From Candidatus Pacearchaeota archaeon (GTDB lineage Archaea; Nanobdellota; Nanobdellia; Pacearchaeales; GW2011-AR1): a stretch of DNA of 64,000 bases. The notes under the pieces were generated by a model. It had not been told where the DNA came from. It saw nothing but the letters and a program-made list of their open reading frames with translations, and did no database searches. A program made the translations under genes and the position numbers. Where the stretch lies: assembly GCA_040879785.1 (NCBI GenBank), contig JBBDJR010000006.1, positions 64,410 to 128,409 on the forward strand. Reading direction: 5' to 3'. This document shows, in pieces, positions 1 through 64,000 of the stretch; positions within the stretch are counted from its first letter, which is position 1; every line of letters begins with the position of its first letter.

Positions 1-37
1 TTAAACACAAAAAATCTTAATCAGCTAAGTCTCTGTG

Positions 38-55
38 CCGACCAAGCTTGGACGG
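38..55 (+). repeat. REP-like imperfect palindrome/hairpin copy 1 (CCGACCA-AGCT-TGGACGG)
   Basis: 3 bp + purine-purine mismatch + 3 bp stem around a 4-nt centre. Same architecture as copies at 159, 412, 8619 and 30395. Confidence 0.6.
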
Positions 56-81
56 TGCAGTGACAAATTTCAAAGAAATTT

Positions 82-94
82 GGCTCCGTAGCTC
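82..94 (+). repeat. Direct copy A of tRNA-Lys nt 1-13 (GGCTCCGTAGCTC)
   Basis: Exact 13-nt match to the 5' end of the intact tRNA starting at 206. Followed by a TTTCCC...GGGAAA hairpin. Confidence 0.8.
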
Positions 95-141
95 TTTCCC
101 AAGTAACGTCGGGAAACGTAGCGAGGAGACGATTGAAACGA

Positions 142-154
142 GGCTCCGTAGCTC
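142..154 (+). repeat. Direct copy B of tRNA-Lys nt 1-13 (GGCTCCGTAGCTC)
   Basis: Exact 13-nt match. Followed by hairpin copy 2 and a GTAGAGGGAG box. Confidence 0.8.
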
Positions 155-158
155 TAAG

Positions 159-176
159 CCGGCCACGCATGGACGG
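159..176 (+). repeat. REP-like hairpin copy 2 (CCGGCCA-CGCA-TGGACGG)
   Basis: Same stem / R-R mismatch / stem layout as the other copies. Confidence 0.6.
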
Positions 177-205
177 TTTTGTAGAGGGAGACTGAACAAA
201 GTGAA

Positions 206-347
206 GGCTCCGTAGCTCAGCCTGGTCAGAGCACTGGACTCTTATGAATAACTTTCTTTAGAAAAGAAAGTTCTGCGCTCAAAGAAACTAATACAGCGCT
301 TCTCAGGAGATATCCAGGTGTCGAGGGTTCAAATCCCTCCGGGGCCA
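206..347 (+). tRNA. tRNA-Lys (anticodon CUU) with a 67-nt intron at canonical 37/38 (intron 245-311)
   Basis: Hand-folded cloverleaf: acceptor GGCUCCG/CGGGGCC, D arm GCUC..GAGC, anticodon stem CUGGA/UCCAG, loop CUCUUAA after intron removal, T arm GAGGG-UUCAAAU-CCCUC, discriminator A. The intron has two internal hairpins, and GGAG near its 3' end can pair with loop CUCU (BHB-like). Confidence 0.85.
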
Positions 348-397
348 TAAGGGGATTTGGGATGTAGTAGGCGTGAGGAACCCGCAGATGGTGCTCA

Positions 398-462
398 TTC
401 AAATCCCTTGGTCGGCCAAGCTTGGACGATCAAGAGTGAACCTGGTGAACTCTCCGGAACCA
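398..462 (+). repeat. Two degenerate direct copies of the tRNA-Lys 3' end (398-418 TTCAAATCCCTTGGTCGGCCA; 450-462 CTCTCCGGAACCA), with hairpin copy 3 at 412-429
   Basis: Compared by eye with the genuine 3' end TTCAAATCCCTCCGGGGCCA (328-347). Confidence 0.6.
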
Positions 463-467
463 TAAAA

Positions 468-953
468 ATGCTAACAAAAAAACAAACATCTATCCTGATA
501 ATATCTGCAATAATTATGGTATTAGGCTCTACTTATCTTATAGGAAATATCACAGGGAACTTCAGCCTATTTGAAAAAAGCGACGAAACACAAACTCTCG
601 AAGAATGCGTTGAAGCCTGCAAAGAAATGCAATCCAAACTATTCAGGATAGTCCCTGAATCTGAAGAGTACGCTCAACAGCTAGAAAAAATAAACAAAAA
701 TAAAGAGCAATGCCTCTCACTAAATGAATTAGAAGAAGAGCCTTTAAGCGAAGAAGAAATTCTTGAAAGTTGTGGATATATCGACGGACAATTAGACAGA
801 AAAGAAAATGACTGTGTCTCTTCAGGCGAAACAATTTACATTGAAGAAAACGAAAGCTGTGAGGAAGGAATTCAGAGATGTTGCTCTGGAAGAGGACTTT
901 GTGGAAAAGACCAACTCAGTATACCGGATCACGTCGTCTGTCTTTCTTATTAA
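468..953 (+). CDS. Small membrane-anchored, Cys-rich acidic protein (hypothetical)
   Basis: ORF 357..953 trimmed to the ATG at 468, because the upstream part is tRNA-flank repeat. N-terminal TM helix ILIISAIIMVLGSTYLIG and a C-terminal Cys cluster. Confidence 0.5.
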   Translation: MLTKKQTSILIISAIIMVLGSTYLIGNITGNFSLFEKSDETQTLEECVEACKEMQSKLFRIVPESEEYAQQLEKINKNKEQCLSLNELEEEPLSEEEILESCGYIDGQLDRKENDCVSSGETIYIEENESCEEGIQRCCSGRGLCGKDQLSIPDHVVCLSY

Positions 954-1206
954 AATAAAGAATAAAACTACTTCTTCAAATTTTTCAGATTCCTTGCCAA
1001 AATTGCCTTCCTCTCAATAGTCCGCGTAACTTTAATCTTTTTATCCAAGGGCACACCAAGCTCTTTATGCAACACCCCTTTTTTTAGATGAAGTTTCTGA
1101 ATCCATTTAACAACAATAATATATAATAAAAGTTACAAATTATAAATTTTTCTAAAACAACACATCAACAAATAAAAAATCAATTCGGGGCAGTATCAAA
1201 CTAAAA

Positions 1207-1473
1207 TCACTTTATCAGCTTCTGAATATTCTCAATTGCATCCGCAGCTTCTTTCCCTTTCTTGGTCAACTTTATAATTTTTATCCGCCCCTTTTTTTCA
1301 AAGTCAACCAGTTTCAAATCCTCAAGGGTCTGCAAAATCTTCACCGCATGGCTATAAGTACAATCAATCTCTTTAGCCAAAATACTACCATACCTCATCC
1401 TCGTATTCTTCTTCAAAGAAACCAGCATCAACGCCGGCTTTCTCCTAAAAAAGATGTCAAAATTATCTTTCAT
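1207..1473 (-). CDS. Small winged-helix transcriptional regulator
   Basis: 88 aa. HTH-like GSILAKEIDCTYSHAVKILQTLEDLKLV followed by the wing KKGRIKIIKLTKKG. Confidence 0.6.
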   Translation of the reverse strand: MKDNFDIFFRRKPALMLVSLKKNTRMRYGSILAKEIDCTYSHAVKILQTLEDLKLVDFEKKGRIKIIKLTKKGKEAADAIENIQKLIK

Positions 1474-1582
1474 TTGGAAAATCTCCGTATTTTACGAATG
1501 TTTAAAAATCTATGATTTGCTTTCATTTGGAAAACCTCTGTGTTTTACGAATGTTTGGAAATTTTATATTTGCTTTCATTTT
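1467..1582 (+). repeat. 53-bp tandem direct repeat, 2.2 copies, spanning the start codon and leader of the wHTH gene
   Basis: Units 1467-1519 and 1520-1572 plus partial 1573-1582. Each carries an ATGAAAG start context on the minus strand. Confidence 0.85.
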
Positions 1583-1768
1583 ATTAGATTATGTATTTTC
1601 TTAGTAGGTTGTTTTTAATGTCTTTTGAAACTATGTTTCGTAATATACATATTAAATAAGTCTTTTTAAATCTTTACATTTATTAATTTTGTAATAGTAA
1701 CACCAATCTAGACAGGATTTTTGTTCTTAAAATTACTAAGATTTATAATCAATTCTTACTCTCTTATA

Positions 1769-2035
1769 ATGTTAATCAAAATGCCAAACAAAAAAACGGC
1801 CGCGATATCCATCCTGCTTCTTAGTCTGGCAATCTACATTTTATTCCCAACCCCTGACGAACTCTTCATCTACCCTAGCCTAGGCCTAATAATCTCCAAT
1901 TTATTTTCCACATCTGTTTTACAAGGACAATTAATCTCTGCAACAATTTACAGAGGAATAGGAATCATAGTATTAATTATGGCAATATTTGTAGGTGGAA
2001 GACCAATTTACAAAAAGTTTAGGTCAAAGATATAA
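1769..2035 (+). CDS. Small multi-TM membrane protein (hypothetical; start uncertain, 1769 or 1781)
   Basis: The hydrophobic ORF 1721..2035 begins with a non-ATG codon; internal ATGs lie at 1769 and 1781. Confidence 0.45.
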   Translation: MLIKMPNKKTAAISILLLSLAIYILFPTPDELFIYPSLGLIISNLFSTSVLQGQLISATIYRGIGIIVLIMAIFVGGRPIYKKFRSKI

Positions 2036-2091
2036 CCTTAAAAATAAACCAATTTCAATAAAAATATAAAAGATATTAATTATATTATAAA

Positions 2092-4443
2092 ATGCCAAAA
2101 AGACCTCAAAAACCAAGAGAGCTAAAAATTGCAGAAGAATTTTTTCCAGCAGACCCTGGGAACATAAAATATTCTGTAGAAAAAAAGTTTAGTCCACTGA
2201 GTCCTTTAATAAATATTGAAGCTAAAAAACCTAGAAAAAAGACTCTCAAGACAAAAAGAGCAATAAAAAAGAAAACTGCAAGAAAAACCAAAAAGACAAC
2301 TAGGAAAAAAGCTACAAAGAAAAGGGCGACAAAAAGAGCAACAGAATTTAAGATTCCAAAAATAAAACTAAAGAAAGATGGTTACGAACTTATCGTAACG
2401 GAGAAACCTCAGGCAGCAGTAAAAATTGCAAACGCCCTCGGAAAATCCACAAAAAGAGTTATCAACGGAGTTTCTTATTATGAAATTGACCGGCCCGGAA
2501 AACAGGAAGGAATAATCGTCGCGTGCGCCGTCGGACACCTCTTCACATTAAAACAGGAAAAACCAAGAGTAAGCGGGCCTGTTTTTGATTTATTATGGGT
2601 TCCAAACCATTATGTAAGAAAAAACGATTTCAGTAAAAAATACCTGGACGTCATGACAAAACTTGCACGAAACGCCGGGGCAGTCACAATAGCGACAGAC
2701 TATGATATAGAAGGAGAGGTTATAGGACTCAATATAATCCGTTTCGCAGCAGGGCAAAAAGACGCCAACAGAATGAAATTCTCAACACTGACAGAAAAAG
2801 AACTTAATGACTCATATGAATCAAAATTAAAGAGCATTGATTGGGGCCAGGCAATTGCAGGAGAGACAAGGCATTTTCTTGACTGGTTTTACGGAATAAA
2901 TCTTTCAAGAGCACTAATGAAATCATTAAAATCTGTAGGAAAATTTAAGTTAATGTCTATAGGAAGAGTCCAGGGTCCCGCATTAAATCTCATAGTCAAA
3001 AAAGAAAAAGAAGTCCAAAAATTCAAACCAAAACCCTATTGGCAAATCTTCATAACACTTGAAGAACCAGAGATAGAACTTATTCACAACAAAGACATTT
3101 TTGATAAATCGGAGCTAAAAAAATTTGAAAACCTAATAGGAAAAACAGGGCAAGCAGAAACAAAAAAGAAAGAAAAAGAAATCCCTCCAAAAATCCCTTT
3201 CAACCTTACAACACTCCAAACAGAATCTTACAGGCTTTTTGGAATAAACCCATCAAAGACTCTCCAGCTCGCTCAAAGCCTTTATCTTAACGGGTTAATT
3301 TCATATCCAAGGACATCAAGCCAGAAACTCCCTCCTTCAATAAACTACAGATCCATTTTAAGCAAAATCGCAAAATCGTACAGAGCGGAAAAATTCATCA
3401 AAAGAGAAAAACCTGTTGAAGGAGAAAAATCCGACCCTGCGCACCCTTCAATATACCCTACAGGCGAAACAGAAAACCTACAATCCCTGTCTGATGACGA
3501 AAAAAAGATTTATGATTTAGTTGCAAGAAGGTTCCTATGCCTTTTCATGGAAAACGCGGTGATTGAAGACAAAAAAATAACAGTAAAAGTTGACGACCTC
3601 GGCTTCTACAAAAAAGGCTCAGAAATAAAAAACAAATCCTGGCTTCAGTTCTACCCTCAAAAAGTTAAGGAAGAAGAAATTCCTGATGTAAATGGAGAGG
3701 TGAAAGTTAAGGACTCAAGAAACGAAGAAAAAGAAACACAGCCTCCAAAAAGATTCACTCCGGCATCACTCGTCTCGGAACTTGAGAAAAGAAATCTCGG
3801 AACAAAGGCAACAAGATCCAATATCCTTGAAACTCTCTATAATAGAGGATACATAAAAGACCAAAGCATCAAACCAACTCCGTTAGGAATGTCCTTAATT
3901 GATACTCTTGAAAAGCACTCCCCTATAATAATTGACGAAAAGTTGACAAGAGAATTTGAAAACCAGATGGAATCTATACGGGAATCAGGAAAGAACAGCG
4001 ACGAAAAAAAGAATAATGTTATCAGCAAAGCAAAAGAAACCATAACCGAAATCTCAAATCAGTTCGACAAAAAACAAGAAACAATAGGCGAAGAAATCTC
4101 AAAAGCGAACGACAAGCTAAGAGAACAGCAAAAAGAAGAAAACAAACTTAATATTTGTCCTGTCTGTAAGAAGGGAAGTCTTGGAATTATGTACTCCAAA
4201 AAAACGAGGAGATATTTTGTTGCCTGCGACGCGTACCCTGACTGCAAAAACACCTACTCCCTGCCACCAAACGGACTAATAAAGAAAACGGACAAAATCT
4301 GCGAAGAATGCGGATTCCCAAAAGTCATGAGGCTGAGCAAAGGACGCCGGCCGTGGGAATTCTGCTTTAACAGAGATTGCCCAACAAACAAGAAGCGGAT
4401 TGAGGAATATAATCGGAGGAAAGCTGAAGAGGTGGAAGAATAG
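2092..4443 (+). CDS. topA: DNA topoisomerase, type IA, with a Lys-rich N-terminal extension and C-terminal zinc ribbons
   Basis: TOPRIM motifs ELIVTEKPQAA and TDYDIEGE, active-site region ISYPRTSSQKL, and two C-terminal Cys4 ribbons (CPVCKK...CDAYPDC and CEECG...CFNRDC). Confidence 0.9.
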   Translation: MPKRPQKPRELKIAEEFFPADPGNIKYSVEKKFSPLSPLINIEAKKPRKKTLKTKRAIKKKTARKTKKTTRKKATKKRATKRATEFKIPKIKLKKDGYELIVTEKPQAAVKIANALGKSTKRVINGVSYYEIDRPGKQEGIIVACAVGHLFTLKQEKPRVSGPVFDLLWVPNHYVRKNDFSKKYLDVMTKLARNAGAVTIATDYDIEGEVIGLNIIRFAAGQKDANRMKFSTLTEKELNDSYESKLKSIDWGQAIAGETRHFLDWFYGINLSRALMKSLKSVGKFKLMSIGRVQGPALNLIVKKEKEVQKFKPKPYWQIFITLEEPEIELIHNKDIFDKSELKKFENLIGKTGQAETKKKEKEIPPKIPFNLTTLQTESYRLFGINPSKTLQLAQSLYLNGLISYPRTSSQKLPPSINYRSILSKIAKSYRAEKFIKREKPVEGEKSDPAHPSIYPTGETENLQSLSDDEKKIYDLVARRFLCLFMENAVIEDKKITVKVDDLGFYKKGSEIKNKSWLQFYPQKVKEEEIPDVNGEVKVKDSRNEEKETQPPKRFTPASLVSELEKRNLGTKATRSNILETLYNRGYIKDQSIKPTPLGMSLIDTLEKHSPIIIDEKLTREFENQMESIRESGKNSDEKKNNVISKAKETITEISNQFDKKQETIGEEISKANDKLREQQKEENKLNICPVCKKGSLGIMYSKKTRRYFVACDAYPDCKNTYSLPPNGLIKKTDKICEECGFPKVMRLSKGRRPWEFCFNRDCPTNKKRIEEYNRRKAEEVEE

Positions 4444-4453
4444 AGAATAATAT

Positions 4454-4846
4454 TTAATCTTTCATCCTTAAATATCTCTCAATTAAACTTCTTGTACTTT
4501 TAGAGATTCTTACTTTGCTATTAGAATTATACCAAGTAACATATTTGACTTCTTTCCTTGGTCTTAAATGCCCGTAGGTTTTAATCAGGAAAACCTTAGC
4601 ATGATTTATAACATATTTTCCTTTATGGTCTTTCCACTTTCTTCCTTTATAACTAAAAAGATATTTTGCATTTTTTGTTTTAAGCCCTGTTTCTTCTCTC
4701 AACTCTCTTATGGCGGCTTTCTTTCTTGTTTCTTTTCCGTCAGCTCCGCCACCTGGAAGAGCAAAAAGCTTTCTCCCTCCAGCAACTACCAAGATTCCTT
4801 TTTCTGATTCTACAATAGCTACCCCTTTTCTTCTTATCCTAGTCAT
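4454..4846 (-). CDS. NUDIX hydrolase
   Basis: Nudix box GGADGKETRKKAAIRELREETGL. Confidence 0.8.
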   Translation of the reverse strand: MTRIRRKGVAIVESEKGILVVAGGRKLFALPGGGADGKETRKKAAIRELREETGLKTKNAKYLFSYKGRKWKDHKGKYVINHAKVFLIKTYGHLRPRKEVKYVTWYNSNSKVRISKSTRSLIERYLRMKD

Positions 4847-5471
4847 TTTTTAGTAAATTTATTGTTTTAGTATACAGCCTTTTACTTTTTGCTTCTCGTC
4901 TATTTAACAACCTTTTAAGCAAAAAATCATATTCATATAATATTCTCTTGTTCTTAATTAAAGTTACTCTAGCAAGAGTATATCTTAAATTAGATTCTCT
5001 TTTTCTGTCCATATATTTCTTAATCTTTTCAAACTTATTTTTTTCTAACTTCATAGCTATAGTGGCATGAGGATGATATTCTCTTATCATCTTAAAAAGT
5101 CCTAGAAAAGAACGAACATCTGTTGAACTTAAAATACAATATGATTTCAATTTATTAATTAAATCTCTCCTAAAACCAATTAATTCCTTACTAGGTTTTA
5201 TTTCTCTATAAACCACTCTTGTTTTACTAAAACTCCCAAAACCAGAAATATTAAATCTAATTAATGGGTGATTTTCACAGACTTGCTTAAAATCTTTCAC
5301 TAGTCTTTTTTGATTAGATGTAGAAAAAGGAGCTACAATTGTAATATGCGGGACAGGTCTTTTTAATTTAGCATTTCCCAATCTAAATTTTTTATCAACC
5401 TCATAAATTAATTTTTTTAAATCCCTTTTAGATTTTCCTTGAAATCTAAATTCTATTAAATAATGTGTCAT
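4839..5471 (-). CDS. 2H phosphoesterase superfamily protein (LigT / 2'-5' RNA ligase-like cyclic phosphodiesterase)
   Basis: Two HxT motifs (PHITIV and HPHATIA) at typical spacing. Overlaps the downstream Nudix gene by 8 nt. Confidence 0.65.
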   Translation of the reverse strand: MTHYLIEFRFQGKSKRDLKKLIYEVDKKFRLGNAKLKRPVPHITIVAPFSTSNQKRLVKDFKQVCENHPLIRFNISGFGSFSKTRVVYREIKPSKELIGFRRDLINKLKSYCILSSTDVRSFLGLFKMIREYHPHATIAMKLEKNKFEKIKKYMDRKRESNLRYTLARVTLIKNKRILYEYDFLLKRLLNRREAKSKRLYTKTINLLKND

Positions 5472-5737
5472 TTTTCATCCTCTTTCATTATCACACCCCA
5501 GATAATAAATAACATTCCCAACAAAATTACTACATAAAAAGCTAACTCTAAAAGACCAAATTTGAAAGCGCCCCCAATCATTAAAGCAATTCCAATATCT
5601 CTTAGAACTTCACCAGATATCTTTCTTCCATTACCTTTACTATATTTAAATGCGTTATATATTGGAAGAGTAACTAAAATTAATGACAAGAGGATAATCA
5701 TCCACATTAGAATACCAAAAATATCATAAATTGTCAT
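5468..5737 (-). CDS. Small membrane protein (hypothetical)
   Basis: 89 aa with 2-3 hydrophobic helices. 4-nt overlap with the 2H gene. Confidence 0.5.
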   Translation of the reverse strand: MTIYDIFGILMWMIILLSLILVTLPIYNAFKYSKGNGRKISGEVLRDIGIALMIGGAFKFGLLELAFYVVILLGMLFIIWGVIMKEDEK

Positions 5738-5743
5738 CCTATT

Positions 5744-6337
5744 TTAATCCTCAAAAATTTCTCTTGGATTATAATTTTCTTGATTTGGTAAACTTACATA
5801 AGGTACTTGCTTAAATCCGTGGAAAAAGGCAACTATATTTTTAGGGAAAGTTTTAATCCTTTGATTATAACTTTGAGCAACCCTGTTATAAGCTAATCTT
5901 GTTTTTCTTAGTCTTGACTCAACTCTTGAAAGATTTCCTTTGCCCATGAAACTTTTATGTAGTGCCTCCGCCTTTAACTTTGGATATTTTTCAAAAACTG
6001 CCTGTAATTTAAAGAAATTATTTTCTATAGCTTCAACATCTTTAACTTTTTTATTAATGTCTGTATCTTTACTCCAGCGACTTCTTGCTTCAATAACTTC
6101 CTTGAGAGTTTTATATTCATGGATGTCATATTTCTTTACAATCTGGGCTAATGCGCTAATCATATCCACTCTTTGTTGCATTACTACATCTATATCAGCA
6201 AACTTTCTACTTGCCCTATTAATCCAGTATTGGAATTTATTATAGATAATAATCCAGCCCTTGGTTAAAGAAATTAGCAAAATTATTACTATTGTAATAA
6301 TTACAAACCATATGATTGTTATTGTTTCTAGTACCAT
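5744..6337 (-). CDS. LemA family membrane protein
   Basis: N-terminal TM followed by LemA-like motifs (QQRVDMISALAQIVKKY, RLAYNRVAQSYNQRIKTFP). Start set at the ATG at 6337. Confidence 0.75.
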   Translation of the reverse strand: MVLETITIIWFVIITIVIILLISLTKGWIIIYNKFQYWINRASRKFADIDVVMQQRVDMISALAQIVKKYDIHEYKTLKEVIEARSRWSKDTDINKKVKDVEAIENNFFKLQAVFEKYPKLKAEALHKSFMGKGNLSRVESRLRKTRLAYNRVAQSYNQRIKTFPKNIVAFFHGFKQVPYVSLPNQENYNPREIFED

Positions 6338-6338
6338 T

Positions 6339-6512
6339 TTAATATTTACCAAAATAATCCTTTTCTTTTAGTTTCTTAGGTTTAACATCTACTTCAAAGT
6401 ATCTAATCATCTGTTTAATTGCTTCTTCTTTAGTTTTTAGATTATTTACCAATTTGTAAACCTCTACTACCCTATCTTCCATTTCTGATAAATTTATTTG
6501 TATTTTTGTCAT
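6339..6512 (-). CDS. 57-aa putative ribbon-helix-helix (CopG-like) protein
   Basis: Hand-translated sORF MTKIQINLSEMEDRVVEVYKLVNNLKTKEEAIKQMIRYFEVDVKPKKLKEKDYFGKY, below the ORF-track cutoff. Its stop lies 1 nt before the LemA ATG. Confidence 0.4.
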   Translation of the reverse strand: MTKIQINLSEMEDRVVEVYKLVNNLKTKEEAIKQMIRYFEVDVKPKKLKEKDYFGKY

Positions 6513-6567
6513 TTTTCATTTTATATCATTATATAACATAGTGATATACAGTAGTATTTAAATCTTT

Positions 6568-7782
6568 CTAAAACCACTTCCCAAGCGTCATTTGGGTTTT
6601 CATCTGTTCAAGAAGCCTGCTTTTCTTAACGATCTTTCCTGTGTCAAAACCAAACTTTATCATCCCGATTTTCTTTGCGCTTTCAATAACTTCCGACATT
6701 TCATTAAACTCAAGTTTCCTGTTGTTAAGTGCCTTTCGAACAGATTCACGAACGACCCAAACGCCAAGAGATGCCCAATAACTCGGAAGCTCGAGCCTTA
6801 TCGCAATAACAGAAGCCTGCTTCTTTTCTTTTTCAAGATACTTAAGAATTGGGAGCCTCGTCGCGTAATACCCTCCGGAAGTATTCGAAGCATAACTCTT
6901 CCTTCCCGAAAAACCCTCGTAGTCCGTCGCGGCCTTTATCTCTTTACTCTGATTCCAAGAACTCCCTGGCAAATAAAGCTCAAAAAGCTCATAACTCCAA
7001 ACATTAGGAAACAACATTATCAAATATGCATTTCCCATAAACTCTCCGAAAAACAATTCATAATTTTCAATCCACCGATATCCTCTAATCTTTTCAGCAA
7101 GGTTCTTCCCAATCATATCATCAGTCGCCGTAATCGACCAGCGAGTAGGAACGAGCTTCTTATCCTTTTTGAGACCAAGAACCCCCACACTCAAAATCTT
7201 ACTCAAAGTATACTCATCAAATTTATTTTTATAAAGATACTCAACACCTTCAGAAGCCTTTAAATCATCATTAACAACTTTGTCAAGTTTCCTCTCAACT
7301 TTCACATTCCCAACAACCCTCGCATTTTTCAAAGGAGCAGCCATCCCCTGATGAGATAAAATCCTGTCTTTCTTAGTCCCTGGACCAATCTTATGCCTAA
7401 GCTCAATCTCCATATCAACCGGCTTTGAAGCCAACGCGATTTCCTTTGCTATTCCCAAAAACCTGTTTTTATCTGATGAAGAAGCCGCACTTTTAACGTT
7501 TGACTTAAACCTTGAATTAAGAAGGCTATCTCTAAGACTCATAACATCCCTTATCCTAAAATTATTCTTCGCCCAATACTTCATGTCATCATAAATCCAC
7601 GCACTCTTATCTTTTTCAAGAGGACTTAAAATCCCGACATTAACATTAGGATATTTCAAACCCGAGCCAACAAAAACACTCGGAGGCGAATTCGTATCAA
7701 GCTCGGAAACCCTGTCCAGATTTTTATACTTAAAATTCACATCTGCTATTTTCTTAATCACTTCAAACCTTATGTCTTTCAT
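6568..7782 (-). CDS. nreA: NreA-like archaeal DNA-repair protein (DUF650/DUF651 type) with a C-terminal PIP-box-like motif
   Basis: N-terminal PPSVFVGSGLKYPNVNVGIL signature. The C-terminus QMTLGKWF fits QxxLxx[FW][FW]. Confidence 0.6.
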   Translation of the reverse strand: MKDIRFEVIKKIADVNFKYKNLDRVSELDTNSPPSVFVGSGLKYPNVNVGILSPLEKDKSAWIYDDMKYWAKNNFRIRDVMSLRDSLLNSRFKSNVKSAASSSDKNRFLGIAKEIALASKPVDMEIELRHKIGPGTKKDRILSHQGMAAPLKNARVVGNVKVERKLDKVVNDDLKASEGVEYLYKNKFDEYTLSKILSVGVLGLKKDKKLVPTRWSITATDDMIGKNLAEKIRGYRWIENYELFFGEFMGNAYLIMLFPNVWSYELFELYLPGSSWNQSKEIKAATDYEGFSGRKSYASNTSGGYYATRLPILKYLEKEKKQASVIAIRLELPSYWASLGVWVVRESVRKALNNRKLEFNEMSEVIESAKKIGMIKFGFDTGKIVKKSRLLEQMKTQMTLGKWF

Positions 7783-7864
7783 GATAGAAAAAAGAAGTTT
7801 TGATTTATATTCTTTAAGAATTACTCAGGAGTTGCTTAGAATCAATTATATAAAATAAAACAGG

Positions 7865-8545
7865 CTAGATTAGAGAGAAGAATTCTTTCTTCTTTCTTTT
7901 GAATGAAGCATAAATATCAGAATTAATAAACTCCTCTCTAAAGATAAGTCTTCGGTAAGAGTTAATGATTCCACTATCGTTTGAGATTAAAGCAGTTTTT
8001 CCTCTAAAAAAACTCAAAATACCTCCTTTAATCAATAAGTCATAATCCGGAAAACTCAACCCGTTGTCAGACATCAAATCCAAATTCCTACGATACATCT
8101 CCTCATGAAATCCCTTTTCATTCTCTTTAATACCCATAATCCTTTTTTGTTTTTTAAGAAGAGAGGTTAACTTTCGGGCTTCTTTTTGACTAGATAAAAA
8201 TCTTCCGTAAAGTTCTCTTTCTTTTTCAGGAACTCCATTAGAATAACCTCTCCCAACTAAACCTCTTGGTTCCCTAGAATTCTCATCATTCCCAGGCCTT
8301 AACTCATTAAGAATCTCCTTTGTTGAGCATAGCTCTCTATAACGCTTAAGGTTTTTTCTAAAAAATACTATGGAGTCTGTTTGAGTGTTATGGGTTTCTA
8401 TCTTTCCTTTCAATCCAGAATAATTTCCATTTGAGTCCAAGTAACTGATCAAAGCACAGGTATCAAGTAAAACAATATCAAAACTTTCACAAATTTCATC
8501 AAGACTCTTAATCTCTCCGTTTCCAACACCCTTCTGCATTCCCAA
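7865..8545 (-). CDS. PIN-like nuclease domain protein with a large insertion (paralog of 59374..60060)
   Basis: FDIVLLDTCALISYL (first Asp), STKEILNEL, PDYDLL, and TALISNDSGII (last acidic motif). Confidence 0.5.
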   Translation of the reverse strand: MGMQKGVGNGEIKSLDEICESFDIVLLDTCALISYLDSNGNYSGLKGKIETHNTQTDSIVFFRKNLKRYRELCSTKEILNELRPGNDENSREPRGLVGRGYSNGVPEKERELYGRFLSSQKEARKLTSLLKKQKRIMGIKENEKGFHEEMYRRNLDLMSDNGLSFPDYDLLIKGGILSFFRGKTALISNDSGIINSYRRLIFREEFINSDIYASFKRKKKEFFSLI

Positions 8546-8618
8546 CCCAAGAAATGAAGATTAAAAAGTTTTTATCTACTCTAGTGTTATATCCAACCTT
8601 TCCTAAAAACTCCTTAAT

Positions 8619-8637
8619 TTGACCACACTTGGGCGAA
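8619..8637 (+). repeat. REP-like hairpin copy 4 (TTGACCA-CACT-TGGGCGAA)
   Basis: Near-identical to the tRNA-Ile leader copy at 30395. Lies between radB and the PIN-like gene. Confidence 0.6.
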
Positions 8638-8652
8638 TTAGTGGCATATTTC

Positions 8653-9399
8653 TTACAACCATCCTTTACGAAATACGCCCTCGTTCCTTATCTCAAAACT
8701 CATTTCCTTCACCGGCAGACTCCTATGCTTAAGAAGAATCGCTTTTCTTTTCCCTGAATCGTTCTTCAATTCAATTATTGTTTTACTCCAATACTTAAAC
8801 AAATCCCCTCCGACTATATTCGATTCAGGCTTCACTCCTTTTTTCCATTCCTCCTCGGACAAAAACCCGTGATAAACCTGGTTTGTTATCATAACAGGAA
8901 GATTCTCTTTTCTAGAAATTTCCGAAAGAATTCTCATTTGTTTAGCAACCTCTCTGTTAATTTCTCTGACCTTACTATCATCTCTAGATTTCTGAGCGTC
9001 TCCGAGTTCAAGTCGGTAAAGCATCGCCATCCCGTCAACAACAATCATCCCAACATTTTCTTTTTTAACTCTGTTAAGAAGATTCGCAAAAATCTTTTTC
9101 TGCTCGTCAAAGTTCGTCGGATTCAATAAAAGAATATTCTCAAGAATTTTTTCATGACCATCTCCAACTATTTGTTTAACCCTTTCAGAGCTAAATCCTC
9201 CTTCAGTATCTATAAAAATAACCTTGCTATCTCTCTTAGCCTGACCGCACGCAGCCAGAAGAACAAAGTTCGTCTTTCCTGAAGCCGGAGGGCCCGCAAT
9301 CATACTTATCACACTTTTTTCGTATCCTCCGTAAAGCCATTTATTCAAATCAAAACTTCCCGCAGATATTTTATTGTCTGACATTTTACAAATAACCAT
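8653..9399 (-). CDS. radB: RadB-type RecA/RadA paralog ATPase
   Basis: Walker A GPPASGKTN, Walker B MIVVDG, and a size (248 aa) typical of RadB. Confidence 0.75.
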   Translation of the reverse strand: MVICKMSDNKISAGSFDLNKWLYGGYEKSVISMIAGPPASGKTNFVLLAACGQAKRDSKVIFIDTEGGFSSERVKQIVGDGHEKILENILLLNPTNFDEQKKIFANLLNRVKKENVGMIVVDGMAMLYRLELGDAQKSRDDSKVREINREVAKQMRILSEISRKENLPVMITNQVYHGFLSEEEWKKGVKPESNIVGGDLFKYWSKTIIELKNDSGKRKAILLKHRSLPVKEMSFEIRNEGVFRKGWL

Positions 9400-9775
9400 C
9401 CTCTTTCAATGAACTGATAGCTTTTTTAGCATTTTCAGAAAGATTGCAATTTACAAAATCGCTCTCATAACAAACTCCACTTATCTCAGCCGAGGATTTC
9501 CCTAAATTTTTAACATCTCCAAAATAAGATCTTAACTCCAATTCTGTTTTAGAATGAGGAGTTTTACCAAAAAAAGACTTATAAAAATCCCCTATAGAGA
9601 TTTTCGTTCCTGGAAGCTCCTCTTCAAACTCTCTTAACAAAGTCTCTTTATCCGACATATCAGAATCCTCGGGCTTTCCTCCAGGCAAAATCCAGGTTTC
9701 CCTTTTTTTAACTAGGAGAATCTTTCCATCTTTAATATTTATAAGTCCTATAGTAGTCTTCATAATCACACTCAA
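9386..9775 (-). CDS. NUDIX hydrolase
   Basis: Nudix-box-like GGKPEDSDMSDKETLLREFEEELPG. Overlaps radB by 14 nt. Confidence 0.65.
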   Translation of the reverse strand: MSVIMKTTIGLINIKDGKILLVKKRETWILPGGKPEDSDMSDKETLLREFEEELPGTKISIGDFYKSFFGKTPHSKTELELRSYFGDVKNLGKSSAEISGVCYESDFVNCNLSENAKKAISSLKEDGYL

Positions 9776-9811
9776 AAACAGTCATTAATAAGGATTATTG
9801 TAGAAGATAAT

Positions 9812-10075
9812 CTACTTCATTCCAGAAAAATCTTTATCCGTCTTTTCAAGCTCCTTAATACTTGAAGCAATCGCGTCTTTTATCGCCTTCTTTGGAGTCT
9901 TGCCTTTAGTCTTAACATTAACTATTGGTTTCTCGGAAGGGTGCTCTCTTTTCCAGGCAGCAAAACTAACGCTTGAATCCTTGTTCAAGAAAACCCTCAA
10001 AAGTTCCGCAATAGTAACATTATCAACGTGAAATTCCAACTCGTCCTTTGAACTCTTTAAAACTTTGATTTCCAT
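9812..10075 (-). CDS. rpoL: DNA-directed RNA polymerase subunit L (Rpo11)
   Basis: 87 aa. The profile MEIKVLKSSKDELEFHVDNVTIAELLR...FAAWKREHP is typical of Rpo11. Confidence 0.75.
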   Translation of the reverse strand: MEIKVLKSSKDELEFHVDNVTIAELLRVFLNKDSSVSFAAWKREHPSEKPIVNVKTKGKTPKKAIKDAIASSIKELEKTDKDFSGMK

Positions 10076-10279
10076 AATAACTAAGAACCAATTTGATTTA
10101 AAAAGATTGCTATTTTTGTGGGCTTTGTTCAGAAAGTAGATTTTTACTCCAACTCATTAAACAGAAATATACTGCTCGCTCCGCTCGCAGATTACCGAAA
10201 CAACCAACACATCAAATAAAAAACAAACACGGATTCATGGTTAACATGGACCGGGAGGGCGGAACTAATTAAACAAGAC

Positions 10280-11071
10280 CTATTTTTCACTTTCCTCTTC
10301 TGACTCGCTTTCACCAAACACTTCCTTAAAATCTTCCTCAGAATCTTTATCTAAATCTTCTTCATCCTCTGCAACCTTTCCTGATTTCTTTTTTCCCTCT
10401 TTCGCTTCCTTCATTCTTTTCAGGTCGTCAATAGTCAAATTCTTCATCATCTCAGGGTCAAACTTTATCACCCTGGCCGCCCGTTTTTCCTTACCAGCTT
10501 CTCCAACCCCTGGCATTTTTCCTCTGGCTTCATCTTTAACAATTTTAATTCCTAGAAAACTTTCAATCTTCCCAATAATCCTGTAATCATCCTCAGGAAG
10601 AACCCCTCTCTCCGCCATTTTAATTGCAGAAACCGATTCAGAAATCTCTTTTGCAAGCTGCTCGGGAGTCATCTTTTTCGCTCTCCTCGCCCTCATAATA
10701 ACCCAATGGAAATTATCCACAAGATCTTTTCTTGGTTCTTCTTTAGGACTTTTTCCAGAACTCTGGGAAATCCTTCCTTCATAATTTTTCTCAACAATAT
10801 CTTTCAACTCCTTATCTTTTCTGTCCTTTTCCCAATAGGATCCCGACTTTCCAGAACCTGATTCTTTACTCGCCGGACGCCTGTAAATCCTATGCTCCTT
10901 TTCAGATTCTTTAAGCTGAAACGTAGTCGGCCTCCTCAAAACAGGGATTCCTTCTTTTCTTGCACAAGAATCACACACCTTAACAACGCCCTTCTCTTTA
11001 AATGAAACCGCGTCTAAAAGCCTTACCTCACTTCCCGAAACGCCACAAACGGAACACTTGTCATAATCCAT
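10280..11071 (-). CDS. MBF1-like zinc-ribbon + Cro/C1 HTH protein with an acidic tail
   Basis: N-terminal CSVCG...CDSC ribbon, the HTH MTPEQLAKEISESVSAIKMAERG, and an E/D-rich C-terminus. Confidence 0.55.
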   Translation of the reverse strand: MDYDKCSVCGVSGSEVRLLDAVSFKEKGVVKVCDSCARKEGIPVLRRPTTFQLKESEKEHRIYRRPASKESGSGKSGSYWEKDRKDKELKDIVEKNYEGRISQSSGKSPKEEPRKDLVDNFHWVIMRARRAKKMTPEQLAKEISESVSAIKMAERGVLPEDDYRIIGKIESFLGIKIVKDEARGKMPGVGEAGKEKRAARVIKFDPEMMKNLTIDDLKRMKEAKEGKKKSGKVAEDEEDLDKDSEEDFKEVFGESESEEESEK

Positions 11072-11131
11072 AAAAACCTAACGCCAAAAGCATTTTTTAA
11101 GATTTGTGTGGTAAAAACAGATTCATTTTCA

Positions 11132-11764
11132 TTACATGTCTCTCCGCCTCTTAGAAGAATATTTTCTATAAATGTAAACAATAACAGCAAACAAAATAGC
11201 AATACTTACCAATAGAAAAACAAATAACTTTGCCTCACTACTAAATTCACTTCCGAAGAAATACCCTACTAAAATCAACATAGCCGTCCAAATTCCGGCA
11301 CCCAGAGCAGTATAAAAAGAGAACTTCCAAAAATTCATTCTTCCAAATCCGGCAGGGATAGAGATAAGCTGTCTCACTCCAGGGATAAGTCGCCCAATAA
11401 AAGTCGTTATCTCTCCATGTTTTTCAAAATAAACATCCGTTCTTCTAAGTTTATCTTTATTTATGAAAAGAAATCTCCCGTATTTATCAACCAAAATCTC
11501 AACCGCAGTTCTGCCTAAAAACAAAGCTATAAAATAATTTATCCACGCACCAACAAGACTCCCCACCAGGCCAGCAACAAAAACAGCCAAAAAACTCATC
11601 TCTCCCTGAGCAACCAAAACTCCTGCAGGAACCAAAATAGCCTCGCTTGGAAAGGGAAAAAAAGAACTCTCAATAGCCATTCCAATAAAAATTCCAACAT
11701 AACCAAGCTCTTTTATAATAAGAATCAATGCATTAATCAGGGAATACAAAAACTCAACTACCAT
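11132..11764 (-). CDS. DedA/VTT family membrane protein
   Basis: GYVGIFIGMAIESSFFPFPSEAILVPAG and RLIPGVRQLISIPAG motifs. Confidence 0.8.
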   Translation of the reverse strand: MVVEFLYSLINALILIIKELGYVGIFIGMAIESSFFPFPSEAILVPAGVLVAQGEMSFLAVFVAGLVGSLVGAWINYFIALFLGRTAVEILVDKYGRFLFINKDKLRRTDVYFEKHGEITTFIGRLIPGVRQLISIPAGFGRMNFWKFSFYTALGAGIWTAMLILVGYFFGSEFSSEAKLFVFLLVSIAILFAVIVYIYRKYSSKRRRDM

Positions 11765-11880
11765 CCAAATCCAAGCAGAGCATTATTTAAAGATATTTCT
11801 AATCGTTTGACATCTCTTAAAGGAACCATTGATTCTTATTTTGAAAATAATACAAAGACATGAGATAATTCTACAAGCTA

Positions 11881-13305
11881 CTATTGAGAATAAAGATTAT
11901 TTTTGTAAATATAAACTTCCTTACCACATTCATCGATAAATTCTTTTTCTAAATTAAGTAATTGAGATTCATCAAAAACTTCCTTGGAAATTTCTAAATC
12001 TTCATATTTTATAATAATAAAATATTTTGGATCAAGATTATTGATAAGAAAATCAATATCATCTGTCCAAATGGAACCTGCCCTTAAATTTCCATAATAT
12101 CCATAATGAATCCACGAATTAGAAATAATGCGATCTCCCTCCATAGTGTTTTCAACAATATATTCAACCGAATTCATTATGGCACCATTTTTTGTACATA
12201 AATTATATGAATTTATCTCCATAATTGTAAATATTCCTGAAAAAATAATAGGTATGATAAGAAGAGCTAAAAAGATGCCTGAGATAACATTATTCTTCTT
12301 ATATTTTTCCAGCTCAATTATTTCCTTAAAACCAAGGACAATCATTAAAACAATGAAAGGAAGGAGAACAAGCACATATCGAGCCAATTTCAAGTTTACA
12401 AAAAACAAATGATAGAATAAATTGGTTAAGAAGATAGTCAAAATTATCCAAATATTATGATTTCTCTTTCCTTCTCTTACAATTAATAAAAAAAACCCAA
12501 TTAAGAATATTAAAGAAAAAGAAAACATCTCCAACATAGATTTTAACAATATTAATGGACTTTGGTAAAAAGTATAATCTGAAATAATGTTTGCCTGAGC
12601 AAGTAACCCTCCCATAATATTTCCATAAATAAGATAATTCCCAATTAGCCAAGGTAAAATAGCAATAAACCCTCCTAGAACAAAATAAAGAAGACTCTTG
12701 AATTGCTTTTTATATATAATAAAAATCCCTATTATCCCGGGAATTAAAATAACACTATACCTCATTAAAAATGCTAGCCCCGCAAAGACTCCTGAAAAAA
12801 ATAAAAATGCCTTAATTTTAGGCCTTTTTTCTATTGCCAAGATATCACTTAAGAAGAATAAGTAAACAGAAAGTAACGCAAAGAACACTGCAGGAATATC
12901 TGCATAAATCCTAAACCCCCAAAAGATTATTGGATAAGAAAAAGCGAATAGAAATGTTGCTAGGAGGCGGTACTTTTCTTCCGGAAAAAAGAATTTAGTT
13001 AACTTATAAAAAATAAAAACTGTTAACAATGTAAATAAGACAACCAATAACTGTGCTGCTAAAATAGACTCCCCTGTAAAAAACCAGACTCCTGCAATAA
13101 AATATGGAAGCAGAGGGAATCTAAAATCTTCTGTGAAAAAAGAAGTGCTTAAAATATCTTTAGAGTTAGCAAGGTAAACTGGTTCATCCCATAATAATAA
13201 TCCTCCTTGGTGTATGAAAAATAGGTGTAATAAAAGTAAAAGAACAACCAAAAACATTGCTCCAACAATCACCTTTTCCTTAGATAGTCTCTCGAGCAAC
13301 TCCAT
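11881..13305 (-). CDS. Polytopic glycosyltransferase, GT39/ArnT-like (dolichyl-phosphate sugar dependent)
   Basis: 474 aa with more than 10 TM helices and a soluble C-terminal domain. Sits among GT2 genes. Confidence 0.5.
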   Translation of the reverse strand: MELLERLSKEKVIVGAMFLVVLLLLLHLFFIHQGGLLLWDEPVYLANSKDILSTSFFTEDFRFPLLPYFIAGVWFFTGESILAAQLLVVLFTLLTVFIFYKLTKFFFPEEKYRLLATFLFAFSYPIIFWGFRIYADIPAVFFALLSVYLFFLSDILAIEKRPKIKAFLFFSGVFAGLAFLMRYSVILIPGIIGIFIIYKKQFKSLLYFVLGGFIAILPWLIGNYLIYGNIMGGLLAQANIISDYTFYQSPLILLKSMLEMFSFSLIFLIGFFLLIVREGKRNHNIWIILTIFLTNLFYHLFFVNLKLARYVLVLLPFIVLMIVLGFKEIIELEKYKKNNVISGIFLALLIIPIIFSGIFTIMEINSYNLCTKNGAIMNSVEYIVENTMEGDRIISNSWIHYGYYGNLRAGSIWTDDIDFLINNLDPKYFIIIKYEDLEISKEVFDESQLLNLEKEFIDECGKEVYIYKNNLYSQ

Positions 13306-13463
13306 TATTCAGATTAATCTTTTTTGTTTAAAAATTTGTGGTTTCGATGTAAAAACATTCACTGTTAAATAATTTTTTAATTTATCAAAAAGTCGAGATT
13401 TTCAAAGAAAATCGGAGAAGTAACGATTGCTTCCAGTGTTAAGGAGATTGAAAAGGCGCGCGC

Positions 13464-13847
13464 TCACTTAAGAATTATTTGCCAACTATATCTTGAAGGA
13501 CCATCAATTACTTCGTCGCTCATTTTTTCTCCCTTAGAATATTCTGTGATTAAATTCTGAACAACAAAAGGAGATTCTTGATTTTTTAGTTTTGTTAGAT
13601 CACAGGGTTCGGTTCTATCCCCATCCGTTCCTGAGAAAAAATAGCTTCCTTCACATGAAGTAATTGTTCCATCCCTAACAGAATAGGTAATATTTAAAAT
13701 TCTATCGCCACCACTGGAAGAATGTTCAGAATAATAGACTACATCAAAATCTTTTATTGTTTTTTCTTGGTCATAAAGATAAAAACTAAATATTCCTACC
13801 AAGATAGCAAGCGACAGAATTACAATGACAATATTTTTCTTGTCCAT
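13464..13847 (-). CDS. Membrane-anchored hypothetical protein
   Basis: N-terminal TM helix; no motif recognised. Confidence 0.45.
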   Translation of the reverse strand: MDKKNIVIVILSLAILVGIFSFYLYDQEKTIKDFDVVYYSEHSSSGGDRILNITYSVRDGTITSCEGSYFFSGTDGDRTEPCDLTKLKNQESPFVVQNLITEYSKGEKMSDEVIDGPSRYSWQIILK

Positions 13848-13956
13848 AAAATAAATAATTCTTACTATTTTATAAATCTATTGAAAGCGCACGTCTTGGG
13901 ATGGGCTTATCAATTACAATTGCTATTAGATGTAAAATTACTAGATTTTAATCCTC

Positions 13957-14601
13957 TTAAACCAAATGCTTTTCAACATCATCTGCAGATCCAACTTCAA
14001 CAATATTATGTTCCTCATTAATCACGATGGTGTTAGGAGAGGTGATTCCATAAATCTCTTTTAGGACTTTTATCATTTGAGTATCAAGATTATAATCAAA
14101 AGAATAAACCATTATGTTGGAAATATCTTTTCTCTTGATATTGCTCAATATAAATCCTATCCTACCAGCCCCTTCTTTAAAGTCATCACTATTTGAATAA
14201 AAGAACAAGATAGTATTAATATTTTCTCCACACTCTTTGTTATATTCCTTAATGTTTAAGAAGTGCTGAACCTCAAGAAGTGTATATCTACCTTTTTGAT
14301 CAAGAACATTCTCATGATTTTTTCCAAGACGTTCTTCAAGAATGCCTATGCGACTTCCCATTTCATCCAATTCAGAAGAAATCCCTGAAAGAATAACCCT
14401 TTCGCAGGAATCTACCATCTGCCCTTGTAAATCAATGCTCAAAAGGTCATATCTTATACTTTCCTGTTGAAGAGCAACATCCTGATATTGATAAAAAGAC
14501 ACTCCATATCCTATCAAAAATCCTGTGATAAGTAAAAAAGTAGCAATCAAAAAAGCTAACAATACCCTAAGTAATGGAACATCTCTGTTTGGCATTTTCA
14601 A
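13957..14601 (-). CDS. Membrane-anchored hypothetical protein
   Basis: N-terminal TM helix; no motif recognised. Confidence 0.45.
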   Translation of the reverse strand: MKMPNRDVPLLRVLLAFLIATFLLITGFLIGYGVSFYQYQDVALQQESIRYDLLSIDLQGQMVDSCERVILSGISSELDEMGSRIGILEERLGKNHENVLDQKGRYTLLEVQHFLNIKEYNKECGENINTILFFYSNSDDFKEGAGRIGFILSNIKRKDISNIMVYSFDYNLDTQMIKVLKEIYGITSPNTIVINEEHNIVEVGSADDVEKHLV

Positions 14602-14626
14602 AGAAGTCGGAATGCATTTTTATACT

Positions 14627-15862
14627 TTACCATGATATCTTCTTAACAAAAATGGCGTAAAAAAGAGAAACTATCCACCAAAACGCAAACAGCATACCAA
14701 AAAATACTGTAAAAAGTGTGAAACTTACCACTGTACTTGAATATTTTTTAACTCTGCCTTTAGCAAAATATAAATAAAAAATGATGCTCAGAAGAAGAAT
14801 CAGAGTAAACCATGAAAGAGGATTTGAAAAGAACATTATAAAAAATCTCTCAAAAACAAACTTATTTATGGCAGATAAAGAAAATACATCAAAATTAACA
14901 CTAAACAATAAGTCTATCTGATTTTTTAAATTAATTAAAGTAGTGACTGTAAGCCATGAAGTTATTATTATTGAAAAAAGAACAGTCATAACTGCAACAG
15001 GAAGGACAATAAGACCTAGCTCACCATATTTTTTAGAGAACAATCCTTTATACTTCCACAAATTTTTAGAAAGACCAGCATACCATCTTCTTCTCTGAAT
15101 CAAAAGATCCCTAAAAGTATCGGGCGCCTTTGTATAGACAACGGCATCATCAGCACACTCTGTCACGAGATTTAAATATTGTATCCTGAGACTCAATTCC
15201 AGGTCTTCTGTTATGTTCCCTACATCAAATCCTCCGTGCTTGATTAAAAAAGATTTTTTATAAGCAGAGAACGCCCCAGGAGTGATATGGATTGCGTCCA
15301 TGTTTTTGAATGCCTTCCTCAGATAAACGCCTATTAGATACTCTATTTTCTGTATTCTCTGCCAAAACCCTTTAGGATTATGAATAACCATAGAAGAAGC
15401 AACACCAACAACCTCATCATCAGTAAAACGATAAATCATATTTTTTAAGGCATCTTTTTCAGCATACGTGTCTGCATCCATAGTTATTATAATCTCGCCC
15501 TTAGCAAGCTTGGTTCCATAATTAAGAGCGTTCGCCTTTCCTCCTTCCTTTAAACTAATTGCTCTAACATGCCTCCCTTCCATTTCCTTAGCTATCTCGT
15601 ACGTCTTATCCTTGCTTCCATTTTCAAGAATAATTATCTCAAATCTATCTTTAGGATAATCAAGTTCGAGCGCAGATTCAACAGTTTTTTTTATATTATC
15701 CTCTTCGTTATGTGCAGGAATCAGTATAGTAACGCTGGGAAGCTTCTTCTCAGAGACTCTTTCAACAGACCTTTTCTGACCAACAAAAGAGAGAAGATAA
15801 TAAGCAGTAGTAAAAAGTCCAAAATATATTGCAATATACATTAAAACAGTTATGAATTCCAT
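14627..15862 (-). CDS. Family 2 glycosyltransferase, processive type (QxxRW)
   Basis: VTILIPAHNEE, MDADT and QRRRW motifs, with C-terminal TM helices. Confidence 0.8.
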   Translation of the reverse strand: MEFITVLMYIAIYFGLFTTAYYLLSFVGQKRSVERVSEKKLPSVTILIPAHNEEDNIKKTVESALELDYPKDRFEIIILENGSKDKTYEIAKEMEGRHVRAISLKEGGKANALNYGTKLAKGEIIITMDADTYAEKDALKNMIYRFTDDEVVGVASSMVIHNPKGFWQRIQKIEYLIGVYLRKAFKNMDAIHITPGAFSAYKKSFLIKHGGFDVGNITEDLELSLRIQYLNLVTECADDAVVYTKAPDTFRDLLIQRRRWYAGLSKNLWKYKGLFSKKYGELGLIVLPVAVMTVLFSIIITSWLTVTTLINLKNQIDLLFSVNFDVFSLSAINKFVFERFFIMFFSNPLSWFTLILLLSIIFYLYFAKGRVKKYSSTVVSFTLFTVFFGMLFAFWWIVSLFYAIFVKKISW

Positions 15863-15960
15863 AGTAACCTACCTATCTAAATACTGGATTTTTTCATTAT
15901 TTAATACTTTCTAACTTAAGAATCCCTTAACTGAAAAAACATAATCAATAAAAGCTAGTG

Positions 15961-16527
15961 TCATTTTTCCTCCTCATCATCTTTTAACATCTTTTCCTGT
16001 CCTTCAGAATCCCCATCAGAAACCCTAAAGTAATCATGGAACTCTTCACTCAAACTTAGCTCGTGGGTGTGTCCTGTTTTCTTCTTCTGGATAAGTCCCA
16101 ACTCACTAAATTTCTTAACATGGTCGTACGCCTTGTTCCCTCTTATTTTAATAACAACAGACTGTTTTATCGGCTGTTTGTAAGCAATTATCGCGAGCGT
16201 CTCCTGCTCAGCCTTTGAAAACTCACTGTTCCCTGAAGCAAGCCTGTTAACAAGATAAGAATATTCCGGCTTAACATCCATTTTCCATATTTCTCTTCCC
16301 TGTTCTTTACCCTTACTAACAATCTGAATCGCAGTATCATCTCTCCCGTATTTCTTTTCCAACTTCTCAATAATCTCTCTTATCATAATCGGATTCAAAT
16401 CAGACAAAGAAACAAGGTCTTTCATATCAAGAAACCTGCCCGAAACAAACAGAACCGCTTCGATTAACTTTATTGCACCCTCTTCTTTTTCCTTATCAAT
16501 ATCTTCCATCGTCCCTCTCGAAATCAT
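15961..16527 (-). CDS. scpB: Segregation and condensation protein B
   Basis: IEAVLFVSGRFLDMKDL, and a second wH region with LAIIAYKQPI. Confidence 0.75.
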   Translation of the reverse strand: MISRGTMEDIDKEKEEGAIKLIEAVLFVSGRFLDMKDLVSLSDLNPIMIREIIEKLEKKYGRDDTAIQIVSKGKEQGREIWKMDVKPEYSYLVNRLASGNSEFSKAEQETLAIIAYKQPIKQSVVIKIRGNKAYDHVKKFSELGLIQKKKTGHTHELSLSEEFHDYFRVSDGDSEGQEKMLKDDEEEK

Positions 16528-16569
16528 GAAAAGAGAATGTTCTTTAGGATTTTAAAGGTTTTGAACGAA

Positions 16570-17634
16570 TTAAAACGTCCAGATTTTATTTCCTATAAAG
16601 TTCACAAAAAAAGCAATCCCAATTGCCAGTACCTGAGAAACCAGATAATAAATTCCGAGCAATTCCGTAAATAAATAAAGGAAGACCAGATTTATTGCCA
16701 GCGCAGATACACTAACCAATCCAAACTGCAAATATTTCCTTCCGATTTCTAATCTTATCTTTTCTTTGAAAGTCCAGATTTTATTTAATAAAAAGTTAGT
16801 TGTTGTTGCAAGAATAAAAGCGAAAACTGCCGAGACCATATACCAAAACCCTATATATTCTGTTAAGTAGTAAAGCACAACCAAATTAACAAAAATTCCG
16901 CTTATCCCGACCAAGGCAAACTTAAAAAACTCCCCCAGAACATTCCTTCTATGAGGAAGATAGCCAACAAGATTCTGTAAATAATAAAAAATCTCTTTTG
17001 TTCCCGCCTTACTTTTTCCCTTCTGCCTGTCAACAAAAGTTATAGGAATTTCTTTTATATTTCTGTATTTTCCCTTAATAATTATCTCAAGTAAAATCTT
17101 AAACCCTTTTGGATTCAAACTAACTTTTTTTATCACTTCTTTCCGAATCATAAAAAAACCAGTCATAGGATCTTTAACTTTTGTATAAATTCTTGACAAA
17201 AGTGTCGCGGTCTTTGACATAACTTTCCTTAAAATCCCCCATCCTTTTATCCTGCCTCCTTTGATATATCTGCTCCCGACCGAAAAATCACACTCTCCTT
17301 CTTTTATCGGCAAGAAAAGTTCTTTTATTTTTTCCGGAGGATGACTCAAATCCGCATCCATAACTCCTAAAACCTTCCCCTCGGCAATTCTCCACCCGTC
17401 CAAAACAGCAGAAGAAAGCCCCAGCTTCCCCTCACGGTGAATCACCTTAAGATTTTTTTGTTTCTTCTTCAGTTTATCCAGAATCTCTCCGGTTCCATCA
17501 GGAGAATTATCATCAACAACTATAACCTCTCCATTGATTTTGTTTTTCTTAAATTCGTTGAAAATTCTCCGTAAAAGTATTTGGATATTTTCTTTTTCAT
17601 TATATGTTGGAATAACTAGGCTCAGATCCATCAC
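16570..17634 (-). CDS. Dolichol-phosphate mannosyl/glucosyltransferase (GT2) fused to a GtrA-like membrane domain
   Basis: LVIPTYNEKENI, VVDDNSPDGT, MDADLSHPP, and a C-terminal 4-TM GtrA-like region. Confidence 0.8.
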   Translation of the reverse strand: MMDLSLVIPTYNEKENIQILLRRIFNEFKKNKINGEVIVVDDNSPDGTGEILDKLKKKQKNLKVIHREGKLGLSSAVLDGWRIAEGKVLGVMDADLSHPPEKIKELFLPIKEGECDFSVGSRYIKGGRIKGWGILRKVMSKTATLLSRIYTKVKDPMTGFFMIRKEVIKKVSLNPKGFKILLEIIIKGKYRNIKEIPITFVDRQKGKSKAGTKEIFYYLQNLVGYLPHRRNVLGEFFKFALVGISGIFVNLVVLYYLTEYIGFWYMVSAVFAFILATTTNFLLNKIWTFKEKIRLEIGRKYLQFGLVSVSALAINLVFLYLFTELLGIYYLVSQVLAIGIAFFVNFIGNKIWTF

Positions 17635-17786
17635 AAACTAAAAAGAATAATTCCTTATAATATTATCTATTCACTTTGCCAAGCCATCAATAAATATTGA
17701 ACTTGTATCCACATAACCTTAAAATGGAAATTGGTATCTCCTAAAGCAAACAACATAATCTTTATAAGAAATAAAATATATAATGT

Positions 17787-18272
17787 ATGATGGTTGAAGA
17801 AAAAAAGGAGGATAAAGGTGAGGAAGAAATTATAAAAATAAGAAACTCAAGAAAAGTTTATCTTCCTGTTTATGTTATGATATTAATTCTCCTGGGATTT
17901 ATAGTTTATATTAAAATAAACGACCTTCCTTTAAACAGGACCGCACTAATTGGAGTAATAGTTTTTGTTATTCTCGGAATTAAATTCGCAGAGGTACACA
18001 GATTATTCCATTCATACGAGCTTACTCCGGGATACGTCGTCCACACTTTTGGCTATGTTTCAAGGGATATGACAAGAATCTTTATCCCCACAATTAGTGA
18101 TCTAATATTAAAGCAAAACGGCTGGCAAAGATTATTAAACTACGGAAACATCGAGGTACATAGATACTCAGACGGCTCAGCCATAGATTTGAGAAATATT
18201 CCTAACCCTTCCAAACTCTTAAAAATCTTAGAGAATAGGTTAAGTGAGTCACATAAAAGGATGAGCGTATAA
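17787..18272 (+). CDS. Membrane protein with a bacterial PH (bPH_2/DUF304-like) domain
   Basis: Two TM helices followed by YELTPGYVVHTFGYVSRDMTRIFIPTISDL...NYGNIEV. Confidence 0.5.
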   Translation: MMVEEKKEDKGEEEIIKIRNSRKVYLPVYVMILILLGFIVYIKINDLPLNRTALIGVIVFVILGIKFAEVHRLFHSYELTPGYVVHTFGYVSRDMTRIFIPTISDLILKQNGWQRLLNYGNIEVHRYSDGSAIDLRNIPNPSKLLKILENRLSESHKRMSV

Positions 18273-18294
18273 ACTAAACTAAAACTCCAATAAA

Positions 18295-19008
18295 ATGGAT
18301 AAAATCGAACCAATAAATGGTAAATATCACAAAAAACGCGACTGGAGAAAAATCTCGGTTGTGACCGTATTCGTTCTCGTTCTGGGATTTTTAGTATACA
18401 CCTCCTTTTTTTCAGGCACTCTTGGAGGAATCTCCCTTACAGGGCAAATAATAAGCTCAGGAGAACCAGACCCTGAAAACTCGATGAAAGTTGATATAAG
18501 ATTAAATCTCCCGGATAATCCTTCCTTCAAAGGGGAATTCTCAAAAATTGAACTACGGGTTTTAAACGATTCAGTGATTTCTTCTGGAGATAGTTTATTT
18601 GAGATTTCTTCTGGAGATTCAATATTCTTAGAAGATTATGACGGAGAAATTTCTTTTAATGAAAATAGAATCCATATCTTAGAAGGAGATGCAAGAAAAG
18701 TAATAATCAACGGCGCTTCAATCTCATCCAGAGAAGGTAAATCACAGATATCTTCCAAAGAAATATCTTATGGTATATTAAACATCTCGGAGATTCACAT
18801 CAAAAAACTTGACTATGAAGCCACCGGACTTATCAATATAGAAAACGGAAAAAACGTAATTCTCCCACGAGATGAAAGAGTCCTGATTGGAAATTTTAAA
18901 GGAAACCTGTTTTCTTCAAGAGGCGACTTTAAACTCAACGGAATCGTAGAAAGGATTGAGGTAAGCGGAGATTCAGAGGTTTCGATTTCTAAATCAGACA
19001 TTGAATAA
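18295..19008 (+). CDS. Membrane-anchored hypothetical protein
   Basis: N-terminal TM and a Ser/Gly/Ile-rich beta-like ectodomain. Confidence 0.45.
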   Translation: MDKIEPINGKYHKKRDWRKISVVTVFVLVLGFLVYTSFFSGTLGGISLTGQIISSGEPDPENSMKVDIRLNLPDNPSFKGEFSKIELRVLNDSVISSGDSLFEISSGDSIFLEDYDGEISFNENRIHILEGDARKVIINGASISSREGKSQISSKEISYGILNISEIHIKKLDYEATGLINIENGKNVILPRDERVLIGNFKGNLFSSRGDFKLNGIVERIEVSGDSEVSISKSDIE

Positions 19009-19168
19009 GATTGATGATTCTGAACAATGCAATTGGACGACCCAGAGGGCGCGAGATGAAACTTCTAAAAAGAAATGAGGGGTTCTTATTTCGGTTCTTT
19101 TTCTAAAAGAAGAACATCGACATTTATAAAACTTCAAACATTATTATCTTTACAAGGAGGTTCATAAA

Positions 19169-19327
19169 ATGGAATACAGAGAAATTTTAGGTTGGATTGG
19201 CGGAGTTGTTGGAGCAATCTAGGGATTGATACAATTCGGAGATTTAGGTGCTATTGGAGGTATTGGAATTGTTGGAGTTTTAATTGGTGCTTTAGTTGGA
19301 GCTATAATTGATAAAGCATCTAAATAG
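19169..19327 (+). pseudogene. Glycine-zipper small membrane protein reading frame interrupted by an in-frame TAG at 19220-19222
   Basis: AGGAGG lies 9 nt upstream of the ATG. Translation is MEYREILGWIGGVVGAI*GLIQFGDLGAIGGIGIVGVLIGALVGAIIDKASK. Confidence 0.35.
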
Positions 19328-19329
19328 AA

Positions 19330-19764
19330 TTAATCTTCTTTTTTCTTTTTTTGTTCCTTTCTTCTTTCTTTAAAATCTTTGTATTCATCCTTTAATTTTT
19401 CTTCTCTTTCTTTGGGAAAAATTGCTTTCTTGCCAATTAATCTTCTTAAAGAATTTGTTAATTCTTCTTCGTTAATCTTATAATCTAATTCTTTTGCTAA
19501 TTTCAAATTTTGTAATTCTAAATTTGTTCTGTTTTGGGCTAAAAGATTATCTTTAATTTGATATTTTATTTTTAGTTGTTGTAGTAATTGTATTAAAAAA
19601 TAAAAGTGAAAAATGCCCAAAATAAAAAATATTAAAGTTAACCACCAGGCAAAAACTTTGTAAAAATATGTAATTATTAACATAGAACCAATAAACATAA
19701 CCAAATAATAAAGAGTTACCAAAAATCTTGATTTGTCTTCATCAATTATATTCTCAATTCCCAT
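19330..19764 (-). CDS. Membrane + coiled-coil hypothetical protein
   Basis: Two TM helices followed by a charged helical tail. Confidence 0.45.
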   Translation of the reverse strand: MGIENIIDEDKSRFLVTLYYLVMFIGSMLIITYFYKVFAWWLTLIFFILGIFHFYFLIQLLQQLKIKYQIKDNLLAQNRTNLELQNLKLAKELDYKINEEELTNSLRRLIGKKAIFPKEREEKLKDEYKDFKERRKEQKKKKED

Positions 19765-19804
19765 AATTTTAAGGAGTTCTTTGAGTTTAAGTATTTTTTA
19801 AAAA

Positions 19805-19966
19805 TTAATCTTTAATTTTCTTACCACAGATTGAACATTTGTCTTTCCTTTTATAGAGTGGATAAATATGTAATCCATATAAAAATATTCTAAACCACCC
19901 CCAATTACTTCTAGCTAAGACAACATTTTTCTTACAATAAGGACAATAAACAATTTCTTTAGTCAT
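19805..19966 (-). CDS. 53-aa zinc-ribbon protein
   Basis: Hand-translated MTKEIVYCPYCKKNV...CSICGKKIKD. Its start overlaps the stop of the upstream gene by 8 nt. Confidence 0.45.
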   Translation of the reverse strand: MTKEIVYCPYCKKNVVLARSNWGWFRIFLYGLHIYPLYKRKDKCSICGKKIKD

Positions 19967-20321
19967 CGCTCGTGTCTTCCCCCTTTTCTTCTTTTTCCAA
20001 CCCTTTTACCAATATTTTGTATTGTTTGTTTAATTCTTTCTTTGTTACTTCTTTATTATCAAACCTTTCTATAAGCTCTGCAATTTCTTTTAATTTTTCT
20101 ATATTATCCTCATTCTCTAATTCAAAAGCATTTTTACAAACAGGACACTCCAAATAATACTTTGTTTCATACGAAAAGATTGGAATAAAAAATAAGGTTG
20201 CCCAATCTCTTGTTCTTACAAGAGAATAATGGGAGGTGTGAGAACAAATAGGGCATTTTTGAACAAGAGTTGAACCGAAATTTTTAACATTTCTGTGTCC
20301 CCATCCAAATATAAAAAACAT
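19959..20321 (-). CDS. Zinc-ribbon membrane-associated protein
   Basis: CPIC...CPVC pairs flanking a hydrophobic segment. Confidence 0.5.
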   Translation of the reverse strand: MFFIFGWGHRNVKNFGSTLVQKCPICSHTSHYSLVRTRDWATLFFIPIFSYETKYYLECPVCKNAFELENEDNIEKLKEIAELIERFDNKEVTKKELNKQYKILVKGLEKEEKGEDTSDD

Positions 20322-20322
20322 T

Positions 20323-20883
20323 TTATTCTAAGTCTGGAATTCTGTCGGATAGAATTTCACAGTTTTCACAATAACTTATACGGCAACTTGCAAGAGGATA
20401 ATTCCCTTCTTTCTGCTTATTTATATCGTTTTCAAGTTCTACATATTTGTAAGATGTTGATGCTACATTCCCAATCCTTTTTGTAACTGTTGATACAGGA
20501 ATATCTGATACTTCATATCCATCTTCATCTCCCACAGTAACATCGCAGATTACTTCTACATTTCTCGCTTCTACATTCCCAAAGTTATAAATTTCCACAG
20601 TAAAAAGATTTTTACTGGAGTCATAAAAATTTTCTCCCCAAGAATTCAAAACTCCAAACATCAAAGCTTTTTCTTCTGGAATTTCGGGACATTCATTAAT
20701 GTAATCTGAACAAGTTTGCTCATTTATTTCTTGAGATGGCACAGATTTAGTAAAATATAATCCCGCAAAAGCGATAACTGCGATTAAAAGTATCACAGAA
20801 ATAATTTGGTATGTATGATTTTCTTTTGCCATAATAAAATAAAGTATGATAAATCCTTTAAAAACCTTTCTTTTTTCGCTCAC
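20323..20883 (-). CDS. Membrane-anchored hypothetical protein (ATG at 20832 is the likelier start)
   Basis: TM helix IISVILLIAVIAFAGLYF and a Cys-containing ectodomain. Confidence 0.45.
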   Translation of the reverse strand: MSEKRKVFKGFIILYFIMAKENHTYQIISVILLIAVIAFAGLYFTKSVPSQEINEQTCSDYINECPEIPEEKALMFGVLNSWGENFYDSSKNLFTVEIYNFGNVEARNVEVICDVTVGDEDGYEVSDIPVSTVTKRIGNVASTSYKYVELENDINKQKEGNYPLASCRISYCENCEILSDRIPDLE

Positions 20884-20939
20884 AATTTGCTAATAGATTG
20901 TTGAATTTGTTTCTTAAGCCAAATTGCTTATAGATTGCT

Positions 20940-21206
20940 ATGGAATTGCTAAAAGCAATAGGTTTCATAAAAAGAGGGAAAAATCGTAAAGAAATTTTTA
21001 TGAATTTAGATAAACCTATGATGCCCTCTGAATTAGTTGTGAAGATTTACAAAAGCAACAGCAATACTTATTTTAATCTTGTTTCTCGTGCTTTGTCAGA
21101 ATTGAAAGATAAAAAATTAGTTGAAGTTGTAAATCCTGAGGATAGAACAGGAAGAATTTACAAGAGAACAAAAAAAGGCGAAAAAGTCGCAAAAGAATTC
21201 AAATAA
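20940..21206 (+). CDS. Small winged-helix transcriptional regulator
   Basis: 88 aa with the same architecture as 1207..1473 (PSELV...LSELKDKKLVE...RIYKRTKKG). Confidence 0.55.
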   Translation: MELLKAIGFIKRGKNRKEIFMNLDKPMMPSELVVKIYKSNSNTYFNLVSRALSELKDKKLVEVVNPEDRTGRIYKRTKKGEKVAKEFK

Positions 21207-21299
21207 TTCTCGCCGAAGCCGACAAATCATCCGAAGGACTAAGAACCCCAAAAATTAAATGAAAATTGAGTCTATTTATCAACACTTAAACAAACAATA

Positions 21300-22388
21300 T
21301 TAAACCTCAAATCTAAGAATCGCTCCAATTCCACCCATATTCAAAAACTGCTCACCTTCTGTAATCTCTATTGATATAATTTTTACTTCCGAGCCAACAT
21401 CCTCCGCCATTTTAGTGAGCTCTTTAATGAGAGACTTTTCAAGTTTTCCCGACAAAAACAAAGTTTCAACCGCCCCCATCTTTAAAGCTCTTTTAACATT
21501 TTCTTCTCCAAGGAAAGTTTTCTTAGGGTCTTCGCCAAGTCTCTGTAAAAACTTTTCAATTTCTTTTCTCTCAAGTGTTCTTTCATGATTAGCCAACAAA
21601 TCCTGAGACTTCCCGACAAGTTCATCAAGCCCTGATTCAGAAGTATCTCCTATATCAATTCTTCCTATAACTTTTTCTTTAAGTCGTGTCGCAAGAAAAT
21701 CCCCGTCCAAAAATTCATCCTTCGTAGGAACCGGTCCTCCAACAATTATCCCTTTAAGTTTAGGCATTTCAAAAAACGATTTCTTCATCTCCTCCGCAAT
21801 CCTTTTATAAAAATCTCTTGTAAGTCCCTCAGTAATTCTATGGAATCTTTGAGAACTCTGACCTCCTGCCCGAACTTTCGAAGGAATCCCTGAAGACATC
21901 TTTTGCAAAACATCTATTCTCTTCCCTTCAAGAACCCCTATGGTTGCTTCTTTTCTGTCCATAACAGCCAAGCCAAAAACTTCAGCAACTTCCAGCATTT
22001 CTTCCAGCGGACCAAGAACAAACTCCTTATCACAACGATAAAGCCTGCTCTTCAACGGAGTAGGAGGTTCAAACGCCCAAATCTGCAAATCCTGCTGACC
22101 TTCCGATTTAGAAATATCTCCCGAAAAAATAGCCAGACCATTCTCAGGTGTTTTCTTCAGTGTCTTAAGCTCTCTAACAAGTTTATCCAACGCATCAACA
22201 ACATTTTTTCTCGTCGCTGCAGACTTAATATTCTTAGCAGTAGACCTCTCCGCCTCAAGTTGCCTCTGAACAGAATTAACATCATACCCTGCAGGAATAT
22301 AAACCGTAATCAACTCCGTCTGTCTTCCCCTATAGCTTTCAAGCTCTTCAAGAGTCTCTTTCAATTCTGATTTTGTTAGTTTTGTCAT
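21300..22388 (-). CDS. prf1: Peptide chain release factor aRF1
   Basis: NIKS motif (TAKNIKSAATR) and GGQ motif (RAGGQSSQRF). Confidence 0.9.
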   Translation of the reverse strand: MTKLTKSELKETLEELESYRGRQTELITVYIPAGYDVNSVQRQLEAERSTAKNIKSAATRKNVVDALDKLVRELKTLKKTPENGLAIFSGDISKSEGQQDLQIWAFEPPTPLKSRLYRCDKEFVLGPLEEMLEVAEVFGLAVMDRKEATIGVLEGKRIDVLQKMSSGIPSKVRAGGQSSQRFHRITEGLTRDFYKRIAEEMKKSFFEMPKLKGIIVGGPVPTKDEFLDGDFLATRLKEKVIGRIDIGDTSESGLDELVGKSQDLLANHERTLERKEIEKFLQRLGEDPKKTFLGEENVKRALKMGAVETLFLSGKLEKSLIKELTKMAEDVGSEVKIISIEITEGEQFLNMGGIGAILRFEV

Positions 22389-22389
22389 A

Positions 22390-24771
22390 TTAGATTAACT
22401 TATGAGTTGCTTTTAAATCCCTCTCAAAAGGCTCAAGAATCTTAGGAATTTTAATTCCAGAGATTTCATTTCTCAACGAGATTCCTTTTTCCTTTTTCTT
22501 CTTCCAGATCTCAGAATTAAAATCCATCACTCTCTGAACATTGATTAGTTCTGAAAGACCTATCTTAGCCTTAGGGAATTTTTCATTAAGCAAATCTAAA
22601 TCCATTTCTGAAGCAATTGTCGTTGTGACCTGAGGAATAATCGGGTAAAGCAACATTAAAACCCTCTCAAGTAAACAATGTAATGTCCATTTAGCAGAAC
22701 TAGACTCGTTATCCGAAAAAGTTCCTTCCTGGTTATAGGCTCTGGCCTTAACTAACTCAACATAATTGGACGCAAATTTATCCCATAAAAATCTCCTCAA
22801 CCTTAGTGCAGGATCATAAAAGTTATAATTAGAATAATTCTCTTCACAAAAATCTGTCAGTTCTTCAATATAATCTACAAAAAGTTTATCTAAATCTGTT
22901 AGCCCTGGTTTCTTTGATGGTTTTTCAAATAGAAGGACAAATTTGGAAAGGTTCAATAACTTATTTAAAGTTTTTATCTCTCCTTTAATTCTCTCCTCAG
23001 AACATCTCAAATCGCCTTGAGCCAAATCGCCTTCTGTAGCAGCCCAAAAACGAATTGCTTCTCCCCCATATGAATCCAATAATTTTTGAGGATCAACAAT
23101 GTTGCCTTTTGATTTAGACATCTTATATCCTTTTGAATCAACAATATGTTGATTAATCCAGACATCCTTAAATGCCGGCTTTCCAGTTTCCAAATAACCT
23201 CTCAATAAAGTATAGTATAACCACGTACGAATTATCTCTTTTCCCTGAGGTCTTAAACTACAAGGGTATGCTCTTTTAAAAAAATCCTTGTCATTATTAT
23301 ATCTTAATAAAACCAGTTCGGAAATTGAAGAATCCATCCAAGTATCAAAAACTCTCTCTTCTCCTTTCCACTCCACCTTAAAATCTTTAACCAACCCAAC
23401 TTTCCTGCCTTTTTTCCAGACCTCAAAATTAGGGTTAGGTCTTTCCTTCCAAGGTTCATAATACTTCCCAGATTCACCTAATGCATAAACTTTTTCCCCT
23501 TCAACTTCAGAATACCAGATTGGCACGGGCGTTGCATAATATCTTCTCCGAGAAATAGGCCAATCAATGCTAACAGAATCAATCCATCCATCTAGGAGTT
23601 TTTTTGCACTTTTAGGATAAAAATTAATCTTTTTAGAAATCTCTTTAATTTTTGATTTAAATTCAACCTGTTTTAAATAATACTCGGGCATTTCAATAAA
23701 TTCAATTTCTACCCCGCTTCTTTCTGATACAGGTGTGCTATGGACTATCCTTTTCTGTTCAGTAATCAATTTTTTCTCATCTAATCTCTCAATAATCTTT
23801 CTCCTTGCTTCTTTGATTTTTAATCCTTCTAAAAAACCCGACTTTTCATTCATAGTCCCATCCTTATTTATAGCAATACGGGGAATCAAACCCATCTCCC
23901 TAAAAAATTGTATGTCTGTTAAATCTCCTGCAGAACACATCATCGCCAATCCCGTTCCCTTATCAGCCTGAGCAAGAGAATGAGCCTTAATCGGAACTTC
24001 CTCATTGAATAAAGGACTTATTGCAGTCTTACCTTCAAGATGTTTATATCTTTTATCCTCAGGATTAAAAATAACCATGCCACAAGTGCAAATCAATTCA
24101 GGCCTGGTCGTTCCAATAATAATCTCCTCCCCAGTCTCTTTCACCCTCCATTTGATAAAATTAAAATTACTCTCTACTTCTTTATAATCAATTTCGGAAT
24201 CTGCAAGAGTTGTTTGGAGTTTAGAATCCCAATTATTTATCCTCGTATCTTCATAGACCAACCCCCTCTTAAATAATTCGATAAACGTCGCCTGAGTAAC
24301 ACTGCGATATTCTGGAGAATCTGTTTTGTAAATGGCTCCAAAATGACTTCCTTCCTTATATGAAGTAAATGAGATCCCAAGCCGGGAGAAAGTATCCTGA
24401 GTTTCTGTAGATGTCTCCTCAAGCAACTTTTTACATGCATCAATAAACTTATCCCTTCCTTCCTTAAAAGGAGATATCTTAAACTTTTTTTCAGCAGCCA
24501 TCTCAATAGGAAGCCCGTTCCTATCAAGGCCAAGAGGGAAAATAACATCAAACCCCTTCATTCTTTTATACCTTGCAAAAAAATCCATATAACAATAAGT
24601 TACTGCCTGACCAATATGAACCGGAGAATTAACATAAGGAGGAGGGGTATCTATAGAATAAATCTTTTTCTTTGATTTAGAATCAAATTTAAATTGTTCT
24701 GATTTTTTCCACCTCTCAGTTATTTCTCTCTCAACATTATTATTCCAGTTTTTTATTTCCTTCAATTTCAT
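22390..24771 (-). CDS. valS: Valyl-tRNA synthetase (archaeal type, compact)
   Basis: FKFD...YSIDTPPPYVNSPVHIGQ, LGLDRNGLPIE and KMSKSKGN. Start set at the ATG at 24771. Confidence 0.75.
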   Translation of the reverse strand: MKLKEIKNWNNNVEREITERWKKSEQFKFDSKSKKKIYSIDTPPPYVNSPVHIGQAVTYCYMDFFARYKRMKGFDVIFPLGLDRNGLPIEMAAEKKFKISPFKEGRDKFIDACKKLLEETSTETQDTFSRLGISFTSYKEGSHFGAIYKTDSPEYRSVTQATFIELFKRGLVYEDTRINNWDSKLQTTLADSEIDYKEVESNFNFIKWRVKETGEEIIIGTTRPELICTCGMVIFNPEDKRYKHLEGKTAISPLFNEEVPIKAHSLAQADKGTGLAMMCSAGDLTDIQFFREMGLIPRIAINKDGTMNEKSGFLEGLKIKEARRKIIERLDEKKLITEQKRIVHSTPVSERSGVEIEFIEMPEYYLKQVEFKSKIKEISKKINFYPKSAKKLLDGWIDSVSIDWPISRRRYYATPVPIWYSEVEGEKVYALGESGKYYEPWKERPNPNFEVWKKGRKVGLVKDFKVEWKGEERVFDTWMDSSISELVLLRYNNDKDFFKRAYPCSLRPQGKEIIRTWLYYTLLRGYLETGKPAFKDVWINQHIVDSKGYKMSKSKGNIVDPQKLLDSYGGEAIRFWAATEGDLAQGDLRCSEERIKGEIKTLNKLLNLSKFVLLFEKPSKKPGLTDLDKLFVDYIEELTDFCEENYSNYNFYDPALRLRRFLWDKFASNYVELVKARAYNQEGTFSDNESSSAKWTLHCLLERVLMLLYPIIPQVTTTIASEMDLDLLNEKFPKAKIGLSELINVQRVMDFNSEIWKKKKEKGISLRNEISGIKIPKILEPFERDLKATHKLI

Positions 24772-24828
24772 AAAAAGACTATACACAATAACTTTTAAAA
24801 ACTATTTGAATCTATCTAAACTGTAAAA

Positions 24829-24987
24829 ATGGCAAAAGATAATAGAATTCAGATGCCCGGCGGATTTGGAGGGTTGATGAGGTTTGATGAAGAATTTAAA
24901 AGTAAATTTATGCTCAAACCAACCCACATAGTTGTATTTGTAATCCTTGTTGTGGTTTTCAGAGTTCTTCTTGAATTTATATTCTAA
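24829..24987 (+). CDS. secG: Preprotein translocase subunit Sec61beta
   Basis: Hand-translated 52 aa MAKDNRIQMPGGFGGLMRFDEEFKSKFMLKPTHIVVFVILVVVF..., with a single C-terminal TM. Confidence 0.7.
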   Translation: MAKDNRIQMPGGFGGLMRFDEEFKSKFMLKPTHIVVFVILVVVFRVLLEFIF

Positions 24988-25040
24988 TCATTACAATCCT
25001 AAACAGAAAACAATAAAAACCCTTAAACTTTTTCTAAAAT

Positions 25041-25382
25041 ATGTTACCAGGAATGGGCGGTATGAATCCCAAAAAAATGCAGGCAATGATGAAGCAACTC
25101 GGAATGAACCAGGAAGAAATCCAGGCAAACAGAGTTATAATTGAGAAAACAGACGGAAATAAAACAATAATTGAGAATCCCTCTGTACAAAAGATTTCAA
25201 TGCAAGGACAAGAAAATTTCCAGATCTCCGGAGATATAAAAGAAGAGGCAGGAGAAAAATTCTCGGAAGATGATATTAAAACAGTTGCCGAGAAAACAGA
25301 CTCAGGCAAAGAAGAAGCAAAAAAGGCTCTTGAAGAATCTGACGGAGACCTTGCAGAAGCAATCATGAAACTAAGTGAATAA
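25041..25382 (+). CDS. nac: Nascent polypeptide-associated complex protein
   Basis: MLPGMGGMNPKKMQAMMKQLGM N-terminus, a NAC beta-domain, and a C-terminal UBA-like EEAKKALEESDGDLAEAIMKL. Confidence 0.85.
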   Translation: MLPGMGGMNPKKMQAMMKQLGMNQEEIQANRVIIEKTDGNKTIIENPSVQKISMQGQENFQISGDIKEEAGEKFSEDDIKTVAEKTDSGKEEAKKALEESDGDLAEAIMKLSE

Positions 25383-25435
25383 ACTATATTTTTAGCCACC
25401 AACAACTATTTTAATTCTAAACCCTTTATGTAGAC

Positions 25436-25909
25436 ATGGACAAGTTTCTGGAGAATATATCTAAGGCAGAAGGAACATTGAGGAATACAGACCATATGGT
25501 TTACATAACATTCCCTCTAATAAAGGATAAAAGACTTCTCCTAAAGATTCTCCAGGAAATAAAAAACGCAGTTTCACTTTGCATCACATCAATCCTCCAG
25601 TACGAGTATATACATAAAAGGATTAAACTATATAAAGACCCCAAATCAAATCTCAGGACATTTACCGAGAGGTGCGCTCAGAGATATAATATCCGAGAAG
25701 ATGAAATAAACAATATTCTTGAATTATTTGACATTATAAAAAAACATAATGACAGCCCATTTGAATTTGTAAAAGATGATAAAGTGGTTATTTTATCAAA
25801 CGGATTAAAACCAAAAACACTGACGCTGGAAAAGACAAAAGAATTCTTAATCCTGGCAAAAAACATCCTAAAGAAGATAAAAGAAAAATATGGTAAAGAC
25901 TACCCTTAA
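25436..25909 (+). CDS. Hypothetical helical protein (paralog of the next gene)
   Basis: NTDHMVYITFPLIKDKRLLLKIL resembles SADHLLYVSLKYTKTCDVILNLIL in 26001..26441. Confidence 0.45.
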   Translation: MDKFLENISKAEGTLRNTDHMVYITFPLIKDKRLLLKILQEIKNAVSLCITSILQYEYIHKRIKLYKDPKSNLRTFTERCAQRYNIREDEINNILELFDIIKKHNDSPFEFVKDDKVVILSNGLKPKTLTLEKTKEFLILAKNILKKIKEKYGKDYP

Positions 25910-26000
25910 AATCTTTTCTGGAAAAAGAGAAAAAATATAAAAAGCCCTTAATCTTAGTAATCTTTACTTCTAAGATAAAGCCAGAGGTAAAATCCAAATA

Positions 26001-26441
26001 ATGGAAGAAATAATTCAAGAAAAAATCAGTGCAGACCATCTCCTTTATGTCAGCCTGAAGTATACAAAAACCTGCGATGTTATTCTAAACCTAATCTTAA
26101 GATGGAGAAAAATGATAGAAACAGGCACAGATGAGATATTAAATCACGCTAAAAAAAAGAAAAAGATTTCTTCAATTCCCGAGAATCCTGTTGGTAAAAT
26201 AGACACAATAAAACAGCTCTTCAAAAAAGACAAGAATTTTCTCGAAGTTATTGAAATGTACGAAATGTTCAGAAAGATAGAGGATTTAAGAAAGGAGAGA
26301 ATTGGAGAATTTAGAAAGAATGTAAATTTAAAGGTATTTTATCGAGGAGAAGAAGTAAATATAAATCTAGAACAACTCAAAATTTATGCAGAGAAGTTAG
26401 AAAAGTTTATAAGCACAACTAAGCAATTTCTTCTATCTTGA
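26001..26441 (+). CDS. Hypothetical helical protein (paralog of the previous gene)
   Basis: See 25436..25909. Confidence 0.45.
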   Translation: MEEIIQEKISADHLLYVSLKYTKTCDVILNLILRWRKMIETGTDEILNHAKKKKKISSIPENPVGKIDTIKQLFKKDKNFLEVIEMYEMFRKIEDLRKERIGEFRKNVNLKVFYRGEEVNINLEQLKIYAEKLEKFISTTKQFLLS

Positions 26442-26478
26442 TTAAGAAATTTAAATCTTGATTATTTAAGAAACTAAA

Positions 26479-27255
26479 ATGGGTAAAATAATTGTTATTA
26501 CATCTGGAAAAGGGGGTGTAGGAAAAACCACTACGGCAATTAATCTGGCTGTAGCAATGAAGCATTTTGGAAAAGATGTATTGGTTGTCGACGGAAACCT
26601 GACTACGCCAAATATAGGTGTCCATCTAAACGCCCCGGAAGTTCCTATCAATTTAAACCATGTCTTAAGAGGTAAGGCCGAACTCTTTGAAGCAATATAT
26701 GAACATGAATCAGGAATAAAGATCATCCCTTCATCTTTATCTATAAAAGAATTAAGAAAAACAAAATCCGAGAAGCTTAAGAAATTAGGGAAGGAATTGA
26801 GGAAACATTCAGAGCACATAATAATTGATTGTGCTGCCGGACTTGGTGACGAAGCTACCCATTCGATAGAAACTGCAGACGAACTAATAATTGTTACAAA
26901 CCCTGAAATGCCTGCAATAACCGACGCTCTAAAGGCGATAAAAGTTGCCGAAGAAATGAAAATACCTGTGAAAGGAATTGTTGTAACAAGAGTCCGAAAA
27001 GACAATATAGAATTAACTCCTGAAGTTGTTAAAGAAATACTTGAAGTCCCTGTTTTGGGAATGATTCCCGAAGACAACGCAGTTAAGGAATCTATAAAAA
27101 TAAAAAATGCAGTTGTCCATCTAAGCCCAAAAAGCAACGCATCAAGAGCATACAAAGAAGTCGCAGCAAAAATTCTTGAAGTAGATTATGATTCTAACAA
27201 AGACAGAGAAAAAATGCTTGAAAGACTTCTAAGAAAATTAGGTCTGAGGGCTTAA
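26479..27255 (+). CDS. minD: MinD/ParA-family ATPase
   Basis: Deviant Walker A SGKGGVGKTT and a MinD-like overall pattern. Confidence 0.85.
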   Translation: MGKIIVITSGKGGVGKTTTAINLAVAMKHFGKDVLVVDGNLTTPNIGVHLNAPEVPINLNHVLRGKAELFEAIYEHESGIKIIPSSLSIKELRKTKSEKLKKLGKELRKHSEHIIIDCAAGLGDEATHSIETADELIIVTNPEMPAITDALKAIKVAEEMKIPVKGIVVTRVRKDNIELTPEVVKEILEVPVLGMIPEDNAVKESIKIKNAVVHLSPKSNASRAYKEVAAKILEVDYDSNKDREKMLERLLRKLGLRA

Positions 27256-27333
27256 CTAACATCAAACTAAATAAAAAATAATATAATGCTTGAGTATAGT
27301 TATCTTTAAATAAAGAATTTAATTTATTCACTT

Positions 27334-27696
27334 ATGGTTCACCTTCCTACAATTCAAGAACGGGAAAGAAATTATAGAGAAAACAAATCAGAAATTCTAT
27401 CTTCTGGGCACCGTTTTGCAGTTATTGGACCTAATTCAATTGAATATTTTGATGATAAAAAATCTCTTTATGAAGAACATCCTTACTTTCAACCAAATCC
27501 AAAGACTCCCATAACATTTGGGGGAACCCATCCTCTATTAGTTGATATTGGAAAGAAAACAAATTCCAGCGAATATAAGTTAGAAAAAAATCAAGCCGAG
27601 AAAGAAAACTTAATAAGAAGAAGAGAATTAACAAATAGTAGATTAAAGTCAATTGATAGCAAATTAGAAGAATTAGAAAAAGAAGACCTCACATAA
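27334..27696 (+). CDS. Hypothetical protein
   Basis: ORF only; C-terminal coiled coil. Confidence 0.4.
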   Translation: MVHLPTIQERERNYRENKSEILSSGHRFAVIGPNSIEYFDDKKSLYEEHPYFQPNPKTPITFGGTHPLLVDIGKKTNSSEYKLEKNQAEKENLIRRRELTNSRLKSIDSKLEELEKEDLT

Positions 27697-27700
27697 AATC

Positions 27701-28060
27701 CTAACTTATCTCGGAACCATTCTCAATATCTTTCTCGGGAGAAATCAAAACAACTTCTTTTTCCTTGCTCTCTTCTGAAATTGCCGAAGCAGCTAATAGC
27801 ATCCCCTGACTTTCAACACCTCTCAACTTTCTCGGCTTCAAATTTGAGAAATAAATTATTTTCTTTCCTTTCAAATCTTCATTGGAGTAGAACTCCTTCA
27901 ACCCCGCACAAACAACCCTCTCGCCAATTTCGGGACCAACGTCTAAAGAAATCTTATACAATTTATCTGCACCTTCGATATCTTCAACCTGTTTGATTTC
28001 TGCAACTCTTAAATCAAGTTTTACCCAATCCTCAAAATCAACTTCTTTTATACCTTCCAT
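27701..28060 (-). CDS. Stand-alone tRNA-binding OB domain (Trbp111/EMAP-like; MetRS C-terminal domain encoded separately)
   Basis: KLDLRVAEIKQVEDIEGADKLYKISLDVG...GVESQGMLLAA. Overlaps the metG stop by 13 nt. Confidence 0.8.
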   Translation of the reverse strand: MEGIKEVDFEDWVKLDLRVAEIKQVEDIEGADKLYKISLDVGPEIGERVVCAGLKEFYSNEDLKGKKIIYFSNLKPRKLRGVESQGMLLAASAISEESKEKEVVLISPEKDIENGSEIS

Positions 28061-29487
28061 TCTAATTTCCCAAACAAAACCTCGGACTTTTTAATTTTTT
28101 TCTTCTTCAAAGGCTTCAGAATTTCTTTTAAATCAATTTCAAACCCAAGCTGCTTAGCAATCTTCTCCGAAGCCAAAGGAATAAACGGCCACAACAAAAC
28201 CGCAATTACCTTGATGCTATCTAAAAGCACATAAAGAACTTTTTTATCTTTACTCTCCCATGGCTTTTTTTCCTGAACATACTCATTACAATAATCAACA
28301 AACGCAAAAATCTCATTAAGCGCCTTATCAAACTCATAATTCTCAACAAGTTTTTTTATCTTCCCCACATCAATTTTCTTAAGCAAATTATTTTCACATT
28401 TTTCAATACCAATTTTCTCTGCTAGCCCGGTAACTCTGCTAACTAAATTCCCTAGTTTATTCGCCAACTCATTATTATGTCTATCGACTAAAACCCTCTC
28501 AGAGAAATCTCCGTCCTCGCCAAAAACAAAATTCCTGCAAACGTAATATCTTATCGCATCAGAACTGTATTTCTCAACTAAAACCTTTGGAGAAATTGAA
28601 TTTCCAAGAGACTTTGAGATTTTCTGTCCGTTAAAAGTCAGGAATCCGTGAACAAAAACTGTCTTTGGAAGCTCATAGCCGGCAGACTTCAAAAACGCCG
28701 GCCAGTAAACGCAATGAAACCAGGAATTGTCTTTCCCAAGAAGATGGACATTCGCAGGCCAATACTCTCCCTTCTTTCCTGCTCCGGAAACATAATTAAA
28801 AAGCGCATCAAACCAGACATAAACAATATGTTTATCATCCAAAGGAAAACGAATTCCCCAGTCAAAAGACGTCCTCGAAATACTTAAATCTCTTAGTCCT
28901 TCCTTAACACGATTAATGATTTCATTTCTCCTTTCTTTTGGAAGAATAAATTCAGGATGTTTCTTATAAAGGTCCAACAAAAAATCCTGATAATTGCTCA
29001 ACCTAAAAAAATACGATTCTTCTTTAATATGTCTGATTGGCTTTTCGTGAAAAGGGCACTTCCCTTCAATCAAATCTTTCTCGGTGTAATATGCCTCACA
29101 ATCGGTGCAATACAAACCCTCATACTCTCCAAGATAGATATCCCCGTTATCATGACACTTTTTTATAACATCCTTAACCAACTTTTCGTGATCCTTATCT
29201 GTAGTTCTTATGAATCGGTCATAATTCACGTCAAGAATCTTCCAAGAATCCTTAAACTTCTCCGCCAACTCGTCAACAAGCTCCTTCGGAACTTTTCCTT
29301 GTTTCTCAGCAACTTCCTGAATTTTTTTCCCGTGTTCATCTGTTCCTGTTAAAAACCAGACATCATCTCCTTTAATTTTATTCCACCTTGCCAAAACGTC
29401 CGCTATTATCTTCTGGTATGCATGCCCGATATGAGGCTCGGCGCTAGGATAATCTATTGCAGTCGTAACATAAAATTTATTTTTCAT
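28048..29487 (-). CDS. metG: Methionyl-tRNA synthetase catalytic core
   Basis: HIGH (EPHIGHAY), KMSKS (KISKSLGN), and a Cys-containing CP insertion. Confidence 0.9.
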   Translation of the reverse strand: MKNKFYVTTAIDYPSAEPHIGHAYQKIIADVLARWNKIKGDDVWFLTGTDEHGKKIQEVAEKQGKVPKELVDELAEKFKDSWKILDVNYDRFIRTTDKDHEKLVKDVIKKCHDNGDIYLGEYEGLYCTDCEAYYTEKDLIEGKCPFHEKPIRHIKEESYFFRLSNYQDFLLDLYKKHPEFILPKERRNEIINRVKEGLRDLSISRTSFDWGIRFPLDDKHIVYVWFDALFNYVSGAGKKGEYWPANVHLLGKDNSWFHCVYWPAFLKSAGYELPKTVFVHGFLTFNGQKISKSLGNSISPKVLVEKYSSDAIRYYVCRNFVFGEDGDFSERVLVDRHNNELANKLGNLVSRVTGLAEKIGIEKCENNLLKKIDVGKIKKLVENYEFDKALNEIFAFVDYCNEYVQEKKPWESKDKKVLYVLLDSIKVIAVLLWPFIPLASEKIAKQLGFEIDLKEILKPLKKKKIKKSEVLFGKLEWKV

Positions 29488-29618
29488 AAACCCAAGACTT
29501 GAAACGAATATAAAAAGTTAACTAACTGATAACTCGAAGATTATCTAATCAAAAATCGTTGTTTTTTCAAAAATATTTTCTTCGAAAATTATTTAAACAA
29601 GGAACGCATTTTTTTGGT

Positions 29619-30314
29619 ATGTTCGGAAAAAGAAAGTGTCCAAATTGCAGCGAGAAGATTAGCAACAGTTATAATTTCTGTCCATACTGCAGAGCACCAA
29701 CAAAAGAATTCTTTGAAGAAGATAGTGAGAACTGGGGGCTTCTCGGAAAAGATGACTCTCCAGAAAATAGCGAAAACATGATGCTCCCTTCAGGACTGGG
29801 TTCTTTATTCAACACGCTTCTAAAAAGTCTGAACAATCAGGTAAGGGAACTAGAAGAATTAGAAAGACCTAAAAAAACTCAGGACAAAAACAACAAATCT
29901 AAAATAAGAAAGGGCGGAATCAGTATAAGTATCCACACTTCTGAGGGTAAACCTCCTATGATAAAAGTCGCTTCATTCGGAAATATGCCTAATTTTAAGA
30001 AAAACGAAGAGAAAATGGAAGAAACAGTTAAGCCTATTCAATTACCCTCTTCAAACTCTAAAAAATTTGCCGGGCTTCCAAAAGAAGAGCCAAAAACAAA
30101 CATAAGGAGATTCTCTGATAAAGTAATCTATGAGATAAATATGCCCGGAGTAAAATCAGCAGATGACATCTCAATCTCTCAACTAGAGAAGAGTATTGAA
30201 ATTAAAGCGCTTGGAAAAGGCAAGGTCTTCAATAAAATCATTCCTATAAACCTCCCAATAAAAAGATATAACTTCTCAAAAAAGAAATTAACTCTTGAGC
30301 TTGACGCAGAATAA
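29619..30314 (+). CDS. Zinc-ribbon protein with a C-terminal Hsp20/alpha-crystallin-like domain
   Basis: CPNC...CPYC at the N-terminus. The C-terminal segment VIYEINMPGVKSADDISISQLEKSIEIKA...LTLEL is ACD-like. Start set at the ATG at 29619. Confidence 0.5.
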   Translation: MFGKRKCPNCSEKISNSYNFCPYCRAPTKEFFEEDSENWGLLGKDDSPENSENMMLPSGLGSLFNTLLKSLNNQVRELEELERPKKTQDKNNKSKIRKGGISISIHTSEGKPPMIKVASFGNMPNFKKNEEKMEETVKPIQLPSSNSKKFAGLPKEEPKTNIRRFSDKVIYEINMPGVKSADDISISQLEKSIEIKALGKGKVFNKIIPINLPIKRYNFSKKKLTLELDAE

Positions 30315-30343
30315 ATTAAGACTTCTCCGCAAATTAACAAAAC

Positions 30344-30351
30344 TTATAAAA
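30344..30351 (+). promoter_or_regulatory. TATA-box-like element (TTATAAAA) about 30 nt upstream of the outer tRNA-Ile 5' copy
   Basis: Position relative to 30378. No TATA-like element lies at -30 of the intact tRNA (30437). Confidence 0.4.
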
Positions 30352-30377
30352 CCTAGTAGTCCTTATTTTTTATCAAA

Positions 30378-30390
30378 GAGCCTGTAACTC
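30378..30390 (+). repeat. Direct copy of tRNA-Ile nt 1-13 (GAGCCTGTAACTC)
   Basis: Exact 13-nt match to 30437-30449. Confidence 0.85.
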
Positions 30391-30417
30391 TGGTTTGACC
30401 ACGCGTGGGCGAATCAG
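30390..30417 (+). repeat. REP-like hairpin copy 5, extended 12-bp imperfect palindrome (CTGGTTTGACCA-CGCG-TGGGCGAATCAG)
   Basis: Hand-paired: 9 Watson-Crick pairs, 2 G-U pairs and 1 A-G mismatch. Confidence 0.65.
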
Positions 30418-30436
30418 TAGTGAGGGCTAACGAAGG

Positions 30437-30510
30437 GAGCCTGTAACTCAGCCAGGTAGAGTGCCACTCTGATAAGGTGGAAGTCCACGGTTCAAATCCG
30501 TGCAGGCTCA
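30437..30510 (+). tRNA. tRNA-Ile (anticodon GAU), intronless
   Basis: Cloverleaf GAGCCUG-UA-ACUC-AGCCAGGUA-GAGU-G-CCACU-CUGAUAA-GGUGG-AAGUC-CACGG-UUCAAAU-CCGUG-CAGGCUC-A. Confidence 0.9.
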
Positions 30511-30589
30511 TGGGATTTGAAGCGCTTGCGGTTTCGTTCGGATTTCTATAAGAAAGGCGGACGAGGTTCGGAACTTCAGTTCCAGGGCC

Positions 30590-30607
30590 CAAATCCGTGC
30601 AGGCTCA
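30590..30607 (+). repeat. Direct copy of the tRNA-Ile 3' end (CAAATCCGTGCAGGCTCA)
   Basis: Exact 18-nt match to 30493-30510; ends exactly at the discriminator base. Confidence 0.85.
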
Positions 30608-30673
30608 TCAAATCTACCCGTAATTTATTTAGAAGACCAAAGAGCTTTTAAACCAACTTTTTCTCAATAAAAC

Positions 30674-31246
30674 ATGGTCAAAGGATTATATCATTATTTA
30701 AGGGAAGCCTGGAAAAAACCAGAGAAGAAAGTCCTCAGAGAAAGAATGGTCGAGTGGAGAAAATCTCCGGTGCTTGAGAAAGTTGAAAAGCCATTAAGAA
30801 TTGACAGAGCGAGAGCGCTTGGATATAAAGACAAGAAGGGATTTGTTGTCGTTAGAGCAAGAATTAAAAGAGGCGGGCATAAAAGACAAAGGCCAAACAA
30901 AGGGAGAAGAAGTAAGAGACTTCACACTCGAAAAAATTTGAGGATGAATTACAAACAAATAGCAGAACAAAGAGTCGCAAGAAAATTCACAAACCTTGAA
31001 GTCATAAACTCATACCTGATTGGAAAAGACGGAATTTATTATTTTTACGAAATAATTCTTGTAGACCCTGAAAGACCCGAGATAAAAAAGGACAAAACTC
31101 TGAACAGGTCAGTTAAATCAGGAAACAGAAAAAAAGCTTTCCGCGGACTAACGAGCTCAGGAAAAAAATCCAGAGGTTTAAGAAATAAAAGTCCTGAATC
31201 AAAAACAAGACCGAGTCTAAGAGCAAACAAAAGAAGAGGGAAATAA
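30674..31246 (+). CDS. rpl15e: 50S ribosomal protein L15e
   Basis: MVKGLYHYLREAWKKP N-terminus; basic throughout. Confidence 0.9.
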   Translation: MVKGLYHYLREAWKKPEKKVLRERMVEWRKSPVLEKVEKPLRIDRARALGYKDKKGFVVVRARIKRGGHKRQRPNKGRRSKRLHTRKNLRMNYKQIAEQRVARKFTNLEVINSYLIGKDGIYYFYEIILVDPERPEIKKDKTLNRSVKSGNRKKAFRGLTSSGKKSRGLRNKSPESKTRPSLRANKRRGK

Positions 31247-31291
31247 ACAATCTTAAAAACTCTTTTTTCCAATCCTAATAAAAGAGGAAAA

Positions 31292-31525
31292 ATGGTTTTT
31301 CAAATAATAGGGGCGCTTGGATTAATATCTATAATTATTGGAACATTTCTTATCTCAAAAGGAAAAAAAGCTAAAAGAAATATAATATACCCTTTCCTTT
31401 TAATTGGAGGAATTCTCCTTGCAATTTATAGCATTTACATAAAAGACATGATTTTTATAACCCTCCAGTTATTTTACATACTCATTATAATTTATAATAT
31501 CACTAAAAACGAGGTCAAAAAATAA
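31292..31525 (+). CDS. Small 3-TM membrane protein (tandem paralog 1)
   Basis: Similar to the next gene (IYSIYIKDMIFITLQLFYILIIIYNI versus TYSILIKDIIFIIFQSLYICIVIYGI). Confidence 0.5.
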   Translation: MVFQIIGALGLISIIIGTFLISKGKKAKRNIIYPFLLIGGILLAIYSIYIKDMIFITLQLFYILIIIYNITKNEVKK

Positions 31526-31527
31526 AG

Positions 31528-31824
31528 ATGATATTTGTAAAAGCAGTGGGAATTATAGGAATTCTCCTAAAAATTACCGGAACCGTATTTATAATCACTA
31601 AGAAAAGATTTAGCAGAGAAAAAACATATATAATGTTTCTCCTGGGAGGCGTCTGTCTTCTAACATACAGCATCCTTATAAAAGACATTATCTTTATAAT
31701 ATTTCAATCACTTTACATATGCATAGTAATCTACGGAATAGTAAAGATTGATTTTTCAAAAAGAAGGAACTTTTCATCTTTTGAGAGAGCACGAAGCGTT
31801 TTGAAAAAATTCCCGGGAACATAA
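31528..31824 (+). CDS. Small 3-TM membrane protein (tandem paralog 2)
   Basis: See the previous gene. Confidence 0.5.
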   Translation: MIFVKAVGIIGILLKITGTVFIITKKRFSREKTYIMFLLGGVCLLTYSILIKDIIFIIFQSLYICIVIYGIVKIDFSKRRNFSSFERARSVLKKFPGT

Positions 31825-31834
31825 TAATTAAAAA

Positions 31835-33553
31835 ATGAAATACAAAAAACTTGCCGAGTTTTATGAAGAAGCGTCCGGAACAACAAAAAGACTTGAAAAA
31901 ATAAGAATTCTCTCTAAATTCCTAAAGGAAATTCCTAAGACAGACAGAGACGCACTCTACCTTATGTTAGGAGATATCTATCCTGAATACGACGAAAAAA
32001 GAATAGGGATAAGTAATCAATTAGCAATTAAATCAATTTCAAAATCAACAGGAACCAAAGAAGATAAAGTTATCAACGAATGGAAGGAAATCGGAGACAT
32101 AGGAAAAGTTGCGCAAGTTCTTACATCAAAAAAATCACAATCGACTCTTCACAGACAAGACCTTACAATAAAAAAAGTCATTGAAAATCTTAGAAAACTC
32201 CCCGAACTTGAAGGGAAAGGGAGTGTAAACAAAAAGATTGCTCTCATAAACGAACTCCTTACATCAGCCTCGCCGGTCGAAGCCCTTTACCTTACCAGAA
32301 CATTAATAGGAGATTTAAGAATTGGGATAAAAGAAAGCACAATAAGAGACTCAATGGCGGCCGCGTTCTTTGACTCGAAAAAAGATGCTGTTAAGAAAAT
32401 ACAGGAAGCAATTGACAAGACAAATGATATTGCAGCAGTTTTTGATGTTGTCAAAAAGAAAAAACTAAAAGAACTTGATAAACTGCATCTTGAAGTTGGG
32501 AAACCAATAAAAGTAATGCTTGCCCAAAAAGCAAAATCTATTGAGGATGCGTTTAAAGCCGTCGGGAAGCCCTGCGCCGTGGAATACAAATACGACGGAT
32601 TCAGACTTCTGATTCATAAAAAAGGTGATGAAATAATCCTATTTACAAGAAAGCTTGAAAACGTTACAAAACAATTCCCTGAAGTAATTGATTACATTAA
32701 CAAATATGTAAAAGGGGAATCATTCATACTTGATTCTGAGGCAGTCGGATTTGATAAAAAAACCGGAGAATACAAACCGTTCCAGGACATAAGTCAAAGA
32801 ATAAGAAGAAAATATAACATAGATGATGTCAGGAAAAAACTCCCTGTCGAAATAAACGTCTTCGATATCTTATATTATCAGGGGAAATCCCTTCTTAACG
32901 AGCCTTTCAAAAAAAGAAGTGAAATAATCCGAAAGATAATAAAAAACCACCCTTACAAAATAATCCACTCTAAACAAATCATAACGTCTGATGAAAAAAA
33001 GACAGAAAAATTCTACAAACAATCTCTTAAAGATAATCAGGAAGGAGTCATGTTTAAAAATCTTGAATCGATATATCAACCTGGAAGCAGAGTCGGGCAT
33101 ATGTTAAAAATCAAGCCGGAGGCAAGAGACCTTGATTTAGTTATAACAGGAGGAGAATACGGAACAGGAAAAAGGTACGGTTGGATTTCAAGTTTCATTC
33201 TTTCTTGCAGAGACAAAAACGGAAAGTTTCTTGAAGTTGGAAAAATGGGAACGGGGATAAAAGAAAAATCCACTGCAGACACTGGCATCGGGATTTCATT
33301 CAAGGAACTAACAGATAAACTCAAACCTCATTTCACGGAAGAAAAAGGAAAAACTGTAAAGATAAAACCTAAAATCGTTGTCTCAGTAACATACCAAGAA
33401 ATCCAAAAATCTCCAAATTACAACTCTGGTTTCGCTCTCCGTTTCCCGAGATTCACCGCCATCCGCCCGGATAAGCCACTGAAGGAAATCTCGAGCCTCG
33501 AAGAAATCAAAAAAGATTTTGAAAACCAGAAAAGGAATTTTAACTATGGTTAA
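31835..33553 (+). CDS. lig: ATP-dependent DNA ligase
   Basis: Motif I EYKYDGFR, motif LDSEAV, EGVMFK, and a C-terminal OB domain (LRFPRF). Confidence 0.9.
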   Translation: MKYKKLAEFYEEASGTTKRLEKIRILSKFLKEIPKTDRDALYLMLGDIYPEYDEKRIGISNQLAIKSISKSTGTKEDKVINEWKEIGDIGKVAQVLTSKKSQSTLHRQDLTIKKVIENLRKLPELEGKGSVNKKIALINELLTSASPVEALYLTRTLIGDLRIGIKESTIRDSMAAAFFDSKKDAVKKIQEAIDKTNDIAAVFDVVKKKKLKELDKLHLEVGKPIKVMLAQKAKSIEDAFKAVGKPCAVEYKYDGFRLLIHKKGDEIILFTRKLENVTKQFPEVIDYINKYVKGESFILDSEAVGFDKKTGEYKPFQDISQRIRRKYNIDDVRKKLPVEINVFDILYYQGKSLLNEPFKKRSEIIRKIIKNHPYKIIHSKQIITSDEKKTEKFYKQSLKDNQEGVMFKNLESIYQPGSRVGHMLKIKPEARDLDLVITGGEYGTGKRYGWISSFILSCRDKNGKFLEVGKMGTGIKEKSTADTGIGISFKELTDKLKPHFTEEKGKTVKIKPKIVVSVTYQEIQKSPNYNSGFALRFPRFTAIRPDKPLKEISSLEEIKKDFENQKRNFNYG

Positions 33554-33678
33554 CTAATCTTTACCAAGATGTTTTAATAAACAATTAATAAGAATTTATG
33601 TAGTCAAAAATATCCTTTGAATCTTTTTTTGATTTCAAAGCCTTTATAAATGCCTTTTTCCCTTTATAAACAAATAAA

Positions 33679-34239
33679 ATGGCTAAAAAAGCAAGCAGTT
33701 ACAAAATACAAAACATTGTTGCTACAACTTCACTTGAAAAACCGATTCCTTTAACAAAACTCGCGAGAACTCAGCCAAATACAGAATACAACCCTGAAAC
33801 TTTCCCAGGACTCGTTCTAAGAGTTAAAGAACCAAAATCGGCAGTCCTTGTTTTCTCTTCAGGAAATCTTGTTTGTACCGGAACAAAATCCATAGCACAA
33901 GTCAAAAAGGTCATCCAATCCGTGATAAAACAGCTCAAAAAAATCAATGTTAACATAACTGCAAAACCAAAAATAACAGTCCAAAATATCGTAGCCTCGG
34001 GAACAATAGACCTAAAACTTAATCTAAATTTCCTTGCTCTTGAAATGGAAAACACAGAATACGAGCCGGAGCAATTCCCTGGACTTGTTTACAAGCTTAT
34101 AGAACCAAACGCAACTTTCCTTCTTTTTAGTAATGGTAAGCTTGTTTGTACCGGAACAAAAAACAAAAAACAGCTTGAATTCAGCATGAACCAGCTTCTA
34201 AAGAATGTGAAAGCAATTTTGAAGAACTATAAGAAGTAA
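33679..34239 (+). CDS. tbp: TATA-box binding protein
   Basis: Two direct repeats (IQNIVATTSL... and VQNIVASGTI...) with FPGLV and LVCTGTK motifs. Confidence 0.9.
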   Translation: MAKKASSYKIQNIVATTSLEKPIPLTKLARTQPNTEYNPETFPGLVLRVKEPKSAVLVFSSGNLVCTGTKSIAQVKKVIQSVIKQLKKINVNITAKPKITVQNIVASGTIDLKLNLNFLALEMENTEYEPEQFPGLVYKLIEPNATFLLFSNGKLVCTGTKNKKQLEFSMNQLLKNVKAILKNYKK

Positions 34240-34240
34240 A

Positions 34241-34576
34241 ATGAGTGTTAAACAAATTATAAAAGGGGCAAATTATCTGCTTTTTTCAAACACTCTTGCC
34301 TTATTGGGATTCTTAGTAAATCTAGGGTTAATTACTATAACCTATATAGTCATATTTATCATAGATGGATATATTTATTCCCTAGAAAGATTATCTTTTC
34401 TAAACTTTCTAAATATATTCTCAGTAACCTATCTAATTTTAGCGGGAATAACATGGAAATGGGCTGTAGGAAAAAATGATAAGTTCAATTCTGGTTTTAT
34501 TTTGTCAGGGATATTTGTTGCTTTGATAATAATAGGTACATATATAAGGGAATTTCTAAGGATTTCTGGAATCTAA
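34241..34576 (+). CDS. Small membrane protein (hypothetical)
   Basis: Three or four hydrophobic helices. Confidence 0.45.
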   Translation: MSVKQIIKGANYLLFSNTLALLGFLVNLGLITITYIVIFIIDGYIYSLERLSFLNFLNIFSVTYLILAGITWKWAVGKNDKFNSGFILSGIFVALIIIGTYIREFLRISGI

Positions 34577-34610
34577 AAACCCCTTTTAATTCTAAAACTA
34601 CCCAATAGTT

Positions 34611-34719
34611 CACAACAAACTATAAAAACAACAATTTATTCTAAGATTTATACTCTAAATGGTCAACCAAACAAAAAATCTAGGAGAAATTCTTAAGAGA
34701 ACGGACATCAAAGCAGTTA
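34611..34719 (+). repeat. 109-bp perfect direct repeat, left copy
   Basis: Identical by eye to 35121-35229. Contains the promoter region and first 20 codons of the 35169 gene. Confidence 0.9.
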
Positions 34720-34720
34720 T

Positions 34721-35053
34721 TTATTGTCTACTTTCTTCTTCCCATTTTTCTTTTATATAACCCATAAAATCCCCAGTCTCATTATACCTTGTAATGAATT
34801 CCTGTATTTCTTTTTCACCTCTTAAAGTATAAAGACAACCTCTTTTCATTGTTTCCTTATCAAACACACCAATTCCCAATTCAGGCATACCAAACCCTCT
34901 CACTAAACTACGATAACAAAGAACCTCAGACTCCGAATCTTTTAGCGAATCCTCCAACTTTGCTAAAGAATCATCGAGGGGATTAATTGTGAGAACACAA
35001 CTATCTAAGGCTAAGTTTGCCCAATAATCCTTATCTTCTGTACTTCCAACCAT
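34721..35053 (-). CDS. Orphan acidic 110-aa protein carried on the segment between the 109-bp repeats
   Basis: The ORF fills the unique 401-bp segment; no motif recognised. Confidence 0.45.
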   Translation of the reverse strand: MVGSTEDKDYWANLALDSCVLTINPLDDSLAKLEDSLKDSESEVLCYRSLVRGFGMPELGIGVFDKETMKRGCLYTLRGEKEIQEFITRYNETGDFMGYIKEKWEEESRQ

Positions 35054-35120
35054 TTCAAATTAAGGAGTTATTCATTTTTATACATTTGTATACTAAACAA
35101 CAACTCATCTCCAAAGACCC

Positions 35121-35229
35121 CACAACAAACTATAAAAACAACAATTTATTCTAAGATTTATACTCTAAATGGTCAACCAAACAAAAAATCTAGGAGAAAT
35201 TCTTAAGAGAACGGACATCAAAGCAGTTA
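35121..35229 (+). repeat. 109-bp perfect direct repeat, right copy
   Basis: See 34611..34719. Confidence 0.9.
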
Positions 35230-35468
35230 CTTATGGTATGCTTTCTAACTGGGGACTGGTAATTTTAGCAAACATCATCGGTCTTTTATTTGTAAATACT
35301 GTCGGAGTGAATGTGGTAAGAAATTTCGTCCCTTTCGTCTATCTAATTCTTGGGATAGCATTTTACTTCCCAGCACCAAAATCAAGGGACTTCAAAATAG
35401 GATACATCCTGGCATTTGTAATAGGGCTTGCTCTTTTAACGCTATTTTATCTTCCTCTTCTCAGCTAA
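35169..35468 (+). CDS. Small membrane protein (hypothetical)
   Basis: 99 aa with 3 TM helices. Its 5' end is duplicated at 34659. Confidence 0.5.
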   Translation: MVNQTKNLGEILKRTDIKAVTYGMLSNWGLVILANIIGLLFVNTVGVNVVRNFVPFVYLILGIAFYFPAPKSRDFKIGYILAFVIGLALLTLFYLPLLS

Positions 35469-35547
35469 ATTAGCTAAAAACAACTCTTCTCAAAACCATC
35501 GTATAGTTTACAATAAAGTATAAAAACAGCATCACGGTGTTCTATAT

Positions 35548-37587
35548 ATGGAAGGACAATCGGCCGAAAAAAAACAGGAAAAAGCAAAAAACGAGGAATT
35601 AATGACTGAAGCAAAGAATTTCTTTGAATCCTATAAAAAGGAGGTGGGAGACTCTATAAGGAAAGGTAAAAGTGTAATTTACCTTGATTTCATTCGACTT
35701 ACAGAATTCTCAAACAAACTCGCTGAAGAAATACTTACAAATCCTGAAGAAACACTAAGAATCGTTGAACTTGCAATTGAAGAAACCGGGCTGATAAATA
35801 ATGCAAGAGTGAGACTTTCCAATCTCCCAAAAAGTCAGGAGATTAAAGTAAGAAACATTCGTTCTAAAAATCTAAATGAGATGGTCGTCATTGAAGGAAT
35901 TGTAAAGCAGGCATCTGATGTAAGACCTCAAATCATAAATGCAAAATTTGAGTGCCCTTCTTGCGGAACAGTTACTCCTGTTATACAAACAGAAAAAAAG
36001 TTTAGAGAACCGGTAAGATGCTCTTGCGGAAGAAGAGGAGGATTCCGGCTTATAAGCAAAGACTTAGTAGACACTCAAAGACTTGTAATCGAAGAGGCTC
36101 CTGAATCCCTTTCCGGAGGAGAACAGCCAAAGAGAATAAACGTGTTCTTAAAAGAAGATTTAGTTGAACCAAGAATGGAGGAAAAAACAACACCCGGAAG
36201 CAGAGTCAATGTAATAGGAGTTCTTAAAGAAGTACCAGTACCGCTCCAGACAGGAGGGCTCTCAACAAGATTCGAACTTGCAATTGAATCAAATAATATT
36301 ATCCCTCTTGAAGAAACATTTGAAGAACTAAACATAGGAGAAGAAGACGAGAGACAAATACTTGAACTCTCACAAGACCCAAAGGTATTCGATAAACTTA
36401 CAAAGAGCATCATTCCAAGCGTTTGGGGATATAAAGAAATAAAACAATCTCTTGTTCTCCAGCTGTTCGGAGGAGTCGCAAAAACTCATGCAGACGGCCA
36501 GAGAAGCAGAGGAGATTTACATATACTTCTTATCGGAGACCCCGGAGTCGCTAAGTCCGCCACACTTACTTTCATGTCAAGAATTTCCCCTAAAGGAAGA
36601 TACGTCGTCGGTAAATCTGCATCAGGAGCAGGACTGACTGCAACAGTTGTAAGAGACGAATATTTAAGAGGATGGTCTATCGAGGCAGGAGCAATGGCAT
36701 TGGCAAATAAAGGACTTGTCTGTATAGACGAACTTGAAAAGATGGATCCCAACGACAGAAGCGCCATGCACGAGGCAATGGAGCAACAAACAATAACAAT
36801 TAGCAAAGCGAACGTCCAGGCAACACTAAGAGCAGAAACCTCCGTTCTGGCCGCAGCAAACCCCAAGTTTGGAAGATTCGACCCTTACCAATCTATATCC
36901 CAACAAATCGACCTTCCTCCCACTCTTATAAACCGATTTGATGTTATATTCCCTCTAAGAGACATTCCCAGTAAAAAGAAAGACGAGCGTATTGCAAGCC
37001 ACGTTCTTGAAGAACATCAGGAAGCAGGAAAAGATATGATTATTCCAAAAGACCTTCTTAGGAAATATGTAGCTTATACCAAACAAAAAATAAGTCCTAA
37101 ACTAAGCAGCGAGGCAGCCGAAAAAATAAAAAGATTTTACGTAGAATTGAGAAATCTCCCTGTTTCAACAGAAGGTACATTAAGACCAATCCCCATCTCT
37201 GCCAGACAGCTCCAGGCTCTAATAAGAATGTCCGAAGCATCTGCAAAAATGAGACTCAGTGAAACAGTGACTATAGAAGATTCAGACAGAGCAATAGAAA
37301 TTATAAAATACTACCTTACACAAGTTGGATACGACTACGAATCAAAAACTTTCGACATTGACAGAGGAACTGGAGGAATGCCTGCATCACAAAGAAACAA
37401 AGTCTTCACTGTAAGAGACACAATAACAAACCTTGAAAATAAAATAGGGAAGATGATTCCTCTTGAAGAACTAGAGAAAGAGCTTGAAGGAAAACTCACA
37501 AAAGACGAAATTGACGAGGCCTTAACGAAGCTTGACGTAAGCGGAGTAATCTTCAAACCTAAAAAAGGATATATCGCAAGGACTTAA
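35548..37587 (+). CDS. mcm: MCM replicative helicase
   Basis: Zinc motif CPSCG...CSCG, Walker A GDPGVAKS, Walker B CIDELEKM, Arg finger NRFD, and a C-terminal wH. Confidence 0.95.
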   Translation: MEGQSAEKKQEKAKNEELMTEAKNFFESYKKEVGDSIRKGKSVIYLDFIRLTEFSNKLAEEILTNPEETLRIVELAIEETGLINNARVRLSNLPKSQEIKVRNIRSKNLNEMVVIEGIVKQASDVRPQIINAKFECPSCGTVTPVIQTEKKFREPVRCSCGRRGGFRLISKDLVDTQRLVIEEAPESLSGGEQPKRINVFLKEDLVEPRMEEKTTPGSRVNVIGVLKEVPVPLQTGGLSTRFELAIESNNIIPLEETFEELNIGEEDERQILELSQDPKVFDKLTKSIIPSVWGYKEIKQSLVLQLFGGVAKTHADGQRSRGDLHILLIGDPGVAKSATLTFMSRISPKGRYVVGKSASGAGLTATVVRDEYLRGWSIEAGAMALANKGLVCIDELEKMDPNDRSAMHEAMEQQTITISKANVQATLRAETSVLAAANPKFGRFDPYQSISQQIDLPPTLINRFDVIFPLRDIPSKKKDERIASHVLEEHQEAGKDMIIPKDLLRKYVAYTKQKISPKLSSEAAEKIKRFYVELRNLPVSTEGTLRPIPISARQLQALIRMSEASAKMRLSETVTIEDSDRAIEIIKYYLTQVGYDYESKTFDIDRGTGGMPASQRNKVFTVRDTITNLENKIGKMIPLEELEKELEGKLTKDEIDEALTKLDVSGVIFKPKKGYIART

Positions 37588-37617
37588 ACTTAAAAACCAT
37601 ATTAATTAAGTAATAAA

Positions 37618-38253
37618 ATGCCAGAACAACAATTCAAAAGAAACACTGCATACAAACTTAGAATAGGAGATATCTTAATTGGAAAGCCCGTAAATAACGG
37701 AGAAAGGTTCGGATTCCTTGAGCTTGGAGAAAAACAAATTGTGAGAGTAAATATAGTAGGGAACATTGTAGACAAATATGAAAGTGAGGGCGACAAGAGA
37801 TATGTTTTCTTGACTCTTGATGATGGTTCGGGACAAATAAAATTAAAGGCCTTCGGAGACGAGGCGGAAAAATTCAAAGAGATTGTTCAGGGCCAGACCG
37901 TTGTTGTCATAGGAAATATTAGGCACTGGAATGATGAAATTTACGTTTCTCCGGAAATAATAAAAGAACACGACCCAAAGTATCTTCTCTTAAGAAAACT
38001 TGAAACAGAAAAAGAAAAATCTTCCAACCCTAAAACTCCTAAACCTGTAGAAAAAGAGCAGGTCACAGCAATTAAAGATAAAATTCTTGAACTAATAAAA
38101 TCTGCGGAGGAAAACGGAGGAATCGAAACTCAGGAGATACTTGATAAATTCCCGGACGTCTCTCCGGACATAATAAACCAGGAAATCAAAAGATTCTTAG
38201 AAGAAGGAATTGCCTTCGAGCCTCGCCCGGGCAAGGTTAGATATTTGGGTTAG
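37618..38253 (+). CDS. OB-fold + winged-helix ssDNA-binding protein (RPA2/RPA32-like)
   Basis: OB core VRVNIVGNIV...FLTLDDGSGQIKLKAFG...VVVIGNIR, then a linker and a C-terminal wH. Sits immediately downstream of mcm. Confidence 0.55.
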   Translation: MPEQQFKRNTAYKLRIGDILIGKPVNNGERFGFLELGEKQIVRVNIVGNIVDKYESEGDKRYVFLTLDDGSGQIKLKAFGDEAEKFKEIVQGQTVVVIGNIRHWNDEIYVSPEIIKEHDPKYLLLRKLETEKEKSSNPKTPKPVEKEQVTAIKDKILELIKSAEENGGIETQEILDKFPDVSPDIINQEIKRFLEEGIAFEPRPGKVRYLG

Positions 38254-38260
38254 GCGATGA

Positions 38261-38893
38261 TTACCTTTTCTTCCCTTTACTCTTCTTAACTTTTTTAGAA
38301 AAACTCTTATTAAAATAATAAGCAAGCCATATTAACACTACAAGTCCTACAAAAGATAGGATGAATTTAAGCCAGTCGTCCGCGAATCTCCAGAAGCCTC
38401 CAACACCCCAGAAAATAATTCCAACTCCCCCTGCCATCAGCCCCGCTCCGACTGCTTCCAACCCGAAGACAATCGCTCCTAAAGCAACAACTGCAATACC
38501 TATAGGAAGTGCAATTAAAAATAAATTCCTTGAATATTTCTCCCTCTCATCTTCATAAGCACCCCAACAATTCTCACCTGAAAGAGCGACCTCACAATGT
38601 TTCAAAGTTTCAAAACTCGTCTCACCATCAGGACCACAACCCGAGCCACATTCATTAAAAACGCACGTACGACTATCAGAATCTATTTCCCACATCTCAA
38701 CGCAAACCGCGGGACAAACCTCCGTCTCATTCTCAGAATCAAGAAGTGAAGGTCTCCTAACATCAGGGCAGAAATCCTCATAATCCGGGCTTGAATAAAA
38801 AGTATTAACTCCATAAACGACTACAGAGATTGTTAATATCATGATTGCTATCCCGATAACAAAATTCTTGAAATCCATAAAGAAATAAAACAC
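38261..38893 (-). CDS. Cys-rich membrane protein (hypothetical)
   Basis: N-terminal TM, a Cys-rich ectodomain, and 3 C-terminal Gly-rich TM helices. Confidence 0.45.
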   Translation of the reverse strand: MFYFFMDFKNFVIGIAIMILTISVVVYGVNTFYSSPDYEDFCPDVRRPSLLDSENETEVCPAVCVEMWEIDSDSRTCVFNECGSGCGPDGETSFETLKHCEVALSGENCWGAYEDEREKYSRNLFLIALPIGIAVVALGAIVFGLEAVGAGLMAGGVGIIFWGVGGFWRFADDWLKFILSFVGLVVLIWLAYYFNKSFSKKVKKSKGKKR

Positions 38894-38956
38894 TTAATGT
38901 TTTTAAATATTATTAAATCTAAAAAACCTTAAAAACCCGCTTACGCTCGTAAACTT

Positions 38957-39364
38957 ATGGAATACGAAAAACTCCTTGAAGAAGCGTATGAAAAAGTGAA
39001 AAAAACCGACTCGTCAGGAGACAGGTTTGAAGTTCCCGAGATAGAAGGACATTTTGAAGGAAAGAAAACCCTCCTCACAAACTTCTACCAAATAAGCTCT
39101 TACATAAGAAGAAGTCCCGAACACTTTCAAAAATTCATATTGAGAGAGCTCGCTGCATCAGGACAGAAAGAAGGAGATAGGCTCGTGCTAAATATGAAAG
39201 TCCTAAGACCTAAAATAAATGAGAAAATAAAAAAATATGTAGACGAGTTCGTTCTATGTAAAGAGTGCAAAAAGCCCGATACCGAACTAAAAAAAGAAAA
39301 CCGGATTACATTTATTCATTGCCTCGCCTGCGGAGCGAAACACTCTGTAAGAAGCAAAATCTAA
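38957..39364 (+). CDS. eif2b: Translation initiation factor aIF2 beta
   Basis: RFEVPEIEG..., LLTNFYQIS, and the zinc ribbon CKECKKPDT...CLACGA. Confidence 0.85.
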   Translation: MEYEKLLEEAYEKVKKTDSSGDRFEVPEIEGHFEGKKTLLTNFYQISSYIRRSPEHFQKFILRELAASGQKEGDRLVLNMKVLRPKINEKIKKYVDEFVLCKECKKPDTELKKENRITFIHCLACGAKHSVRSKI

Positions 39365-39438
39365 ATTATTTCTGAATCTTAACTGATATAAACCTTTAAA
39401 AATTACCATTTCTTAGAAATTTCAGGAGGTATAATAAT

Positions 39439-39633
39439 ATGGTTACAGGATATTGTGTTAAGTGTAAGCAAAAAGGCGTCGAACTGAAAGATGCTGAGAT
39501 TACCCAGACTGCAAGAGGCGGATACATGGCAAAAGGAAAATGCGGAAACGGATGTGGAACAACAGTGTGTGCTATGATGTCTAAAGATAATGCAGAAAAG
39601 GCTATCAGCGATGGTGCTAAAAAATCATTCTAA
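39439..39633 (+). CDS. Small zinc-ribbon protein (DUF5679-like)
   Basis: CVKCK...CGNGCG pattern, with GGAGG upstream. Confidence 0.4.
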   Translation: MVTGYCVKCKQKGVELKDAEITQTARGGYMAKGKCGNGCGTTVCAMMSKDNAEKAISDGAKKSF

Positions 39634-39715
39634 TTAAATCTGATTGATTAAATACTCATAGATTCGCCATGATGAAATGGCTGAAACAGATATTAGAAGA
39701 ATCTAAATTTGTAAA

Positions 39716-40012
39716 ATGATTGTGAACATAATAAAATCATACAGAGAAATAGTTGCTGTTTGTGATAATGAACTTCTGGGAAAGAAATTTGAAGAAGGTA
39801 AATTTCAACTTGATGTTAAAGAAAGTTTCTACAAAGGTAACGAAACAAGCAGGGAAGAAACCCTTAAGATAATGAAAACTATGGCAAAAGAGGACGCAAC
39901 GTTTAATATTGTTGGAGATGAATCTGTTAACACCGCCCTTGAAGCAGGAATAATTGACAAAGAAAGCATCGGGGAAATAAAAGGTGTTCAGTTTGCACTG
40001 GTCCTTATTTAA
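39716..40012 (+). CDS. DUF424-family archaeal protein
   Basis: IVAVCDNELLGKKFEEGKFQLDV...FYKG...NIVG pattern. Confidence 0.55.
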   Translation: MIVNIIKSYREIVAVCDNELLGKKFEEGKFQLDVKESFYKGNETSREETLKIMKTMAKEDATFNIVGDESVNTALEAGIIDKESIGEIKGVQFALVLI

Positions 40013-40078
40013 AAAATATCTGGGAGTTCTAATGTTAATATGCATTAAACTTATAAACAAATTCATTCTAAGATAAAT

Positions 40079-40399
40079 ATGAGAAGGGAACAACCAAATA
40101 ACGACGAGCCGAGAATTGCAAAAGCGAAGCTCCCAAGAGGTGAAGAAATGGTAGGAGTTGTCGAGCAAAGACTCGGGGGAAACAAGATGTTTGTGAACTG
40201 CTCAGATGGAAAGAGAAGAAACTGCCGCGTCCCCGGAAGATTAAAGAGAGCTCTCTGGCTCCGTCCTGGAGACACAGTAATAATAAAACCTTGGGAACTT
40301 GACAAAGAAAAAGGCGACGTCTTATTCAAATACAGAAAAAATCAGGTCGAATGGTTAAAACAGAATGGTCACCTAAAAATAGACTCTCTTGAATTCTAG
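40079..40399 (+). CDS. eif1a: Translation initiation factor aIF1A
   Basis: S1-like OB: EEMVGVVEQRLGGNKMFVNCSDGKRRNCRVPGRLK...PGDTVIIKPWE. Confidence 0.9.
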   Translation: MRREQPNNDEPRIAKAKLPRGEEMVGVVEQRLGGNKMFVNCSDGKRRNCRVPGRLKRALWLRPGDTVIIKPWELDKEKGDVLFKYRKNQVEWLKQNGHLKIDSLEF

Positions 40400-40400
40400 A

Positions 40401-40928
40401 ATGAAAAGGATAATTTATGAAAAATCTCAAAGAATAATAAAGAACAAAAAGAAAATTGAGAAAATTCTAAACATAAAAATTGAGAACAGAGGAAAAGAAA
40501 TTATTATAGAAAGCAAACCTGAAGATGAATACATTGCGGAGAAAGTATTGGAAGCTCTTGAATTTGGATTCCCGTTCTCTGTAGCGATGATGATAAAAGA
40601 GCACAGTTATTCTTTCGAAATTATAAATATAAAAGATCACACAAACAGAAAGGACTTAAAAAGAGTCAGGGCAAGAATCATCGGAAAAGACGGGGGAACA
40701 CTAAAAACTCTCAACGAACTCACAAAATGTTATTTCGAAATGAAAGACAACTTTGTTGCAATCATCGGAGACCCCGAACACACTAAAAACGCACACGAGG
40801 CAATAATCTTAATTATAAAAGGCTCGAAGCAAGCGAACGTTTACAATCACCTTGAAAGACACCAGCCAAAAGAGATTCATGACCTTGGTCTAAAAGAAGA
40901 CTTTAAAGAACGCGGAAAGTTTAAATAA
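40401..40928 (+). CDS. KH-domain RNA-binding protein (Dim2/Pno1-like)
   Basis: Two KH-like modules and RIIGKDGGTLKTLNELT (GXXG). Start set at the ATG at 40401. Confidence 0.7.
   Translation: MKRIIYEKSQRIIKNKKKIEKILNIKIENRGKEIIIESKPEDEYIAEKVLEALEFGFPFSVAMMIKEHSYSFEIINIKDHTNRKDLKRVRARIIGKDGGTLKTLNELTKCYFEMKDNFVAIIGDPEHTKNAHEAIILIIKGSKQANVYNHLERHQPKEIHDLGLKEDFKERGKFK
40920..40928 (+). promoter_or_regulatory. TATA-box-like element (TTTAAATAA) about 27 nt upstream of tRNA-Asn +1
   Basis: Spacing suggests transcription starts at or very near the mature 5' end. Confidence 0.4.
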
Positions 40929-40950
40929 CAAAATTTGCTACGAATTCTGA

Positions 40951-41023
40951 GTCCTGGTAGCTCAGTTGGTAGAGCGCACGGCTGTTAACCGTGAAGTCGT
41001 AGGTTCGAGTCCTACCCGGGACG
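40951..41023 (+). tRNA. tRNA-Asn (anticodon GUU), intronless
   Basis: Cloverleaf GUCCUGG-UA-GCUC-AGUUGGUA-GAGC-G-CACGG-CUGUUAA-CCGUG-AAGUC-GUAGG-UUCGAGU-CCUAC-CCGGGAC-G. Confidence 0.9.
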
Positions 41024-41147
41024 TTTGTGTGTAGGACGAAGAAAGGATGCAGGATCGAAAACCCGCAGGTGGTTTTCAGGTTCGACGAGCAAGTTCGCGA
41101 GAATAAATTCTTTAGCAAAAATTAAAATCCGAGAGGGCTTGCGAGCT

Positions 41148-41162
41148 GTCCTACCCAGGACG
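41148..41162 (+). repeat. Direct copy of the tRNA-Asn 3' end (GTCCTACCCAGGACG)
   Basis: 14 of 15 nt match 41009-41023. The single difference turns the acceptor G-U pair into A-U. Confidence 0.8.
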
Positions 41163-41248
41163 TTCTCATCCTGAGAACCAAATAAACCCATTATATCTTA
41201 GAAAGATATTTAAAAAAATAATAATTTAAAGAACAACTTAATTTAAAA

Positions 41249-41773
41249 ATGGGTGAAAAAAGAGAGCCAACAACATCAGAATATATTGAAGTAAGAAACT
41301 CTAGAATTCATAATAAAGGAGTTTTCGCCGCGAAAGAGATACCTAAAGGAACTGAGGTTATAGAATATGTGGGTGAAAAAATCGGTAAAAGAGAGGCAGA
41401 AGAGAGAGCGGATAAACAATTTAAGAGAGGAAAGGATAAAAAAAATGGCGAGGGCCACGTGTATATATTTGAATTAAATAAAAGGTACGACATTGATGGA
41501 AACTTCTCGTGGAACACTGCAAGACTAATTAATCATAGTTGCGACCCAAACTGCGAGGCAGAGATAGAAGACAACAAAAGAATCTGGATTACTTCGATAA
41601 AAGATATAAAAAAGGGTGAAGAAATAACATTCAACTACGGTTATAGCATAGATAACTTTGAAGACCATCTATGTAAGTGCGGATCCAAAAACTGCATCGG
41701 CTACATTGTGGACAAAAAGAAATGGCCAAAACTTAAAAGACTTCTAAAGAAAGACGATAAAACCAAATCATAA
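41249..41773 (+). CDS. SET-domain lysine methyltransferase with a post-SET Cys cluster
   Basis: NKGVFA, RLINHSCDPNC, ITFNYGY and CKCGSKNC. Confidence 0.85.
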   Translation: MGEKREPTTSEYIEVRNSRIHNKGVFAAKEIPKGTEVIEYVGEKIGKREAEERADKQFKRGKDKKNGEGHVYIFELNKRYDIDGNFSWNTARLINHSCDPNCEAEIEDNKRIWITSIKDIKKGEEITFNYGYSIDNFEDHLCKCGSKNCIGYIVDKKKWPKLKRLLKKDDKTKS

Positions 41774-41805
41774 ACTTTTTTAACAGTAATTAAACTACTT
41801 TTTCT

Positions 41806-42918
41806 ATGGAACCTAAAAACAAAAAACCAAAAGTTCTTGTAGCAATGTCCGGCGGCGTAGACTCAAGCATCGCCGCGCTAATGATGAAAGAAAAAGGTTA
41901 CGAAGTTATCGGAGCCTTCATGAAAAACTGGTCTGACACAAAAAATGATTTTGGTGAATGCACTTGGAAAGATGACAGGCGTATGGCTTCCAAAATCGCG
42001 GCAAAACTTAAAATTCCTTTAATAACACTCGACTTTGAAAAAGAATACAGAAAAGAAGTTATTGATGAAATGTTTAAACTATACAAAAAAGGTGTAACAC
42101 CAAACCCCGACGTAGACTGCAATCAAAAGATAAAATTTCCTCTCTTAAGAAAAGCCGCAAGAAAACTCGGCGCGGAATTCATTGTAACAGGACATTACGC
42201 GAGAATAAAAAAATCAAAAAAAGGATACAATCTCTTAAGAGCAAAAGACGAAACGAAAGACCAATCTTATTTCCTTTACAGACTAAATCAAAGGGACCTC
42301 GCGAAAAGCATCTTCCCAATAGAAAATCTCGCAAAAAAACAGGTCAGAGAAATTGCAAAGAAAAACAAATTCCCTAACTTCGACAGGAAAGGAACAGTAG
42401 GAATCTGTTTTGTAGGAAAAGTTAACCTTAAAGAATTTCTCAAAAAGAAGATAAAACCAAAAAAAGGAAGAATCCTTGACCCTGAAGGAAAACAAATTGG
42501 AACTCACGACGGAATTTATTATTACACGATTGGCCAAAAAATAGGCCCGAAATTTGGGATAGAGATAGAAAGAGGAAAAGGCAAAAAACTAAAGAGATGG
42601 TATGTAGCAAGAAAAAACCTAAGAAAAAACGAGATAACCGCCGCGCCGGAAGAACACCCTCTCCTTTACAGAAAAGAAATCATAATAAAGAAAACTCATT
42701 GGATTTTAGAAACTCCAAGAAAAGACAAATCTCAAAAAGTTCATGCAAGAATACGCCAGGTCGGAGAACTTCTCCCAAGCAACATCTCTTATAACAAAAA
42801 AAAGAAACAATTTAAAGTCACACTAAACAAACCTATAACAGGAGTCAGCGAAGGTCAGGCAATAGTCTTATACAAAGGAAAAACCTGTCTTGGCGGCGGA
42901 GTTATTGGGTTTGAATAA
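41806..42918 (+). CDS. mnmA: tRNA 2-thiouridine(34) synthase MnmA (bacterial-type)
   Basis: PP-loop VAMSGGVDSS, TPNPDVDCN and GHYAR motifs. Confidence 0.85.
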   Translation: MEPKNKKPKVLVAMSGGVDSSIAALMMKEKGYEVIGAFMKNWSDTKNDFGECTWKDDRRMASKIAAKLKIPLITLDFEKEYRKEVIDEMFKLYKKGVTPNPDVDCNQKIKFPLLRKAARKLGAEFIVTGHYARIKKSKKGYNLLRAKDETKDQSYFLYRLNQRDLAKSIFPIENLAKKQVREIAKKNKFPNFDRKGTVGICFVGKVNLKEFLKKKIKPKKGRILDPEGKQIGTHDGIYYYTIGQKIGPKFGIEIERGKGKKLKRWYVARKNLRKNEITAAPEEHPLLYRKEIIIKKTHWILETPRKDKSQKVHARIRQVGELLPSNISYNKKKKQFKVTLNKPITGVSEGQAIVLYKGKTCLGGGVIGFE

Positions 42919-42948
42919 TTTTATAAACAACATCTCCTTATAAAAATT

Positions 42949-43506
42949 ATGAACCTAGACAAAGCAATCCAAGGAAGACGCAGCGTCAGAAAATTCAAAG
43001 ACAAAAAACCTGACTGGCGTGAGATAATTGAATGCATAGACGCCGCAAGGTTCGCACCAATGGCCGGAGGCAATTATTCCCTAAAATTTATTCTTATTGA
43101 TGATTCTAAAAAAATCAATAAAATCGCCGAATCGTGTCAACAGGATTTTATCACGCAAGCACATTATATTGTTGTCGCCTGTTCAAATCCTTCCCGAACA
43201 AAAAACGCTTACGAAGAAAAAGGAGAAACATATGTCAGACAGCAAGCCGGAGCAGCAATTCAAAACTTCCTTCTAAAAATAACAGATTCCGGACTTTCTA
43301 CTTGCTGGGTCGGCCACTTTATCGAAGAGCAAATTAAGAAAGAGCTAAAAATTCCTGAAGGAATAAATATCGAAGCAATCCTCCCTATCGGATTTGAATA
43401 CGAAAAAAAGAAATCGCGAAAAGCTCCTATAGAATTAGATAATATTCTTTATTTCAACGAATACAAAAATACGAAGATGAATAGGCCTAAGAAGTTGAGT
43501 GTTTAA
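42949..43506 (+). CDS. Nitroreductase family protein
   Basis: AIQGRRSVRKF N-terminus and FAPMAGGN. Confidence 0.75.
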   Translation: MNLDKAIQGRRSVRKFKDKKPDWREIIECIDAARFAPMAGGNYSLKFILIDDSKKINKIAESCQQDFITQAHYIVVACSNPSRTKNAYEEKGETYVRQQAGAAIQNFLLKITDSGLSTCWVGHFIEEQIKKELKIPEGINIEAILPIGFEYEKKKSRKAPIELDNILYFNEYKNTKMNRPKKLSV

Positions 43507-43544
43507 ATTCTAATTTCATTAAGTTCTAAAAAAGAAAAAAAACA

Positions 43545-43562
43545 CCGGGAATTTCTTCCCGG
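43545..43562. terminator. Perfect 7-bp hairpin (CCGGGAA-TTTC-TTCCCGG) between convergent genes
   Basis: Seen directly. Preceded by an A-run, which is a T-run on the other strand. Confidence 0.4.
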
Positions 43563-43600
43563 CATAATAAGCTTTCTAAAAGACAACTCTTATAGTCGCC

Positions 43601-44677
43601 TTACTTCCAAACTTCTATGCCTAAGTCAGAGACTTCTTTAGACACACTTGTCTGTTCTTCTGCGGGTTTTCCAAGCAGATAAGGTGACTTAACTCCTGTC
43701 ATAATAGTAATAACTCGCACTTTTCCCTGGAACTCTTTGGAAATCCTCGCACCAATTATCACATTAGACTCGGAACTAAGATTCTCGGAAACAATCTTTC
43801 CAATGTTATCAAACTCTTCAAGCTTCAGGTCAGGACCGCAAGTCACGTGTATCAAAGCTCCATTAGCTCCCCTATAATCCACGTCAAGTAGAGGATGTGT
43901 AAGGGCTTGTTGGACTGCTTCTACTACACGGTTTTGAGTGTCTGCCTCCCCAATTCCTATGACTGCAACGCCTCCCTCTTTCATAATCGAAGACACGTCA
44001 GCATAGTCCAGGTTGATCAAACTTGGAAGGGTTATCGTTTCTACAAGTCCTTTAATCATCGAACTCACAAGCTCGTTCGCAACAGCAAAAGCCTGTTCAA
44101 TAGGCAACTGTCCAGCAATATCTACAAGCCTGTTGTTGTCAATGATAATTGTCGTATCTGTAACCTCTCTAAGCTCCTGAAGTCCAAAGTCTGCCTTATC
44201 AACTCTTGCTTTTTCAGAATCAAAAGGCATTGTAACAACTCCTATAACAACCGCTCCGGATTCCTTAGCAAGCTGGGCAACTATTGGAGCAGCACCTGTT
44301 CCGGTTCCACCACCCAATCCTGCAAGAACAAACACCATATCTGCACCTGAGGCAACCTTCTTCAAATCTGAAAGAGATTCTTTAGCAGCCTCTCTTCCTA
44401 CCTGATACTTTCCACCTGCACCAAGACCTCTTGTCAATTCCTTACCAATAAGGTTCTTCTCATCTGCCTTGGAAACGCTCAAGTGAAGTGCATCTGTGTT
44501 TACAGCATAGACAGTAGCTCCGTTAACTCCTTTGTTATAAAGCCATGTTACAGCATTACAACCCATTCCTCCGACTCCGAAAACCTTGATGTTCGCCTTT
44601 CCAGCCTTCAATTCATCAAAGTTAATACTATGAGTCTCTGCATTCTGCACCGCTTCTTTCGCAAAATCTAACGCCAT
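43601..44677 (-). CDS. ftsZ: Cell division protein FtsZ
   Basis: GVGGMGCNAV and the tubulin signature GGGTGTGAAP. Confidence 0.95.
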   Translation of the reverse strand: MALDFAKEAVQNAETHSINFDELKAGKANIKVFGVGGMGCNAVTWLYNKGVNGATVYAVNTDALHLSVSKADEKNLIGKELTRGLGAGGKYQVGREAAKESLSDLKKVASGADMVFVLAGLGGGTGTGAAPIVAQLAKESGAVVIGVVTMPFDSEKARVDKADFGLQELREVTDTTIIIDNNRLVDIAGQLPIEQAFAVANELVSSMIKGLVETITLPSLINLDYADVSSIMKEGGVAVIGIGEADTQNRVVEAVQQALTHPLLDVDYRGANGALIHVTCGPDLKLEEFDNIGKIVSENLSSESNVIIGARISKEFQGKVRVITIMTGVKSPYLLGKPAEEQTSVSKEVSDLGIEVWK

Positions 44678-44935
44678 TTTTTAACCTCCTTTCAACTCTC
44701 TCGTTTAGTTATGCTGGAAGGATTCAAGGAACTTCTCTTGCGAAAAGTTTATATACTTGTCACACTTCCAACTAATAACAAAGAATTCACCTCATTAATT
44801 TATTCAATCCCCCAACTGAATAAATTAATATAATAAAGAAGTAAGTATCTTGTTCTTTAAAAATATTTCTGTGTTTACAAGATAATAGTTTATTCAATTA
44901 ATAATGTTTAAAAGCAGTTCTGTCTTAATTTACAT

Positions 44936-45220
44936 ATGAGTTTTAAGAACGCTGCCGCAGACTTTACAACGATGAGTGTTCATATATCTAATGCAAGAAA
45001 TAAGGTAGGAAAGATCATTTCTCTTACACTCTCAATAATCTTTCTAATCATATCAATAATCTCTTTCCTTTTTAGTTGGGTTGCAGGATTAGTCTTTTTG
45101 GGACTATCAGCGCTCTTCTTTGGACTCTATAAATTAGCAAAATACGCGATAAAAACCAATAAGGAATCAATAGAAAAAATTCAGGAAATGAAAGAACCTC
45201 TTCCTCATGAAAAAATTTAA
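44936..45220 (+). CDS. Small membrane protein (hypothetical)
   Basis: Two TM helices. Confidence 0.4.
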   Translation: MSFKNAAADFTTMSVHISNARNKVGKIISLTLSIIFLIISIISFLFSWVAGLVFLGLSALFFGLYKLAKYAIKTNKESIEKIQEMKEPLPHEKI

Positions 45221-45232
45221 TCAATCCTAAAA

Positions 45233-45898
45233 TCACTCTTTTTCCAAAATTTCTGCCCTAATATTCTCATCTTTACACAAATCTACAAACTCTTTTGCAT
45301 CGTCCTCACTCCCCACGATAGACCCCCAATGCATCGGAACCGCAAGAGTTGGTTTTATTAGCTTGGCTGCTTCCGCAGCCTCTTCAGCACTCATTGTAAA
45401 ACGACCTCCAACCGGAAGAAGAGCAACAAATTCCTTTCCAGGTTGCTTGTATCCAGTAAGCTTTTGCATCTCCGGAATATTGTCTGTGTCGCCCGAATGA
45501 TAAATCACAACATCATCCATCTTTATCACGTAACCAATCCAACCCTCTTCTTTAGGATGAAAATGCTTTCCTATATTGTACGCAGGCAACGCATAAACCT
45601 CAACCCCTCCTAAATCAATTTCCCTTCCCGGCTCAATCAATTCAATCTTTACAGGAACGTCAAACCTCGTAATCTTACTCTGGCAATCAGCCGAAGCAAC
45701 AATCCTCGTCCCCTCTTTAACAATTTTCTTCATATCAGAATAACTGCAATGGTCGTAATGGCTGTGCGTAATAAGAATTATATCCGCCGGCTCCAGTCCG
45801 TCTTTAATATTGTAAGGGTCAATATAAATCGTCTTCCCGTTGTTTATCAAAAATCCGGAATGCCCAAGCCACCTCAGCTCAATGCCATTAATTTTCAT
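45233..45898 (-). CDS. MBL-fold metal-dependent hydrolase (UPF0173-like)
   Basis: ILITHSHYDH motif, with downstream H/D ligands. Confidence 0.8.
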   Translation of the reverse strand: MKINGIELRWLGHSGFLINNGKTIYIDPYNIKDGLEPADIILITHSHYDHCSYSDMKKIVKEGTRIVASADCQSKITRFDVPVKIELIEPGREIDLGGVEVYALPAYNIGKHFHPKEEGWIGYVIKMDDVVIYHSGDTDNIPEMQKLTGYKQPGKEFVALLPVGGRFTMSAEEAAEAAKLIKPTLAVPMHWGSIVGSEDDAKEFVDLCKDENIRAEILEKE

Positions 45899-45961
45899 AA
45901 GAATAAAAACCCGATTGAGTTTTTAAGGATTGCGAAAGGGGTTTTGTGTAAGAACTTAAGC

Positions 45962-46636
45962 TTATTTTTCAGCAAGATCACAAATAAAATAGAATATCTT
46001 CCTAGATTCACTTAGATTTTTAGCCACCTTTGGCTCTGCATTCAAAACTTTTCTCAAAATATAGTCAAAGGTAACATTCATTTTATTCACAATAAATTTT
46101 TCTGGGCAAGAAGAGTTTATTCTATCATGAATATCAAGCATAATAAAAGTAGTTTCGTTGTTTCTTTCTTTACTGAACTCTCCTGAGAATATATCTTTAA
46201 CAGAACCCTTCAAAAATAATTGATTTTTAATTATTCTTTCTAATTTATTCCAAGAATCCTCTGAATTACCTATATCGGGCGTCCAAGCTTTTATTATTTG
46301 GGACAAAGATATGTAAGATGTTGACTGAATAACAAGGTCTTTTCTTTTGTCATAATTTGAAATATACTTTACTTCTTCTTCGTGACCGGAACGTGAAACT
46401 CTAATCAACTTCCCTCCCGAGATTTTATTTATCTTTTCATCAATATTAAAAAATAAATCATGGACTTCCTTGAAAAAATCAGAAGTTTTTGATTTTGGCT
46501 TTTTAGTTATTAAAGTATCCAAATCATTTTCAGCACTTAAAGACCCAAACACTCCAAAAGTCATTATATGTTCAGATTTATTCAATTCATTCTTAAAAAG
46601 AGTTTCAATCTCTTTAAAAGTATAGGATTTTACCAT
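45962..46636 (-). CDS. Pol-beta superfamily nucleotidyltransferase-like protein with a helical C-terminal domain (NTase-1)
   Basis: FGVFGSLSAENDLDTLI fits G-S...D-x-D. Last gene of the 4-gene operon. Confidence 0.5.
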   Translation of the reverse strand: MVKSYTFKEIETLFKNELNKSEHIMTFGVFGSLSAENDLDTLITKKPKSKTSDFFKEVHDLFFNIDEKINKISGGKLIRVSRSGHEEEVKYISNYDKRKDLVIQSTSYISLSQIIKAWTPDIGNSEDSWNKLERIIKNQLFLKGSVKDIFSGEFSKERNNETTFIMLDIHDRINSSCPEKFIVNKMNVTFDYILRKVLNAEPKVAKNLSESRKIFYFICDLAEK

Positions 46637-46638
46637 AT

Positions 46639-47541
46639 TTACTTAACAAACCTCAAGTTTTTAATTTTTCCTTTCTTTTCGTCGCTCAACTCAATCACAA
46701 CAGCCCTACCTTCATGAGCCGCGCCTGGATTAACAAGAACCGTTCTTCCAAGATTATCTTTTCCTACCGACTCGTGAATATGACCTCCAAGATGTAAAAA
46801 GGGCTGCCATCTATTTATAACTCTACGAGCCATTTTAGAACCGTAATGTCTGTTTGGTTTCTTCTTAGATTTTCTTTTAATGTTTTTTCTGATAAAATTA
46901 ATAGCTTTCATAGAAATTTTATCTAACTTCGTATCATATGCAATATTATGTGAAACAAAAATGACTTTGCCTTCTTTATTTTCTTTTCTAAATTTCTTAA
47001 ACAAATTATCTAAAATTTTTCTGTGTTTTCTATAAGCTTTACTTTTAACATATCCCGGAACACTATGCCCTCTCATACCAATAAAAACATAATCTCCAAA
47101 CTTCAATGCCTTGTAATCAAACCTCTTTATATTCTTATATTTCTCAATTCTTTTTGCAAGCGCATTTGTTCTTTCATAATTAGGATGATTATTCTTCTTA
47201 CTTTTATTATCTGAACTTTCAAAATCTGATATATCATCCACCGCTGGCCAATCAATATTTCCTAAAACAGTATAAACAGGAACAGGAAGTTTATTCAAAC
47301 CATTTAAAGAATTTTCAGCCATTTTCAAATCTTTCAGAATCAATTCCTTCCATTTTTTCTTTCCAATAACTTCCCAAAGTTCAACATCCTTCCCATAACA
47401 ATGTTTAAACCAAAGCTTCCGATAATGGAAAGGAGAATAGTCTCCAAGAGAAACAACCAGGTCTATTTTTTCCTTCTTAACCAAAGTTCCAAATTTCTTC
47501 TGAAATTTTCCGTGGAAATCGCCTATTACTAAGATTTTCAT
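46639..47541 (-). CDS. Calcineurin-like metallophosphoesterase (MPE-1) with a Lys-rich insertion
   Basis: ILVIGDFHG, SLGDY, VLGNID, FVSHN and GGHIHE. The ATG at 47541 overlaps the upstream stop (ATGA). Confidence 0.8.
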   Translation of the reverse strand: MKILVIGDFHGKFQKKFGTLVKKEKIDLVVSLGDYSPFHYRKLWFKHCYGKDVELWEVIGKKKWKELILKDLKMAENSLNGLNKLPVPVYTVLGNIDWPAVDDISDFESSDNKSKKNNHPNYERTNALAKRIEKYKNIKRFDYKALKFGDYVFIGMRGHSVPGYVKSKAYRKHRKILDNLFKKFRKENKEGKVIFVSHNIAYDTKLDKISMKAINFIRKNIKRKSKKKPNRHYGSKMARRVINRWQPFLHLGGHIHESVGKDNLGRTVLVNPGAAHEGRAVVIELSDEKKGKIKNLRFVK

Positions 47542-48251
47542 TTTATCAAGTACCTCAAACAATCTTCTGTAAACTTTAAAATATCTTTAAAATCTTCTTC
47601 TTGAAATTCTTTCTTAATTATTCTGCCAGAATTTTTCGGTAGACTTATTTTGTTTTTATAAATCTCTTCGAATTTTTTCAAAAGCATTCCTTTTTTAGAT
47701 ACTCTATAATTAATCAACATTCCTCTGAGAAACGTCTTGAATAAAAAATATGATGATTCTTCTTTTCTGGCATCATCATCAAGACATTTTCTTAATGCAT
47801 GTTTTTGGTCAACGCTCAACATCTCAAATAGGTGTTGTTTTGTTAAAGTTACTTTCCCTTTTCTTAGAGGATTTCTCCCATATAATACCCTAAGATTCTC
47901 ATCCTGTTCTAGATTTTTAAATAAGAATATATCATGAGGATTGTGCTTAACTAATAATTCATCCATCCCTATATAAACACAAGTTATAGAAATTAGTCCT
48001 TTTCTTTTTCTATCAGAAATTCCGCCAAAATCAAAAACGATGTCTTTGTATTTGTTTTCAAGATTTTTTACAATCTCAATCAATTTTAATATCTCTTCCG
48101 CAGATACCACTTCATTATCTGAAACCAGCATTAGATCAATATCTTTTGGATTCTTTGAATATGTAGAAGAACCAAATTGTATCACACTCAAGAGATTTAG
48201 TTTTTGGCTGCATTCTTTAACAAATTCGTCAAGCACCTTTTGTGTTTTCAT
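47538..48251 (-). CDS. Pol-beta superfamily nucleotidyltransferase-like protein with a helical C-terminal domain (NTase-2)
   Basis: VIQFGSSTYSKNPKDIDLMLV fits G-S-x9-D-x-D. ATGA overlaps on both sides. Confidence 0.6.
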   Translation of the reverse strand: MKTQKVLDEFVKECSQKLNLLSVIQFGSSTYSKNPKDIDLMLVSDNEVVSAEEILKLIEIVKNLENKYKDIVFDFGGISDRKRKGLISITCVYIGMDELLVKHNPHDIFLFKNLEQDENLRVLYGRNPLRKGKVTLTKQHLFEMLSVDQKHALRKCLDDDARKEESSYFLFKTFLRGMLINYRVSKKGMLLKKFEEIYKNKISLPKNSGRIIKKEFQEEDFKDILKFTEDCLRYLIK

Positions 48252-48973
48252 TTCAAAAAATTACTCCTCAAGATTTTATTTTTATCTAAATCCATAACAA
48301 TATATCCTCTTTCTCCTAAATTATAAACTTTTGTTTTTCCTATCTTTGCCTTCCCTTTTGCTTCGTGAATATGTCCACAAAAAACTATTGGGGGCTGATA
48401 TTCTTTAATTGCTTTTAAAAGAATTTTTGAGCCTACATGTTTCTTCTTAAAATTAGTATACTCATTTTTTACAACATCAAGATACCCGTGAGGAGGGGCA
48501 TGGGAAATCAAAACACTTTCATTATTCTTGCCCAGTAATTTATTTAACCTTCTCTCCCTATAGGGGTTTCTCTTAGCCATCTTATCAAAGAAGAAATTTC
48601 TAGCATTAGAAATTCTTTCTTCCCATAAATAATCAAAAAATATAAAATTTCTCCCTTTAACCATCTCACTCCCAATGTACTTATGAGTTAAATTCTTAAA
48701 TTTTTTAATTAATGCCCTTGTTCCCTTCCCCGTTTCGTTTCCCTTCAAAATAAAGACAGGAACTTTAAAAGAATCTAACTTTTCTAAGATCTTTTTGTAA
48801 TGTTTATGGAATCTATAGACATAGTCTTCTCGAAACTCATTCTTTTTTCTATAAAAAGGAACTTTAGGAATTTCTCCAACACAAATGACCAATTCAACCT
48901 TTTTTTTCTTTATTATCGACTTTATATTCTTTGGAAGCTTACCATGCATGTCCCCAATAACAAGTATCTTCAT
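48248..48973 (-). CDS. Calcineurin-like metallophosphoesterase (MPE-2)
   Basis: ILVIGDMHG, ILKGNE, ISHAPP and CGHIHE. Start set at the ATG at 48973. Confidence 0.8.
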   Translation of the reverse strand: MKILVIGDMHGKLPKNIKSIIKKKKVELVICVGEIPKVPFYRKKNEFREDYVYRFHKHYKKILEKLDSFKVPVFILKGNETGKGTRALIKKFKNLTHKYIGSEMVKGRNFIFFDYLWEERISNARNFFFDKMAKRNPYRERRLNKLLGKNNESVLISHAPPHGYLDVVKNEYTNFKKKHVGSKILLKAIKEYQPPIVFCGHIHEAKGKAKIGKTKVYNLGERGYIVMDLDKNKILRSNFLK

Positions 48974-49067
48974 AAAACACTTTAGCAATAACCATTTAAA
49001 AAACTTGCACAAATCACACTAACTAAAAAAATAAAAAATAAAATAAAAAGAAATTTATTGAAGAAGT

Positions 49068-49247
49068 TTACTCGTCGTTTTCATCATCGGAGTCGTCTTC
49101 GCTGTCATCATCGTCAGAAGAATCTTCACTGTCCTCGTTCTTGTCCTCTTCGCCAGACTTGTCGCTAGTATCTTCTGACTCTTTAGAACCAGAATCTTTA
49201 GATTCTTCTTCGTTGGTTTCCTTGTTTTCTGTATCTTCGTGTTCCAT
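49068..49247 (-). CDS. 59-aa hyper-acidic, Ser-rich protein
   Basis: Hand-translated MEHEDTENKETNEEESKDSGSKESEDTSDKSGEEDKNEDSEDSSDDDDSEDDSDDENDE. Same strand as the operon and just upstream of it. Confidence 0.45.
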   Translation of the reverse strand: MEHEDTENKETNEEESKDSGSKESEDTSDKSGEEDKNEDSEDSSDDDDSEDDSDDENDE

Positions 49248-49359
49248 CTTAATTTACCTATTTAGGTTAAACTTTAGTATTTTGTACGTTTTTAAACATT
49301 TCCCAGCCTTAAAAGGTAACTACAAAACATGCGAAAGATTTAAGAATAATACAATGAAG

Positions 49360-49737
49360 TTAAAGCATCACACTATCTTTAAAATTATTGAAGTGAGGAT
49401 CTCCCGTCAGAACCTTGGCATTATTCACTCTGGCAGTATGCATTATAATTACATCTGTTATTCCTATTTTTTTCTCTTTCTTTTTCATTTTATTATAAAA
49501 GCCCCCGAAAGAAAGAATAAACTCGTCATTAACTCCAACTATCTTAGACTTCATTTTTATAAAACTAAAAAACTTATTAAAACTCCATCCTTCCTTATTT
49601 GACTTATAGCTTAATTCCAGAAGAACAATTGCCGGAGTGATCACCTCGTCATTATCAAGGTAGTTCTTTACGGTTTCTCCCTTTTTAGACCCTTCAAAAA
49701 ACTCTATCCAGGCATAAGTATCAAAAACTATTGCCAT
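49360..49737 (-). CDS. vapC: PIN-domain toxin VapC
   Basis: IVFDTYAWIE, VLLEL, ITDVIIM and LTGDPHF acidic quartet. Confidence 0.8.
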   Translation of the reverse strand: MAIVFDTYAWIEFFEGSKKGETVKNYLDNDEVITPAIVLLELSYKSNKEGWSFNKFFSFIKMKSKIVGVNDEFILSFGGFYNKMKKKEKKIGITDVIIMHTARVNNAKVLTGDPHFNNFKDSVML

Positions 49738-49943
49738 CTTTCTTCATCTCCCATAATTTCCTCTCTTTCTTTCCTTGTAAAACTTTTAGTTTTGCCCTTA
49801 AGAGCACCGAACATTTTTTGAGGTACTTTCTCCTTATGGATTATAAGATTTTCTAGCAACTTATCAAAAGACTTAACCTTTTCCTTCTCTTTCAGTTCCT
49901 TTATCAAATGGAATGTCTTTTCCTTAATAGCTATCGTTTTCAT
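49728..49943 (-). CDS. vapB: VapB-like antitoxin
   Basis: 71-aa gene overlapping vapC by 10 nt, with a small charged N-terminal beta/helix pattern. Confidence 0.55.
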   Translation of the reverse strand: MKTIAIKEKTFHLIKELKEKEKVKSFDKLLENLIIHKEKVPQKMFGALKGKTKSFTRKEREEIMGDEERWQ

Positions 49944-50026
49944 GTATAATTTATAAATTATAATTTATATAAATCTTTCTATTTTTAACTAATTAAATTA
50001 ATAAACTTTCCTTTTCTACTCAATTT

Positions 50027-51394
50027 ATGAATAAAACAAAAATAGGCCTTGAAATCCATGGATACCTTGTAACAAACGAAAAATTATTTTGTTCCTGCAA
50101 ATCTGAGCACGGAGCAAAATTTTCTAAACCAAATACAAATATTTGTCCAACCTGCACCGGACAACCCGGAGCAAAGCCAATGCTTCCAAACGCAAGAGCA
50201 CTAAATAAGACAATAGATGCGGCATTAATTCTTGGATGTAAAATAAACGAAAACCTCGTATGGAAAAGAAAACATTACAGCTGGCCGGACCTTCCAAAAG
50301 GATATCAAAATACAATCTCAGGAGCCCATTCAGATCCGGTAGGAATCAAGGGAAAATTTGCAGGAATAGGAATTACAGAAGTCCATCTTGAAGAAGACCC
50401 TGCCGCATGGAATCCAAAAACCGGAGAAATAGATTATAACAGGTCCGGAAGTCCTTTAATAGAAATCGTGACAGAGCCCGAATTCAAAAATCCCGAAGAA
50501 GTCATCGGCTGGCTAAAACAACTAATACTAACATTAAGCTATATTAAAGCAGTTGACAAAAAACTAGGGCTTAAGGCAGACGTTAATATCTCAACAGGAG
50601 GAGAAAGAATTGAGATAAAAAATGTCAACAGCCTAAGGAATATAAAAACAGCCTTGGAATACGAGATAGCCAGACAAAAAAAAGAAAGACCAAAAGAAAA
50701 AGAAACAAGGATGTTCGACGAGTCTAAAGGAATCACAAAAAAAATGAGGGCAAAGGAAGCCGCCCAGGATTATAGATTTATTTCGGAGCCGGACCTTCCC
50801 AAAATGAACATAACCTCTAATAGAATAAAAAAAGCAAAAGATTCTCTCCCCGAAACCCCTCAAAAAAAGCTGGAAAGACTGATTAAAAAATATAAAATTC
50901 CTGAAAACTCTGCAAAAATTTTGATAAGAAACATTGACGTAGCAGAACTATTTGAAGAAACAATCGAAAAATCAAACCCACGATTAGCAATAAGATGGAT
51001 TACCGAAGAGCTTCTCTCTGTGCTGAACTACAACAAAAAAGAACTTAGCGAAGTAGAAATCAAGCCGGAACACTTCATAGAGCTATTAAAACTCATCGAA
51101 GAAAAAAAGATTACAGAGCATAAAGCCAGAGAAATTTTAAGGAGTTGGACTGAAAAATCGTCTTCTCCAAAAGAAGTGGTTTCTAGACATAAAATTATTT
51201 CTGAAAAAGAGGTTAAAAAAATCAGCAGGGAAGTAATAAAAGAAAACCCAATGCCTGTACAAGATTACAAAGAAGGAAAAGAACAAGCTCTTAATTTCTT
51301 AATGGGACAAGTCATGAGAAAAAGTGATAAAAGAGCCGGACCGCAGGAAGTTAAAGAAGTTCTTAGGAAGATTTTGAAGGGGAAGTTGGGTTAA
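50027..51394 (+). CDS. gatB: Asp/Glu-tRNA amidotransferase subunit B
   Basis: KIGLEIHGYL, CPTCTGQPGAKP, and a C-terminal YqeY-like tail. Confidence 0.9.
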   Translation: MNKTKIGLEIHGYLVTNEKLFCSCKSEHGAKFSKPNTNICPTCTGQPGAKPMLPNARALNKTIDAALILGCKINENLVWKRKHYSWPDLPKGYQNTISGAHSDPVGIKGKFAGIGITEVHLEEDPAAWNPKTGEIDYNRSGSPLIEIVTEPEFKNPEEVIGWLKQLILTLSYIKAVDKKLGLKADVNISTGGERIEIKNVNSLRNIKTALEYEIARQKKERPKEKETRMFDESKGITKKMRAKEAAQDYRFISEPDLPKMNITSNRIKKAKDSLPETPQKKLERLIKKYKIPENSAKILIRNIDVAELFEETIEKSNPRLAIRWITEELLSVLNYNKKELSEVEIKPEHFIELLKLIEEKKITEHKAREILRSWTEKSSSPKEVVSRHKIISEKEVKKISREVIKENPMPVQDYKEGKEQALNFLMGQVMRKSDKRAGPQEVKEVLRKILKGKLG

Positions 51395-51459
51395 TGGTAG
51401 TAATTTAATAATAGTAACTTATAGAAAGATTTATAAATTCCGATGAATCAACTTTTTAT

Positions 51460-51948
51460 ATGGATGAAACACATAAGTATAATCTTGGAGAAACAGTTGC
51501 TATTCCTAGAAGAGATAAAGAAAAATTAGGAATAATAGAAAGAATTCTGATAAAAGAAGAACTTGAAATAAATAATGAAGAAAGAAAACATATAAGAAAT
51601 GTAGAATATGGTGTTCGTCCTGAAGCAATTTCTGTTTTCACTTATGATGAAAAATCATTAGAGCCTTCAGAAAGGCAATTGCATAGAGATGCATTTAGGG
51701 TCCAAAACGGCCAAGTTATACTAAATAACAATAAAGAATATATTGTCGAAGATGCAAGAGATAAAACTCATTCCGCTCCAGGAGCAAGAATGGGTCTCGA
51801 AGATTCCTGGGAAGTTTGGCATGTTAAAGCAAGGGAATTGTCTGATGGAAATTACAATCCTAATGGAAAACTCATAGAGTTTGACCAAAACAAGGACGAG
51901 CCCATAGATATTGTAAAGGAAATGAGATTGAAAAAGAATTATGAATAG
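51460..51948 (+). CDS. Hypothetical protein
   Basis: ORF only; lies between convergent gatB and gatA. Confidence 0.4.
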   Translation: MDETHKYNLGETVAIPRRDKEKLGIIERILIKEELEINNEERKHIRNVEYGVRPEAISVFTYDEKSLEPSERQLHRDAFRVQNGQVILNNNKEYIVEDARDKTHSAPGARMGLEDSWEVWHVKARELSDGNYNPNGKLIEFDQNKDEPIDIVKEMRLKKNYE

Positions 51949-51951
51949 TTT

Positions 51952-53307
51952 CTAACCCCTCTCAAACCCCTTAGCAATCCTCAACATCTTTTCTTCCTGA
52001 AATTTATCACAAACAATCTGCATTCCGACCGGAACTCCATCAACCTCTCCGGCAGGAACAGAAACCGCACAGTTTTCTGCCAGGTTTGAAGGTGCCGTCA
52101 ACAAATCATAGCTATACATTTCTTCAACAGAAATTTTTTCTCCAATTTTATGAGGAAGTTTTGGAACCGTCGGAGAAATGATACAATCAAACTTTTTAAA
52201 CGCTTTTTCAAACTCCTTAATAATCAGGCTCTTGGATTTTAATGCAAGATGATAATGCCTTCCGTGATATTCTTCTTTTGAAATCTCACTGCCGCCAAGA
52301 ACTCTCCTTAAAACTTCTGGACCTGAAGCATCCTCAATTTTCTTTCCATAACGCCTTCCGTCCAAACGCCTTGTGGCCGAGAAAAACTCGACATAAACTA
52401 AAGGGTAATACGTCTCAACAGCCAACTCAATATTCTCTATTTTCACTTCCTTAACATCAAATCCTTTATTGGAGGCGACTTCGCTTATCCTTTCTTCAAC
52501 CAAGTCCTGAATCTTTTTATCAACTCCTTTAACTTTTAAGACACCAATAGTCAACTTTTTATCTTTATTATTGAGATTCTTCAAATTAACTTTCTCCGAA
52601 TCCTGCGAGGTAGAATCATTCCTATCTTTCCCTGAAATAACACTTAGAAGCAATGCAGCGTCAGAAACATTTCTTGCCAAAGGACCAATCTGGTCTAAGC
52701 TCATTGACAAATCAATCAATCCGTAACGAGAAACACTTGAATAAGTTGGCTTCACTCCGACAACCCCACAATGAGACGAAGGATTTCTTATGCTTCCTCC
52801 AGTGTCCGAGCCAAGAGCCACATCACAAAAACCCGCAGCGACGGCAGCGGCCGAACCCGAAGAAGAGCCTCCAGGAATCAAGTCAGGATTCCGCGGATTT
52901 CTCGTCGGTCCAAAGGCAGAAGTCTCGCCACTACTACCCGAACAAAATTCATCACAATTTGTTATCCCAATTATGATTCCTCCTTCATCTTCTATCTTCT
53001 TAATGACTGTTGCATTATAGGGAGCTTTGTAATCTTCTAAAACCTTGGAACCACAAGAGATATTATAACCCTTAACATTTATAGAAGCCTTGACAGCTAT
53101 ACACAAACCAAATAATTTTTTAGTTTTTAATTTTTGCCTGTTTTTGTCTAAATATTCTGCTCTTTTCAAACACAAATCAGGTCTAATATCAATAAAGGCA
53201 TTAATTTGCGGGTTTTCTTTTTTAATTTTTTCAAGAAAATTAGTTACATTCTGCTTAACCGTTAACTTTCCAGTTCTTAATAAATTTAGCTTATGACTTA
53301 ATTCCAT
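51952..53307 (-). CDS. gatA: Glutamyl-tRNA(Gln)/Asp-tRNA(Asn) amidotransferase subunit A (amidase signature)
   Basis: GGSSSGSAAAVAAG and GSDTGGSIR motifs. Confidence 0.9.
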   Translation of the reverse strand: MELSHKLNLLRTGKLTVKQNVTNFLEKIKKENPQINAFIDIRPDLCLKRAEYLDKNRQKLKTKKLFGLCIAVKASINVKGYNISCGSKVLEDYKAPYNATVIKKIEDEGGIIIGITNCDEFCSGSSGETSAFGPTRNPRNPDLIPGGSSSGSAAAVAAGFCDVALGSDTGGSIRNPSSHCGVVGVKPTYSSVSRYGLIDLSMSLDQIGPLARNVSDAALLLSVISGKDRNDSTSQDSEKVNLKNLNNKDKKLTIGVLKVKGVDKKIQDLVEERISEVASNKGFDVKEVKIENIELAVETYYPLVYVEFFSATRRLDGRRYGKKIEDASGPEVLRRVLGGSEISKEEYHGRHYHLALKSKSLIIKEFEKAFKKFDCIISPTVPKLPHKIGEKISVEEMYSYDLLTAPSNLAENCAVSVPAGEVDGVPVGMQIVCDKFQEEKMLRIAKGFERG

Positions 53308-54400
53308 TATGATTATTTTCCATTAAATTTAATTGTTCCCTTGGGATATATCCTTTTGGATTTTTGTTCAAAAGTTTCAAAGCTCTATAAACATAAACAC
53401 TTCTTATCTTTCCCTTATTTGAAGGATATGTCCATGACTCAACACTTCTCAAAGATTTTATATATTTATATCTTGCCTTAATGTTTAATAATTCCTCATC
53501 CAATTTTTTAATCCTAATCTCTCTAAATAAATTTTTTAATTCTTGATTTAAGGGGATTGTTAATTTTCCTAAAAAATCTTCGCCCAAAAATATCTTGTTT
53601 GCGCTATATCTTCTCTTTTTATGGGAAAGTAATGGAACAATCTGTTTATAAAATTCCCAAGAATTCATAAATCCTGCAGTTTGTAAAGATAGTCTTCCAG
53701 TATCGCTTCTCCTTGATATGGAACAATTAATTCCCAATCTACCCAATAATTGTTTAGTTTGCTTAATCAGTTTATTGGAAGATGTTGAAATACAAAAATT
53801 TGCATGATCCAATATTGGCTTATTTTTTAAATAATAGTATTGAATATAACCATCTCCGTCAAAAAGCCCTGCCACAAAAGATTTTAGGATTTCTTTATCT
53901 TCTGACACCATAATTTGGAGAGGAACCTCCACAATTCTAACCTTTTTTCCTAAAGGAATTTTATAGTACTTGTTTAGAATATACCGAAGAGGAACCGAAG
54001 AGATATTTGCTTCTTTTCCATCAAAACTAAAGGTTAAATTGGTTTCATATTCTCTATTTATTATATCCAAATAATCATGGATTAGTCCTATATCTTTCTG
54101 ACACAACTTAACTCTTCCCTCAGTTGACAACAAAGAACCATCCGTAATAATGAACCCAAGTAACTTAGCTATTTTTGGAGTTGTTTCTTTTTGAAAAGAA
54201 AGAATTTTTCCAGATCTTCCCCTTAATTTCATTCCATCAAGAAAATTCCACATTTGATTTTTGGATATATTTATTTTATTAAGATTAATCATGTTCTTAT
54301 TTTTATCCCGGGAAGTTAGATTAATTGAACCTTTGACTCTACTAAGGATAACTTTATCCGTCTCAACATACAAATCAGGAAGATATATTTTATTGGCCAT
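53291..54400 (-). CDS. Free-standing double-motif LAGLIDADG endonuclease-like protein
   Basis: LLGFIITDGSL and FVAGLFDGDGYIQ about 100 aa apart. Overlaps the gatA start by 17 nt. Confidence 0.7.
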   Translation of the reverse strand: MANKIYLPDLYVETDKVILSRVKGSINLTSRDKNKNMINLNKINISKNQMWNFLDGMKLRGRSGKILSFQKETTPKIAKLLGFIITDGSLLSTEGRVKLCQKDIGLIHDYLDIINREYETNLTFSFDGKEANISSVPLRYILNKYYKIPLGKKVRIVEVPLQIMVSEDKEILKSFVAGLFDGDGYIQYYYLKNKPILDHANFCISTSSNKLIKQTKQLLGRLGINCSISRRSDTGRLSLQTAGFMNSWEFYKQIVPLLSHKKRRYSANKIFLGEDFLGKLTIPLNQELKNLFREIRIKKLDEELLNIKARYKYIKSLRSVESWTYPSNKGKIRSVYVYRALKLLNKNPKGYIPREQLNLMENNHNGIKS

Positions 54401-54560
54401 CTTGATTAGATATAATTACATATACAGTTTTGTTTAGATATTCTTTTGGACAATCAATTTTAGCACCAGTTCCAAACTTTGTAACTTTCTTTTTGAAGAA
54501 TCCTTTAATATTTTTTAATTTTAACTCCGAATCAATAATAATCTTTTCGTTTTCTTTCAT
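54390..54560 (-). CDS. 56-aa AbrB/SpoVT-like small protein (resembles the transposon-associated DUF2080 type)
   Basis: Hand-translated MKENEKIIIDSELKLKNIKGFFKKKVTKFGTGAKIDCPKEYLNKTVYVIISNQDGQ. Overlaps the LAGLIDADG start by 11 nt. Confidence 0.4.
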   Translation of the reverse strand: MKENEKIIIDSELKLKNIKGFFKKKVTKFGTGAKIDCPKEYLNKTVYVIISNQDGQ

Positions 54561-54600
54561 ATATATCTAATATATATTGGGTTTAAATACTTTTCTCTCA

Positions 54601-55071
54601 TTAAACCTCTCTCCTTATTTTTTCTGCGAGTTTTCTTAGGTTTTCATCATCTTCTCTTTTATAGTCATGTGAAGAGATATATCCCTCGTATCTCTCAAAA
54701 TATTTATTCACATTTGATTTAATCTCTTTCCATTTTTCCATATCTGAAGTGTTGTGCATTGGGAAAAGCTTTGCATGAACGTGGTCTACTCCAAATCCTT
54801 CAAAAATCATCCCAGTCCTTCCAACGTCTTTTAGTTTAGAGTCTATTAATTTGGCAACTTTTTTAGAGGCAATAACTAACTCGGAAAGGATTTCGTCAGA
54901 TAAATTAAAAGCATAACTCGAAAAATGTTCTTTTGTTATCACGACCGAAAAACCTTCTGTATTTGGAAAAGGGGAGAGAAACGCCAAATGCTTTTTATCT
55001 TCCCATATTTTATGGCAAGGAGCATCTCCTTTCACGATTTTACAAAAAATACAATCTTTTTTCATCACCAT
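54601..55071 (-). CDS. HIT-family nucleotide hydrolase/transferase (degenerate triad HVHAK)
   Basis: DCIFCKIVKGDAPCHKIWEDKKHLAFL and GVDHVHAKLFP. Confidence 0.7.
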   Translation of the reverse strand: MVMKKDCIFCKIVKGDAPCHKIWEDKKHLAFLSPFPNTEGFSVVITKEHFSSYAFNLSDEILSELVIASKKVAKLIDSKLKDVGRTGMIFEGFGVDHVHAKLFPMHNTSDMEKWKEIKSNVNKYFERYEGYISSHDYKREDDENLRKLAEKIRREV

Positions 55072-55316
55072 CCTCCCTTCTCTCCAAGAATAAAATCTTC
55101 ACTTTTCTTAGGGGCGTTATCAAACATTATATCCCGGGAAAAATCTCTTTTTTCATTTCCCTCCTGCCTTTCGGATTCCTCTCTCTCAACATGAGAATCT
55201 TCAAGCTTTCCCTTAACTTTACCAAGCTTTTTTGAAAAAGAATCCAAAATAGATTTCGCTTCTTTCTTTATATCTTCCTTCTCTTTTTCAGAAACTTTGT
55301 GCCATAAAAAATCCAT
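55065..55316 (-). CDS. gatC: GatC-like amidotransferase subunit C (divergent)
   Basis: 83 aa with a C-terminal FDNAPKKSEDFILG resembling the GatC NAP...F motif. Sits between aspS and the gatA block. Confidence 0.45.
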   Translation of the reverse strand: MDFLWHKVSEKEKEDIKKEAKSILDSFSKKLGKVKGKLEDSHVEREESERQEGNEKRDFSRDIMFDNAPKKSEDFILGEKGGW

Positions 55317-55346
55317 AAACTAGAAAGGAATGAAGTATTTATAAGA

Positions 55347-56729
55347 TTACTTCTTCTTTTTCTTCCCGTCTTTAACCACAGAAATATGAACGTCCTTAAG
55401 TTGTTTGGCAGAAACTTCCGACGGAGCGTCAAGCATCATATCCTTTGCCTCTTTGTTCTTTGGGAAAGCAATAACTTCCCTTATGGAATTTTCATCAGCC
55501 ATTATCTGAACGAGTCTGTCAAAACCAAACGCAATCCCTCCGTGAGGCGGAGCTCCAAAATTAAGAGCATTCATCAAAAACCCAAATTTCTCCTCGGCTT
55601 CCTTCTTTGATATTTTCAAAACATCAAAAACCTGACTCTGAATCTCGGAATCATGAATTCTTATACTTCCTCCTGCAATCTCCGAACCGTTTAAAACCAA
55701 ATCATACGCAAGCGACGAAGCATCTCCCTTCTTCTTTTTGAACTCTTCCATGTTTGGCATCGTAAACGGATGATGGGTCGATTTATACCTCTTCTCCTCT
55801 TCGCTGTACTCCATTAAAGGAAAATCAACTACCCAACAAAAAGCAAATTTGTCATCGGCCTTCCTTAAATCAGGCCTGTCAGAGCCGTACTTCTCAATCG
55901 CATCCTTGTATTTTATCCTCTTGAAAGGCGTCTTCACATCAACATTAAGAACTTTCTTAAAAACATACTTCATCATTCTTTCTATTAACTCAATTATGTC
56001 CTCTTGCTCAATAAAAGACATCTCAATATCAATCTGTGTGAACTCCGGTTGCCGGTCCGCCCTCAAATCCTCGTCTCTAAAACATCTCGCAATTTGTAAA
56101 TACTTATCAAACCCTGCAACCTGCGAAAGCTGTTTGAACAACTGCGGAGATTGAGGCAAAGCATAAAACTTCCCTGGAGAATTTCTGCTCGGAACAATAT
56201 AATCTCTTGCACCTTCCGGCGTCGACTTAGCCATAATCGGAGTCTCCACCTCAACAAAATCCTCTTGATAAAAAAAGTCACGGACAGCCTTCAAAGTATC
56301 ACTTCTCAAAATTATATTCTTCTTCATTCTCTCACTTCTCAAATCAAGGAAACGGTACTTCAACCGAGTATCTTCATTAACTTCTTTGTCATTAATATTA
56401 AAAGGGATAACCGGCGCCTTGTTAAAAATCTCCAGGCCCTCTATTGAAACCTCCACATCGCCCGTAGAAAGCTCCTTGTTTTCTGTGCCCTTAGGACGCG
56501 CCTTGACCTCTCCTTTAATTAAAATGCTAGACTCAACAGTCAAACTTTTTATTGAATCAAAATTAGAATTCTTTTTTGGAGCAACAGCCTGGATTCTTCC
56601 GTACCTGTCTCTTAAATCAATAAAAACAACATTCCCGTGGTCACGGACAGTCTCAACCCATCCTGCCAGAGAAACCTTTTTACCGACGAGGTCCTTGTTC
56701 ACTTCGCTTATCTTGTGTGTTCTTAACAT
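55347..56729 (-). CDS. aspS: Aspartyl-tRNA synthetase, bacterial-type core apparently lacking the GAD insertion
   Basis: FIDLRDRYG, QSPQLFKQ, FRDEDLRADRQPEFTQIDIE and GGIAFGFDRL. Only about 7 aa separate DRPDLR and FCWVVDFP. Confidence 0.9.
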   Translation of the reverse strand: MLRTHKISEVNKDLVGKKVSLAGWVETVRDHGNVVFIDLRDRYGRIQAVAPKKNSNFDSIKSLTVESSILIKGEVKARPKGTENKELSTGDVEVSIEGLEIFNKAPVIPFNINDKEVNEDTRLKYRFLDLRSERMKKNIILRSDTLKAVRDFFYQEDFVEVETPIMAKSTPEGARDYIVPSRNSPGKFYALPQSPQLFKQLSQVAGFDKYLQIARCFRDEDLRADRQPEFTQIDIEMSFIEQEDIIELIERMMKYVFKKVLNVDVKTPFKRIKYKDAIEKYGSDRPDLRKADDKFAFCWVVDFPLMEYSEEEKRYKSTHHPFTMPNMEEFKKKKGDASSLAYDLVLNGSEIAGGSIRIHDSEIQSQVFDVLKISKKEAEEKFGFLMNALNFGAPPHGGIAFGFDRLVQIMADENSIREVIAFPKNKEAKDMMLDAPSEVSAKQLKDVHISVVKDGKKKKK

Positions 56730-56737
56730 ATTAACAT

Positions 56738-58225
56738 CTATTTAACATACTTTTTAATAATTTCCATAGCCTTTTTCCCTTCAACCTTTCCCTTAAACTC
56801 CTTCATCACCAAACCCATATAAGCCTTTGGAGAAAGCCCTGGTTTTTTCTTGATAATATTTAGTATCTTTTCCTCAACAACAGAAGAATCCTCCCTCTCA
56901 AAACTAACAGCCTCCCTGTAATCTTCTCCTTTGACAATTCTTTCTAAAACATGTTTAACTTCTGATTCCGAAATTTTCCCTTTTTTCAAACTCTCAAGAA
57001 CATGCGAAAGAACATCTTTATTAAGAATTTCCTCAACTTCCTTCAAAGACTTTTTCTCTCTGCTTGAAATCTCTTTTGGAAAAACAAGAAGAACCTTCCC
57101 AATAAGATTCGGCTTATTCAAAACAGAAAGAAGCTCCTTAAATTCCTCGACGCTTCCCTCTTTCAAAAGAAGAGAAATCATTTCTTTATTCAACCCTTCC
57201 CTCTTAAGCTCATCTCTTTCTTCTGTTTTTAATTTAGGCAGCGTCTTCTTGGCTTTGTTAATAAAATCACGGGAAATTTTCAAAAGAGGTAGGTCCGTCT
57301 CAGGATACATTCTTGAAGCTCCGGGCAGCGGCCTCAGATACTTTGTTGTATTGTCCGGCTCTGCCCCTCTTACTTCCGGCTTAAGTTCTTTTAATTTTCC
57401 TTTTTCAAGATTTTTTAACTGTCTCTTTACTTCTTCTTCAACAACCTGAACAAAAACTCTCGGATTCTGAAATCCCTTAATCTCTGCCCGCGGATGCCCT
57501 TTTATACTTACATTAATGTCCTGTCTTATTGTTCCAATCCCTCGACGAACCTTACACGCTCTCAAAATTTCCCCAATATGCAAGGCAGTTTCTTTTGCCT
57601 GCTCTGGAGTTTTTATGTCCGGCCCTGTAACAATCTCAACGAGAGGAATCCCGAGACGGTCCAGCCTGTAAACAACCCTGTTGCCTTTCTCATCTTCGGA
57701 AACTTTCCTCGCTGCATCTTCCTCAAGATAAACATACTTAATTCCAATCTTCCCGTGAGGCGTCTCAACAAACCCATCGCGGGCAACCAAAACACTCCTT
57801 TGAAAACCGCTTGTATTACTCCCGTCAATAACCGTCTTCCTCATTATCTGAGTTAAAGGAACCATCTGGCAATTCAAAAGCAAAGAAATATGAGTCGCAA
57901 CTTTCAAGGCCTCTTCATCAATTTCGTGCGGAGGCTCCTCATCCAACTCCACAAGACAAGTAGTATCTTTATAACCCTGATAGACAAACTCCTTCTCTAA
58001 AGATTTTTGGAACAAAGCAGCAACATCAACCTCTCCTGATTCCCCGGGAACCGCATGAAGTTTCCTCTTAACAACAAAATCCGGCTCATCCCTCCTCAAA
58101 ACAGAAGGACAATTGCAAAAAAGCTTTCCTGTATCAAGTTGTTGATGAATTTCCAAACCACACTTAAGTCCCAATTTACTATAATCTAATTCCTTCCCAA
58201 ATTCTTTTTTTTGTTTCTCGGACAT
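56738..58225 (-). CDS. gatE: Glu-tRNA(Gln) amidotransferase subunit E (short form)
   Basis: GLKCGLEIHQQLDTGKLFCNCPS, TCLVELDEEPP and VIDGSNTSGFQRS. Confidence 0.85.
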   Translation of the reverse strand: MSEKQKKEFGKELDYSKLGLKCGLEIHQQLDTGKLFCNCPSVLRRDEPDFVVKRKLHAVPGESGEVDVAALFQKSLEKEFVYQGYKDTTCLVELDEEPPHEIDEEALKVATHISLLLNCQMVPLTQIMRKTVIDGSNTSGFQRSVLVARDGFVETPHGKIGIKYVYLEEDAARKVSEDEKGNRVVYRLDRLGIPLVEIVTGPDIKTPEQAKETALHIGEILRACKVRRGIGTIRQDINVSIKGHPRAEIKGFQNPRVFVQVVEEEVKRQLKNLEKGKLKELKPEVRGAEPDNTTKYLRPLPGASRMYPETDLPLLKISRDFINKAKKTLPKLKTEERDELKREGLNKEMISLLLKEGSVEEFKELLSVLNKPNLIGKVLLVFPKEISSREKKSLKEVEEILNKDVLSHVLESLKKGKISESEVKHVLERIVKGEDYREAVSFEREDSSVVEEKILNIIKKKPGLSPKAYMGLVMKEFKGKVEGKKAMEIIKKYVK

Positions 58226-58265
58226 GAATAGAATAAATAAAAAGAGTTTATTAAATTAATCTTAA

Positions 58266-58565
58266 TTAATCTCTTAACAATTTATGTATCAAATCTTTAG
58301 GCAATGTGGGCACGTCCTCGGACCGAACCGCTCTACTGATAGCTTCCTCATTTTCAATATAAGAATCCCTAAATCTCTCCGCTTGTTTTGATTTAACCCA
58401 ATCCACCAATGCCTCATCCCAACCAACGTCCAGTTCTTTTATTTCAGACAGATAATATTTATGTTCCTCAATCTCTCTGATTTGCAACGCCATATAAAGT
58501 TTCAGATTTTTAACATCTGATTTTTGGCCCGATCCCCTCTTTTGATGATATATTAGTTTTGGCAT
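58266..58565 (-). CDS. 99-aa helical protein with an HKYYLSE motif (DUF4032-like, tentative)
   Basis: IEEHKYYLSEIKELDVGWDEALVDWV. Third gene of the cassette between gatD and gatE. Confidence 0.35.
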   Translation of the reverse strand: MPKLIYHQKRGSGQKSDVKNLKLYMALQIREIEEHKYYLSEIKELDVGWDEALVDWVKSKQAERFRDSYIENEEAISRAVRSEDVPTLPKDLIHKLLRD

Positions 58566-58576
58566 TTTGTTTAATA

Positions 58577-59371
58577 TTATTGGTCATACTTCTTCATGAC
58601 CTTCTTTATAGAATCGCTTATCTCAGCTAGAGAAATATTCATTCTACCACTTCTTAATAATTCTTCATAAACATTAAGTGTTAAGTCTTCTGGAATTTCT
58701 TCGGTCTTATTGGAAGAAGTTAGTTCTCCAGAACCTCTTAAGCTCAACATTGTTTTACTTATCTCATCCATAAGATCTTTTTTTGAAGATTTAAGACTTG
58801 TTCTCCAAAGTTTAGCAAATTTTTGATTATCATAATCCTTAACTACAACCCCCTCTCTTCCATAATTAGAATACTTACTTTCCCAAAGAGCTAATTTTTT
58901 AACGTCTCCAATCTCCAGCTTTCCCTCCGCAAGAGGTTCTAAAAAAAGAATCTTTTCTATTCCAGAATCGTTTAAGATCTCTCGTGAACTAGAGTAGGGA
59001 ATAAACCGATCTTCAGAGATTTTATAAAGATCAATTAAAAAGAATTTATTTGTAAATTCTGGTTTATAATTGATAGTATGAGGAGACATGAATTCCCCAT
59101 AAACAACAAAATCTTCAGAAAGATTATAAAGAGTGTAGTTTGATTTTGCCCAATTATTAAAATCTTTAAACCAATTAAATCTAAAATACTCTTCTCTTGT
59201 TAGAAAGTTTGCCCTGCTTCCTGTCAAAATCTGACCATTTAACACCCTAATCTGAGAATTACCTCCATCTAATTTCTCAAATACCTGTAACCTATCACTC
59301 TCCAAAATTTCTGGCACTTCTGTAAGATGAGGTATTGAAGGATATTTTATAAAATCTGTGTCTTGAACCAT
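58577..59371 (-). CDS. ATP-dependent RNA-ligase-like nucleotidyltransferase (KxDG family)
   Basis: KYPSIPHL; motif I EKLDGGN (Lys33); motif III VVYGEFM; motif IV FFLIDLY; motif V REGVVVKDYDNQKFAKL. Confidence 0.6.
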   Translation of the reverse strand: MVQDTDFIKYPSIPHLTEVPEILESDRLQVFEKLDGGNSQIRVLNGQILTGSRANFLTREEYFRFNWFKDFNNWAKSNYTLYNLSEDFVVYGEFMSPHTINYKPEFTNKFFLIDLYKISEDRFIPYSSSREILNDSGIEKILFLEPLAEGKLEIGDVKKLALWESKYSNYGREGVVVKDYDNQKFAKLWRTSLKSSKKDLMDEISKTMLSLRGSGELTSSNKTEEIPEDLTLNVYEELLRSGRMNISLAEISDSIKKVMKKYDQ

Positions 59372-59373
59372 TT

Positions 59374-60060
59374 TTATCTCCTCCTTGTTGAAATAGGAAC
59401 GATGTTTGAATACCTATCCTTAAAATTTTTCTTCAAAAACTCCGAACCTAAGATAATATGATCATCTGAAGATAAAACAAGTAGGTTCTCCCTCCCTTCT
59501 TCAGAAGAGTCTCCAACATTACAGTTACTTAAATACGCAACTGTTGATAATATTTCCTTATCTGTTTCTGAACAGCCCTCAACATACTTTTTACTGTTCC
59601 CATTACAACCCTCCTTAGATGCCCAATAAGCATCATATCTAGCCTGATCTGGCTCAAGACCACACTCTAATCCAGAAATATATTCCTCGGATCCAATCAT
59701 TATCTCTAAAGAACGGTCAACAATTCTAGGGGTTAGCTCCTGAGTATGTCCATTGAGTTTCATTCTTCCATGGTCTTGTATTTCCTGATAAGTCTTAGGG
59801 GTAATTATTATTCCTACGTTCTCAGAGATATAATCTAAAAAAGATGTTGCTCTCATATAATTTGGGTTAACATCCTTTCCTCTAGAAACAAGATTATACT
59901 CACGAGCCTTATTTGCAATCTCAATCAGACCTCCTGTATCCAAAACAAGAAGAGAGTTATCACTAGACCTATTATTTATTTCTTTATCTAACTCATCTAA
60001 GTTTTTAATGCACATAAAAGATACATGGTCCCCACACTTAAAAACCTTTCTCCTTGTCAC
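59374..60060 (-). CDS. PIN-like nuclease domain protein (paralog of 7865..8545)
   Basis: LLVLDTGGLIE, TYQEIQDH, SETDKEIL and LLVLSSDDHII acidic set. Confidence 0.5.
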   Translation of the reverse strand: MTRRKVFKCGDHVSFMCIKNLDELDKEINNRSSDNSLLVLDTGGLIEIANKAREYNLVSRGKDVNPNYMRATSFLDYISENVGIIITPKTYQEIQDHGRMKLNGHTQELTPRIVDRSLEIMIGSEEYISGLECGLEPDQARYDAYWASKEGCNGNSKKYVEGCSETDKEILSTVAYLSNCNVGDSSEEGRENLLVLSSDDHIILGSEFLKKNFKDRYSNIVPISTRRR

Positions 60061-60087
60061 CCCTTTTTAATTATAACATTCTAACAA

Positions 60088-61374
60088 TCATTTATCAAGC
60101 CTGTCGTTAAACTCACCTGCGATGTTCTCAAGCATTTTTTCTCTGACTTTTTCCTTGTTTTTTGCCCAGTCATTATGGCCCAAAACCCATCCGAGTTTTA
60201 CTAAAGCAGTCTCAGCAAGCATATCTCTCAAATAGATAACACCTGTTTCCATAATTTCTCTCCCGTTAGAATAAACAAATGGGTCCAGCCTGCCGTTTAT
60301 AGTTTGGGCTGCGGCACAAACAATGAGCCCTTTTTTCTGAACTTCTTTAAGTTTTTTTATCCATGATTTTTTAGAATCTCTTCCCGGAACATGACCCAAA
60401 CCAGTGACCTCCAGAACAATTCCTTTGTATTTCTTCTTCACATAATAATCCAAAATCTCAGAATCCTGCCCGGGATAAACCTTAACAAGAGCAACCTTTT
60501 CTTCAAACTTCGCATCAACTTTAACTTTTTTCTTACTATCCCTAAAATTATGTTCAGAGATTTTTTCTATTCTATCAGGAAAGATTTTGGCGAAAGGTTC
60601 CGAATTAATTATTTTAAAGGCATCTCTCCTCGAGGTGTGCATCTTTTTAACTTTAGTTCCGGGCATTGCATAACAATAATCATCGTTCGTCGTCGCATGT
60701 CCGACCAACATGACCTCTGCAATATCTGAGATGGCTGCAAGAGCAGAGCACTGCAAATTCAAATTCGCATCAGACGAAGCACGGTCAACACTTCTCTGGC
60801 TGTAAGTCAAAACAACCGGTTTTCCCAAATTCCTCATAAAAAAACTCAAAGCCGCAGAAGTATAATGCAATGTATCCGTCCCGTGAGTAATTATCACTCC
60901 TTTAATATTTGAATCATTCAAAAGCTTTTCAGCCGTGCGGGCAATTCTTTTCCAGTCCTTAAAATCCATACTCTCGGACGATTTCATAAAGGGAACCTCG
61001 ACTTTAGAAATATTAACCTTACCAAAAATCTCAGGATAAAACCTAAACAAATCATCCGGGCTTGTTAAAGGCGAAACCCCTCCTGTCTTTGAATCATAAC
61101 GCGAAGCAATCGTTCCTCCCGTTAGAATCATTCCGACGTTCGGCTTCTCCTTGTCCGTCTTTATCTCATGAACCTCTTCCCTGCCTTCCGCCTTCTTCAA
61201 AACATTAACCTCTAAAACATCTTTTTTACTAAATCCTATGTTATAACCCGAGTCAAGTTTAAGCAAGATTATTCCTTTATCTGAATCGGGAGACTTCAAC
61301 AATCGACCTTCATAAGATTTCTTAACAAGAGAAACCTCCACATAATCTCCAGGAGATGCTTTTCCGTTCACCAT
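60088..61374 (-). CDS. gatD: Glu-tRNA(Gln) amidotransferase subunit D (asparaginase-like)
   Basis: ILTGGTIAS and THGTDT motifs. Start set at the ATG at 61374. Confidence 0.9.
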   Translation of the reverse strand: MVNGKASPGDYVEVSLVKKSYEGRLLKSPDSDKGIILLKLDSGYNIGFSKKDVLEVNVLKKAEGREEVHEIKTDKEKPNVGMILTGGTIASRYDSKTGGVSPLTSPDDLFRFYPEIFGKVNISKVEVPFMKSSESMDFKDWKRIARTAEKLLNDSNIKGVIITHGTDTLHYTSAALSFFMRNLGKPVVLTYSQRSVDRASSDANLNLQCSALAAISDIAEVMLVGHATTNDDYCYAMPGTKVKKMHTSRRDAFKIINSEPFAKIFPDRIEKISEHNFRDSKKKVKVDAKFEEKVALVKVYPGQDSEILDYYVKKKYKGIVLEVTGLGHVPGRDSKKSWIKKLKEVQKKGLIVCAAAQTINGRLDPFVYSNGREIMETGVIYLRDMLAETALVKLGWVLGHNDWAKNKEKVREKMLENIAGEFNDRLDK

Positions 61375-61413
61375 GAAAGAAACACACAACAAGCATATAA
61401 AAAGTTATTGAGG

Positions 61414-62559
61414 TCAAAAAATCAACGAGCCAAAGAACTCAAAGAAAATCCCCACAATAAAAATCAAGGTCAAAATACCAATAGCAATCTTATTTAGGGG
61501 GATGGAGTATTCCGGCTTCCTGTCTCCAATTTCTTTGGCCTTCAGATTCATAATAAGAATTAAAATTCCTGCAACGCCCCCTGTGACAACACCCCCCAAC
61601 CCGAGAACAGTTACGAAACCAGCCAAGTCAAAAAAGTAAACTATTAAATACAATGCTAAAGGAAATACAGATGTAAAAAAGAACGAAAGTTTTCTCCTCT
61701 TCAAATCATAAAAGAAATAATCCTTAAGTGCAAAGCTCAAAACAAAATAACTTGTGAACATTGTGAAAATTCCCAAAATCAATAGAACATTTCCAACCCC
61801 TCCACTAAAAGAAAGTGTCGCAACCTGTTTAAGTTCATCTCCTGCAACGCCCACAAAAACAAGACTAAGAATGATATAAAGAATCACTGGAACAAAAGCT
61901 CCTAAAAGAATTGATTTTTTCATCAATTCCTTATCTCTTCCCAGCTCCCTCCTTAATTCAGGAATTGAAAGGAAACCAATCAAAGAAAAAAGAACAACTC
62001 CAAAGGGTAAAAATATCTGCGGAACATCTATGTAAGTTAGATTATCTACACTAACTTGTGGAAAAAGAAGTATGAAAGCAATAAATACAACGAAGATTAT
62101 CCCCCAAACACCCCAATATTCTAACTTCTTTAAATCGTTTAATCCCCCCTGGAGAAAAGTCACCATAATAAGCCAGAAAAAAACACCAAAAAAGAACGAA
62201 CTCTCGATACTACCTGTAAAAAGTTGAGAAAGACTTTGCCCCTCTCCAATAAGGTATGCTAAAAGAGCCGAATAAATACCAAATATGATTGCCCCCATCA
62301 TTATTCTCTTTCCCCACTCTCCGATAAACCTCTCTGCATATCCCGGGAGATGGTGTATATTTTTAGTTCTTAATGTAATCTCTCCCATATACAAATTGAT
62401 AAGAATCATTATCATACCCAGGAAAAGAATCCAAAACATTCCTATAAAAAATCCTGATTGTGCAAAAACATACGGAAGTCCTAAAATACCCGCGCCAACG
62501 ATAGTTCCTGAAAGAGTGAACGCCGCAGTCAAAAACCTCTTATTTTTAGTATCACCCAT
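61414..62559 (-). CDS. Amino acid permease (aromatic amino acid / Trp-Tyr permease-like)
   Basis: About 11 TM helices and an N-terminal SGTIVGAGILGLPYVFAQSG. Confidence 0.65.
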   Translation of the reverse strand: MGDTKNKRFLTAAFTLSGTIVGAGILGLPYVFAQSGFFIGMFWILFLGMIMILINLYMGEITLRTKNIHHLPGYAERFIGEWGKRIMMGAIIFGIYSALLAYLIGEGQSLSQLFTGSIESSFFFGVFFWLIMVTFLQGGLNDLKKLEYWGVWGIIFVVFIAFILLFPQVSVDNLTYIDVPQIFLPFGVVLFSLIGFLSIPELRRELGRDKELMKKSILLGAFVPVILYIILSLVFVGVAGDELKQVATLSFSGGVGNVLLILGIFTMFTSYFVLSFALKDYFFYDLKRRKLSFFFTSVFPLALYLIVYFFDLAGFVTVLGLGGVVTGGVAGILILIMNLKAKEIGDRKPEYSIPLNKIAIGILTLIFIVGIFFEFFGSLIF

Positions 62560-62602
62560 AATCTCTAATAAAAAAAGGGCTATAAAAATGATTGGGTTTA
62601 TA

Positions 62603-62736
62603 TGGGCCTGCCAGGACTCGAACCTGGATCAACGGGGTATTCCGAAGCCCGCTCGCATTATGACAAAACGAAAAAGCTTGTCTCCCGCAAACTTCCTCAC
62701 CGAAACCCGTCATTCTGTCCATTGAACTACAGACCC
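62603..62736 (-). tRNA. tRNA-Arg (anticodon UCG) with a 62-nt intron after position 37
   Basis: Reverse complement folds as GGGUCUG-UA-GUUC-AAUGGACA-GAAU-G-ACGGG-UUUCGG[intron]C-CCCGU-UGAU-CCAGG-UUCGAGU-CCUGG-CAGGCCC-A. Confidence 0.8.
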
Positions 62737-62759
62737 TAAACAAAGTAAAATAATTAGGT

Positions 62760-62767
62760 TTTTATAT
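62760..62767 (-). promoter_or_regulatory. TATA-box-like element (ATATAAAA on the minus strand) about 28 nt upstream of tRNA-Arg +1
   Basis: Lies in the 52-nt divergent spacer shared with proS. Confidence 0.4.
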
Positions 62768-62788
62768 GTTAATATTTTGGATATACTA

Positions 62789-64000
62789 ATGTCAAAAGAA
62801 AAAAGAAAAGAGTCAAAGGAAGGAATAACAACAAAGAAAGAAGAGGATATAAGTGAATGGTATACTGAAGTTGTGCAAAAAGCCGAGCTTGCAGATTATG
62901 CTCCTGTTAAAGGATTTATGATAATAAGACCAAACGCCTATTCAATATGGGAAAAAATCCAGGAAGAGTTTGACAAAACAATCAAAAGCAAAGGAGTAAG
63001 AAATTCTTATTTTCCTATGTTAATTCCCGAATCGTTCTTCAAAAAAGAGGCAGAGCACGCCGAGGGCTTCTCGCCCGAACTTGCATACATAGAAAATTCT
63101 GACGAAGACGGAAGCGAAAAACTTGCATTAAGACCGACTTCAGAAACAATAATGTACGACTCTTATAGCAAATGGATAAGATCGTGGAAAGACCTTCCTT
63201 TAAAAATAAATCAATGGTGCAACGTAATCCGATGGGAAGTAAAGCAAACTAAACCTTTCCTAAGAACGCGGGAGTTCCTATGGCAGGAAGGTCACTGCGC
63301 ATTTGAAACAGAAAAAGAAGCCGAAAAAGACATGAACGAAATGATTAACGAATATAAAAAAATGATGGAATCTCTTCTCGCGGTTCCTGCAATAGTTGGG
63401 AAAAAATCTGAAAAAGAAAAATTTGCAGGCGCGAAAACAACAATGACTATTGAAGCATTAATGCCTGACGGAAAGGCGTTGCAATGCGGAACTTCTCACA
63501 ACCTCGGGCAAAACTTCTCAAAATCATTTGATATAAAATTTAAAGGAAAAGATGAAAAAGACAATTACATCTGGCAGACTTCGTGGGGATTCTCAACAAG
63601 ATTAATCGGAGCAATTATAATGGTTCACGGAGATAATAAAGGACTGGTCCTCCCTCCAAAAATCGCCGAGAATCAAATTGTAATCGTGCCAATTCTCTTT
63701 GACAAAACCAAAGAAAAGACTCTTAGAAAATCAAAAGAGATTCAAAAATCTCTGAAAAAATACTCTCCGCTTCTTGATGACAGAGAAGATTACTCACCTG
63801 GCAGAAAATTCAACGAGCACGAACTAAAAGGGATTCCTCTAAGATTAGAAATCGGTCCAAAAGACATTGAGAAAAAACAAGTTACCCTCGTCAGAAGAGA
63901 TACAGGAAAAAAGGAAATGATAAAAGAAAAAGAGCTTAAGGAAAAAATCCCAAAAGTCTTAGACGAGATTCAGTCAGAACTTTTCAAAAAAGCTAAGAAA
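62789..64000 (+). CDS. proS: Prolyl-tRNA synthetase (archaeal/eukaryal type), 3' end beyond the window
   Basis: Hand-translated from the ATG at 62789: SEWYTEVVQKAELADYAPVKGFMIIRPNAYSIWE, RPTSETIMY and RTREFLWQEGH. The frame stays open to 64000. Confidence 0.85.
   Translation, partial: MSKEKRKESKEGITTKKEEDISEWYTEVVQKAELADYAPVKGFMIIRPNAYSIWEKIQEEFDKTIKSKGVRNSYFPMLIPESFFKKEAEHAEGFSPELAYIENSDEDGSEKLALRPTSETIMYDSYSKWIRSWKDLPLKINQWCNVIRWEVKQTKPFLRTREFLWQEGHCAFETEKEAEKDMNEMINEYKKMMESLLAVPAIVGKKSEKEKFAGAKTTMTIEALMPDGKALQCGTSHNLGQNFSKSFDIKFKGKDEKDNYIWQTSWGFSTRLIGAIIMVHGDNKGLVLPPKIAENQIVIVPILFDKTKEKTLRKSKEIQKSLKKYSPLLDDREDYSPGRKFNEHELKGIPLRLEIGPKDIEKKQVTLVRRDTGKKEMIKEKELKEKIPKVLDEIQSELFKKAKK

Follow-up and report, generated by a model that had tools for sequence, protein, structure and literature searches.

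Partial copies of its own ends and small hairpin modules flank a tRNA-Lys gene of a Candidatus Pacearchaeota archaeon

Why is a tRNA gene accompanied by partial copies of its own ends? The window, which is the whole 64,000-nucleotide stretch of Candidatus Pacearchaeota DNA analysed here, opens with such a gene; all of its features described below lie on the forward (+) strand. The first 13 nt of tRNA-Lys(CUU), GGCTCCGTAGCTC, occur three times in direct orientation, exact in each case, at 82-94, 142-154 and 206-218, as a preliminary description had reported. They are found nowhere else in the 64 kb, even with up to two mismatches; in shuffled sequences the mean number of occurrences is 0.24, and three or more were found in 0 of 100 shuffles. 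The third occurrence is nt 1-13 of the gene itself. The two upstream copies begin, as also reported, at mature position +1.

The tRNA-Lys gene and its leader

The tRNA-Lys(CUU) gene (206-347) is complete and colinear, with a single canonical intron. Exon 1 (206-244) and exon 2 (312-347) are separated by 67 nt (245-311), the bounds of which were taken from an hBH scan; no CCA is encoded. The gene has an Rfam tRNA score of 55.4 bits, its identity (anticodon CTT) is given by ARAGORN with introns permitted, and a cloverleaf is predicted as its fold (z = -3.1). ARAGORN with default settings overlooked the gene.

Three leader modules precede the gene. The promoter region (1-28) is truncated by the window start; TTAAAC at 1-6 is the tail of a TATA-like box, and the region aligns with TTTTTTAAAAC of two orthologous Pacearchaeota loci, L006 and L069. 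The start of this box in the other archaeal loci is about 31 nt ahead of the outermost copy. Module A (29-81) contains a decayed 5' copy (GTCTCTG, 29-35), a P hairpin (37-56), a closing strand (CAGTGAC, 58-64) and a small hairpin, AAATTTCAAAGAAATTT (65-81). It is a third, older leader unit with a decayed copy, beyond the two with exact ones. Its predicted minimum free energy is -22 kcal/mol (z = -4.65); it is a member of the covarying P-hairpin family, and it is orthologous to GGCTCTG..GACCACGCTTGGACG.. in L006 and L069.

Module B (82-141) consists of an exact copy of nt 1-13 (82-94), a hairpin TTTCCC..GGGAAA (95-116), a box GTAGCGAGGAGAC (118-130) and a purine-rich linker. In its predicted fold nt 3-6 of the copy pair with GGAG, and GCU pairs with AGC; homologues are present in L006, L042, L065 and L069. 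Module C (142-205) has an exact copy (142-154), a P hairpin (158-177), a box GTAGAGGGAGAC (181-192) and a linker, CTGAACAAAGTGAA. It is missing from L006 and L069. L039, L073, L074 and L078 each have one leader unit, and module C is homologous to these; their hairpins differ by compensatory changes. Neither B nor C is predicted to be more stable than its shuffles (z = -0.86 each).

The leader repeat units are 60 and 64 nt long and each opens with nt 1-13; the last 13-mer is the start of the gene itself. A P hairpin is present in A and C, and a different hairpin takes its place in B; what the units have in common is limited to 13-mer, box and linker. The spacers are related to one another and to the leader of tRNA-Ile, and the region about 30 nt before the intact gene has no TATA-like box; both points had been made in the preliminary description. 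Copies of 14 and 22 nt were also found besides those of 13 nt, and in other genomes the border 'exactly 13 nt, then T' is partly imposed by the search pattern.

Disrupted archaeal tRNAs (with BHB introns, split or permuted) share with this locus a DPANN host and pieces of tRNA parted by structured sequence; tRNA-Lys also has its one canonical BHB intron. The upstream 13-mer might then be the real 5' exon: the transcript would begin at the mature 5' end, as in Nanoarchaeum, which lacks RNase P, and the splicing endonuclease would cut out the module and the inner copy. A TATA-like box does lie where a transcript starting from G1 of the outer copy would need it, comparable to the leaderless tRNA genes of N. 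equitans (PMC3491384), and DPANN endonucleases accept relaxed motifs (PMC5829648). However, BHB scans under strict and relaxed settings, aimed at splicing between copies or excision of the leader, found nothing in register. A permissive BHB/hBH scan did recover the canonical intron; it gave no motif linking the copies (offsets 60, 64 and 124) and no cut at 205/206. The sole symmetric option, an AGCU/AGCU central helix, gives U and not A at position 14. Arrays of several units, and outer copies that have decayed, are likewise at odds with such exons. In contrast to disrupted tRNAs, the gene is intact and its extra pieces duplicate parts of tRNA-Lys instead of complementing each other; they are not needed to build it. 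The same layout is found in bacteria, which do not have that splicing system. The split or intron reading is unsupported. Exons of this kind are extremely improbable, and the earlier suggestions of split or alternative exons and of mobile tRNA introns are both set aside. RNase P protein subunits were not found among 60 ORFs of the 64-kb window, which is an uninformative sample.

The trailer, and modules elsewhere in the window

Two progressively degenerate copies of the tRNA 3' end had been placed downstream, at 398-418 and 450-462. They are instead a single copy, split by a 45-nt P-type hairpin module (409-453, hairpin 410-431) which is a member of the P-hairpin family. The first half is TTCAAATCCCT (398-408) and the second half is CCGGAACCATAA (454-465), which corresponds to CCGGGGCCA of the tRNA plus the first three trailer nucleotides, TAA. 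Joined, the halves form one 23-nt copy of 328-350 with 21 of 23 positions matching; for the second half, a comparable match was obtained in 57 of 20,000 shuffles. The likeness of 409-418 to the acceptor strand is explained by the GGCCA of the P-hairpin family. Since the joined copy extends 3 nt beyond the end of tRNA-Lys, it points to duplication at the DNA level.

The trailer hairpin (348-408) is predicted to form between an anti-T-loop segment, GGGATTTG (352-359), and the first half of the 3' copy; its loop contains AACCCGCAGATGGT (379-392), which is also present in the tRNA-Asn trailer. The nested A(B(tRNA)B')A' layering proposed at first is not retained: the 10-bp complement between 37-46 and 407-416 reflects two copies of a single palindromic hairpin. 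An outer tRNA assembled from GCCGACC (38-44) and GGTCGGC (410-416) was rejected, as both segments lie within copies of this one hairpin. Rfam found no second tRNA in window positions 1-700.

The layout is no one-off; it also occurs on both sides of tRNA-Ile and on the 3' side of tRNA-Asn. The tRNA-Ile(GAU) locus (30344-30607) has a like architecture: a TATA-like TTATAAAA (30344-30351), a 5' copy of nt 1-13 (30378-30390), a P-type module (30391-30436), the tRNA (30437-30510), and a trailer with anti-T GGATTTGAA (30513-30521) and an 18-nt 3' copy (30590-30607). It is predicted to fold as three self-contained modules. The closest match to the 3' half of its module is a tRNA-Lys leader of another genome. 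An adaptation of its box to the Ile acceptor was considered and rejected; the near-identical box GAGGGCC serves a tRNA-Lys unit in L075. tRNA-Asn(GUU) has a 3' module only (40951-41162), consisting of the tRNA (40951-41023), anti-T GTAGGAC (41031-41037), the shared AACCCGCAGGTGGT (41060-41073) and a 3' copy, GTCCTACCCAGGACG (41148-41162). Finally, the remains of an Ile-type leader unit lie at 8602-8644, in a non-tRNA intergenic region; CCTAAAAACTC there precedes a P hairpin, and no convincing Rfam family match was obtained (E-values of at least 5). The 64 kb contain five P-type modules, four of them flanking tRNAs.

Repeated integration of viruses or plasmids could leave such a pattern if the copies were attL and attR cores that remained after deletion of the elements. 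The 3' copies start in the T-loop, which is a known crossover location for integration. Partial direct repeats of a tRNA 5' or 3' end beside an intact gene, missing in some relatives, are also the classical integration signature; such scars bound kb-scale elements that carry an integrase (PMC9897764). Here, in contrast, the spacers (45-140 nt overall, with individual values of 47, 51 and about 50-140 nt) are structured, homologous between loci and conserved between species, and the 5' copies lie directly at the promoter, in the position of the ancestral +1. Pfam scans of 60 window ORFs found no integrase or fragment of one, no transposase, reverse transcriptase or Cas gene and no other mobile-element gene; a single-pattern scan of viral contigs gave 0 matches. 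Empty sites do exist (six tRNA-Ile loci, and the tRNA-Lys loci of L006 and L069, where module C is absent); this is expected of any insertion or duplication, not of integration alone. Relics of site-specific integration in the classical sense, an earlier reading of this locus, are therefore very unlikely; that reading is already largely refuted.

A miniature mobile element is a different matter, and here too we think the case unlikely. A hairpin module of 45-60 nt, mobilised by a dedicated enzyme in trans, would target tRNA termini and duplicate 13 to about 25 nt of target. This would account for five related modules within 64 kb, one of which splits an earlier 3' copy and one of which sits at a non-tRNA site; for modules that are lineage-specific gains at tRNA-Ile; and for a single module family at different tRNA genes, always flanked by the recipient's own 13-mer. 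The P hairpin is imperfect, with a conserved purine-purine mismatch, and in this it resembles REP sequences and IS200/IS605 ends. Like REP/BIME palindromes, the modules form a family of short hairpins that are present several times per genome and differ by compensatory changes. They differ in being almost confined to tRNA flanks, and no RAYT or TnpA gene was seen. A REP- or MITE-like element was rejected: terminal inverted repeats are absent, flanking duplications vary in length (2, 13, 14, 22 and about 23 nt), and the window has no transposase. The lack of viral-contig matches also counts against mobility, as do the apical hairpins of different lineages, which have no sequence kinship.

Other known classes fit no better. 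A CRISPR array or mini-array was rejected; at 13 nt the repeat is shorter than the roughly 23-50 nt of such arrays, what would be 'spacers' are structured modules homologous to one another, and the window has neither cas genes nor an array elsewhere. The CRISPR-like GTAGC..GATTGAAAC (118-139) matches Rfam CRISPR-DR9 only at E = 1.9. Box C/D, H/ACA and kink-turn readings of the GUA/GA internal loop were discarded on inspection, as the consensus positions do not agree. Rfam 15 returned only tRNA, both in window positions 1-700 (E up to 10) and in 20 related loci (gathering score), and the literature searched holds no description of such leaders.

Occurrence in other genomes and predicted folding

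Scanning with a sequence pattern brought up some 55 more loci, which belong to DPANN archaea, Bacteroidota and a single CPR bacterium. Five bases which the pattern left unspecified also match in 21 of 37 genome hits and in 34 of 68 metagenome matches; the probability of this by chance is 1/1024 for each. The layout is also present at tRNAs that the pattern had not selected, such as Cys and Ser. The number of units varies from 0 to more than 5 among loci, with decay of the distal units. Identical units stand in tandem in L021, L034 and L038, and full-length pseudo-tRNAs in L040 and L070; the latter look like an early stage of the same duplication process. In L004, L012 and L015 the outermost 3' copy is succeeded by T-runs, which, with the placement of the TATA-like box, hint indirectly at co-transcription with the tRNA. 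Two side observations concern sequence handling at these loci: in L109 a 139-aa ORF is called between tRNA-Ile and L15e, and the Logan contigs with exact protein matches are short and end in or just before the tRNA-Lys locus. Run SRR27977663, probably of the same organism, has contigs that encode 100%-identical proteins of this locus.

Conservation differs between loci. In Woesearchaeota the module is 70-95% identical, compared with 40-55% for the adjacent promoter DNA; the upstream thioredoxin genes of L003 and L022 are about 57% identical across their last 35 residues (hand count). Modules are kept across divergent Woesearchaeota and Pacearchaeota while the flanking DNA is randomised. At tRNA-Ile, the orthologous loci of six relatives lack both flanking modules, and their promoter-to-tRNA spacing equals the promoter-to-outer-copy spacing of the window. 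Absence from relatives, which had been named beforehand as counter-evidence, is thus seen at tRNA-Ile and not at tRNA-Lys, where units are common to divergent genomes. In Bacteroidota, the copy follows five different acceptor variants of tRNA-Arg(UCU) at loci within a Ser-Pro-Arg cluster. A single hairpin (TCCCGA..TCGGGA) there replaces the D-, anticodon- or T-loops of pseudo-tRNA copies; in sitting within pseudo-tRNA loops it differs from REP/BIME. Neither Rfam nor the literature searched contains this Bacteroidota arrangement.

A common predicted fold is shared by 28 distinct tRNA-Lys units, whose apical hairpins are of five or more unrelated kinds. Among the units tested, z lies mostly between -1.8 and -5.1. 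Each leader unit is predicted to fold as a self-contained hairpin, in which the copy pairs with the GAGU..GGAG box under the apical hairpin; in the trailer, the 3' copy is predicted to pair with the anti-T-loop segment at the trailer start. Complementarity between copy and box is modestly above that of cross-controls (61 of 1882 derangements). In an ungapped alignment of the P hairpin, 95.5% of cells are paired and 13 are double-change cells, with 0 of 500 shuffles equally high. RNAalifold returned no structure from a MAFFT alignment of 22 units because unrelated apical hairpins misalign; the structures given here are based on per-sequence folds and the ungapped P-hairpin alignment. The preliminary description had proposed structured leader and trailer layers that pair as surrogate acceptor stems. 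The layers do appear structured in the predicted folds; the proposed pairing of upstream with downstream copies is not borne out, since each layer is predicted to fold on itself.

The promoter is placed with respect to the outermost copy. Of 42 archaeal rows, 21 have a TATA-like box that starts 24-36 nt before that copy, usually at -29 to -32; none of the 42 has one at the equivalent distance before the real tRNA. Its distance to G1 of the outer copy is nearly constant.

These data invite the reading that leader hairpin and matching trailer are a functional module, a selected cis-acting element of the pre-tRNA; we hold this to be a tentative alternative, and on balance doubt it. The element might be a maturation or folding switch, in which a spare 5' strand and its anti-strand compete with the acceptor stem and tune tRNA yield. 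It might also be a 5'-terminal protective hairpin, or a tRNA-mimic RNA that is freed by 5' processing, comparable to RttR of E. coli tyrT. Arguments for selection are the conservation of modules amid randomised flanks, P-hairpin covariation, the constant TATA-like spacing, the co-variation of copy and acceptor at the Bacteroidota tRNA-Arg(UCU) loci and the RttR annotation within the tyrT repeats. Units also persist although slippage between 13-mers could remove them precisely, and alternative predicted folds (the centroid at the tRNA-Ile locus, and one MFE) have the spare strand in place of the real one. Against selection, six relatives manage without modules at tRNA-Ile, and only about a dozen DPANN species genomes were matched among 185,579 species representatives. 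The variable unit number with decaying distal units, the unremarkable stability of window units B and C, and the lack of an Rfam family or of a description in the literature searched also speak against it.

Proposed origin, known analogues and implications

Our preferred explanation, to which we assign about an even chance, is that copies and modules are partial duplications at the DNA level together with exchangeable hairpin modules, co-transcribed as leader and trailer and removed during end maturation. The copies would then represent neither exons nor scars of attachment sites. The tRNA-Lys gene would lie within a composite transcription unit, formed by repeated partial duplication of its own ends and by a small family of exchangeable hairpin modules. 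Transcription would start at the promoter before the outermost decayed copy and traverse the three leader modules, the intron-containing tRNA and the trailer. In each leader module the first 13 nt, or their decayed form, would fold back on the GAGU..GGAG(AC) box; in the trailer, the T-loop-complementary segment would pair with the downstream copy of the T-loop and 3' end. As the copies would pair with local boxes or anti-T segments, each spare acceptor or T strand would have a local partner, leaving the real cloverleaf free to fold. An activity of the RNase P type, together with tRNase Z, would then trim off leader and trailer, and the splicing endonuclease would excise only the canonical intron (245-311). 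Nanoarchaeum equitans, a relative of the host lineage, does not have RNase P (PMC3491384).

The duplication borders would be blocks common to most tRNAs, namely GUAGCUC, which ends at nt 13, and the UUCAAAUCC T-loop. Modules may originate at these shared blocks, and spread from one tRNA gene to another, through unequal recombination or template switching during replication, and units may multiply or vanish via slippage between repeated 13-mers. A pure by-product should decay or be slipped out; the Woesearchaeota conservation, the tracking of Arg(UCU) acceptors and the TATA-like spacing suggest a selected role, for which this origin does not account.

The nearest known analogue is the set of 178-bp repeats at E. 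coli tyrT-tyrV (rtT/RttR RNA, tpr). As at tRNA-Lys, tandem units overlap a tRNA end and each holds a partial copy of the terminus, in this case the last 19 nt of tRNA-Tyr. In a check of the E. coli sequence, three copies were confirmed at intervals of 178 nt, and the final one shares 19 nt with tyrV. The array at tRNA-Lys likewise ends inside the gene. The tyrT repeats are reportedly co-transcribed with the tRNA and processed (Egan and Landy 1978; Rossi et al. 1981). They differ in lying on the 3' side only, in being long and near-identical and in containing a small ORF; 5'-terminal copies at the promoter are lacking, as are a copy/anti-copy hairpin design and a module family common to different tRNA genes. 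Leader-trailer stems of archaeal and bacterial rRNA operons are a further parallel, as helices of the flanks govern release of a stable RNA, and in a synthetic RNase P riboswitch hiding or exposing the leader can control RNase P cleavage (PMC7897497). In contrast to both, each flank here is predicted to pair mainly with itself and not with the other flank.

The modules may belong to a tRNA-gene-specific class of element not described before, either a competition switch or a propagating hairpin, with parallels in DPANN, CPR and Bacteroidota; this wider claim we consider rather doubtful. As a switch, it could be a natural 'acceptor-strand competition' that sets the matured amount of high-demand tRNAs (Lys, Arg, Ile and Val). 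As a hairpin, it could be a miniature element that spreads into tRNA termini while regenerating an intact gene. Were such an element real, it could reveal how 5' ends are formed from long leaders in a lineage related to Nanoarchaeum.

The module flanks can mislead annotation, as seen in the ARAGORN miss, the ORF call in L109 and the breaks in Logan assemblies at the locus. The parallel arrangement in Bacteroidota merits separate study. If the modules are merely tolerated, they provide a concrete route by which tRNA genes acquire structured flanks, each duplication being neutralised by a compensating anti-strand; this route bears on models for the origin of disrupted and intron-bearing tRNA genes. 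If they are selected, they would be the first natural leader and trailer elements that mimic the termini of their own tRNA, and long leaders in a relative of the RNase P-less Nanoarchaeum would make archaeal 5'-end maturation directly testable.

Partial copies of the tRNA-Lys ends

The tRNA-Lys gene occupies 206-347 (Rfam, 55.4 bits). It is identified as tRNA-Lys(CTT) by ARAGORN with long introns permitted, and is not called at default settings; its predicted fold is a cloverleaf with a 67-nt intron (245-311) at the canonical 37/38 site. As the preliminary description reported, the first 13 nt of the gene, GGCTCCGTAGCTC, are present three times, exactly, at 82, 142 and 206. There are no further matches in the 64 kb, even with up to two mismatches tolerated; shuffled sequences average 0.24 matches, and a count of three is reached in 0 of 100 shuffles.

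Three leader units, not two, precede the gene. Unit A (29-81) opens with a decayed 5' copy of the tRNA start, GTCTCTG, and is orthologous to sequence at the Pacearchaeota loci L006 and L069; unit B (82-141) is likewise common to both. Unit C (142-205) is additional in the window and is homologous to the lone unit of contigs L039, L073, L074 and L078. All units share one plan: a copy of nt 1-13, an apical hairpin, a (G)AGU-(G)A-GGAG(AC) box and a purine-rich linker. In the minimum-energy folds GGAG pairs with nt 3-6 of the copy and GAGU with GCUC; so modelled, a unit resembles a tRNA cut down to acceptor stem and D-arm. Unit A, the tRNA-Ile unit and most units of other genomes have z-scores of -1.8 to -5.1 against shuffles, while no excess stability is seen for B and C (z = -0.86). 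A Woesearchaeota locus (L034, CAYXNX010000010.1) carries at least five tandem 53-nt units before tRNA-Lys (about 2780-3050, reverse-complemented locus). Its distal units (GTCTCCG) pair perfectly with the GAGAC box; its proximal units (GGCTCCG, as in the tRNA) form a G-A mismatch with it.

On the 3' side, TTCAAATCCCT (398-408) and CCGGAACCATAA (454-465) together match tRNA positions 328-350 at 21 of 23 positions. What had been read as two progressively degenerate copies is therefore one copy, split by a 45-nt module (409-453); a comparable second half occurs in 57 of 20,000 shuffles. The match extends 3 nt beyond the tRNA end, so the duplication occurred in DNA. The trailer starts with GGGATTTG (352-359), the complement of T-loop and T-stem, which pairs with the downstream 3' copy in the predicted fold. 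The flanks had also been proposed to pair as a surrogate acceptor stem. Their 10-bp complement (37-46 against 407-416) exists because both segments are copies of one palindromic hairpin, and the proposal falls away.

Two independent short-read contigs of the same organism were recovered from Logan SRR27977663. By our coordinate mapping, L107 ends within tRNA-Lys at about window position 320, which would be consistent with assembly failure at the repeats, and L001 ends about 1.3 kb downstream of the gene, at about 1660. A tandem repeat with a 53-nt period (1467-1581; 2.2 copies at 87% matches) is found just upstream of a small minus-strand gene (1207-1473) whose sole recorded match is a weak winged-helix one (WHD_DUF6293).

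Modules at other sites in the window

tRNA-Ile (30437-30510) is preceded by its own first 13 nt (30378-30390) and then a module carrying the P hairpin described below. Its trailer opens with a 9-nt anti-T-loop segment, an exact 18-nt copy of its 3' end lies at 30590-30607, and the locus is predicted to fold as three self-contained modules. tRNA-Asn has the arrangement on the 3' side only; its trailer shares AACCCGCAGRTGGT with that of tRNA-Lys. In the minimum-energy fold of 40951-41162 the real 3' strand is replaced by the downstream copy, and the 5' acceptor strand pairs better with that copy (CCAGGAC) than with its own 3' strand (CCGGGAC). The fourth tRNA of the window, tRNA-Arg(TCG) (62603-62736, minus strand), has neither the 5' nor the 3' arrangement. 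Its intron, 62 nt long and in the canonical 37/38 position, has a 3' part (GCGGGCTTCGG) that is a near-repeat of the exon anticodon stem-loop (ACGGGTTTCGG); at default settings ARAGORN reports a shorter 'tRNA-Asp' within the gene.

The P hairpin, R-CCA-N4-UGG-R with a conserved purine-purine mismatch, is found in five places: unit A (37-56), unit C (158-177), the module splitting the tRNA-Lys 3' copy (410-431), the tRNA-Ile leader (30394-30413) and, as a relic, within intergenic 8602-8644. Aligned with three homologues from other genomes, 95.5% of cells are paired and four pairs have changed on both sides (13 cells), the sequences having been pre-selected on the four pairs beside the mismatch and the outer pairs being unselected. 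None of 500 shuffles scores as high, and slid controls are far lower. The relic retains part of an Ile-type 5' copy (CCTAAAAACTC, with P hairpin TTTGACCACACTTGGGCGAA) and has protein genes on both sides and no tRNA near; either a tRNA-Ile gene was formerly there or the unit is mobile.

The gene context of the window is archaeal (TBP, L15e, aIF2-beta, MCM, a RadA-like protein, class I/II aaRS), and the nearest named L15e homologues are from Pacearchaeota. RNA-related genes encode a LigT/2'-5' RNA ligase-family phosphoesterase (4839-5471, minus), an RNA ligase (58577-59371, minus), a tRNA-binding-domain protein (27701-28060, minus) and an MnmA-like tRNA thiolase (41806-42918, plus); no RNase P subunit was seen among the window genes. 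A LAGLIDADG homing-endonuclease-domain ORF (53291-54400, minus) lies directly upstream of an amidase (GatA-like) gene (51952-53307), with an overlap of a few codons. Among the window genes none encodes an integrase, a transposase, a reverse transcriptase or a Cas protein. Membership of the CRISPR, REP, att-scar and BHB-intron/split-tRNA classes was rejected, as for each of them a defining feature failed when tested; that the copies are scars of integration is very improbable.

Occurrence and constraint in other genomes

Scanning a single genome of each species for CGTAGCTCT and GGNNNCGTAGCTCAG separated by 30-60 nt, with nothing else fixed, yields 37 loci. In 21 of them the upstream copy also agrees with the tRNA at the five bases that the pattern leaves free (chance 1/1024 each). 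Metagenomes add 34 exact and eight one-mismatch cases. Archaeal carriers include Woesearchaeota, Pacearchaeota, 'Nanoarchaeota' and Micrarchaeota; bacterial carriers include many Bacteroidota and one Levyibacteriota (CPR). The layout also occurs at tRNAs outside the pattern's selection, including Val, Cys (14-nt 5' copy, 20-nt 3' copy) and Ser (22-nt 5' copy, two 106-nt trailer units), and in L042 and L065 22-nt copies are nested within 13-nt units. Since copies longer than 13 nt exist, the sharp border of 13 nt followed by T is partly imposed by the pattern. The longer unit of L042/L090 and L065, which sits between the 13-nt unit and the gene, consists of the 22-nt copy and 44-62 nt of unrelated spacer.

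In Bacteroidota, the hairpin TCCCGAT-AGCT-ATCGGGA takes the place of the D-loop, anticodon arm or T-loop of pseudo-copies; all but a few of its occurrences in 250 kb sampled are in or beside such copies. Partial copies with this hairpin flank tRNA-Arg(UCU), Lys, Val and Ser genes (L002, L005, L009, L014-L016, L019, L024, L036, L038, L045-L047, L055, L056). Rfam holds no family for the leader/trailer modules or this hairpin; no literature description of such modules was found, and the exact hairpin string had no match in the literature.

Because the layout is also bacterial, an archaeal-specific mechanism is unnecessary. This bears on the earlier suggestion of tRNA-intron-like or split exons: a permissive splicing-motif scan, which recovers the canonical intron, links no two copies in register, and use of the sole symmetric helix, AGCU/AGCU, would place U at position 14. 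Spliced alternative exons are the least probable of the explanations.

Among documented cases E. coli tyrT-tyrV comes closest. Checked directly in MG1655, it has 178-nt tandem repeats, each with the last 19 nt of tRNA-Tyr, and RttR and tpr are annotated there. Unlike tyrT-tyrV, the present case has 5'-terminal copies at the promoter, a copy/anti-copy hairpin design on both sides, a module family common to different tRNA genes and a broad but sporadic distribution. It is grouped with duplications, whether tandem or partial, that overlap the ends of tRNA genes.

Across seven Woesearchaeota-type loci, module identity (13-mer left out) is 70-95%, against 40-55% in most pairs for the adjoining promoter DNA; the upstream thioredoxins of L003 and L022 are about 57% identical over their last 35 residues (hand count). 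The Bacteroidota unit before tRNA-Arg(UCU) is present across families, and its copy tracks five acceptor variants (GGCTCCG, GGTCCCG, GGCCCCG, GGTCGCG, GGTTCCG), which could be explained by concerted evolution through unit gain and loss. The box is only modestly more complementary to its own acceptor than to others (61 of 1882 derangements score at least as well). Identical tandem units occur in L021, L034, L038, L045 and L046. The module identity, and the keeping of at least one unit despite easy deletion by slippage, which hints at a benefit, argue for a selected role as maturation switch, protective hairpin or released small RNA; six relatives manage without the tRNA-Ile modules, and such a role is considered possible but rather unlikely.

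Promoter position, orthologues and origin

Of 42 archaeal rows, 21 have a TATA-like box that begins 24-36 nt upstream of the outermost copy, usually at -29 to -32, and none has one at the equivalent distance from the real tRNA, which bears out the observation that the intact gene has no such element about 30 nt upstream. Rows without the box have older decayed units further upstream, like the window, and several loci have T-runs after the outermost 3' copy. From these positions, transcription probably starts before the outermost copy and stops after the outermost 3' copy.

Six distinct relatives, found through L15e (downstream of tRNA-Ile; 76-86% protein identity) and chosen without regard to any repeat pattern, all retain one gene order (aaRS, Zn-ribbon protein, tRNA-Ile, L15e, DNA ligase). 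Both the tRNA-Ile 5' unit and the 3' copy are missing from all six; aligned with them, the window has an insertion of 59 nt ahead of the gene and one of about 100 nt behind it. The Ile modules thus represent lineage-specific gains. Absence from related genomes, raised in the preliminary description, thus holds at tRNA-Ile and not at tRNA-Lys, where units A and B are shared. Promoter-to-outer-copy spacing in the window equals promoter-to-tRNA spacing in the relatives, and the outer copy occupies the ancestral +1. In one Pacearchaeota relative (L109) a 139-aa ORF (1032-1451) without Pfam match is inserted between tRNA-Ile and L15e, which are 45-80 nt apart in the others.

For the 3' half of the Ile module, the nearest sequence is a tRNA-Lys leader in another genome (L075), so modules are exchanged among different tRNA genes. 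That they are site-specific miniature mobile elements is judged improbable. Best supported, at about even odds, are partial DNA duplications of gene ends with exchangeable hairpin modules, tolerated as leader and trailer. These duplications would arise by unequal recombination or template switching, with switch points in two blocks common to most tRNAs: GUAGCUC, whose last base is nt 13, and the T-loop. Co-transcribed as leader and trailer, the modules would be removed by an RNase P-type activity and tRNase Z; a local complement would lock every spare strand and so make the modules tolerable.

Follow-up and report, generated by a model that had tools for sequence, protein, structure and literature searches.

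The tRNA-Ile(GAU) gene in the 64-kb window, the whole stretch of 64,000 nucleotides of Candidatus Pacearchaeota DNA analysed here, is an ordinary intact gene that has acquired two small non-coding cassettes, one on each side. We lean, with somewhat more confidence than doubt, towards the explanation that these are small insertion cassettes that duplicate their tRNA target, are co-transcribed with it as a self-folding leader and trailer, and are removed by ordinary end processing. Cassette families of this type appear to have spread among the tRNA genes and genomes of the lineage, the phylum Nanobdellota in GTDB.

The inner gene is called tRNA-Ile GAU by ARAGORN and scores 67.5 bits against the Rfam tRNA family RF00005, whose gathering score is 29, and it keeps its cloverleaf when the region is folded as a whole (coordinates are collected in Table 1). 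The initial annotation had described this tRNA as bracketed by exact copies of its own ends, and it is: GAGCCTGTAACTC, nt 1-13 of the tRNA, lies at 30378-30390 and 30437-30449 (spacing 59), and CAAATCCGTGCAGGCTCA, nt 56-73, at 30493-30510 and 30590-30607 (spacing 97). The outer 5' copy covers the acceptor 5' strand, U8, A9 and the D-stem 5' strand, and carries the same lineage-specific A10 as the inner tRNA. The 3' copy was said to stop exactly at the discriminator base; an 18-nt copy does end there, but identity runs one base further (T, 30608), and upstream it continues into a decayed version of the T arm (28 nt, 89%; 30581-30608). Neither end copy was found elsewhere in the 64-kb window, and the chance expectation within 300 nt, assuming uniform base frequencies, is about 5e-6 for the 13-nt and 4e-9 for the 18-nt repeat. 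An assembly artefact looks unlikely because a second assembly (Logan contig, SRR27977663, L082), which may share the reads of the window, is identical across the 366 overlapping bases (window 30300-30665). Exact-protein look-ups for strain variants of the locus returned no other assembly beyond this identical one.

Table 1. Coordinates of the tRNA genes, cassettes and cassette parts in the 64-kb window.
Feature	Position	Strand	Description
tRNA-Lys(CUU) leader cassettes U0, U1, U2	29-205	+	three cassettes
U0	29-81	+	degenerate 5-nt copy GTCTC and hairpin module 31-63
U1	82-141	+	begins with GGCTCCGTAGCTC = tRNA nt 1-13
U2	142-205	+	begins with GGCTCCGTAGCTC = tRNA nt 1-13
tRNA-Lys gene	206-347	+	
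tRNA-Lys 3' cassette	348-462	+	anti-T-loop box GGGGATTTGG
Solo hairpin module	8612-8644	+	intergenic, no tRNA adjoining; R1 41.8 bits
TATA-like box TTATAAAA	30344-30351	+	ancestral tRNA-Ile promoter, now before outer 5' copy
Outer 5' direct repeat	30378-30390	+	exact copy of tRNA-Ile nt 1-13
Hairpin module	30388-30420	+	8 bp, A.G mismatch, CCA/UGG, tetraloop; covariance model R1, 43.6 bits
Anti-copy AGTAGTGAGGGCT	30416-30428	+	pairs with outer-copy nt 2-6 and 10-12
Linker AACGAAGG	30429-30436	+	purine-rich, single-stranded, between leader hairpin and tRNA G1; unpaired in whole-transcript fold
tRNA-Ile(GAU)	30437-30510	+	intact, 74 nt, without intron; ARAGORN, Rfam RF00005
3' cassette body	30511-30589	+	core GGTTTCGTTYG...CGRACGA, hairpin 30534-30564; second hairpin 30565-30589
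Inverted T-arm copy GGATTTGAAGCG	30513-30524	+	complementary to CGGTTCAAATCC (30488-30499); start of 3' cassette
Outer 3' direct repeat	30590-30608	+	exact copy of tRNA-Ile nt 56-73 and next T
tRNA-Asn gene	40951-41023	+	
tRNA-Asn 3' cassette	41024-41162	+	ends in GTCCTACCCAGGACG

The promoter shows which of the two 5' ends is in the ancestral place. The TATA-like box starts at -34 relative to the outer G1, while positions -45 to -22 before the inner G1 hold nothing TATA-like. In L001, the closest relative found, the homologous promoter AAAACTTATAAAACCT serves an uninterrupted tRNA-Ile from -35, and thus the outer copy occupies the ancestral tRNA start. The earlier proposals that the sole TATA-like box serves the outer copy, and that a primary transcript should start with the extra copy followed by a hairpin, both stand, the hairpin being a recurrent and covarying module. 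Strict initiation at +1, as in Nanoarchaeum, does not follow, because the spacing of TATA boxes in the lineage, with a mode of -31/-32, spreads from -29 to -44. By sequence reading, a TATA-like sequence lies just 5' of the inner tRNA in four of the 5' units examined (L034, L040, L051 and L065), whereas the TATA scan scored only L040 and L051 as having one; sequence reading also places T-rich stretches 3' of the outer 3' copies in relatives.

The 5' cassette consists of 46 nt plus the 13-nt repeat and lies between the ancestral promoter and tRNA-Ile. The hairpin and the GTAGTGAGGGCT box noted earlier are both present, and the hairpin module is common to 5' cassettes, 3' cassettes and solo copies, with 96% of cells paired in the R1 seed alignment and both sides changed in 5 of 11 pairs. 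The GGGCT of the box had been expected to pair with nt 2-6 of the real tRNA; in the lowest-energy folds GGGCU pairs with the outer copy instead, closing a stem-loop of about 50 nt. The lowest-energy fold of the leader reaches -22.7 kcal/mol on the sense strand (z -3.0; antisense z -0.5), and linkers resembling AACGAAGG (GAACAAAG and the like) recur in L073 and in the tRNA-Lys units of the window.

The 3' cassette, of 79 nt plus the 18-19-nt repeat, lies between tRNA-Ile and its ancestral downstream flank and folds with a z-score of -3.65. It begins with an inverted repeat of the T arm (I4, 92% complementary), and in other tRNAs this anti-T-loop box follows the variant of the T loop, such as GATTCGAA beside TTCGAATC in L022. 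The trailer is homologous to the trailers of L051, L072 and L073 (alignment A4), and also to cassettes at tRNA-Lys, tRNA-Thr and tRNA-Ile(UAU). The whole region folds as three independent domains that leave the inner cloverleaf intact, and the sense strands of the cassettes fold better than the antisense strands. Within the trailer, a strong BHB-like motif (30530-30575), with UUCGGAU as the anticodon-like loop that it would leave, was treated as a chance occurrence; its pairing is, by eye, not evident in the homologues from L051, L072 and L073, and it competes with the conserved hairpin.

A census of 88 tRNAs from related Pacearchaeota and Woesearchaeota loci, in which a copy was defined by at most 2 mismatches in 13 nt and exact 11-mers were also run, revealed a strict polarity. 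Direct copies of the 5' end lie upstream of 14 of the 88 tRNAs and direct copies of the 3' end downstream of 17, all at a distance of no more than 300 nt, while there are no copies on the wrong side and two inverted ones, which is chance level. Cassettes accompany the isoacceptors Ile-GAU, Ile-UAU, Lys-CUU/UUU, Thr-UGU, Arg-UCG, Asn-GUU and Gln-CUG, and the unit is laid out as the tRNA end, a short linker, a partial complement of that end, one or more hairpins and the exact copy. At tRNA-Ile, the duplicated segment runs from nt 1 to the border of D stem and D loop on the 5' side, and from C56 in the T loop to the discriminator on the 3' side; over all units the repeats measure 5-23 nt (5' side) and 12-19 nt (3' side), and the inserts are non-coding and 46-190 nt long. 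Units come and go between relatives: L001 has no 5' unit, yet shares with the window the same promoter and upstream (small heat-shock-like) gene, a 55-nt 5' unit of L055 is absent from L028, and an 85-nt 3' unit of L028 is absent from L055. In these empty and filled pairs (L001 and the window, L028 and L055), the flanks resume exactly after the repeat. Where the copies differ, the impaired one is the outer one (L048, L051, L053 and the tRNA-Lys of the window).

Moreover, cassette cores recur at Ile, Lys, Thr and Arg tRNAs. The core GGTTTCGTTYGAAAT...ATTTCGGACGA stands 3' of tRNA-Lys (L090, L101), tRNA-Thr (L100, L110) and tRNA-Ile (L051), each time ending in a copy of the local tRNA from C56. 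Between L100 and L110, this core is 98.6% identical, whereas the tRNA is only 87% identical and the flanks cannot be aligned; the order of cassettes also differs. Arrays are found as well, with at least three identical 112-nt periods in L104 and tandem units in L022 and at the tRNA-Lys of the window, and in one case (L146) the hairpin module is antisense to its tRNA. The orthologous loci L090 and L101, whose flanks share about 90% identity, show the same two substitutions in the T-stem 3' strand and in the outer copy. The anti-copy of 5' units matches the acceptor strand of their own tRNA (GGGCT for Ile, GGAGAC for Lys), while the complementarity between trailer spacer and 3' copy is better for matched than for mismatched pairs, though weakly (permutation p ~0.02) and inconsistently.

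Other cassettes of the window belong to several families, which differ among the tRNAs of one genome. In the U0 leader of tRNA-Lys, which is kept in L139, L166, L170 and L172, 98.9% of cells are paired and 3 pairs show compensatory changes. The 3' copy of the same tRNA is split and partly degraded (TTCAAATCCCT, 398-408, and CTCCGGAACCA, 452-462), being interrupted by a hairpin module (405-437). The copy that closes the tRNA-Asn cassette (41148-41162) has one mismatch to the tRNA-Asn 3' end, and a module of this trailer, GGATGCAGGATCGAAAACCCGCAGGTGGTTTT, matches a canonical intron of the tRNA-Ile(UAU) of L105 (BLAST, 86% over 35 nt). The R1 module is present in five copies in the 64 kb, of which the solo one sits between the ORFs 7865-8539 and 8653-9399, and more solo copies occur in L144 and L173; at solo copies no target duplication is evident. 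A search of the whole window with all Rfam families (E<=1) returned four tRNAs only and no ribozyme, sRNA or RNase P RNA.

It had also been suggested that the gene's true 5' exon could be the outer copy, with the 59-nt interval as an intron-like element. Extended to both sides, this would make the outer copies the real exon ends and have the 59- and 97-nt intervals, inner copy included, spliced out, possibly without RNase P. Removal in register would yield the same tRNA by sequence, the promoter and the T-rich stretch are positioned for the outer copies, and these copies track lineage-specific substitutions (A10 in the window; L072 and L073; L090 versus L101); moreover, relatives carry multiple non-canonical introns and one trailer module matches a canonical intron. 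This reading is, however, highly improbable. A custom finder detected no in-register BHB or relaxed helix-bulge motif for the 59- and 97-nt intervals, for 20 other units (22 units together) or for the tRNA-Lys leaders, whereas it recovers the canonical introns of L018, L040, L051, L065 and L073 in full, that is, with a 4-bp central and a 5-bp outer helix; in L028 and L034 the outer helix has 4 bp and the intron length is 2 nt off, and L048 gives no match. The apparent BHB matches reflect the self-complementarity (GAGC/GCTC) of tRNA nt 1-4 and 10-13, and no strong leader-trailer BHB exists at 30436/30437 or 30510/30511. In addition, the complete inner tRNA folds as a cloverleaf in the precursor, several 5' units have a TATA-like sequence before the inner tRNA, units are gained and lost between relatives, the degraded copies are the outer ones, and the TATA spacing is too loose to imply leaderless transcripts. 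The locus is likewise neither a disrupted nor a split or permuted tRNA gene: a contiguous 74-nt tRNA-Ile is present and the pieces are redundant copies around it. As regards RNase P, the scanned ORFs of the window encode none of its components; the literature reports one or more RNase P proteins in the archaeal genomes examined, and no HARP in DPANN (PMC6380272).

Three further readings were weighed. Leader and trailer may be functional RNA modules under selection, with a merely secondary resemblance to mobile elements, which would overlap with insertion cassettes rather than exclude them; candidate roles are protection of the precursor ends, binding sites for proteins, the timing of folding or processing, and small RNAs produced by tRNA-processing enzymes. 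The preservation of hairpin pairing by compensatory changes points in this direction, as do the tRNA-Lys leader conserved in five genomes, the trailer core ATTTGAA..GGTTTCGTTYG..CGRACGA kept where the flanking genes are about 73-77% identical, the preference of G.U pairs and z-scores for the sense RNA, the anti-T-loop box that tracks the T-loop variant, and the slightly better matched complementarity of spacer and copy (permutation p ~0.02). We nevertheless regard it as unlikely as the primary explanation: many close relatives, L001 included, have no units, the families vary between the tRNAs of one genome, the hairpin also occurs solo and once antisense to its tRNA, closing stems that use the 3' copy are not conserved among homologous trailers, and no Rfam family matches. 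Classical scars, in which kilobase-size plasmids or viruses integrated at tRNA ends and decayed to their att-proximal arms, seem very unlikely, although integrases characteristically leave a tRNA terminus directly repeated next to a reconstituted tRNA (PMC3293823, PMC9897764), the repeats span from the D or T loop to the mature terminus like att identity blocks, and the tRNA-Ile flips its orientation and changes its neighbours among relatives. End copies lying more than 300 nt from their own tRNA, the marks of large integrated elements, are absent from every locus and from the 64-kb window, no integrase was found in the scanned ORFs, and elements decaying independently would not converge again and again on one structured unit of 55-64 or 66-80 nt, or on a single core, up to 98.6% identical, beside different tRNAs. 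Finally, it is barely credible that whole tRNA genes were duplicated in tandem and then decayed into the units, with pseudogenes on both sides of the live copy. The 5' unit of L021 does end in GTTCGCTGCAGCCTCA, which resembles a tRNA 3' end (this fits that 5' unit only), and the anti-copy GTGAGGGCTA of the window resembles GTGCAGGCTCA; but 3' units begin with a T-loop complement that is absent from any tRNA, decay would not always spare exactly the outward-facing end, the conserved cores common to different tRNAs are not tRNA-like, and unit interiors show no above-chance identity to tRNA bodies.

On the preferred explanation, the insertion cassettes would act like very small mobile or duplicative elements that copy their target as they insert. 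The closest known parallels are integrases, which duplicate att sites, and casposases, which duplicate their target site at the 3' ends of tRNAs. The whole array would be transcribed as one precursor, which is expected because the promoter lies outside the 5' copy and the T-rich stretch outside the 3' copy. Within it, each extra tRNA end would pair with an internal anti-sequence, as folding partly shows, so that leader and trailer are predicted to form closed stem-loops, leaving the real acceptor, D and T stems free of competition; RNase P and tRNase Z, the ordinary end-processing enzymes, would then release the 74-nt tRNA. Several points weigh against this explanation. The scanned ORFs of the window yielded no enzyme that could mobilise the cassettes, matches in viral contigs are at chance, and the repeat length is variable, as a fixed-stagger transposase would not produce. 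A fixed mobile sequence would not carry the anti-copy, because this matches the acceptor strand of each tRNA, and the anti-copy thus needs later selection or generation from the target. The substitutions shared by L090 and L101 would require re-insertion, gene conversion or selection, and the conservation of the tRNA-Lys leader (five genomes, compensatory changes) and of the tRNA-Ile trailer core could reflect function beyond mere tolerance. Moreover, transcription and processing are here deduced from the DNA.

How archaeal tRNA genes become interrupted, fragmented and split is a long-standing question, and the only route documented so far runs through kilobase-size elements, which insert and leave fragments of the tRNA in their wake. 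Here, a similar footprint, a tRNA end copied beside an intact gene, comes from units of a few dozen bases that are abundant (either tRNA end has them in roughly one case out of six, among 88), turn over between relatives, form arrays and have one module in common with a canonical intron. Tentatively, and with more doubt than conviction, the units may represent an undescribed class of ultra-small (~45-100 nt) non-coding cassettes that, in Nanobdellota, home to the borders of tRNA D and T loops and copy the end of the tRNA; a sequence masking the additional copy would be either brought along or acquired, and modules would be traded with BHB introns. A literature search of incomplete coverage returned no description of such an arrangement. 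If this reading holds, the cassettes would be an active source of interrupted tRNA genes, giving rise to new introns, to tRNA fragments and possibly to splits, and the machinery that mobilises them could act at the RNA level. They supply many natural before-and-after pairs for working out the mechanism, their long structured leaders and trailers confuse tRNA annotation, and by implication these reduced genomes still possess an endonuclease that can separate a leader of 59 to 200 nt from a tRNA.

A Pfam scan of 73 ORFs of the window (468-58565) detected no integrase, transposase or Cas1. The scan passed over five ORFs (58577-62559 and 62795-63900) and the ORFs 26479-27255, 27701-28060 and 28048-29487, whose counterparts in the gene table are a ParA/MinD-like ATPase, a tRNA-binding protein and a class I aminoacyl-tRNA synthetase, respectively. 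Cassette cores gave zero or chance-level matches in IMG/VR viral contigs, none of them adjoining tRNAs. Among known systems, the attL/attR sites of archaeal plasmids and viruses (SSV- and pNOB8-type) are alike in that an intact tRNA gene stands beside a direct copy of its terminus that ends at the mature end, with the reconstituted tRNA at one junction of the insert, and in that 5' fragments lie upstream with the old promoter and 3' fragments downstream. Integrase-mediated insertion is known to leave such repeats beside a reconstituted tRNA, and partial tRNA repeats are on record, namely a tRNA-Thr 5' fragment in Caldiarchaeum (PMC3293823) and tRNA fragments in Thermococcaceae (PMC9897764). 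In those cases, however, 1.8-23 kb lie between repeats of about 27-44 bp and a recombinase is encoded, whereas the inserts described here are non-coding, hairpin-forming and 46-190 nt long, with no integrase among the 73 ORFs, and the cassette families are common to different tRNAs, occupy both gene ends and form tandem arrays.

Casposons offer a second likeness, since a casposase of the Cas1 family integrates at the 3' end of tRNA-Pro in Aciduliprofundum boonei (PMC6614799). Insertion at or overlapping a tRNA 3' end, a staggered integration that leaves a direct duplication (14-15 bp), a T-loop sequence TCAAATC that is the recognised target motif, and repeated insertion that can yield repeat-insert-repeat arrays are all reminiscent of the cassettes, and repeat duplication during CRISPR spacer acquisition is analogous. 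Casposons, however, measure kilobases and bring with them terminal inverted repeats, a polymerase and a casposase, and their fixed duplication starts 8 bp downstream of the T-loop motif, whereas the duplication here has its start at C56, within the T loop, or close to C61, and its end at the discriminator. The cassettes have no terminal inverted repeats, judging by the two cassette ends in the L090 sequence; no Cas1 was found in the scanned part of the window; and 5' cassettes exist too. MITE- or REP-like elements resemble the cassettes in being short non-coding palindromic units in several copies per genome, some of them solo, intergenic and unlinked to any gene, with a strand polarity and with compensatory changes that keep the stem. 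Unlike these, most cassette copies are tied to tRNA termini, their duplications are long and variable, they are complementary to their particular tRNA, and no transposase was seen in the window; to our knowledge, no cognate transposase has been described for the cassettes.

BHB introns, the transposition of introns in Thermoproteales and split or permuted tRNA genes have reportedly been treated by Fujishima et al. 2010, Chan et al. 2011 and Randau et al. 2005. The D and T loops are known places of non-canonical introns and splits, and the breakpoints of the cassettes lie in the same loops. As in BHB-intron systems (reviewed, with split and permuted tRNA genes, in PMC4033280 and PMC3218864), related short sequences are found at different positions of different tRNA genes, and one trailer module matches a canonical intron in L105. 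Unlike BHB introns and split genes, the cassettes have junctions without a BHB, leave the tRNA uninterrupted, and duplicate the exon ends instead of separating them.

The tRNA-Ile(GAU) gene discussed here belongs to a Pacearchaeota-like DPANN archaeon, whose gene for ribosomal protein L15e (30674-31246) shares no more than 81% identity with those of Pacearchaeota, Woesearchaeota, and Nanoarchaeota MAGs. The initial annotation described this tRNA as bracketed by exact copies of its own first 13 and last 18 nt, and both are confirmed here (see the table), a second assembly being identical to the window across 366 overlapping bases of this locus. Between each outer copy and the tRNA lies a cassette with a stretch complementary to the duplicated end, the anti-copy. 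In the 5' unit this is AGTAGTGAGGGCT, which pairs with tRNA nt 2-6 and 10-12, while that of the 3' unit, GGATTTGAAGCG, is complementary to the T loop and T stem. The same anatomy is found in every unit, which runs outward from the tRNA through a short linker, the complement of the adjacent tRNA end, and one or two hairpins to the direct copy. The 5' copies begin at +1 (sometimes -1) and stop anywhere from nt 5 to nt 23, with nt 13-16 the most frequent end point. The 3' copies, 18-19 nt long when they begin at C56 and 12-14 nt when they begin near C61, stop at the discriminator or one T past it. Folding of the whole tRNA-Ile region predicts three independent domains and formation of the inner cloverleaf. 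A well-formed helix-bulge-helix-bulge-helix motif also lies inside the trailer (30530-30575), and its cleavage would yield a 7-bp stem capped by the loop UUCGGAU (anticodon-like CGG); since no equivalent pairing is evident by eye in the homologous trailers of relatives, this motif is probably due to chance.

tRNA genes of the window with end copies, their cassettes, and hairpin modules
Feature	Position	Remarks
tRNA-Lys(CUU)	206-347	three leader cassettes, 29-205; trailer, 348-462
Third, older tRNA-Lys leader unit	29-81	
Exact copies of tRNA-Lys nt 1-13	82-94 and 142-154	two, upstream
Broken 3' copy of tRNA-Lys	398-408 and 452-462	downstream
tRNA-Ile(GAU)	30437-30510	
Exact repeat of first 13 nt of tRNA-Ile	30378-30390	
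Repeat of last 18 nt of tRNA-Ile	30590-30607	C56 to discriminator; the next T is also repeated
Degraded T-arm copy of tRNA-Ile	back to 30581	extends the outer 3' copy
tRNA-Asn	40951-41023	3' cassette, 41024-41162
3'-end copy of tRNA-Asn	41148-41162	15 nt, one mismatch, downstream
Hairpin module	31-63, 152-184, 405-437, 8612-8644, 30388-30420	five copies by covariance model

Elsewhere in the window, the 3' copy of tRNA-Lys is split by a hairpin module, and the tRNA-Asn trailer contains a AACCCGCAGGTGG module that is also present in the tRNA-Lys trailer (379-391) and in the canonical intron of the L105 tRNA-Ile(UAU). No end copies accompany tRNA-Arg(UCG) (62603-62736, minus strand). Within its intron (about 60 nt) are GGGTTTCGG and GGGAGAC strings that recall cassette motifs, and ARAGORN with default settings reports a shorter tRNA-Asp instead (62603-62694). 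The window also encodes, on the minus strand, a LAGLIDADG homing-endonuclease-like ORF (53291-54400) overlapping the end of an amidase (GatA-like) gene, a LigT-like protein (4839-5471), i.e., a 2H phosphoesterase of the "2'-5' RNA ligase" family, and a PIN-domain protein (49360-49737), none of them linked to the cassettes.

End copies were sought among 88 tRNAs, using 13-nt ends and allowing up to 2 mismatches. Direct copies of nt 1-13 occurred upstream in 14 instances and direct copies of the last 13 nt downstream in 17, while the controls stayed at chance level (0 on the wrong side, 2 inverted), and no copy was found more than 300 nt from its own tRNA. All loci come from metagenome assemblies, two contain N-masked stretches (L022 and L072), ARAGORN tRNA boundaries are sometimes one base off, and cassette family assignments are based on short alignments. 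In most of the 80 related loci, which were fetched via L15e (L001-L080), tRNA-Ile adjoins L15e on either strand and often bears introns. The strand is flipped in about one third of the genomes and the other neighbour is variable, and the tRNA marks a recurrent rearrangement breakpoint. In L001, a 139-codon ORF of unknown kind is inserted between the two genes. Many L15e-adjacent tRNA-Ile(GAU) genes of relatives (L011, L013, L014, L047, L058) contain two introns, the canonical one and another near 31/32 of the anticodon stem, and ARAGORN mis-types such genes as Arg, Glu, or Lys.

The hairpin of the tRNA-Ile 5' unit defines a module of 8 bp with a purine-purine mismatch, CCA/UGG, and a tetraloop, in whose seed alignment 96% of the cells are paired and both sides have changed in 5 of 11 pairs. 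Its covariance model also finds it in nine other loci (L073, L139, L144, L146, L157, L166, L170, L172, L173). Copies of the module lie in leaders, in trailers, and alone in intergenic regions. The solo copy of the window (8612-8644) lies between two minus-strand genes, for a protein with no Pfam match and a RadA/Rad51-like protein, and is preceded on the plus strand by an AT-rich promoter-like stretch. Only in L146 (about 3100-3320) is the module antisense to the adjoining tRNA, a tRNA-Gln(CUG) whose 3' cassette is bounded by a 17-nt copy, AATCCTGGAGGGGCTAT. Unit RNAs are predicted to fold better on the sense than on the antisense strand: short 5' units have sense z-scores of -0.9 to -5.4 (four of six between -2.3 and -5.4, the two of the window tRNA-Lys at about -0.9) and antisense z-scores of 0.0 to -1.2.

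It had been suggested that the outer copy could be the true 5' exon of tRNA-Ile and the 59-nt interval an intron-like element. A bulge-helix-bulge (BHB) finder was written for this analysis and recovered the canonical introns of seven of eight control tRNAs from relatives, five in full, with nothing for L048; it found no in-register BHB for the 59-nt interval, the 97-nt interval on the 3' side, 20 other units, or the tRNA-Lys leaders. Its weak recurrent matches correspond to GAGC/GCTC self-complementarity of the tRNA 5' end. The inner tRNA is, moreover, complete and forms a cloverleaf in the predicted fold, and the exon reading is not supported. It is also countered by the TATA-like sequences directly upstream of the inner tRNA in four of the 5' units examined (L034, L040, L051, L065), and by the fact that, wherever the copies differ, the outer one is damaged (L048, L051, L053, and the window tRNA-Lys), a comparison with a bias in that tRNA detection would miss a gene whose inner copy is damaged. 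The tRNA-Ile arrangement is not classed as a BHB intron.

The placement of the TATA-like box for the outer 5' copy is, on the other hand, corroborated: it starts at -34 from this copy, and the box of L001 starts at -35 from an uninterrupted tRNA-Ile. The L001 locus is the closest relative found, and it shares with the window the upstream gene and the promoter (AAAACTTATAAAACCT), which leads directly into tRNA-Ile; therefore, the outer copy represents the ancestral start and the 59 nt an insertion or duplication. A TATA-like motif starts at -45 to -22 in 72 of 91 tRNAs, peaking at -31/-32 (38 cases) with a tail to -44, spacings too spread to demonstrate strict +1 initiation. The 19 tRNAs lacking the motif are enriched for genes with 5' units, and no promoter is visible in the approximately 200 nt upstream of tRNA-Lys, as far as the window start. 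A tRNA-Lys leader of 55-60 nt is conserved in the window and four relatives (L139, L166, L170, L172), an arrangement that implies endonucleolytic generation of the mature 5' end. Among the 73 window ORFs scanned (468-58565), none encodes an RNase P component, integrase, transposase, or Cas1; as they cover at most about a tenth of such a genome, this absence says little.

Comparison of loci shows that the cassettes, which are predicted to be self-folding, are insertions with target duplication, in families common to several tRNAs. A 55-nt 5' unit, an 85-nt 3' unit, and a canonical intron distinguish L028 from L055, with exact resumption of the flanks after the repeats. The tRNA-Ile trailer of the window is homologous to those of L051, L072, and L073, and a pattern scan finds its core after tRNA-Lys (L090, L101), tRNA-Thr (L100, L110), and tRNA-Ile(UAU) (L105), as well as in the tandem array of L104, always terminating in a repeat of the adjoining tRNA from C56 onward. 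Between L100 and L110, this core is 98.6% identical over 71 nt, whereas the tRNA is 87% identical, the flanks are unalignable, and the cassettes stand in shuffled order. Moreover, a 35-nt module of the tRNA-Asn trailer is 86% identical to the canonical intron of the L105 tRNA-Ile(UAU), and the 3' unit of the window tRNA-Lys has an 87% match in a 5' unit of L073. Taken together, empty and filled sites, cores common to different tRNAs, shuffled order, and module matches point to cassettes that propagate from one tRNA gene to another and duplicate their target, and do not fit relics of unique events. Identical 3' cassettes are also repeated in tandem at the contig start of L104 (1-300; 112-nt period, at least 3 copies), and a doubled unit in L022 (2518-2800) reaches into an N-masked stretch.

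At the window tRNA-Ile, transcription would proceed from the ancestral promoter through leader cassette, tRNA, and trailer cassette to the ancestral T-rich stretch. Each anti-copy may then pair with the duplicated tRNA end and so shield the true acceptor, D, and T stems from its competition; such masking would account for the match between each anti-copy and its own tRNA. RNase P and tRNase Z would then release the tRNA.

Integrase-mediated insertion classically leaves a partial tRNA repeat next to a reconstituted tRNA gene, with an insert of 1.8-23 kb that codes for a recombinase (PMC3293823, PMC9897764). A mechanistic precedent is provided by the casposase of A. boonei, which recognises the T-loop TCAAATC and duplicates 14-15 bp at the tRNA-Pro 3' terminus (PMC6614799), although the cassettes show neither the terminal inverted repeats nor the fixed duplication length of casposons, and no Cas1 was found among the scanned window ORFs. 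Variable repeat length and parallel substitutions do not fit a simple transposon: the orthologous L090 and L101 share two identical substitutions in both the T-stem 3' strand and the outer copy, which require re-insertion, short-patch gene conversion, or selection. The hairpin module, in turn, behaves like a REP- or MITE-type repeat. The cassettes are thus filed as a variant of tRNA-targeted insertion that is a member of none of the integrase-footprint, casposon, and REP/MITE families.

Follow-up and report, generated by a model that had tools for sequence, protein, structure and literature searches.

A four-gene block of a DPANN archaeon (Pacearchaeota/Woesearchaeota group) is built around a lineage-core metallophosphoesterase, MPE1, to which three genes appear to have been added: NT2 and NT1, encoding nucleotidyltransferase (NTase)-like proteins, and MPE2, a phosphoesterase of type C. 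We hold this anatomy and evolutionary history with good confidence. As the best explanation overall we tentatively propose that, around the core MPE1 with its accessory genes, NT2 and a phosphoesterase (MPE) work as a write/erase or modifier–target pair; the specific write/erase chemistry, drawn from analogy, is more doubtful. The module is uncharacterised, lineage-specific and of modest interest. Its genes and signals lie in the window (the whole stretch of DNA that was analysed, 64,000 nt) as follows:

TTTAAAT, 48994..49000, minus strand: TATA-box-like, 21-27 nt upstream of the MPE2 ATG
MPE2, 48248..48973, minus strand: opens the block; calcineurin-like metallophosphoesterase of 241 aa, short type C
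GAGG, 48266..48269, minus strand: Shine-Dalgarno-like, 14 nt upstream of the NT2 start, within the MPE2 coding end
ATGA junction, 48248..48251, minus strand: overlap of MPE2 stop and NT2 start, read from the sequence
NT2, 47538..48251, minus strand: 237-aa two-domain Pol-beta-type nucleotidyltransferase of an orphan, DPANN-restricted family
GAGG, 47553..47556, minus strand: Shine-Dalgarno-like, 11 nt upstream of the MPE1 start
ATGA junction, 47538..47541, minus strand: overlap of NT2 stop and MPE1 start, the evolutionarily conserved one
MPE1, 46639..47541, minus strand: 300-aa calcineurin-like metallophosphoesterase of type A (COG2129/Metallophos_3-like)
GAGG, 46651..46654, minus strand: Shine-Dalgarno-like, 14 nt upstream of the NT1 start
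2-nt spacer, 46637..46638, minus strand: from MPE1 stop to NT1 start, TAA-AT-ATG
NT1, 45962..46636, minus strand: very divergent 224-aa NTase-like protein of a second small DPANN family

The four minus-strand genes, the two ATGA overlaps and the 2-nt gap were read from the sequence as the first-pass annotation had described them. That annotation had also taken the block for a single co-oriented operon, and it does look like one, since GAGG stands before the three internal starts, the TATA-like box precedes the first gene only and the genes are tightly packed. GAGG occurs ten times in the 3139-nt block, with one copy 10-14 nt ahead of each of the three internal starts; no GAGG precedes MPE2, unlike NT2, MPE1 and NT1. 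The TTTAAAT element is a candidate archaeal promoter, from which the transcript would have little or no leader. Translation of MPE2 from the ATG at 48973 yields the conserved MKILVIGD; the longest ORF starts at TTG 49012, and the automatic gene call (identical contig) starts at 48949, which would remove motif I. The window has 53 pairs of adjacent genes on the same strand; 4-nt overlaps joined only three of them (two inside the block), and 12 had tight junctions, three consecutive ones of these being inside the block. The window's 65 genes of at least 100 aa included two NTase-motif ORFs, both in the block.

Both phosphoesterases exceeded the Pfam thresholds for Metallophos and Metallophos_3 (E 1e-11 to 1e-13; for MPE2, Metallophos_3 1.4e-13 and Metallophos 2.1e-12). 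The calcineurin-like motifs recognised earlier were seen in the alignment for MPE1 (GDFHG / GD / GN / SH / GHIHE) and MPE2 (GDMHG / GE / GN / SH / GHIHE), including the GE in motif II, which MPE2 alone carried among 12 aligned relatives. Both proteins are very basic (pI ~10), and neighbours such as GatB are basic too. They share 26% identity (E 2e-16); MPE1 is of type A and MPE2 of type C, clustering with the short MPEs of loci L006/L007/L008 in a neighbour-joining tree, and types A and C adjoin one another in locus L064. The split between MPE1 and MPE2 is one of old paralog types and does not reflect a recent duplication. The homologs of MPE1 numbered more than 1000, the best being 58-74% identical and all from DPANN; species-representative genomes yielded no close relative of MPE2. 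In the PDB, the MPE-family profile retrieved aq_1956 (1.7e-15), Dbr1 (1.7e-8) and MPPED2 (1e-4). MPE1 is the lineage-core copy at the ancestral position, upstream of the metallo-beta-lactamase (MBL)-fold hydrolase and FtsZ, and the same syntenic slot was seen in loci without an NTase (L025-L028). About 34 of the 44 MPE-anchored loci had no NTase-like ORF within 4 kb.

NT2 is likely to be active as a nucleotidyltransferase with all catalytic motifs kept, because G-S, D-x-D and D74 are conserved, its model is confident and its structural matches are ANT(9)/AadA and MNT antitoxins. The signature reads FGSS...D37-x-D39, with G27, S28, D37 and D39 invariant and D74 nearly so in 28 homologs. The AlphaFold2 model (pLDDT 91.4) comprised an N-terminal NTase fold and then a mainly helical C-terminal domain; the top Foldseek matches of the model were ANT(9)/AadA (TM ~0.6, E 1e-5, over both domains), followed by MNT antitoxins. 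Pfam support was weak (NTP_transf_2, 18.3 bits vs a cut-off of 21), with weak matches to NTP_transf_2 in 13 of the 28 family members, and a search of PDB sequences with the family profile retrieved neither ANT/AadA nor any other nucleotidyltransferase chain. The family is small, with ~55 homologs vs >1000 for MPE, and an exhaustive search of 1.84 billion representative proteins returned only 44 matches.

NT1 carries FGSL...D38-x-D40, with G28, G31, S32, D38 and D40 invariant in its family, and its AlphaFold2 model (pLDDT 88.6) was mainly helical in the C-terminal half. The invariant residues and the models thus agree with the earlier description of both NTase partners as a G-S...D-x-D signature followed by a helical half. 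NT1 probably lacks the third catalytic carboxylate, because an invariant arginine (R79) occupies the predicted strand where NT2 carries D74; the loss of this carboxylate, which had been named beforehand as an argument against active NTases, appears to be true of NT1 and not of NT2. Word-index search found 10 NT1 homologs, and 15 species-level loci were counted. Foldseek matches were weak (E 1e-2, TM ~0.3) and of the same kind as those of NT2 (AAD(9), MNT), and there was no Pfam match or PDB sequence match. NT1 and NT2 share the G-S/D-x-D motif and the predicted order of secondary-structure elements; sequence homology between them was not detectable (BLAST E 0.057; hhalign probability ~3%), and each has its own set of orthologs in other genomes. 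NT1 adjoins class-II aminoacyl-tRNA synthetase (aaRS) genes at least as often as MPE, and its tie to MPE is loose.

Adjacency of MPE and NTase genes recurs elsewhere, as had been anticipated: an MPE gene lies directly beside NT2 in 13 of 15 distinct NT2 loci, all from one related DPANN clade, so that shared ancestry could explain part of this adjacency. The order is NT2→MPE in 11 loci, nine of which have the same ATGA 4-nt overlap across MPE types A, B and C; MPE→NT2 was found only in the window and in loci L005 and L047. Because NT2 mostly precedes MPE with ATGA elsewhere, NT2→MPE1 is the conserved unit, not MPE2 with NT2. The partner is of type A, B or C depending on the locus, and gene loss from a locus of tandem MPE paralogs, such as L064, could be the source of this switching. 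Other divergent NTase-motif ORFs, from several unrelated NTase families, were enriched next to type-A MPE genes (6/76 adjacent slots vs 3/188; Fisher p = 0.019). On balance, we think that NT2 and MPE are truly functionally coupled. The dependence is one-way, NT2 needing an MPE neighbour and MPE having no need of NT2, and NT2 is therefore an optional add-on to the primary job of MPE.

In the mechanism that we tentatively favour, NT2 would, like its nearest structural matches, use an NTP to nucleotidylylate a hydroxyl acceptor. This acceptor may be a small molecule or the side chain of a protein, which could be MPE itself. The co-translated MPE would be a diesterase-type metallophosphoesterase without the motif-III histidine; the MPEs YfcE and MJ0936, in which this histidine is missing, are diesterases on nucleotide-pNP esters. 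Hydrolysis of the nucleotide phosphodiester by MPE would complete a write/erase cycle or define a modifier-and-target pair, with NT1 as a putative non-catalytic or regulatory partner. As the MPE family is mostly NTase-free, an eraser role is not its main function. Pairs in which a metal-dependent hydrolase removes the mark of an AMPylase include SidM(DrrA)/SidD, GlnE, and SelO with RNase Z; the AMPylase is of NTase fold in SidM and GlnE, and RNase Z is an MBL-fold deAMPylase (PMC12663964). Their erasers have PPM phosphatase or MBL folds, not the calcineurin-like MPE fold, and no homology of the block proteins to proteins of these pairs (SidM/SidD, GlnE, SelO/RNase Z) was detected; they are an analogy, not a membership.

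The alternative of no functional coupling, with NT2, NT1 and MPE2 as unrelated accessories in a variable spot of a packed housekeeping region and with adjacency and overlaps due to ancestry and compaction, is unlikely but serious. It draws on the single clade of origin and on the many type-A MPE genes, the majority, that have no NTase nearby. NT2 stands without an MPE neighbour in locus L004, and three NT2-linked MPE genes are apparently truncated or split (L007, L016, L017). Unrelated genes are also joined by 4-nt overlaps in such compact genomes (aaRS→MPE; aaRS→NT1→aaRS in L057/L073), and overlap alone is therefore no proof of functional coupling. Furthermore, tandem MPE paralogs such as those of L064 have near-identical 5' ends (ATGAAAAT...), and unequal recombination between these ends could swap the partner and keep the ATGA. 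Against this, the NT2-MPE-NT1 trio is present in another chromosomal context (RIO kinase/SRP54; L003/L011), adjacency survives the reversal of order in L005 and L047, the enrichment beside MPE involves several unrelated NTase families and three GAGG are placed ahead of the internal starts.

The neighbours were as listed at first pass, FtsZ and GatB included, with a weak VapB:

VapB-like gene, 49728-49943, minus strand: VapB 0.017, weak
PIN/VapC gene, 49360-49737, minus strand: PIN 4.6e-14
Hyper-acidic 59-aa ORF, 49068-49247, minus strand: pI 4.05
MBL-fold hydrolase, 45233..45898, minus strand: Lactamase_B_3, UPF0173-like; Pfam 1.2e-29

A T-rich tract separates the acidic ORF from MPE2, and the VapB, PIN/VapC and acidic ORF genes are probably accessory genes outside the operon. 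At the other end, the 63-nt spacer ahead of the MBL hydrolase holds a T-run and a TTAAAAA element, and this gene probably has its own promoter; it also lies downstream of MPE in L006, L008, L017, L021, L025, L027 and L064. In DPANN relatives the usual stretch comprises GatB/GatE, a class-II aaRS, MPE without an NTase, the MBL hydrolase and FtsZ, and GatB/GatE/GatD, a pair of class-II D/K/N aaRS genes and the MBL hydrolase recur as neighbours. The proposed defence-island-like context held in part: VapBC, the acidic ORF, MPE2, NT2 and NT1 look like accessory additions, but MPE1, the MBL hydrolase, FtsZ and GatB/GatA are conserved housekeeping genes.

These synthetase and amidotransferase genes, and the aaRS genes that often flank NT1, are consistent with RNA or tRNA 3'-end healing and tailing, which we consider rather improbable. 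MPE would clear a 2',3'-cyclic or 3'-phosphate or cut 2'-5'/3'-5' diesters, NT2 would add nucleotides to the healed 3'-OH, and the link to Asp/Asn-tRNA genes would be functional. Dbr1, an RNA lariat debranching enzyme, is the next solved relative of the MPE-family profile after aq_1956, and an NTase is combined with a phosphohydrolase in RNA-end repair elsewhere; examples are bacterial CCA-adding enzymes with their HD domain and Pnkp with its MPE phosphatase domain. The high pI of both MPEs would suit such a role, but GatB and other neighbours are basic too. NT2 resembles ANT and MNT enzymes, whose substrates are small molecules and proteins, whereas CCA-adding and poly(A)/TUTase enzymes were absent or low-scoring among its Foldseek matches. 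No RNA-binding domain is present in the block, and the aaRS synteny is missing in the L003/L011 context.

A tandem duplication of a coupled MPE→NTase module, old and kept under selection, had been suggested at first pass and is largely refuted; we give it little chance. The alternating order (MPE, NTase, MPE, NTase), the homology of the MPEs and the common motif and secondary-structure order of NT1 and NT2 fit it. Nevertheless, the unit kept elsewhere is NT2→MPE rather than MPE→NT2, loci L003 and L006 have both NT1 and NT2 with just one MPE, and sequence comparison detected no homology of NT1 to NT2. MPE1 and MPE2 are different old types with their own orthologs, and no DNA-level repeat is left.

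Equally slim is the prospect of a pair for signalling by nucleotides or oligonucleotides, or for defence, with NT2 as the synthase of a signal (cyclic, 2'-5' or oligo-dA type) and MPE as the enzyme that degrades it. VapBC lies directly upstream in a variable region, and the 2'-5' diesterase Dbr1 is among the matches of the MPE profile. In PADLOC, NT2 matched PDC-S09 (5.7e-5) and the MPEs matched PDC-S10 (2.4e-17, 2.4e-9), weak matches that were partial and at superfamily level (that of MPE2 covers residues 149-218 only). Both models, PDC-S09 (small NTase) and PDC-S10 (metallophosphoesterase), stand for single-gene candidate systems without experimental validation (PMC12988326), and the context here is housekeeping synteny with MPE1 as a core gene. 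The MNT-like NTase HalB of Hailong, which synthesises oligodeoxyadenylate (PMC13434031), was a weak structural match to NT2 (TM 0.44), but a HalA-like membrane effector is absent beside NT2, and no effector or sensor gene lies within the block. CD-NTase, cGAS and OAS scored poorly against NT2 and NT1 (probability <=0.15), viral contigs yielded no relatives, and no defence, viral or toxin–antitoxin membership of the block was found. The earlier statement that it matches no named system was borne out.

MNT antitoxins such as MntA AMPylate HEPN toxins such as HepT (type VII toxin–antitoxin), that is, they nucleotidylylate a protein hydroxyl. A pair of this kind, in which NT2 would neutralise a toxic MPE, is highly improbable: MNT antitoxins are structural matches to the NTase domain of both NT2 and NT1 (among the best for NT2) and NT2, like MntA, lies upstream of its partner with overlapping codons, as an antitoxin usually precedes its toxin, but the partner is a metallophosphoesterase instead of a HEPN RNase, the HEPN domain is absent, Rx4-6H is not conserved in the NT2 family alignment, and most genomes carry a viable MPE without NT2, so that MPE is not toxic on its own.

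ANT(9)/AAD(9) and AadA (ANT(3'')(9)) share with NT2 the N-terminal Pol-beta NTase fold, the C-terminal helical domain and the G-S, D-x-D and third-carboxylate positions. Their sequences are no more than 13-15% identical to that of NT2, and NT2 differs in being an archaeal orphan that is almost always beside a phosphoesterase, with no resistance context or sign of an aminoglycoside substrate. For the MPEs, the closest group is Metallophos_3/COG2129 ('Icc-related'; aq_1956, PDB 2YVT), MPPED2 and Dbr1 being more distant; we know of no member of this subgroup with a known physiological substrate. Both MPEs share with it the C-terminal H-x-G-S ... P ... G-H-x-H-E, and the DPANN types A, B and C differ from it by lineage-specific insertions and, in MPE2, by the GE of motif II.

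Four minus-strand genes at 45962-48973 formed a real, tightly organised and lineage-specific cluster, in which an orphan nucleotidyltransferase, predicted to be probably active, is joined to a core phosphoesterase of DPANN archaea. The genes encode two metallophosphoesterases (MPE1 and MPE2) and two nucleotidyltransferase-like proteins (NT1 and NT2), listed here in the direction of transcription together with their junctions:

48248-48973, minus strand: MPE2, 241 aa
48248-48251, minus strand: ATGA overlap of the MPE2 stop and NT2 start, read from the sequence
47538-48251, minus strand: NT2, 237 aa
47538-47541, minus strand: ATGA overlap of the NT2 stop and MPE1 start, read from the sequence
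46639-47541, minus strand: MPE1, 300 aa
46637-46638, minus strand: 2-base spacer between MPE1 and NT1, read from the sequence
45962-46636, minus strand: NT1, 224 aa

ORF coordinates and the sequence itself confirmed the four reading frames, the two overlaps and the 2-nt gap described in the first-pass annotation. Automatic annotation of the identical public contig (L009:1480-2181, corresponding to window 48248-48949) called MPE2 as a protein of 233 aa from an internal ATG, 24 nt downstream of the ATG at 48973, by which GDxHG (motif I) is lost. The ATG at 48973 is the right start, because it yields the conserved MKILVIGD and fits the family alignment. Overlaps of 4 nt were found in 3 of the 53 same-strand neighbouring pairs in the window, two of them inside the block, which is thus packed more tightly than usual for the window. 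GAGG motifs were located 10-14 nt upstream of the NT2, MPE1 and NT1 starts (three of the ten GAGG within the 3.1-kb block). Ahead of MPE2 there was no GAGG; here, a T-rich tract is followed by a TTTAAAT box at 21-27 nt from the start codon. In a pattern known from archaeal operons, the first gene is leaderless and internal genes are led by Shine-Dalgarno sequences; we infer that the arrangement in the block fits this pattern. The gene of an MBL-fold hydrolase (MBL) started 63 nt past the block, after a spacer with a T-run and its own TTAAAAA element. A scan for bacterial promoters and terminators yielded 19 sites against 19.2 expected, which is uninformative for an archaeon. The G+C content of the block genes was 0.28-0.32 (third codon positions 0.24-0.29), compared with 0.37-0.44 for the flanking FtsZ, MBL, GatB and GatA genes; the window has 35%. 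Low G+C was also observed for the core gene MPE1.

Sequence searches placed NT2 in an orphan family, with 55 homologs in a word-index search and 44 matches at E ≤ 1e-3 in an exhaustive HMMER profile search of 1.84 billion representative proteins. The Pol-beta nucleotidyltransferase signature first read in NT2 was borne out by a 28-member alignment, in which its G-S and D-x-D residues (G27, S28, D37 and D39) were invariant. The third carboxylate position, D74 on the predicted strand 71-75, was D in 24 of the 28 members and N in four. With these four residues invariant and D74 mostly kept, NT2 looks catalytically competent. Since its score on Pfam NTP_transf_2 was 18.3 bits, under the 21-bit threshold (weak matches in 13 of 28 members), and its AlphaFold2 model (pLDDT 91.4, from the 28-sequence alignment) matched nucleotidyltransferases with a Foldseek probability of 1.00, the predicted membership of NT2 in the Pol-beta-type superfamily (NTP_transf_2 clan) rests on fold and motifs. 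The top Foldseek matches in the PDB were the spectinomycin/streptomycin adenylyltransferases AAD(9) and AadA (E 1e-5 to 1e-2, TM 0.55-0.63), followed by MNT antitoxins of MNT–HEPN pairs, ANT(4') and Hailong HalB; cGAS, CdnC and TUTases stood near the bottom of the list. According to the PDB titles of these matches, MNT antitoxins transfer AMP to a tyrosine of the partner protein; ANT enzymes transfer it to small-molecule hydroxyls. The ANT(9)/AadA alignments spanned both the nucleotidyltransferase and the helical substrate/NTP-binding domain (approximately 275 columns, TM 0.59-0.63), but identity in these structural alignments was 13-15%. This low identity, and a search of all PDB sequences with the NT2 profile (E up to 10) that returned chance-level matches and no ANT/AadA chain, ruled out sequence-level membership in the ANT(9)/AadA family. 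An identity as a CCA-adding enzyme, poly(A) polymerase or TUTase was rejected, since such enzymes were absent from the fold matches or near their bottom.

Pfam profiles assigned both MPEs to the calcineurin-like metallophosphoesterase superfamily, with 51.2 (MPE2) and 44.8 bits (MPE1) for Metallophos_3 (cut-off 28.2) and 48.3 and 45.3 bits for Metallophos (cut-off 21.5). In the alignment, MPE1 carried all five metal motifs (I GDxHG, II GD, III GN, IV H, V GHxH). Motif II of MPE2 indeed reads GE, a conservative but unique change, as all eleven aligned relatives have GD. Motif III of both proteins was without the histidine of GNH[DE], like that of diesterase-type MPEs. Enzymes of this type typically lack it; YfcE and MJ0936, for example, cleave nucleotide-pNP esters. 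Both MPEs fall, as judged from their profiles, within the Metallophos_3/COG2129 'Icc-related' group, and the family profile matched aq_1956 (2YVT; 1.7e-15), then the RNA lariat debranching enzyme Dbr1 (1.7e-8) and MPPED2 (1e-4). Literature searches gave no physiological substrate for any member of this subgroup, nor a functional account of the gene pair, COG2129, Metallophos_3, TT1561 or aq_1956. The MPE family has more than 1000 members. In a neighbour-joining tree it split into three types, namely A (MPE1 and L018), B (L002, L003, L010, L014 and L021) and the short form C (MPE2 and L006-L008), where L numbers denote loci from other genomes or contigs with relatives of the block genes. MPE2 had no close relatives among species-representative genomes. 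Three NT2-linked MPE genes appeared damaged: the one at L016:1080-1652 looks truncated (190 aa), the one at L017:1326-2160 looks split (69 + 199 aa) and the one at L007:8013-8732 stops at the GHIH motif. This could be due to decay or to assembly error in metagenome-assembled genomes.

All homologs of the block proteins came from metagenome-assembled genomes of Pacearchaeota, Woesearchaeota and Nanoarchaeota. Three contigs with archaeal MPE or NT1 genes (L035, L065, L077) were filed under Methanosarcinales, Omnitrophota and Paceibacterota bins, probably through binning or labelling errors in public records. The genome scan for NT2 used an alignment of 11 closer sequences; the full 28-sequence alignment had no conserved stretch. 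Adjacency of an MPE and a nucleotidyltransferase recurs in related genomes, with an MPE directly beside NT2 in 13 of 15 distinct informative NT2-anchored loci. A class-II aminoacyl-tRNA synthetase (aaRS) gene intervenes between the two in L007, and NT2 stands alone in L004. The order NT2→MPE was found in 11 loci, nine of which, including NT2→MPE1 of the window, shared the identical ATGA junction, while MPE→NT2, as in MPE2→NT2, recurred only in L005 and L047. Depending on the genome, NT2 was partnered with an MPE of type A, B or C, and NT2 divergence was similar across these pairings. NT1, NT2 and an MPE occurred together in the window, in L003/L011 (NT2-MPE-NT1) and in L006 (NT1-NT2-MPE).

An NTase-like ORF within 4 kb was missing in about 34 of 44 MPE-anchored loci; the others carried NT2, NT1 or other divergent G-S/D-x-D proteins, two of which passed the Pfam NTP_transf_2 threshold. 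Such ORFs were enriched in the slots directly beside the MPE (6/76 vs 3/188, Fisher p = 0.019). The closest relatives of MPE1 (58-70% identity) had no nucleotidyltransferase and were found in the same neighbourhood as MPE1, with GatE/GatB, class-II aaRS, MPE, MBL hydrolase, FtsZ, nitroreductase and MnmA. Locus L027 had the exact backbone of the window: GatA, GatB (opposite strand), MPE, MBL, a small reverse ORF, FtsZ and nitroreductase. Compared with L027, the window has gained a VapBC pair, an acidic ORF, MPE2 and NT2 upstream of MPE1, and NT1 downstream. Dependence was one-way, as NT2 almost always had an MPE neighbour and the MPE usually had no nucleotidyltransferase beside it, which argues for a primary, lineage-wide role of the MPE and for NT2 as an optional add-on acting on or with it.

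In the Pacearchaeota locus L064:157-7574, four MPE paralogs were present, a small one of 203 aa on the minus strand and then types B, A and C. Types B and A are separated by an NT2-like gene on the opposite strand, and the array is followed by the same MBL hydrolase. It looks like a 'full' form of the locus; the versions in other genomes may have arisen from it by gene loss. A NUDIX hydrolase gene was located between the type-C MPE and MBL in L006 (7526-7930), and an ORF occupies the corresponding position in L008 (7563-8060). With NUDIX, the number of nucleotide-diphosphate/phosphoester hydrolase families in this stretch would rise to three.

The G-S...D-x-D signature reported for NT1 was likewise found, with G-S and D38-x-D40 invariant in its family (10 homologs in a word-index search, 15 species-level loci). 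NT1 had no match in Pfam, and its profile gave chance-level matches only among PDB sequences. Its AlphaFold2 model (pLDDT 88.6) had the same order of secondary-structure elements as NT2, and its best Foldseek matches, AAD(9) and MNT, were weak (E about 1e-2, TM about 0.3). The strand equivalent to F-D-F of NT2, which bears D74, reads L-I-R-V in NT1; R79 on this strand is invariant, suggesting that NT1 is probably without the third catalytic carboxylate. The possibility raised at first reading, that the NTase-like proteins lack this residue, thus probably applies to NT1 and not to NT2. Of the 15 NT1 loci, four had an MPE next to NT1, three others had one within 4 kb and eight had none. Class-II D/K/N aaRS genes were the commonest neighbours in these loci; in some cases NT1 overlapped both flanking genes by 4 nt. 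At L073:2704-5955 (same genome as L057), NT1 lies between two such genes, with a 1-nt gap after the first and a 4-nt overlap with the second.

Some functional coupling between NT2 and the MPE is, in our view, fairly probable. The chemistry that we prefer is a tentative suggestion by analogy: NT2 would nucleotidylylate a hydroxyl group of either the MPE or a substrate common to both, the resulting phosphodiester would be hydrolysed by the MPE, and NT1 would be a degenerate regulatory partner. It was chosen because the fold neighbours of NT2 transfer AMP to hydroxyls, the MPEs are diesterase-like and writer/eraser precedents exist. Established pairs of an AMPylase and a metal-dependent hydrolase are SidM/SidD, GlnE, and SelO with the MBL-fold RNase Z (PMC12663964). 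Without any coupling, the pattern might instead have arisen from shared synteny in a single clade, from compaction of the genomes and from differential loss at a locus of tandem paralogs; we regard this as somewhat unlikely, as the NT2-MPE-NT1 trio stands in a different chromosomal context in L003/L011, gene order is reversed in some loci and unrelated nucleotidyltransferase families are enriched beside the MPE. A module for RNA or tRNA end healing and tailing would suit the aaRS/Gat neighbourhood, the similarity of the MPEs to Dbr1 and their basic character, but the predicted NT2 fold is ANT/MNT-like rather than CCA/PAP-like, and we judge it unlikely.

The most far-reaching interpretation is improbable: an undescribed, DPANN-specific reversible nucleotidylylation switch or short oligonucleotide synthase/degrader pair, with NT1 as a pseudo-enzyme regulator. 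If true, the system might serve to adjust Asp/Asn-tRNA metabolism or some other core process of these host-dependent cells, and a calcineurin-like phosphoesterase would constitute a new class of de-nucleotidylylase. The genomes of DPANN archaea are very small, and a known role is lacking for many of their conserved genes. Here, a very common lineage-core MPE is assigned to a conserved neighbourhood of translation and cell-division genes, an orphan and, by prediction, apparently active nucleotidyltransferase family almost never occurs without an adjoining MPE, and a second, probably degenerate family lies in the same region. If NT2 and the MPE share nucleotide-phosphodiester chemistry, the few known de-nucleotidylylases would be joined by a calcineurin-like enzyme, and a first functional handle on COG2129-type phosphoesterases would be gained; otherwise, the block stays a lineage-specific cluster of hypothetical proteins. 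Its distribution is narrow, and it combines known kinds, an ANT/MNT-class nucleotidyltransferase and a calcineurin-like diesterase, in an undescribed way rather than representing a new category.

The more striking parts of the earlier interpretation were not upheld. The defence-island-like context holds only in part: the spot is variable and has a VapBC pair, but MPE1, MBL, FtsZ and GatA/B are core synteny. PADLOC gave partial, superfamily-level matches of the block proteins to PDC-S09 and PDC-S10, in a context of housekeeping synteny with only the VapBC pair nearby. These are unvalidated single-gene defence candidates (PMC12988326). PHROGs gave a generic phosphoesterase family only, a scan of viral contigs with the NT2 and MPE-A alignments no relatives, and a BFVD fold search generic phage nucleotidyltransferases only; with these results, a known defence system was rejected. 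For CBASS, the block had no PADLOC match and no effector gene; CdnC, cGAS and OAS2 reached Foldseek probabilities of ≤0.15 with the NT2 and NT1 models. The poor cGAS/DncV-like fold match and the lack of an adjacent effector led us to reject CD-NTase or OAS-type signalling. NT2 resembled Hailong HalB weakly (TM 0.44), but each of the four block proteins is an MPE or NTase-like and none a HalA-like membrane protein; Hailong membership was rejected for the weak match and the absent transmembrane effector. The block was struck from the defence-island candidates, and a signal synthase/degrader or defence pair is very unlikely.

Equally little credence is given to two copies of an MPE→NTase module, as the conserved overlap-coupled pair elsewhere is NT2→MPE, here the mid-block NT2→MPE1. 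MPE1 and MPE2 are homologous (26% identity), NT1 and NT2 showed no significant similarity by BLAST and two rounds of profile–profile comparison, and a DNA repeat search gave AT-rich chance matches only. Recent tandem duplication of a two-gene module was rejected on these grounds; MPE2 and NT1 come from distinct families of old standing and were added separately. A toxin–antitoxin pair is extremely improbable, and the MNT–HEPN (type VII) kind was rejected because Pfam found no HEPN domain in the block, the NT2 and NT1 alignments had no conserved Rx4-6H motif, the partner is an MPE and MPEs are common without NT2.

Directly upstream of the block, a VapB-like/PIN (VapC) pair was located at 49360-49943 (minus strand). 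A PIN gene of 29% identity, preceded by a small partner ORF, also lies directly upstream of NT2 in L001/L014 (L014:4321-4966). Between VapC and MPE2, a hyper-acidic 59-aa ORF (49068-49247, minus strand; pI 4.05, D/E/S-rich) had a G+C of 0.43, above its neighbours, with no family matches and no counterpart in any related locus. Two plus-strand ORFs without a Pfam match were located between GatB and GatA (51460-51948, 162 aa) and between MBL and FtsZ (44936-45220, 94 aa). The latter looks like a membrane protein, and its positional counterpart in L027 has 82 aa on the opposite strand. Rfam matches at 206-347 (plus strand, 142 nt) and 62603-62736 (minus strand, 134 nt) indicated tRNA genes well over 75 nt, of which ARAGORN missed the first and called the second (tRNA-Asp) in part only; both probably contain introns, fitting an archaeal origin.
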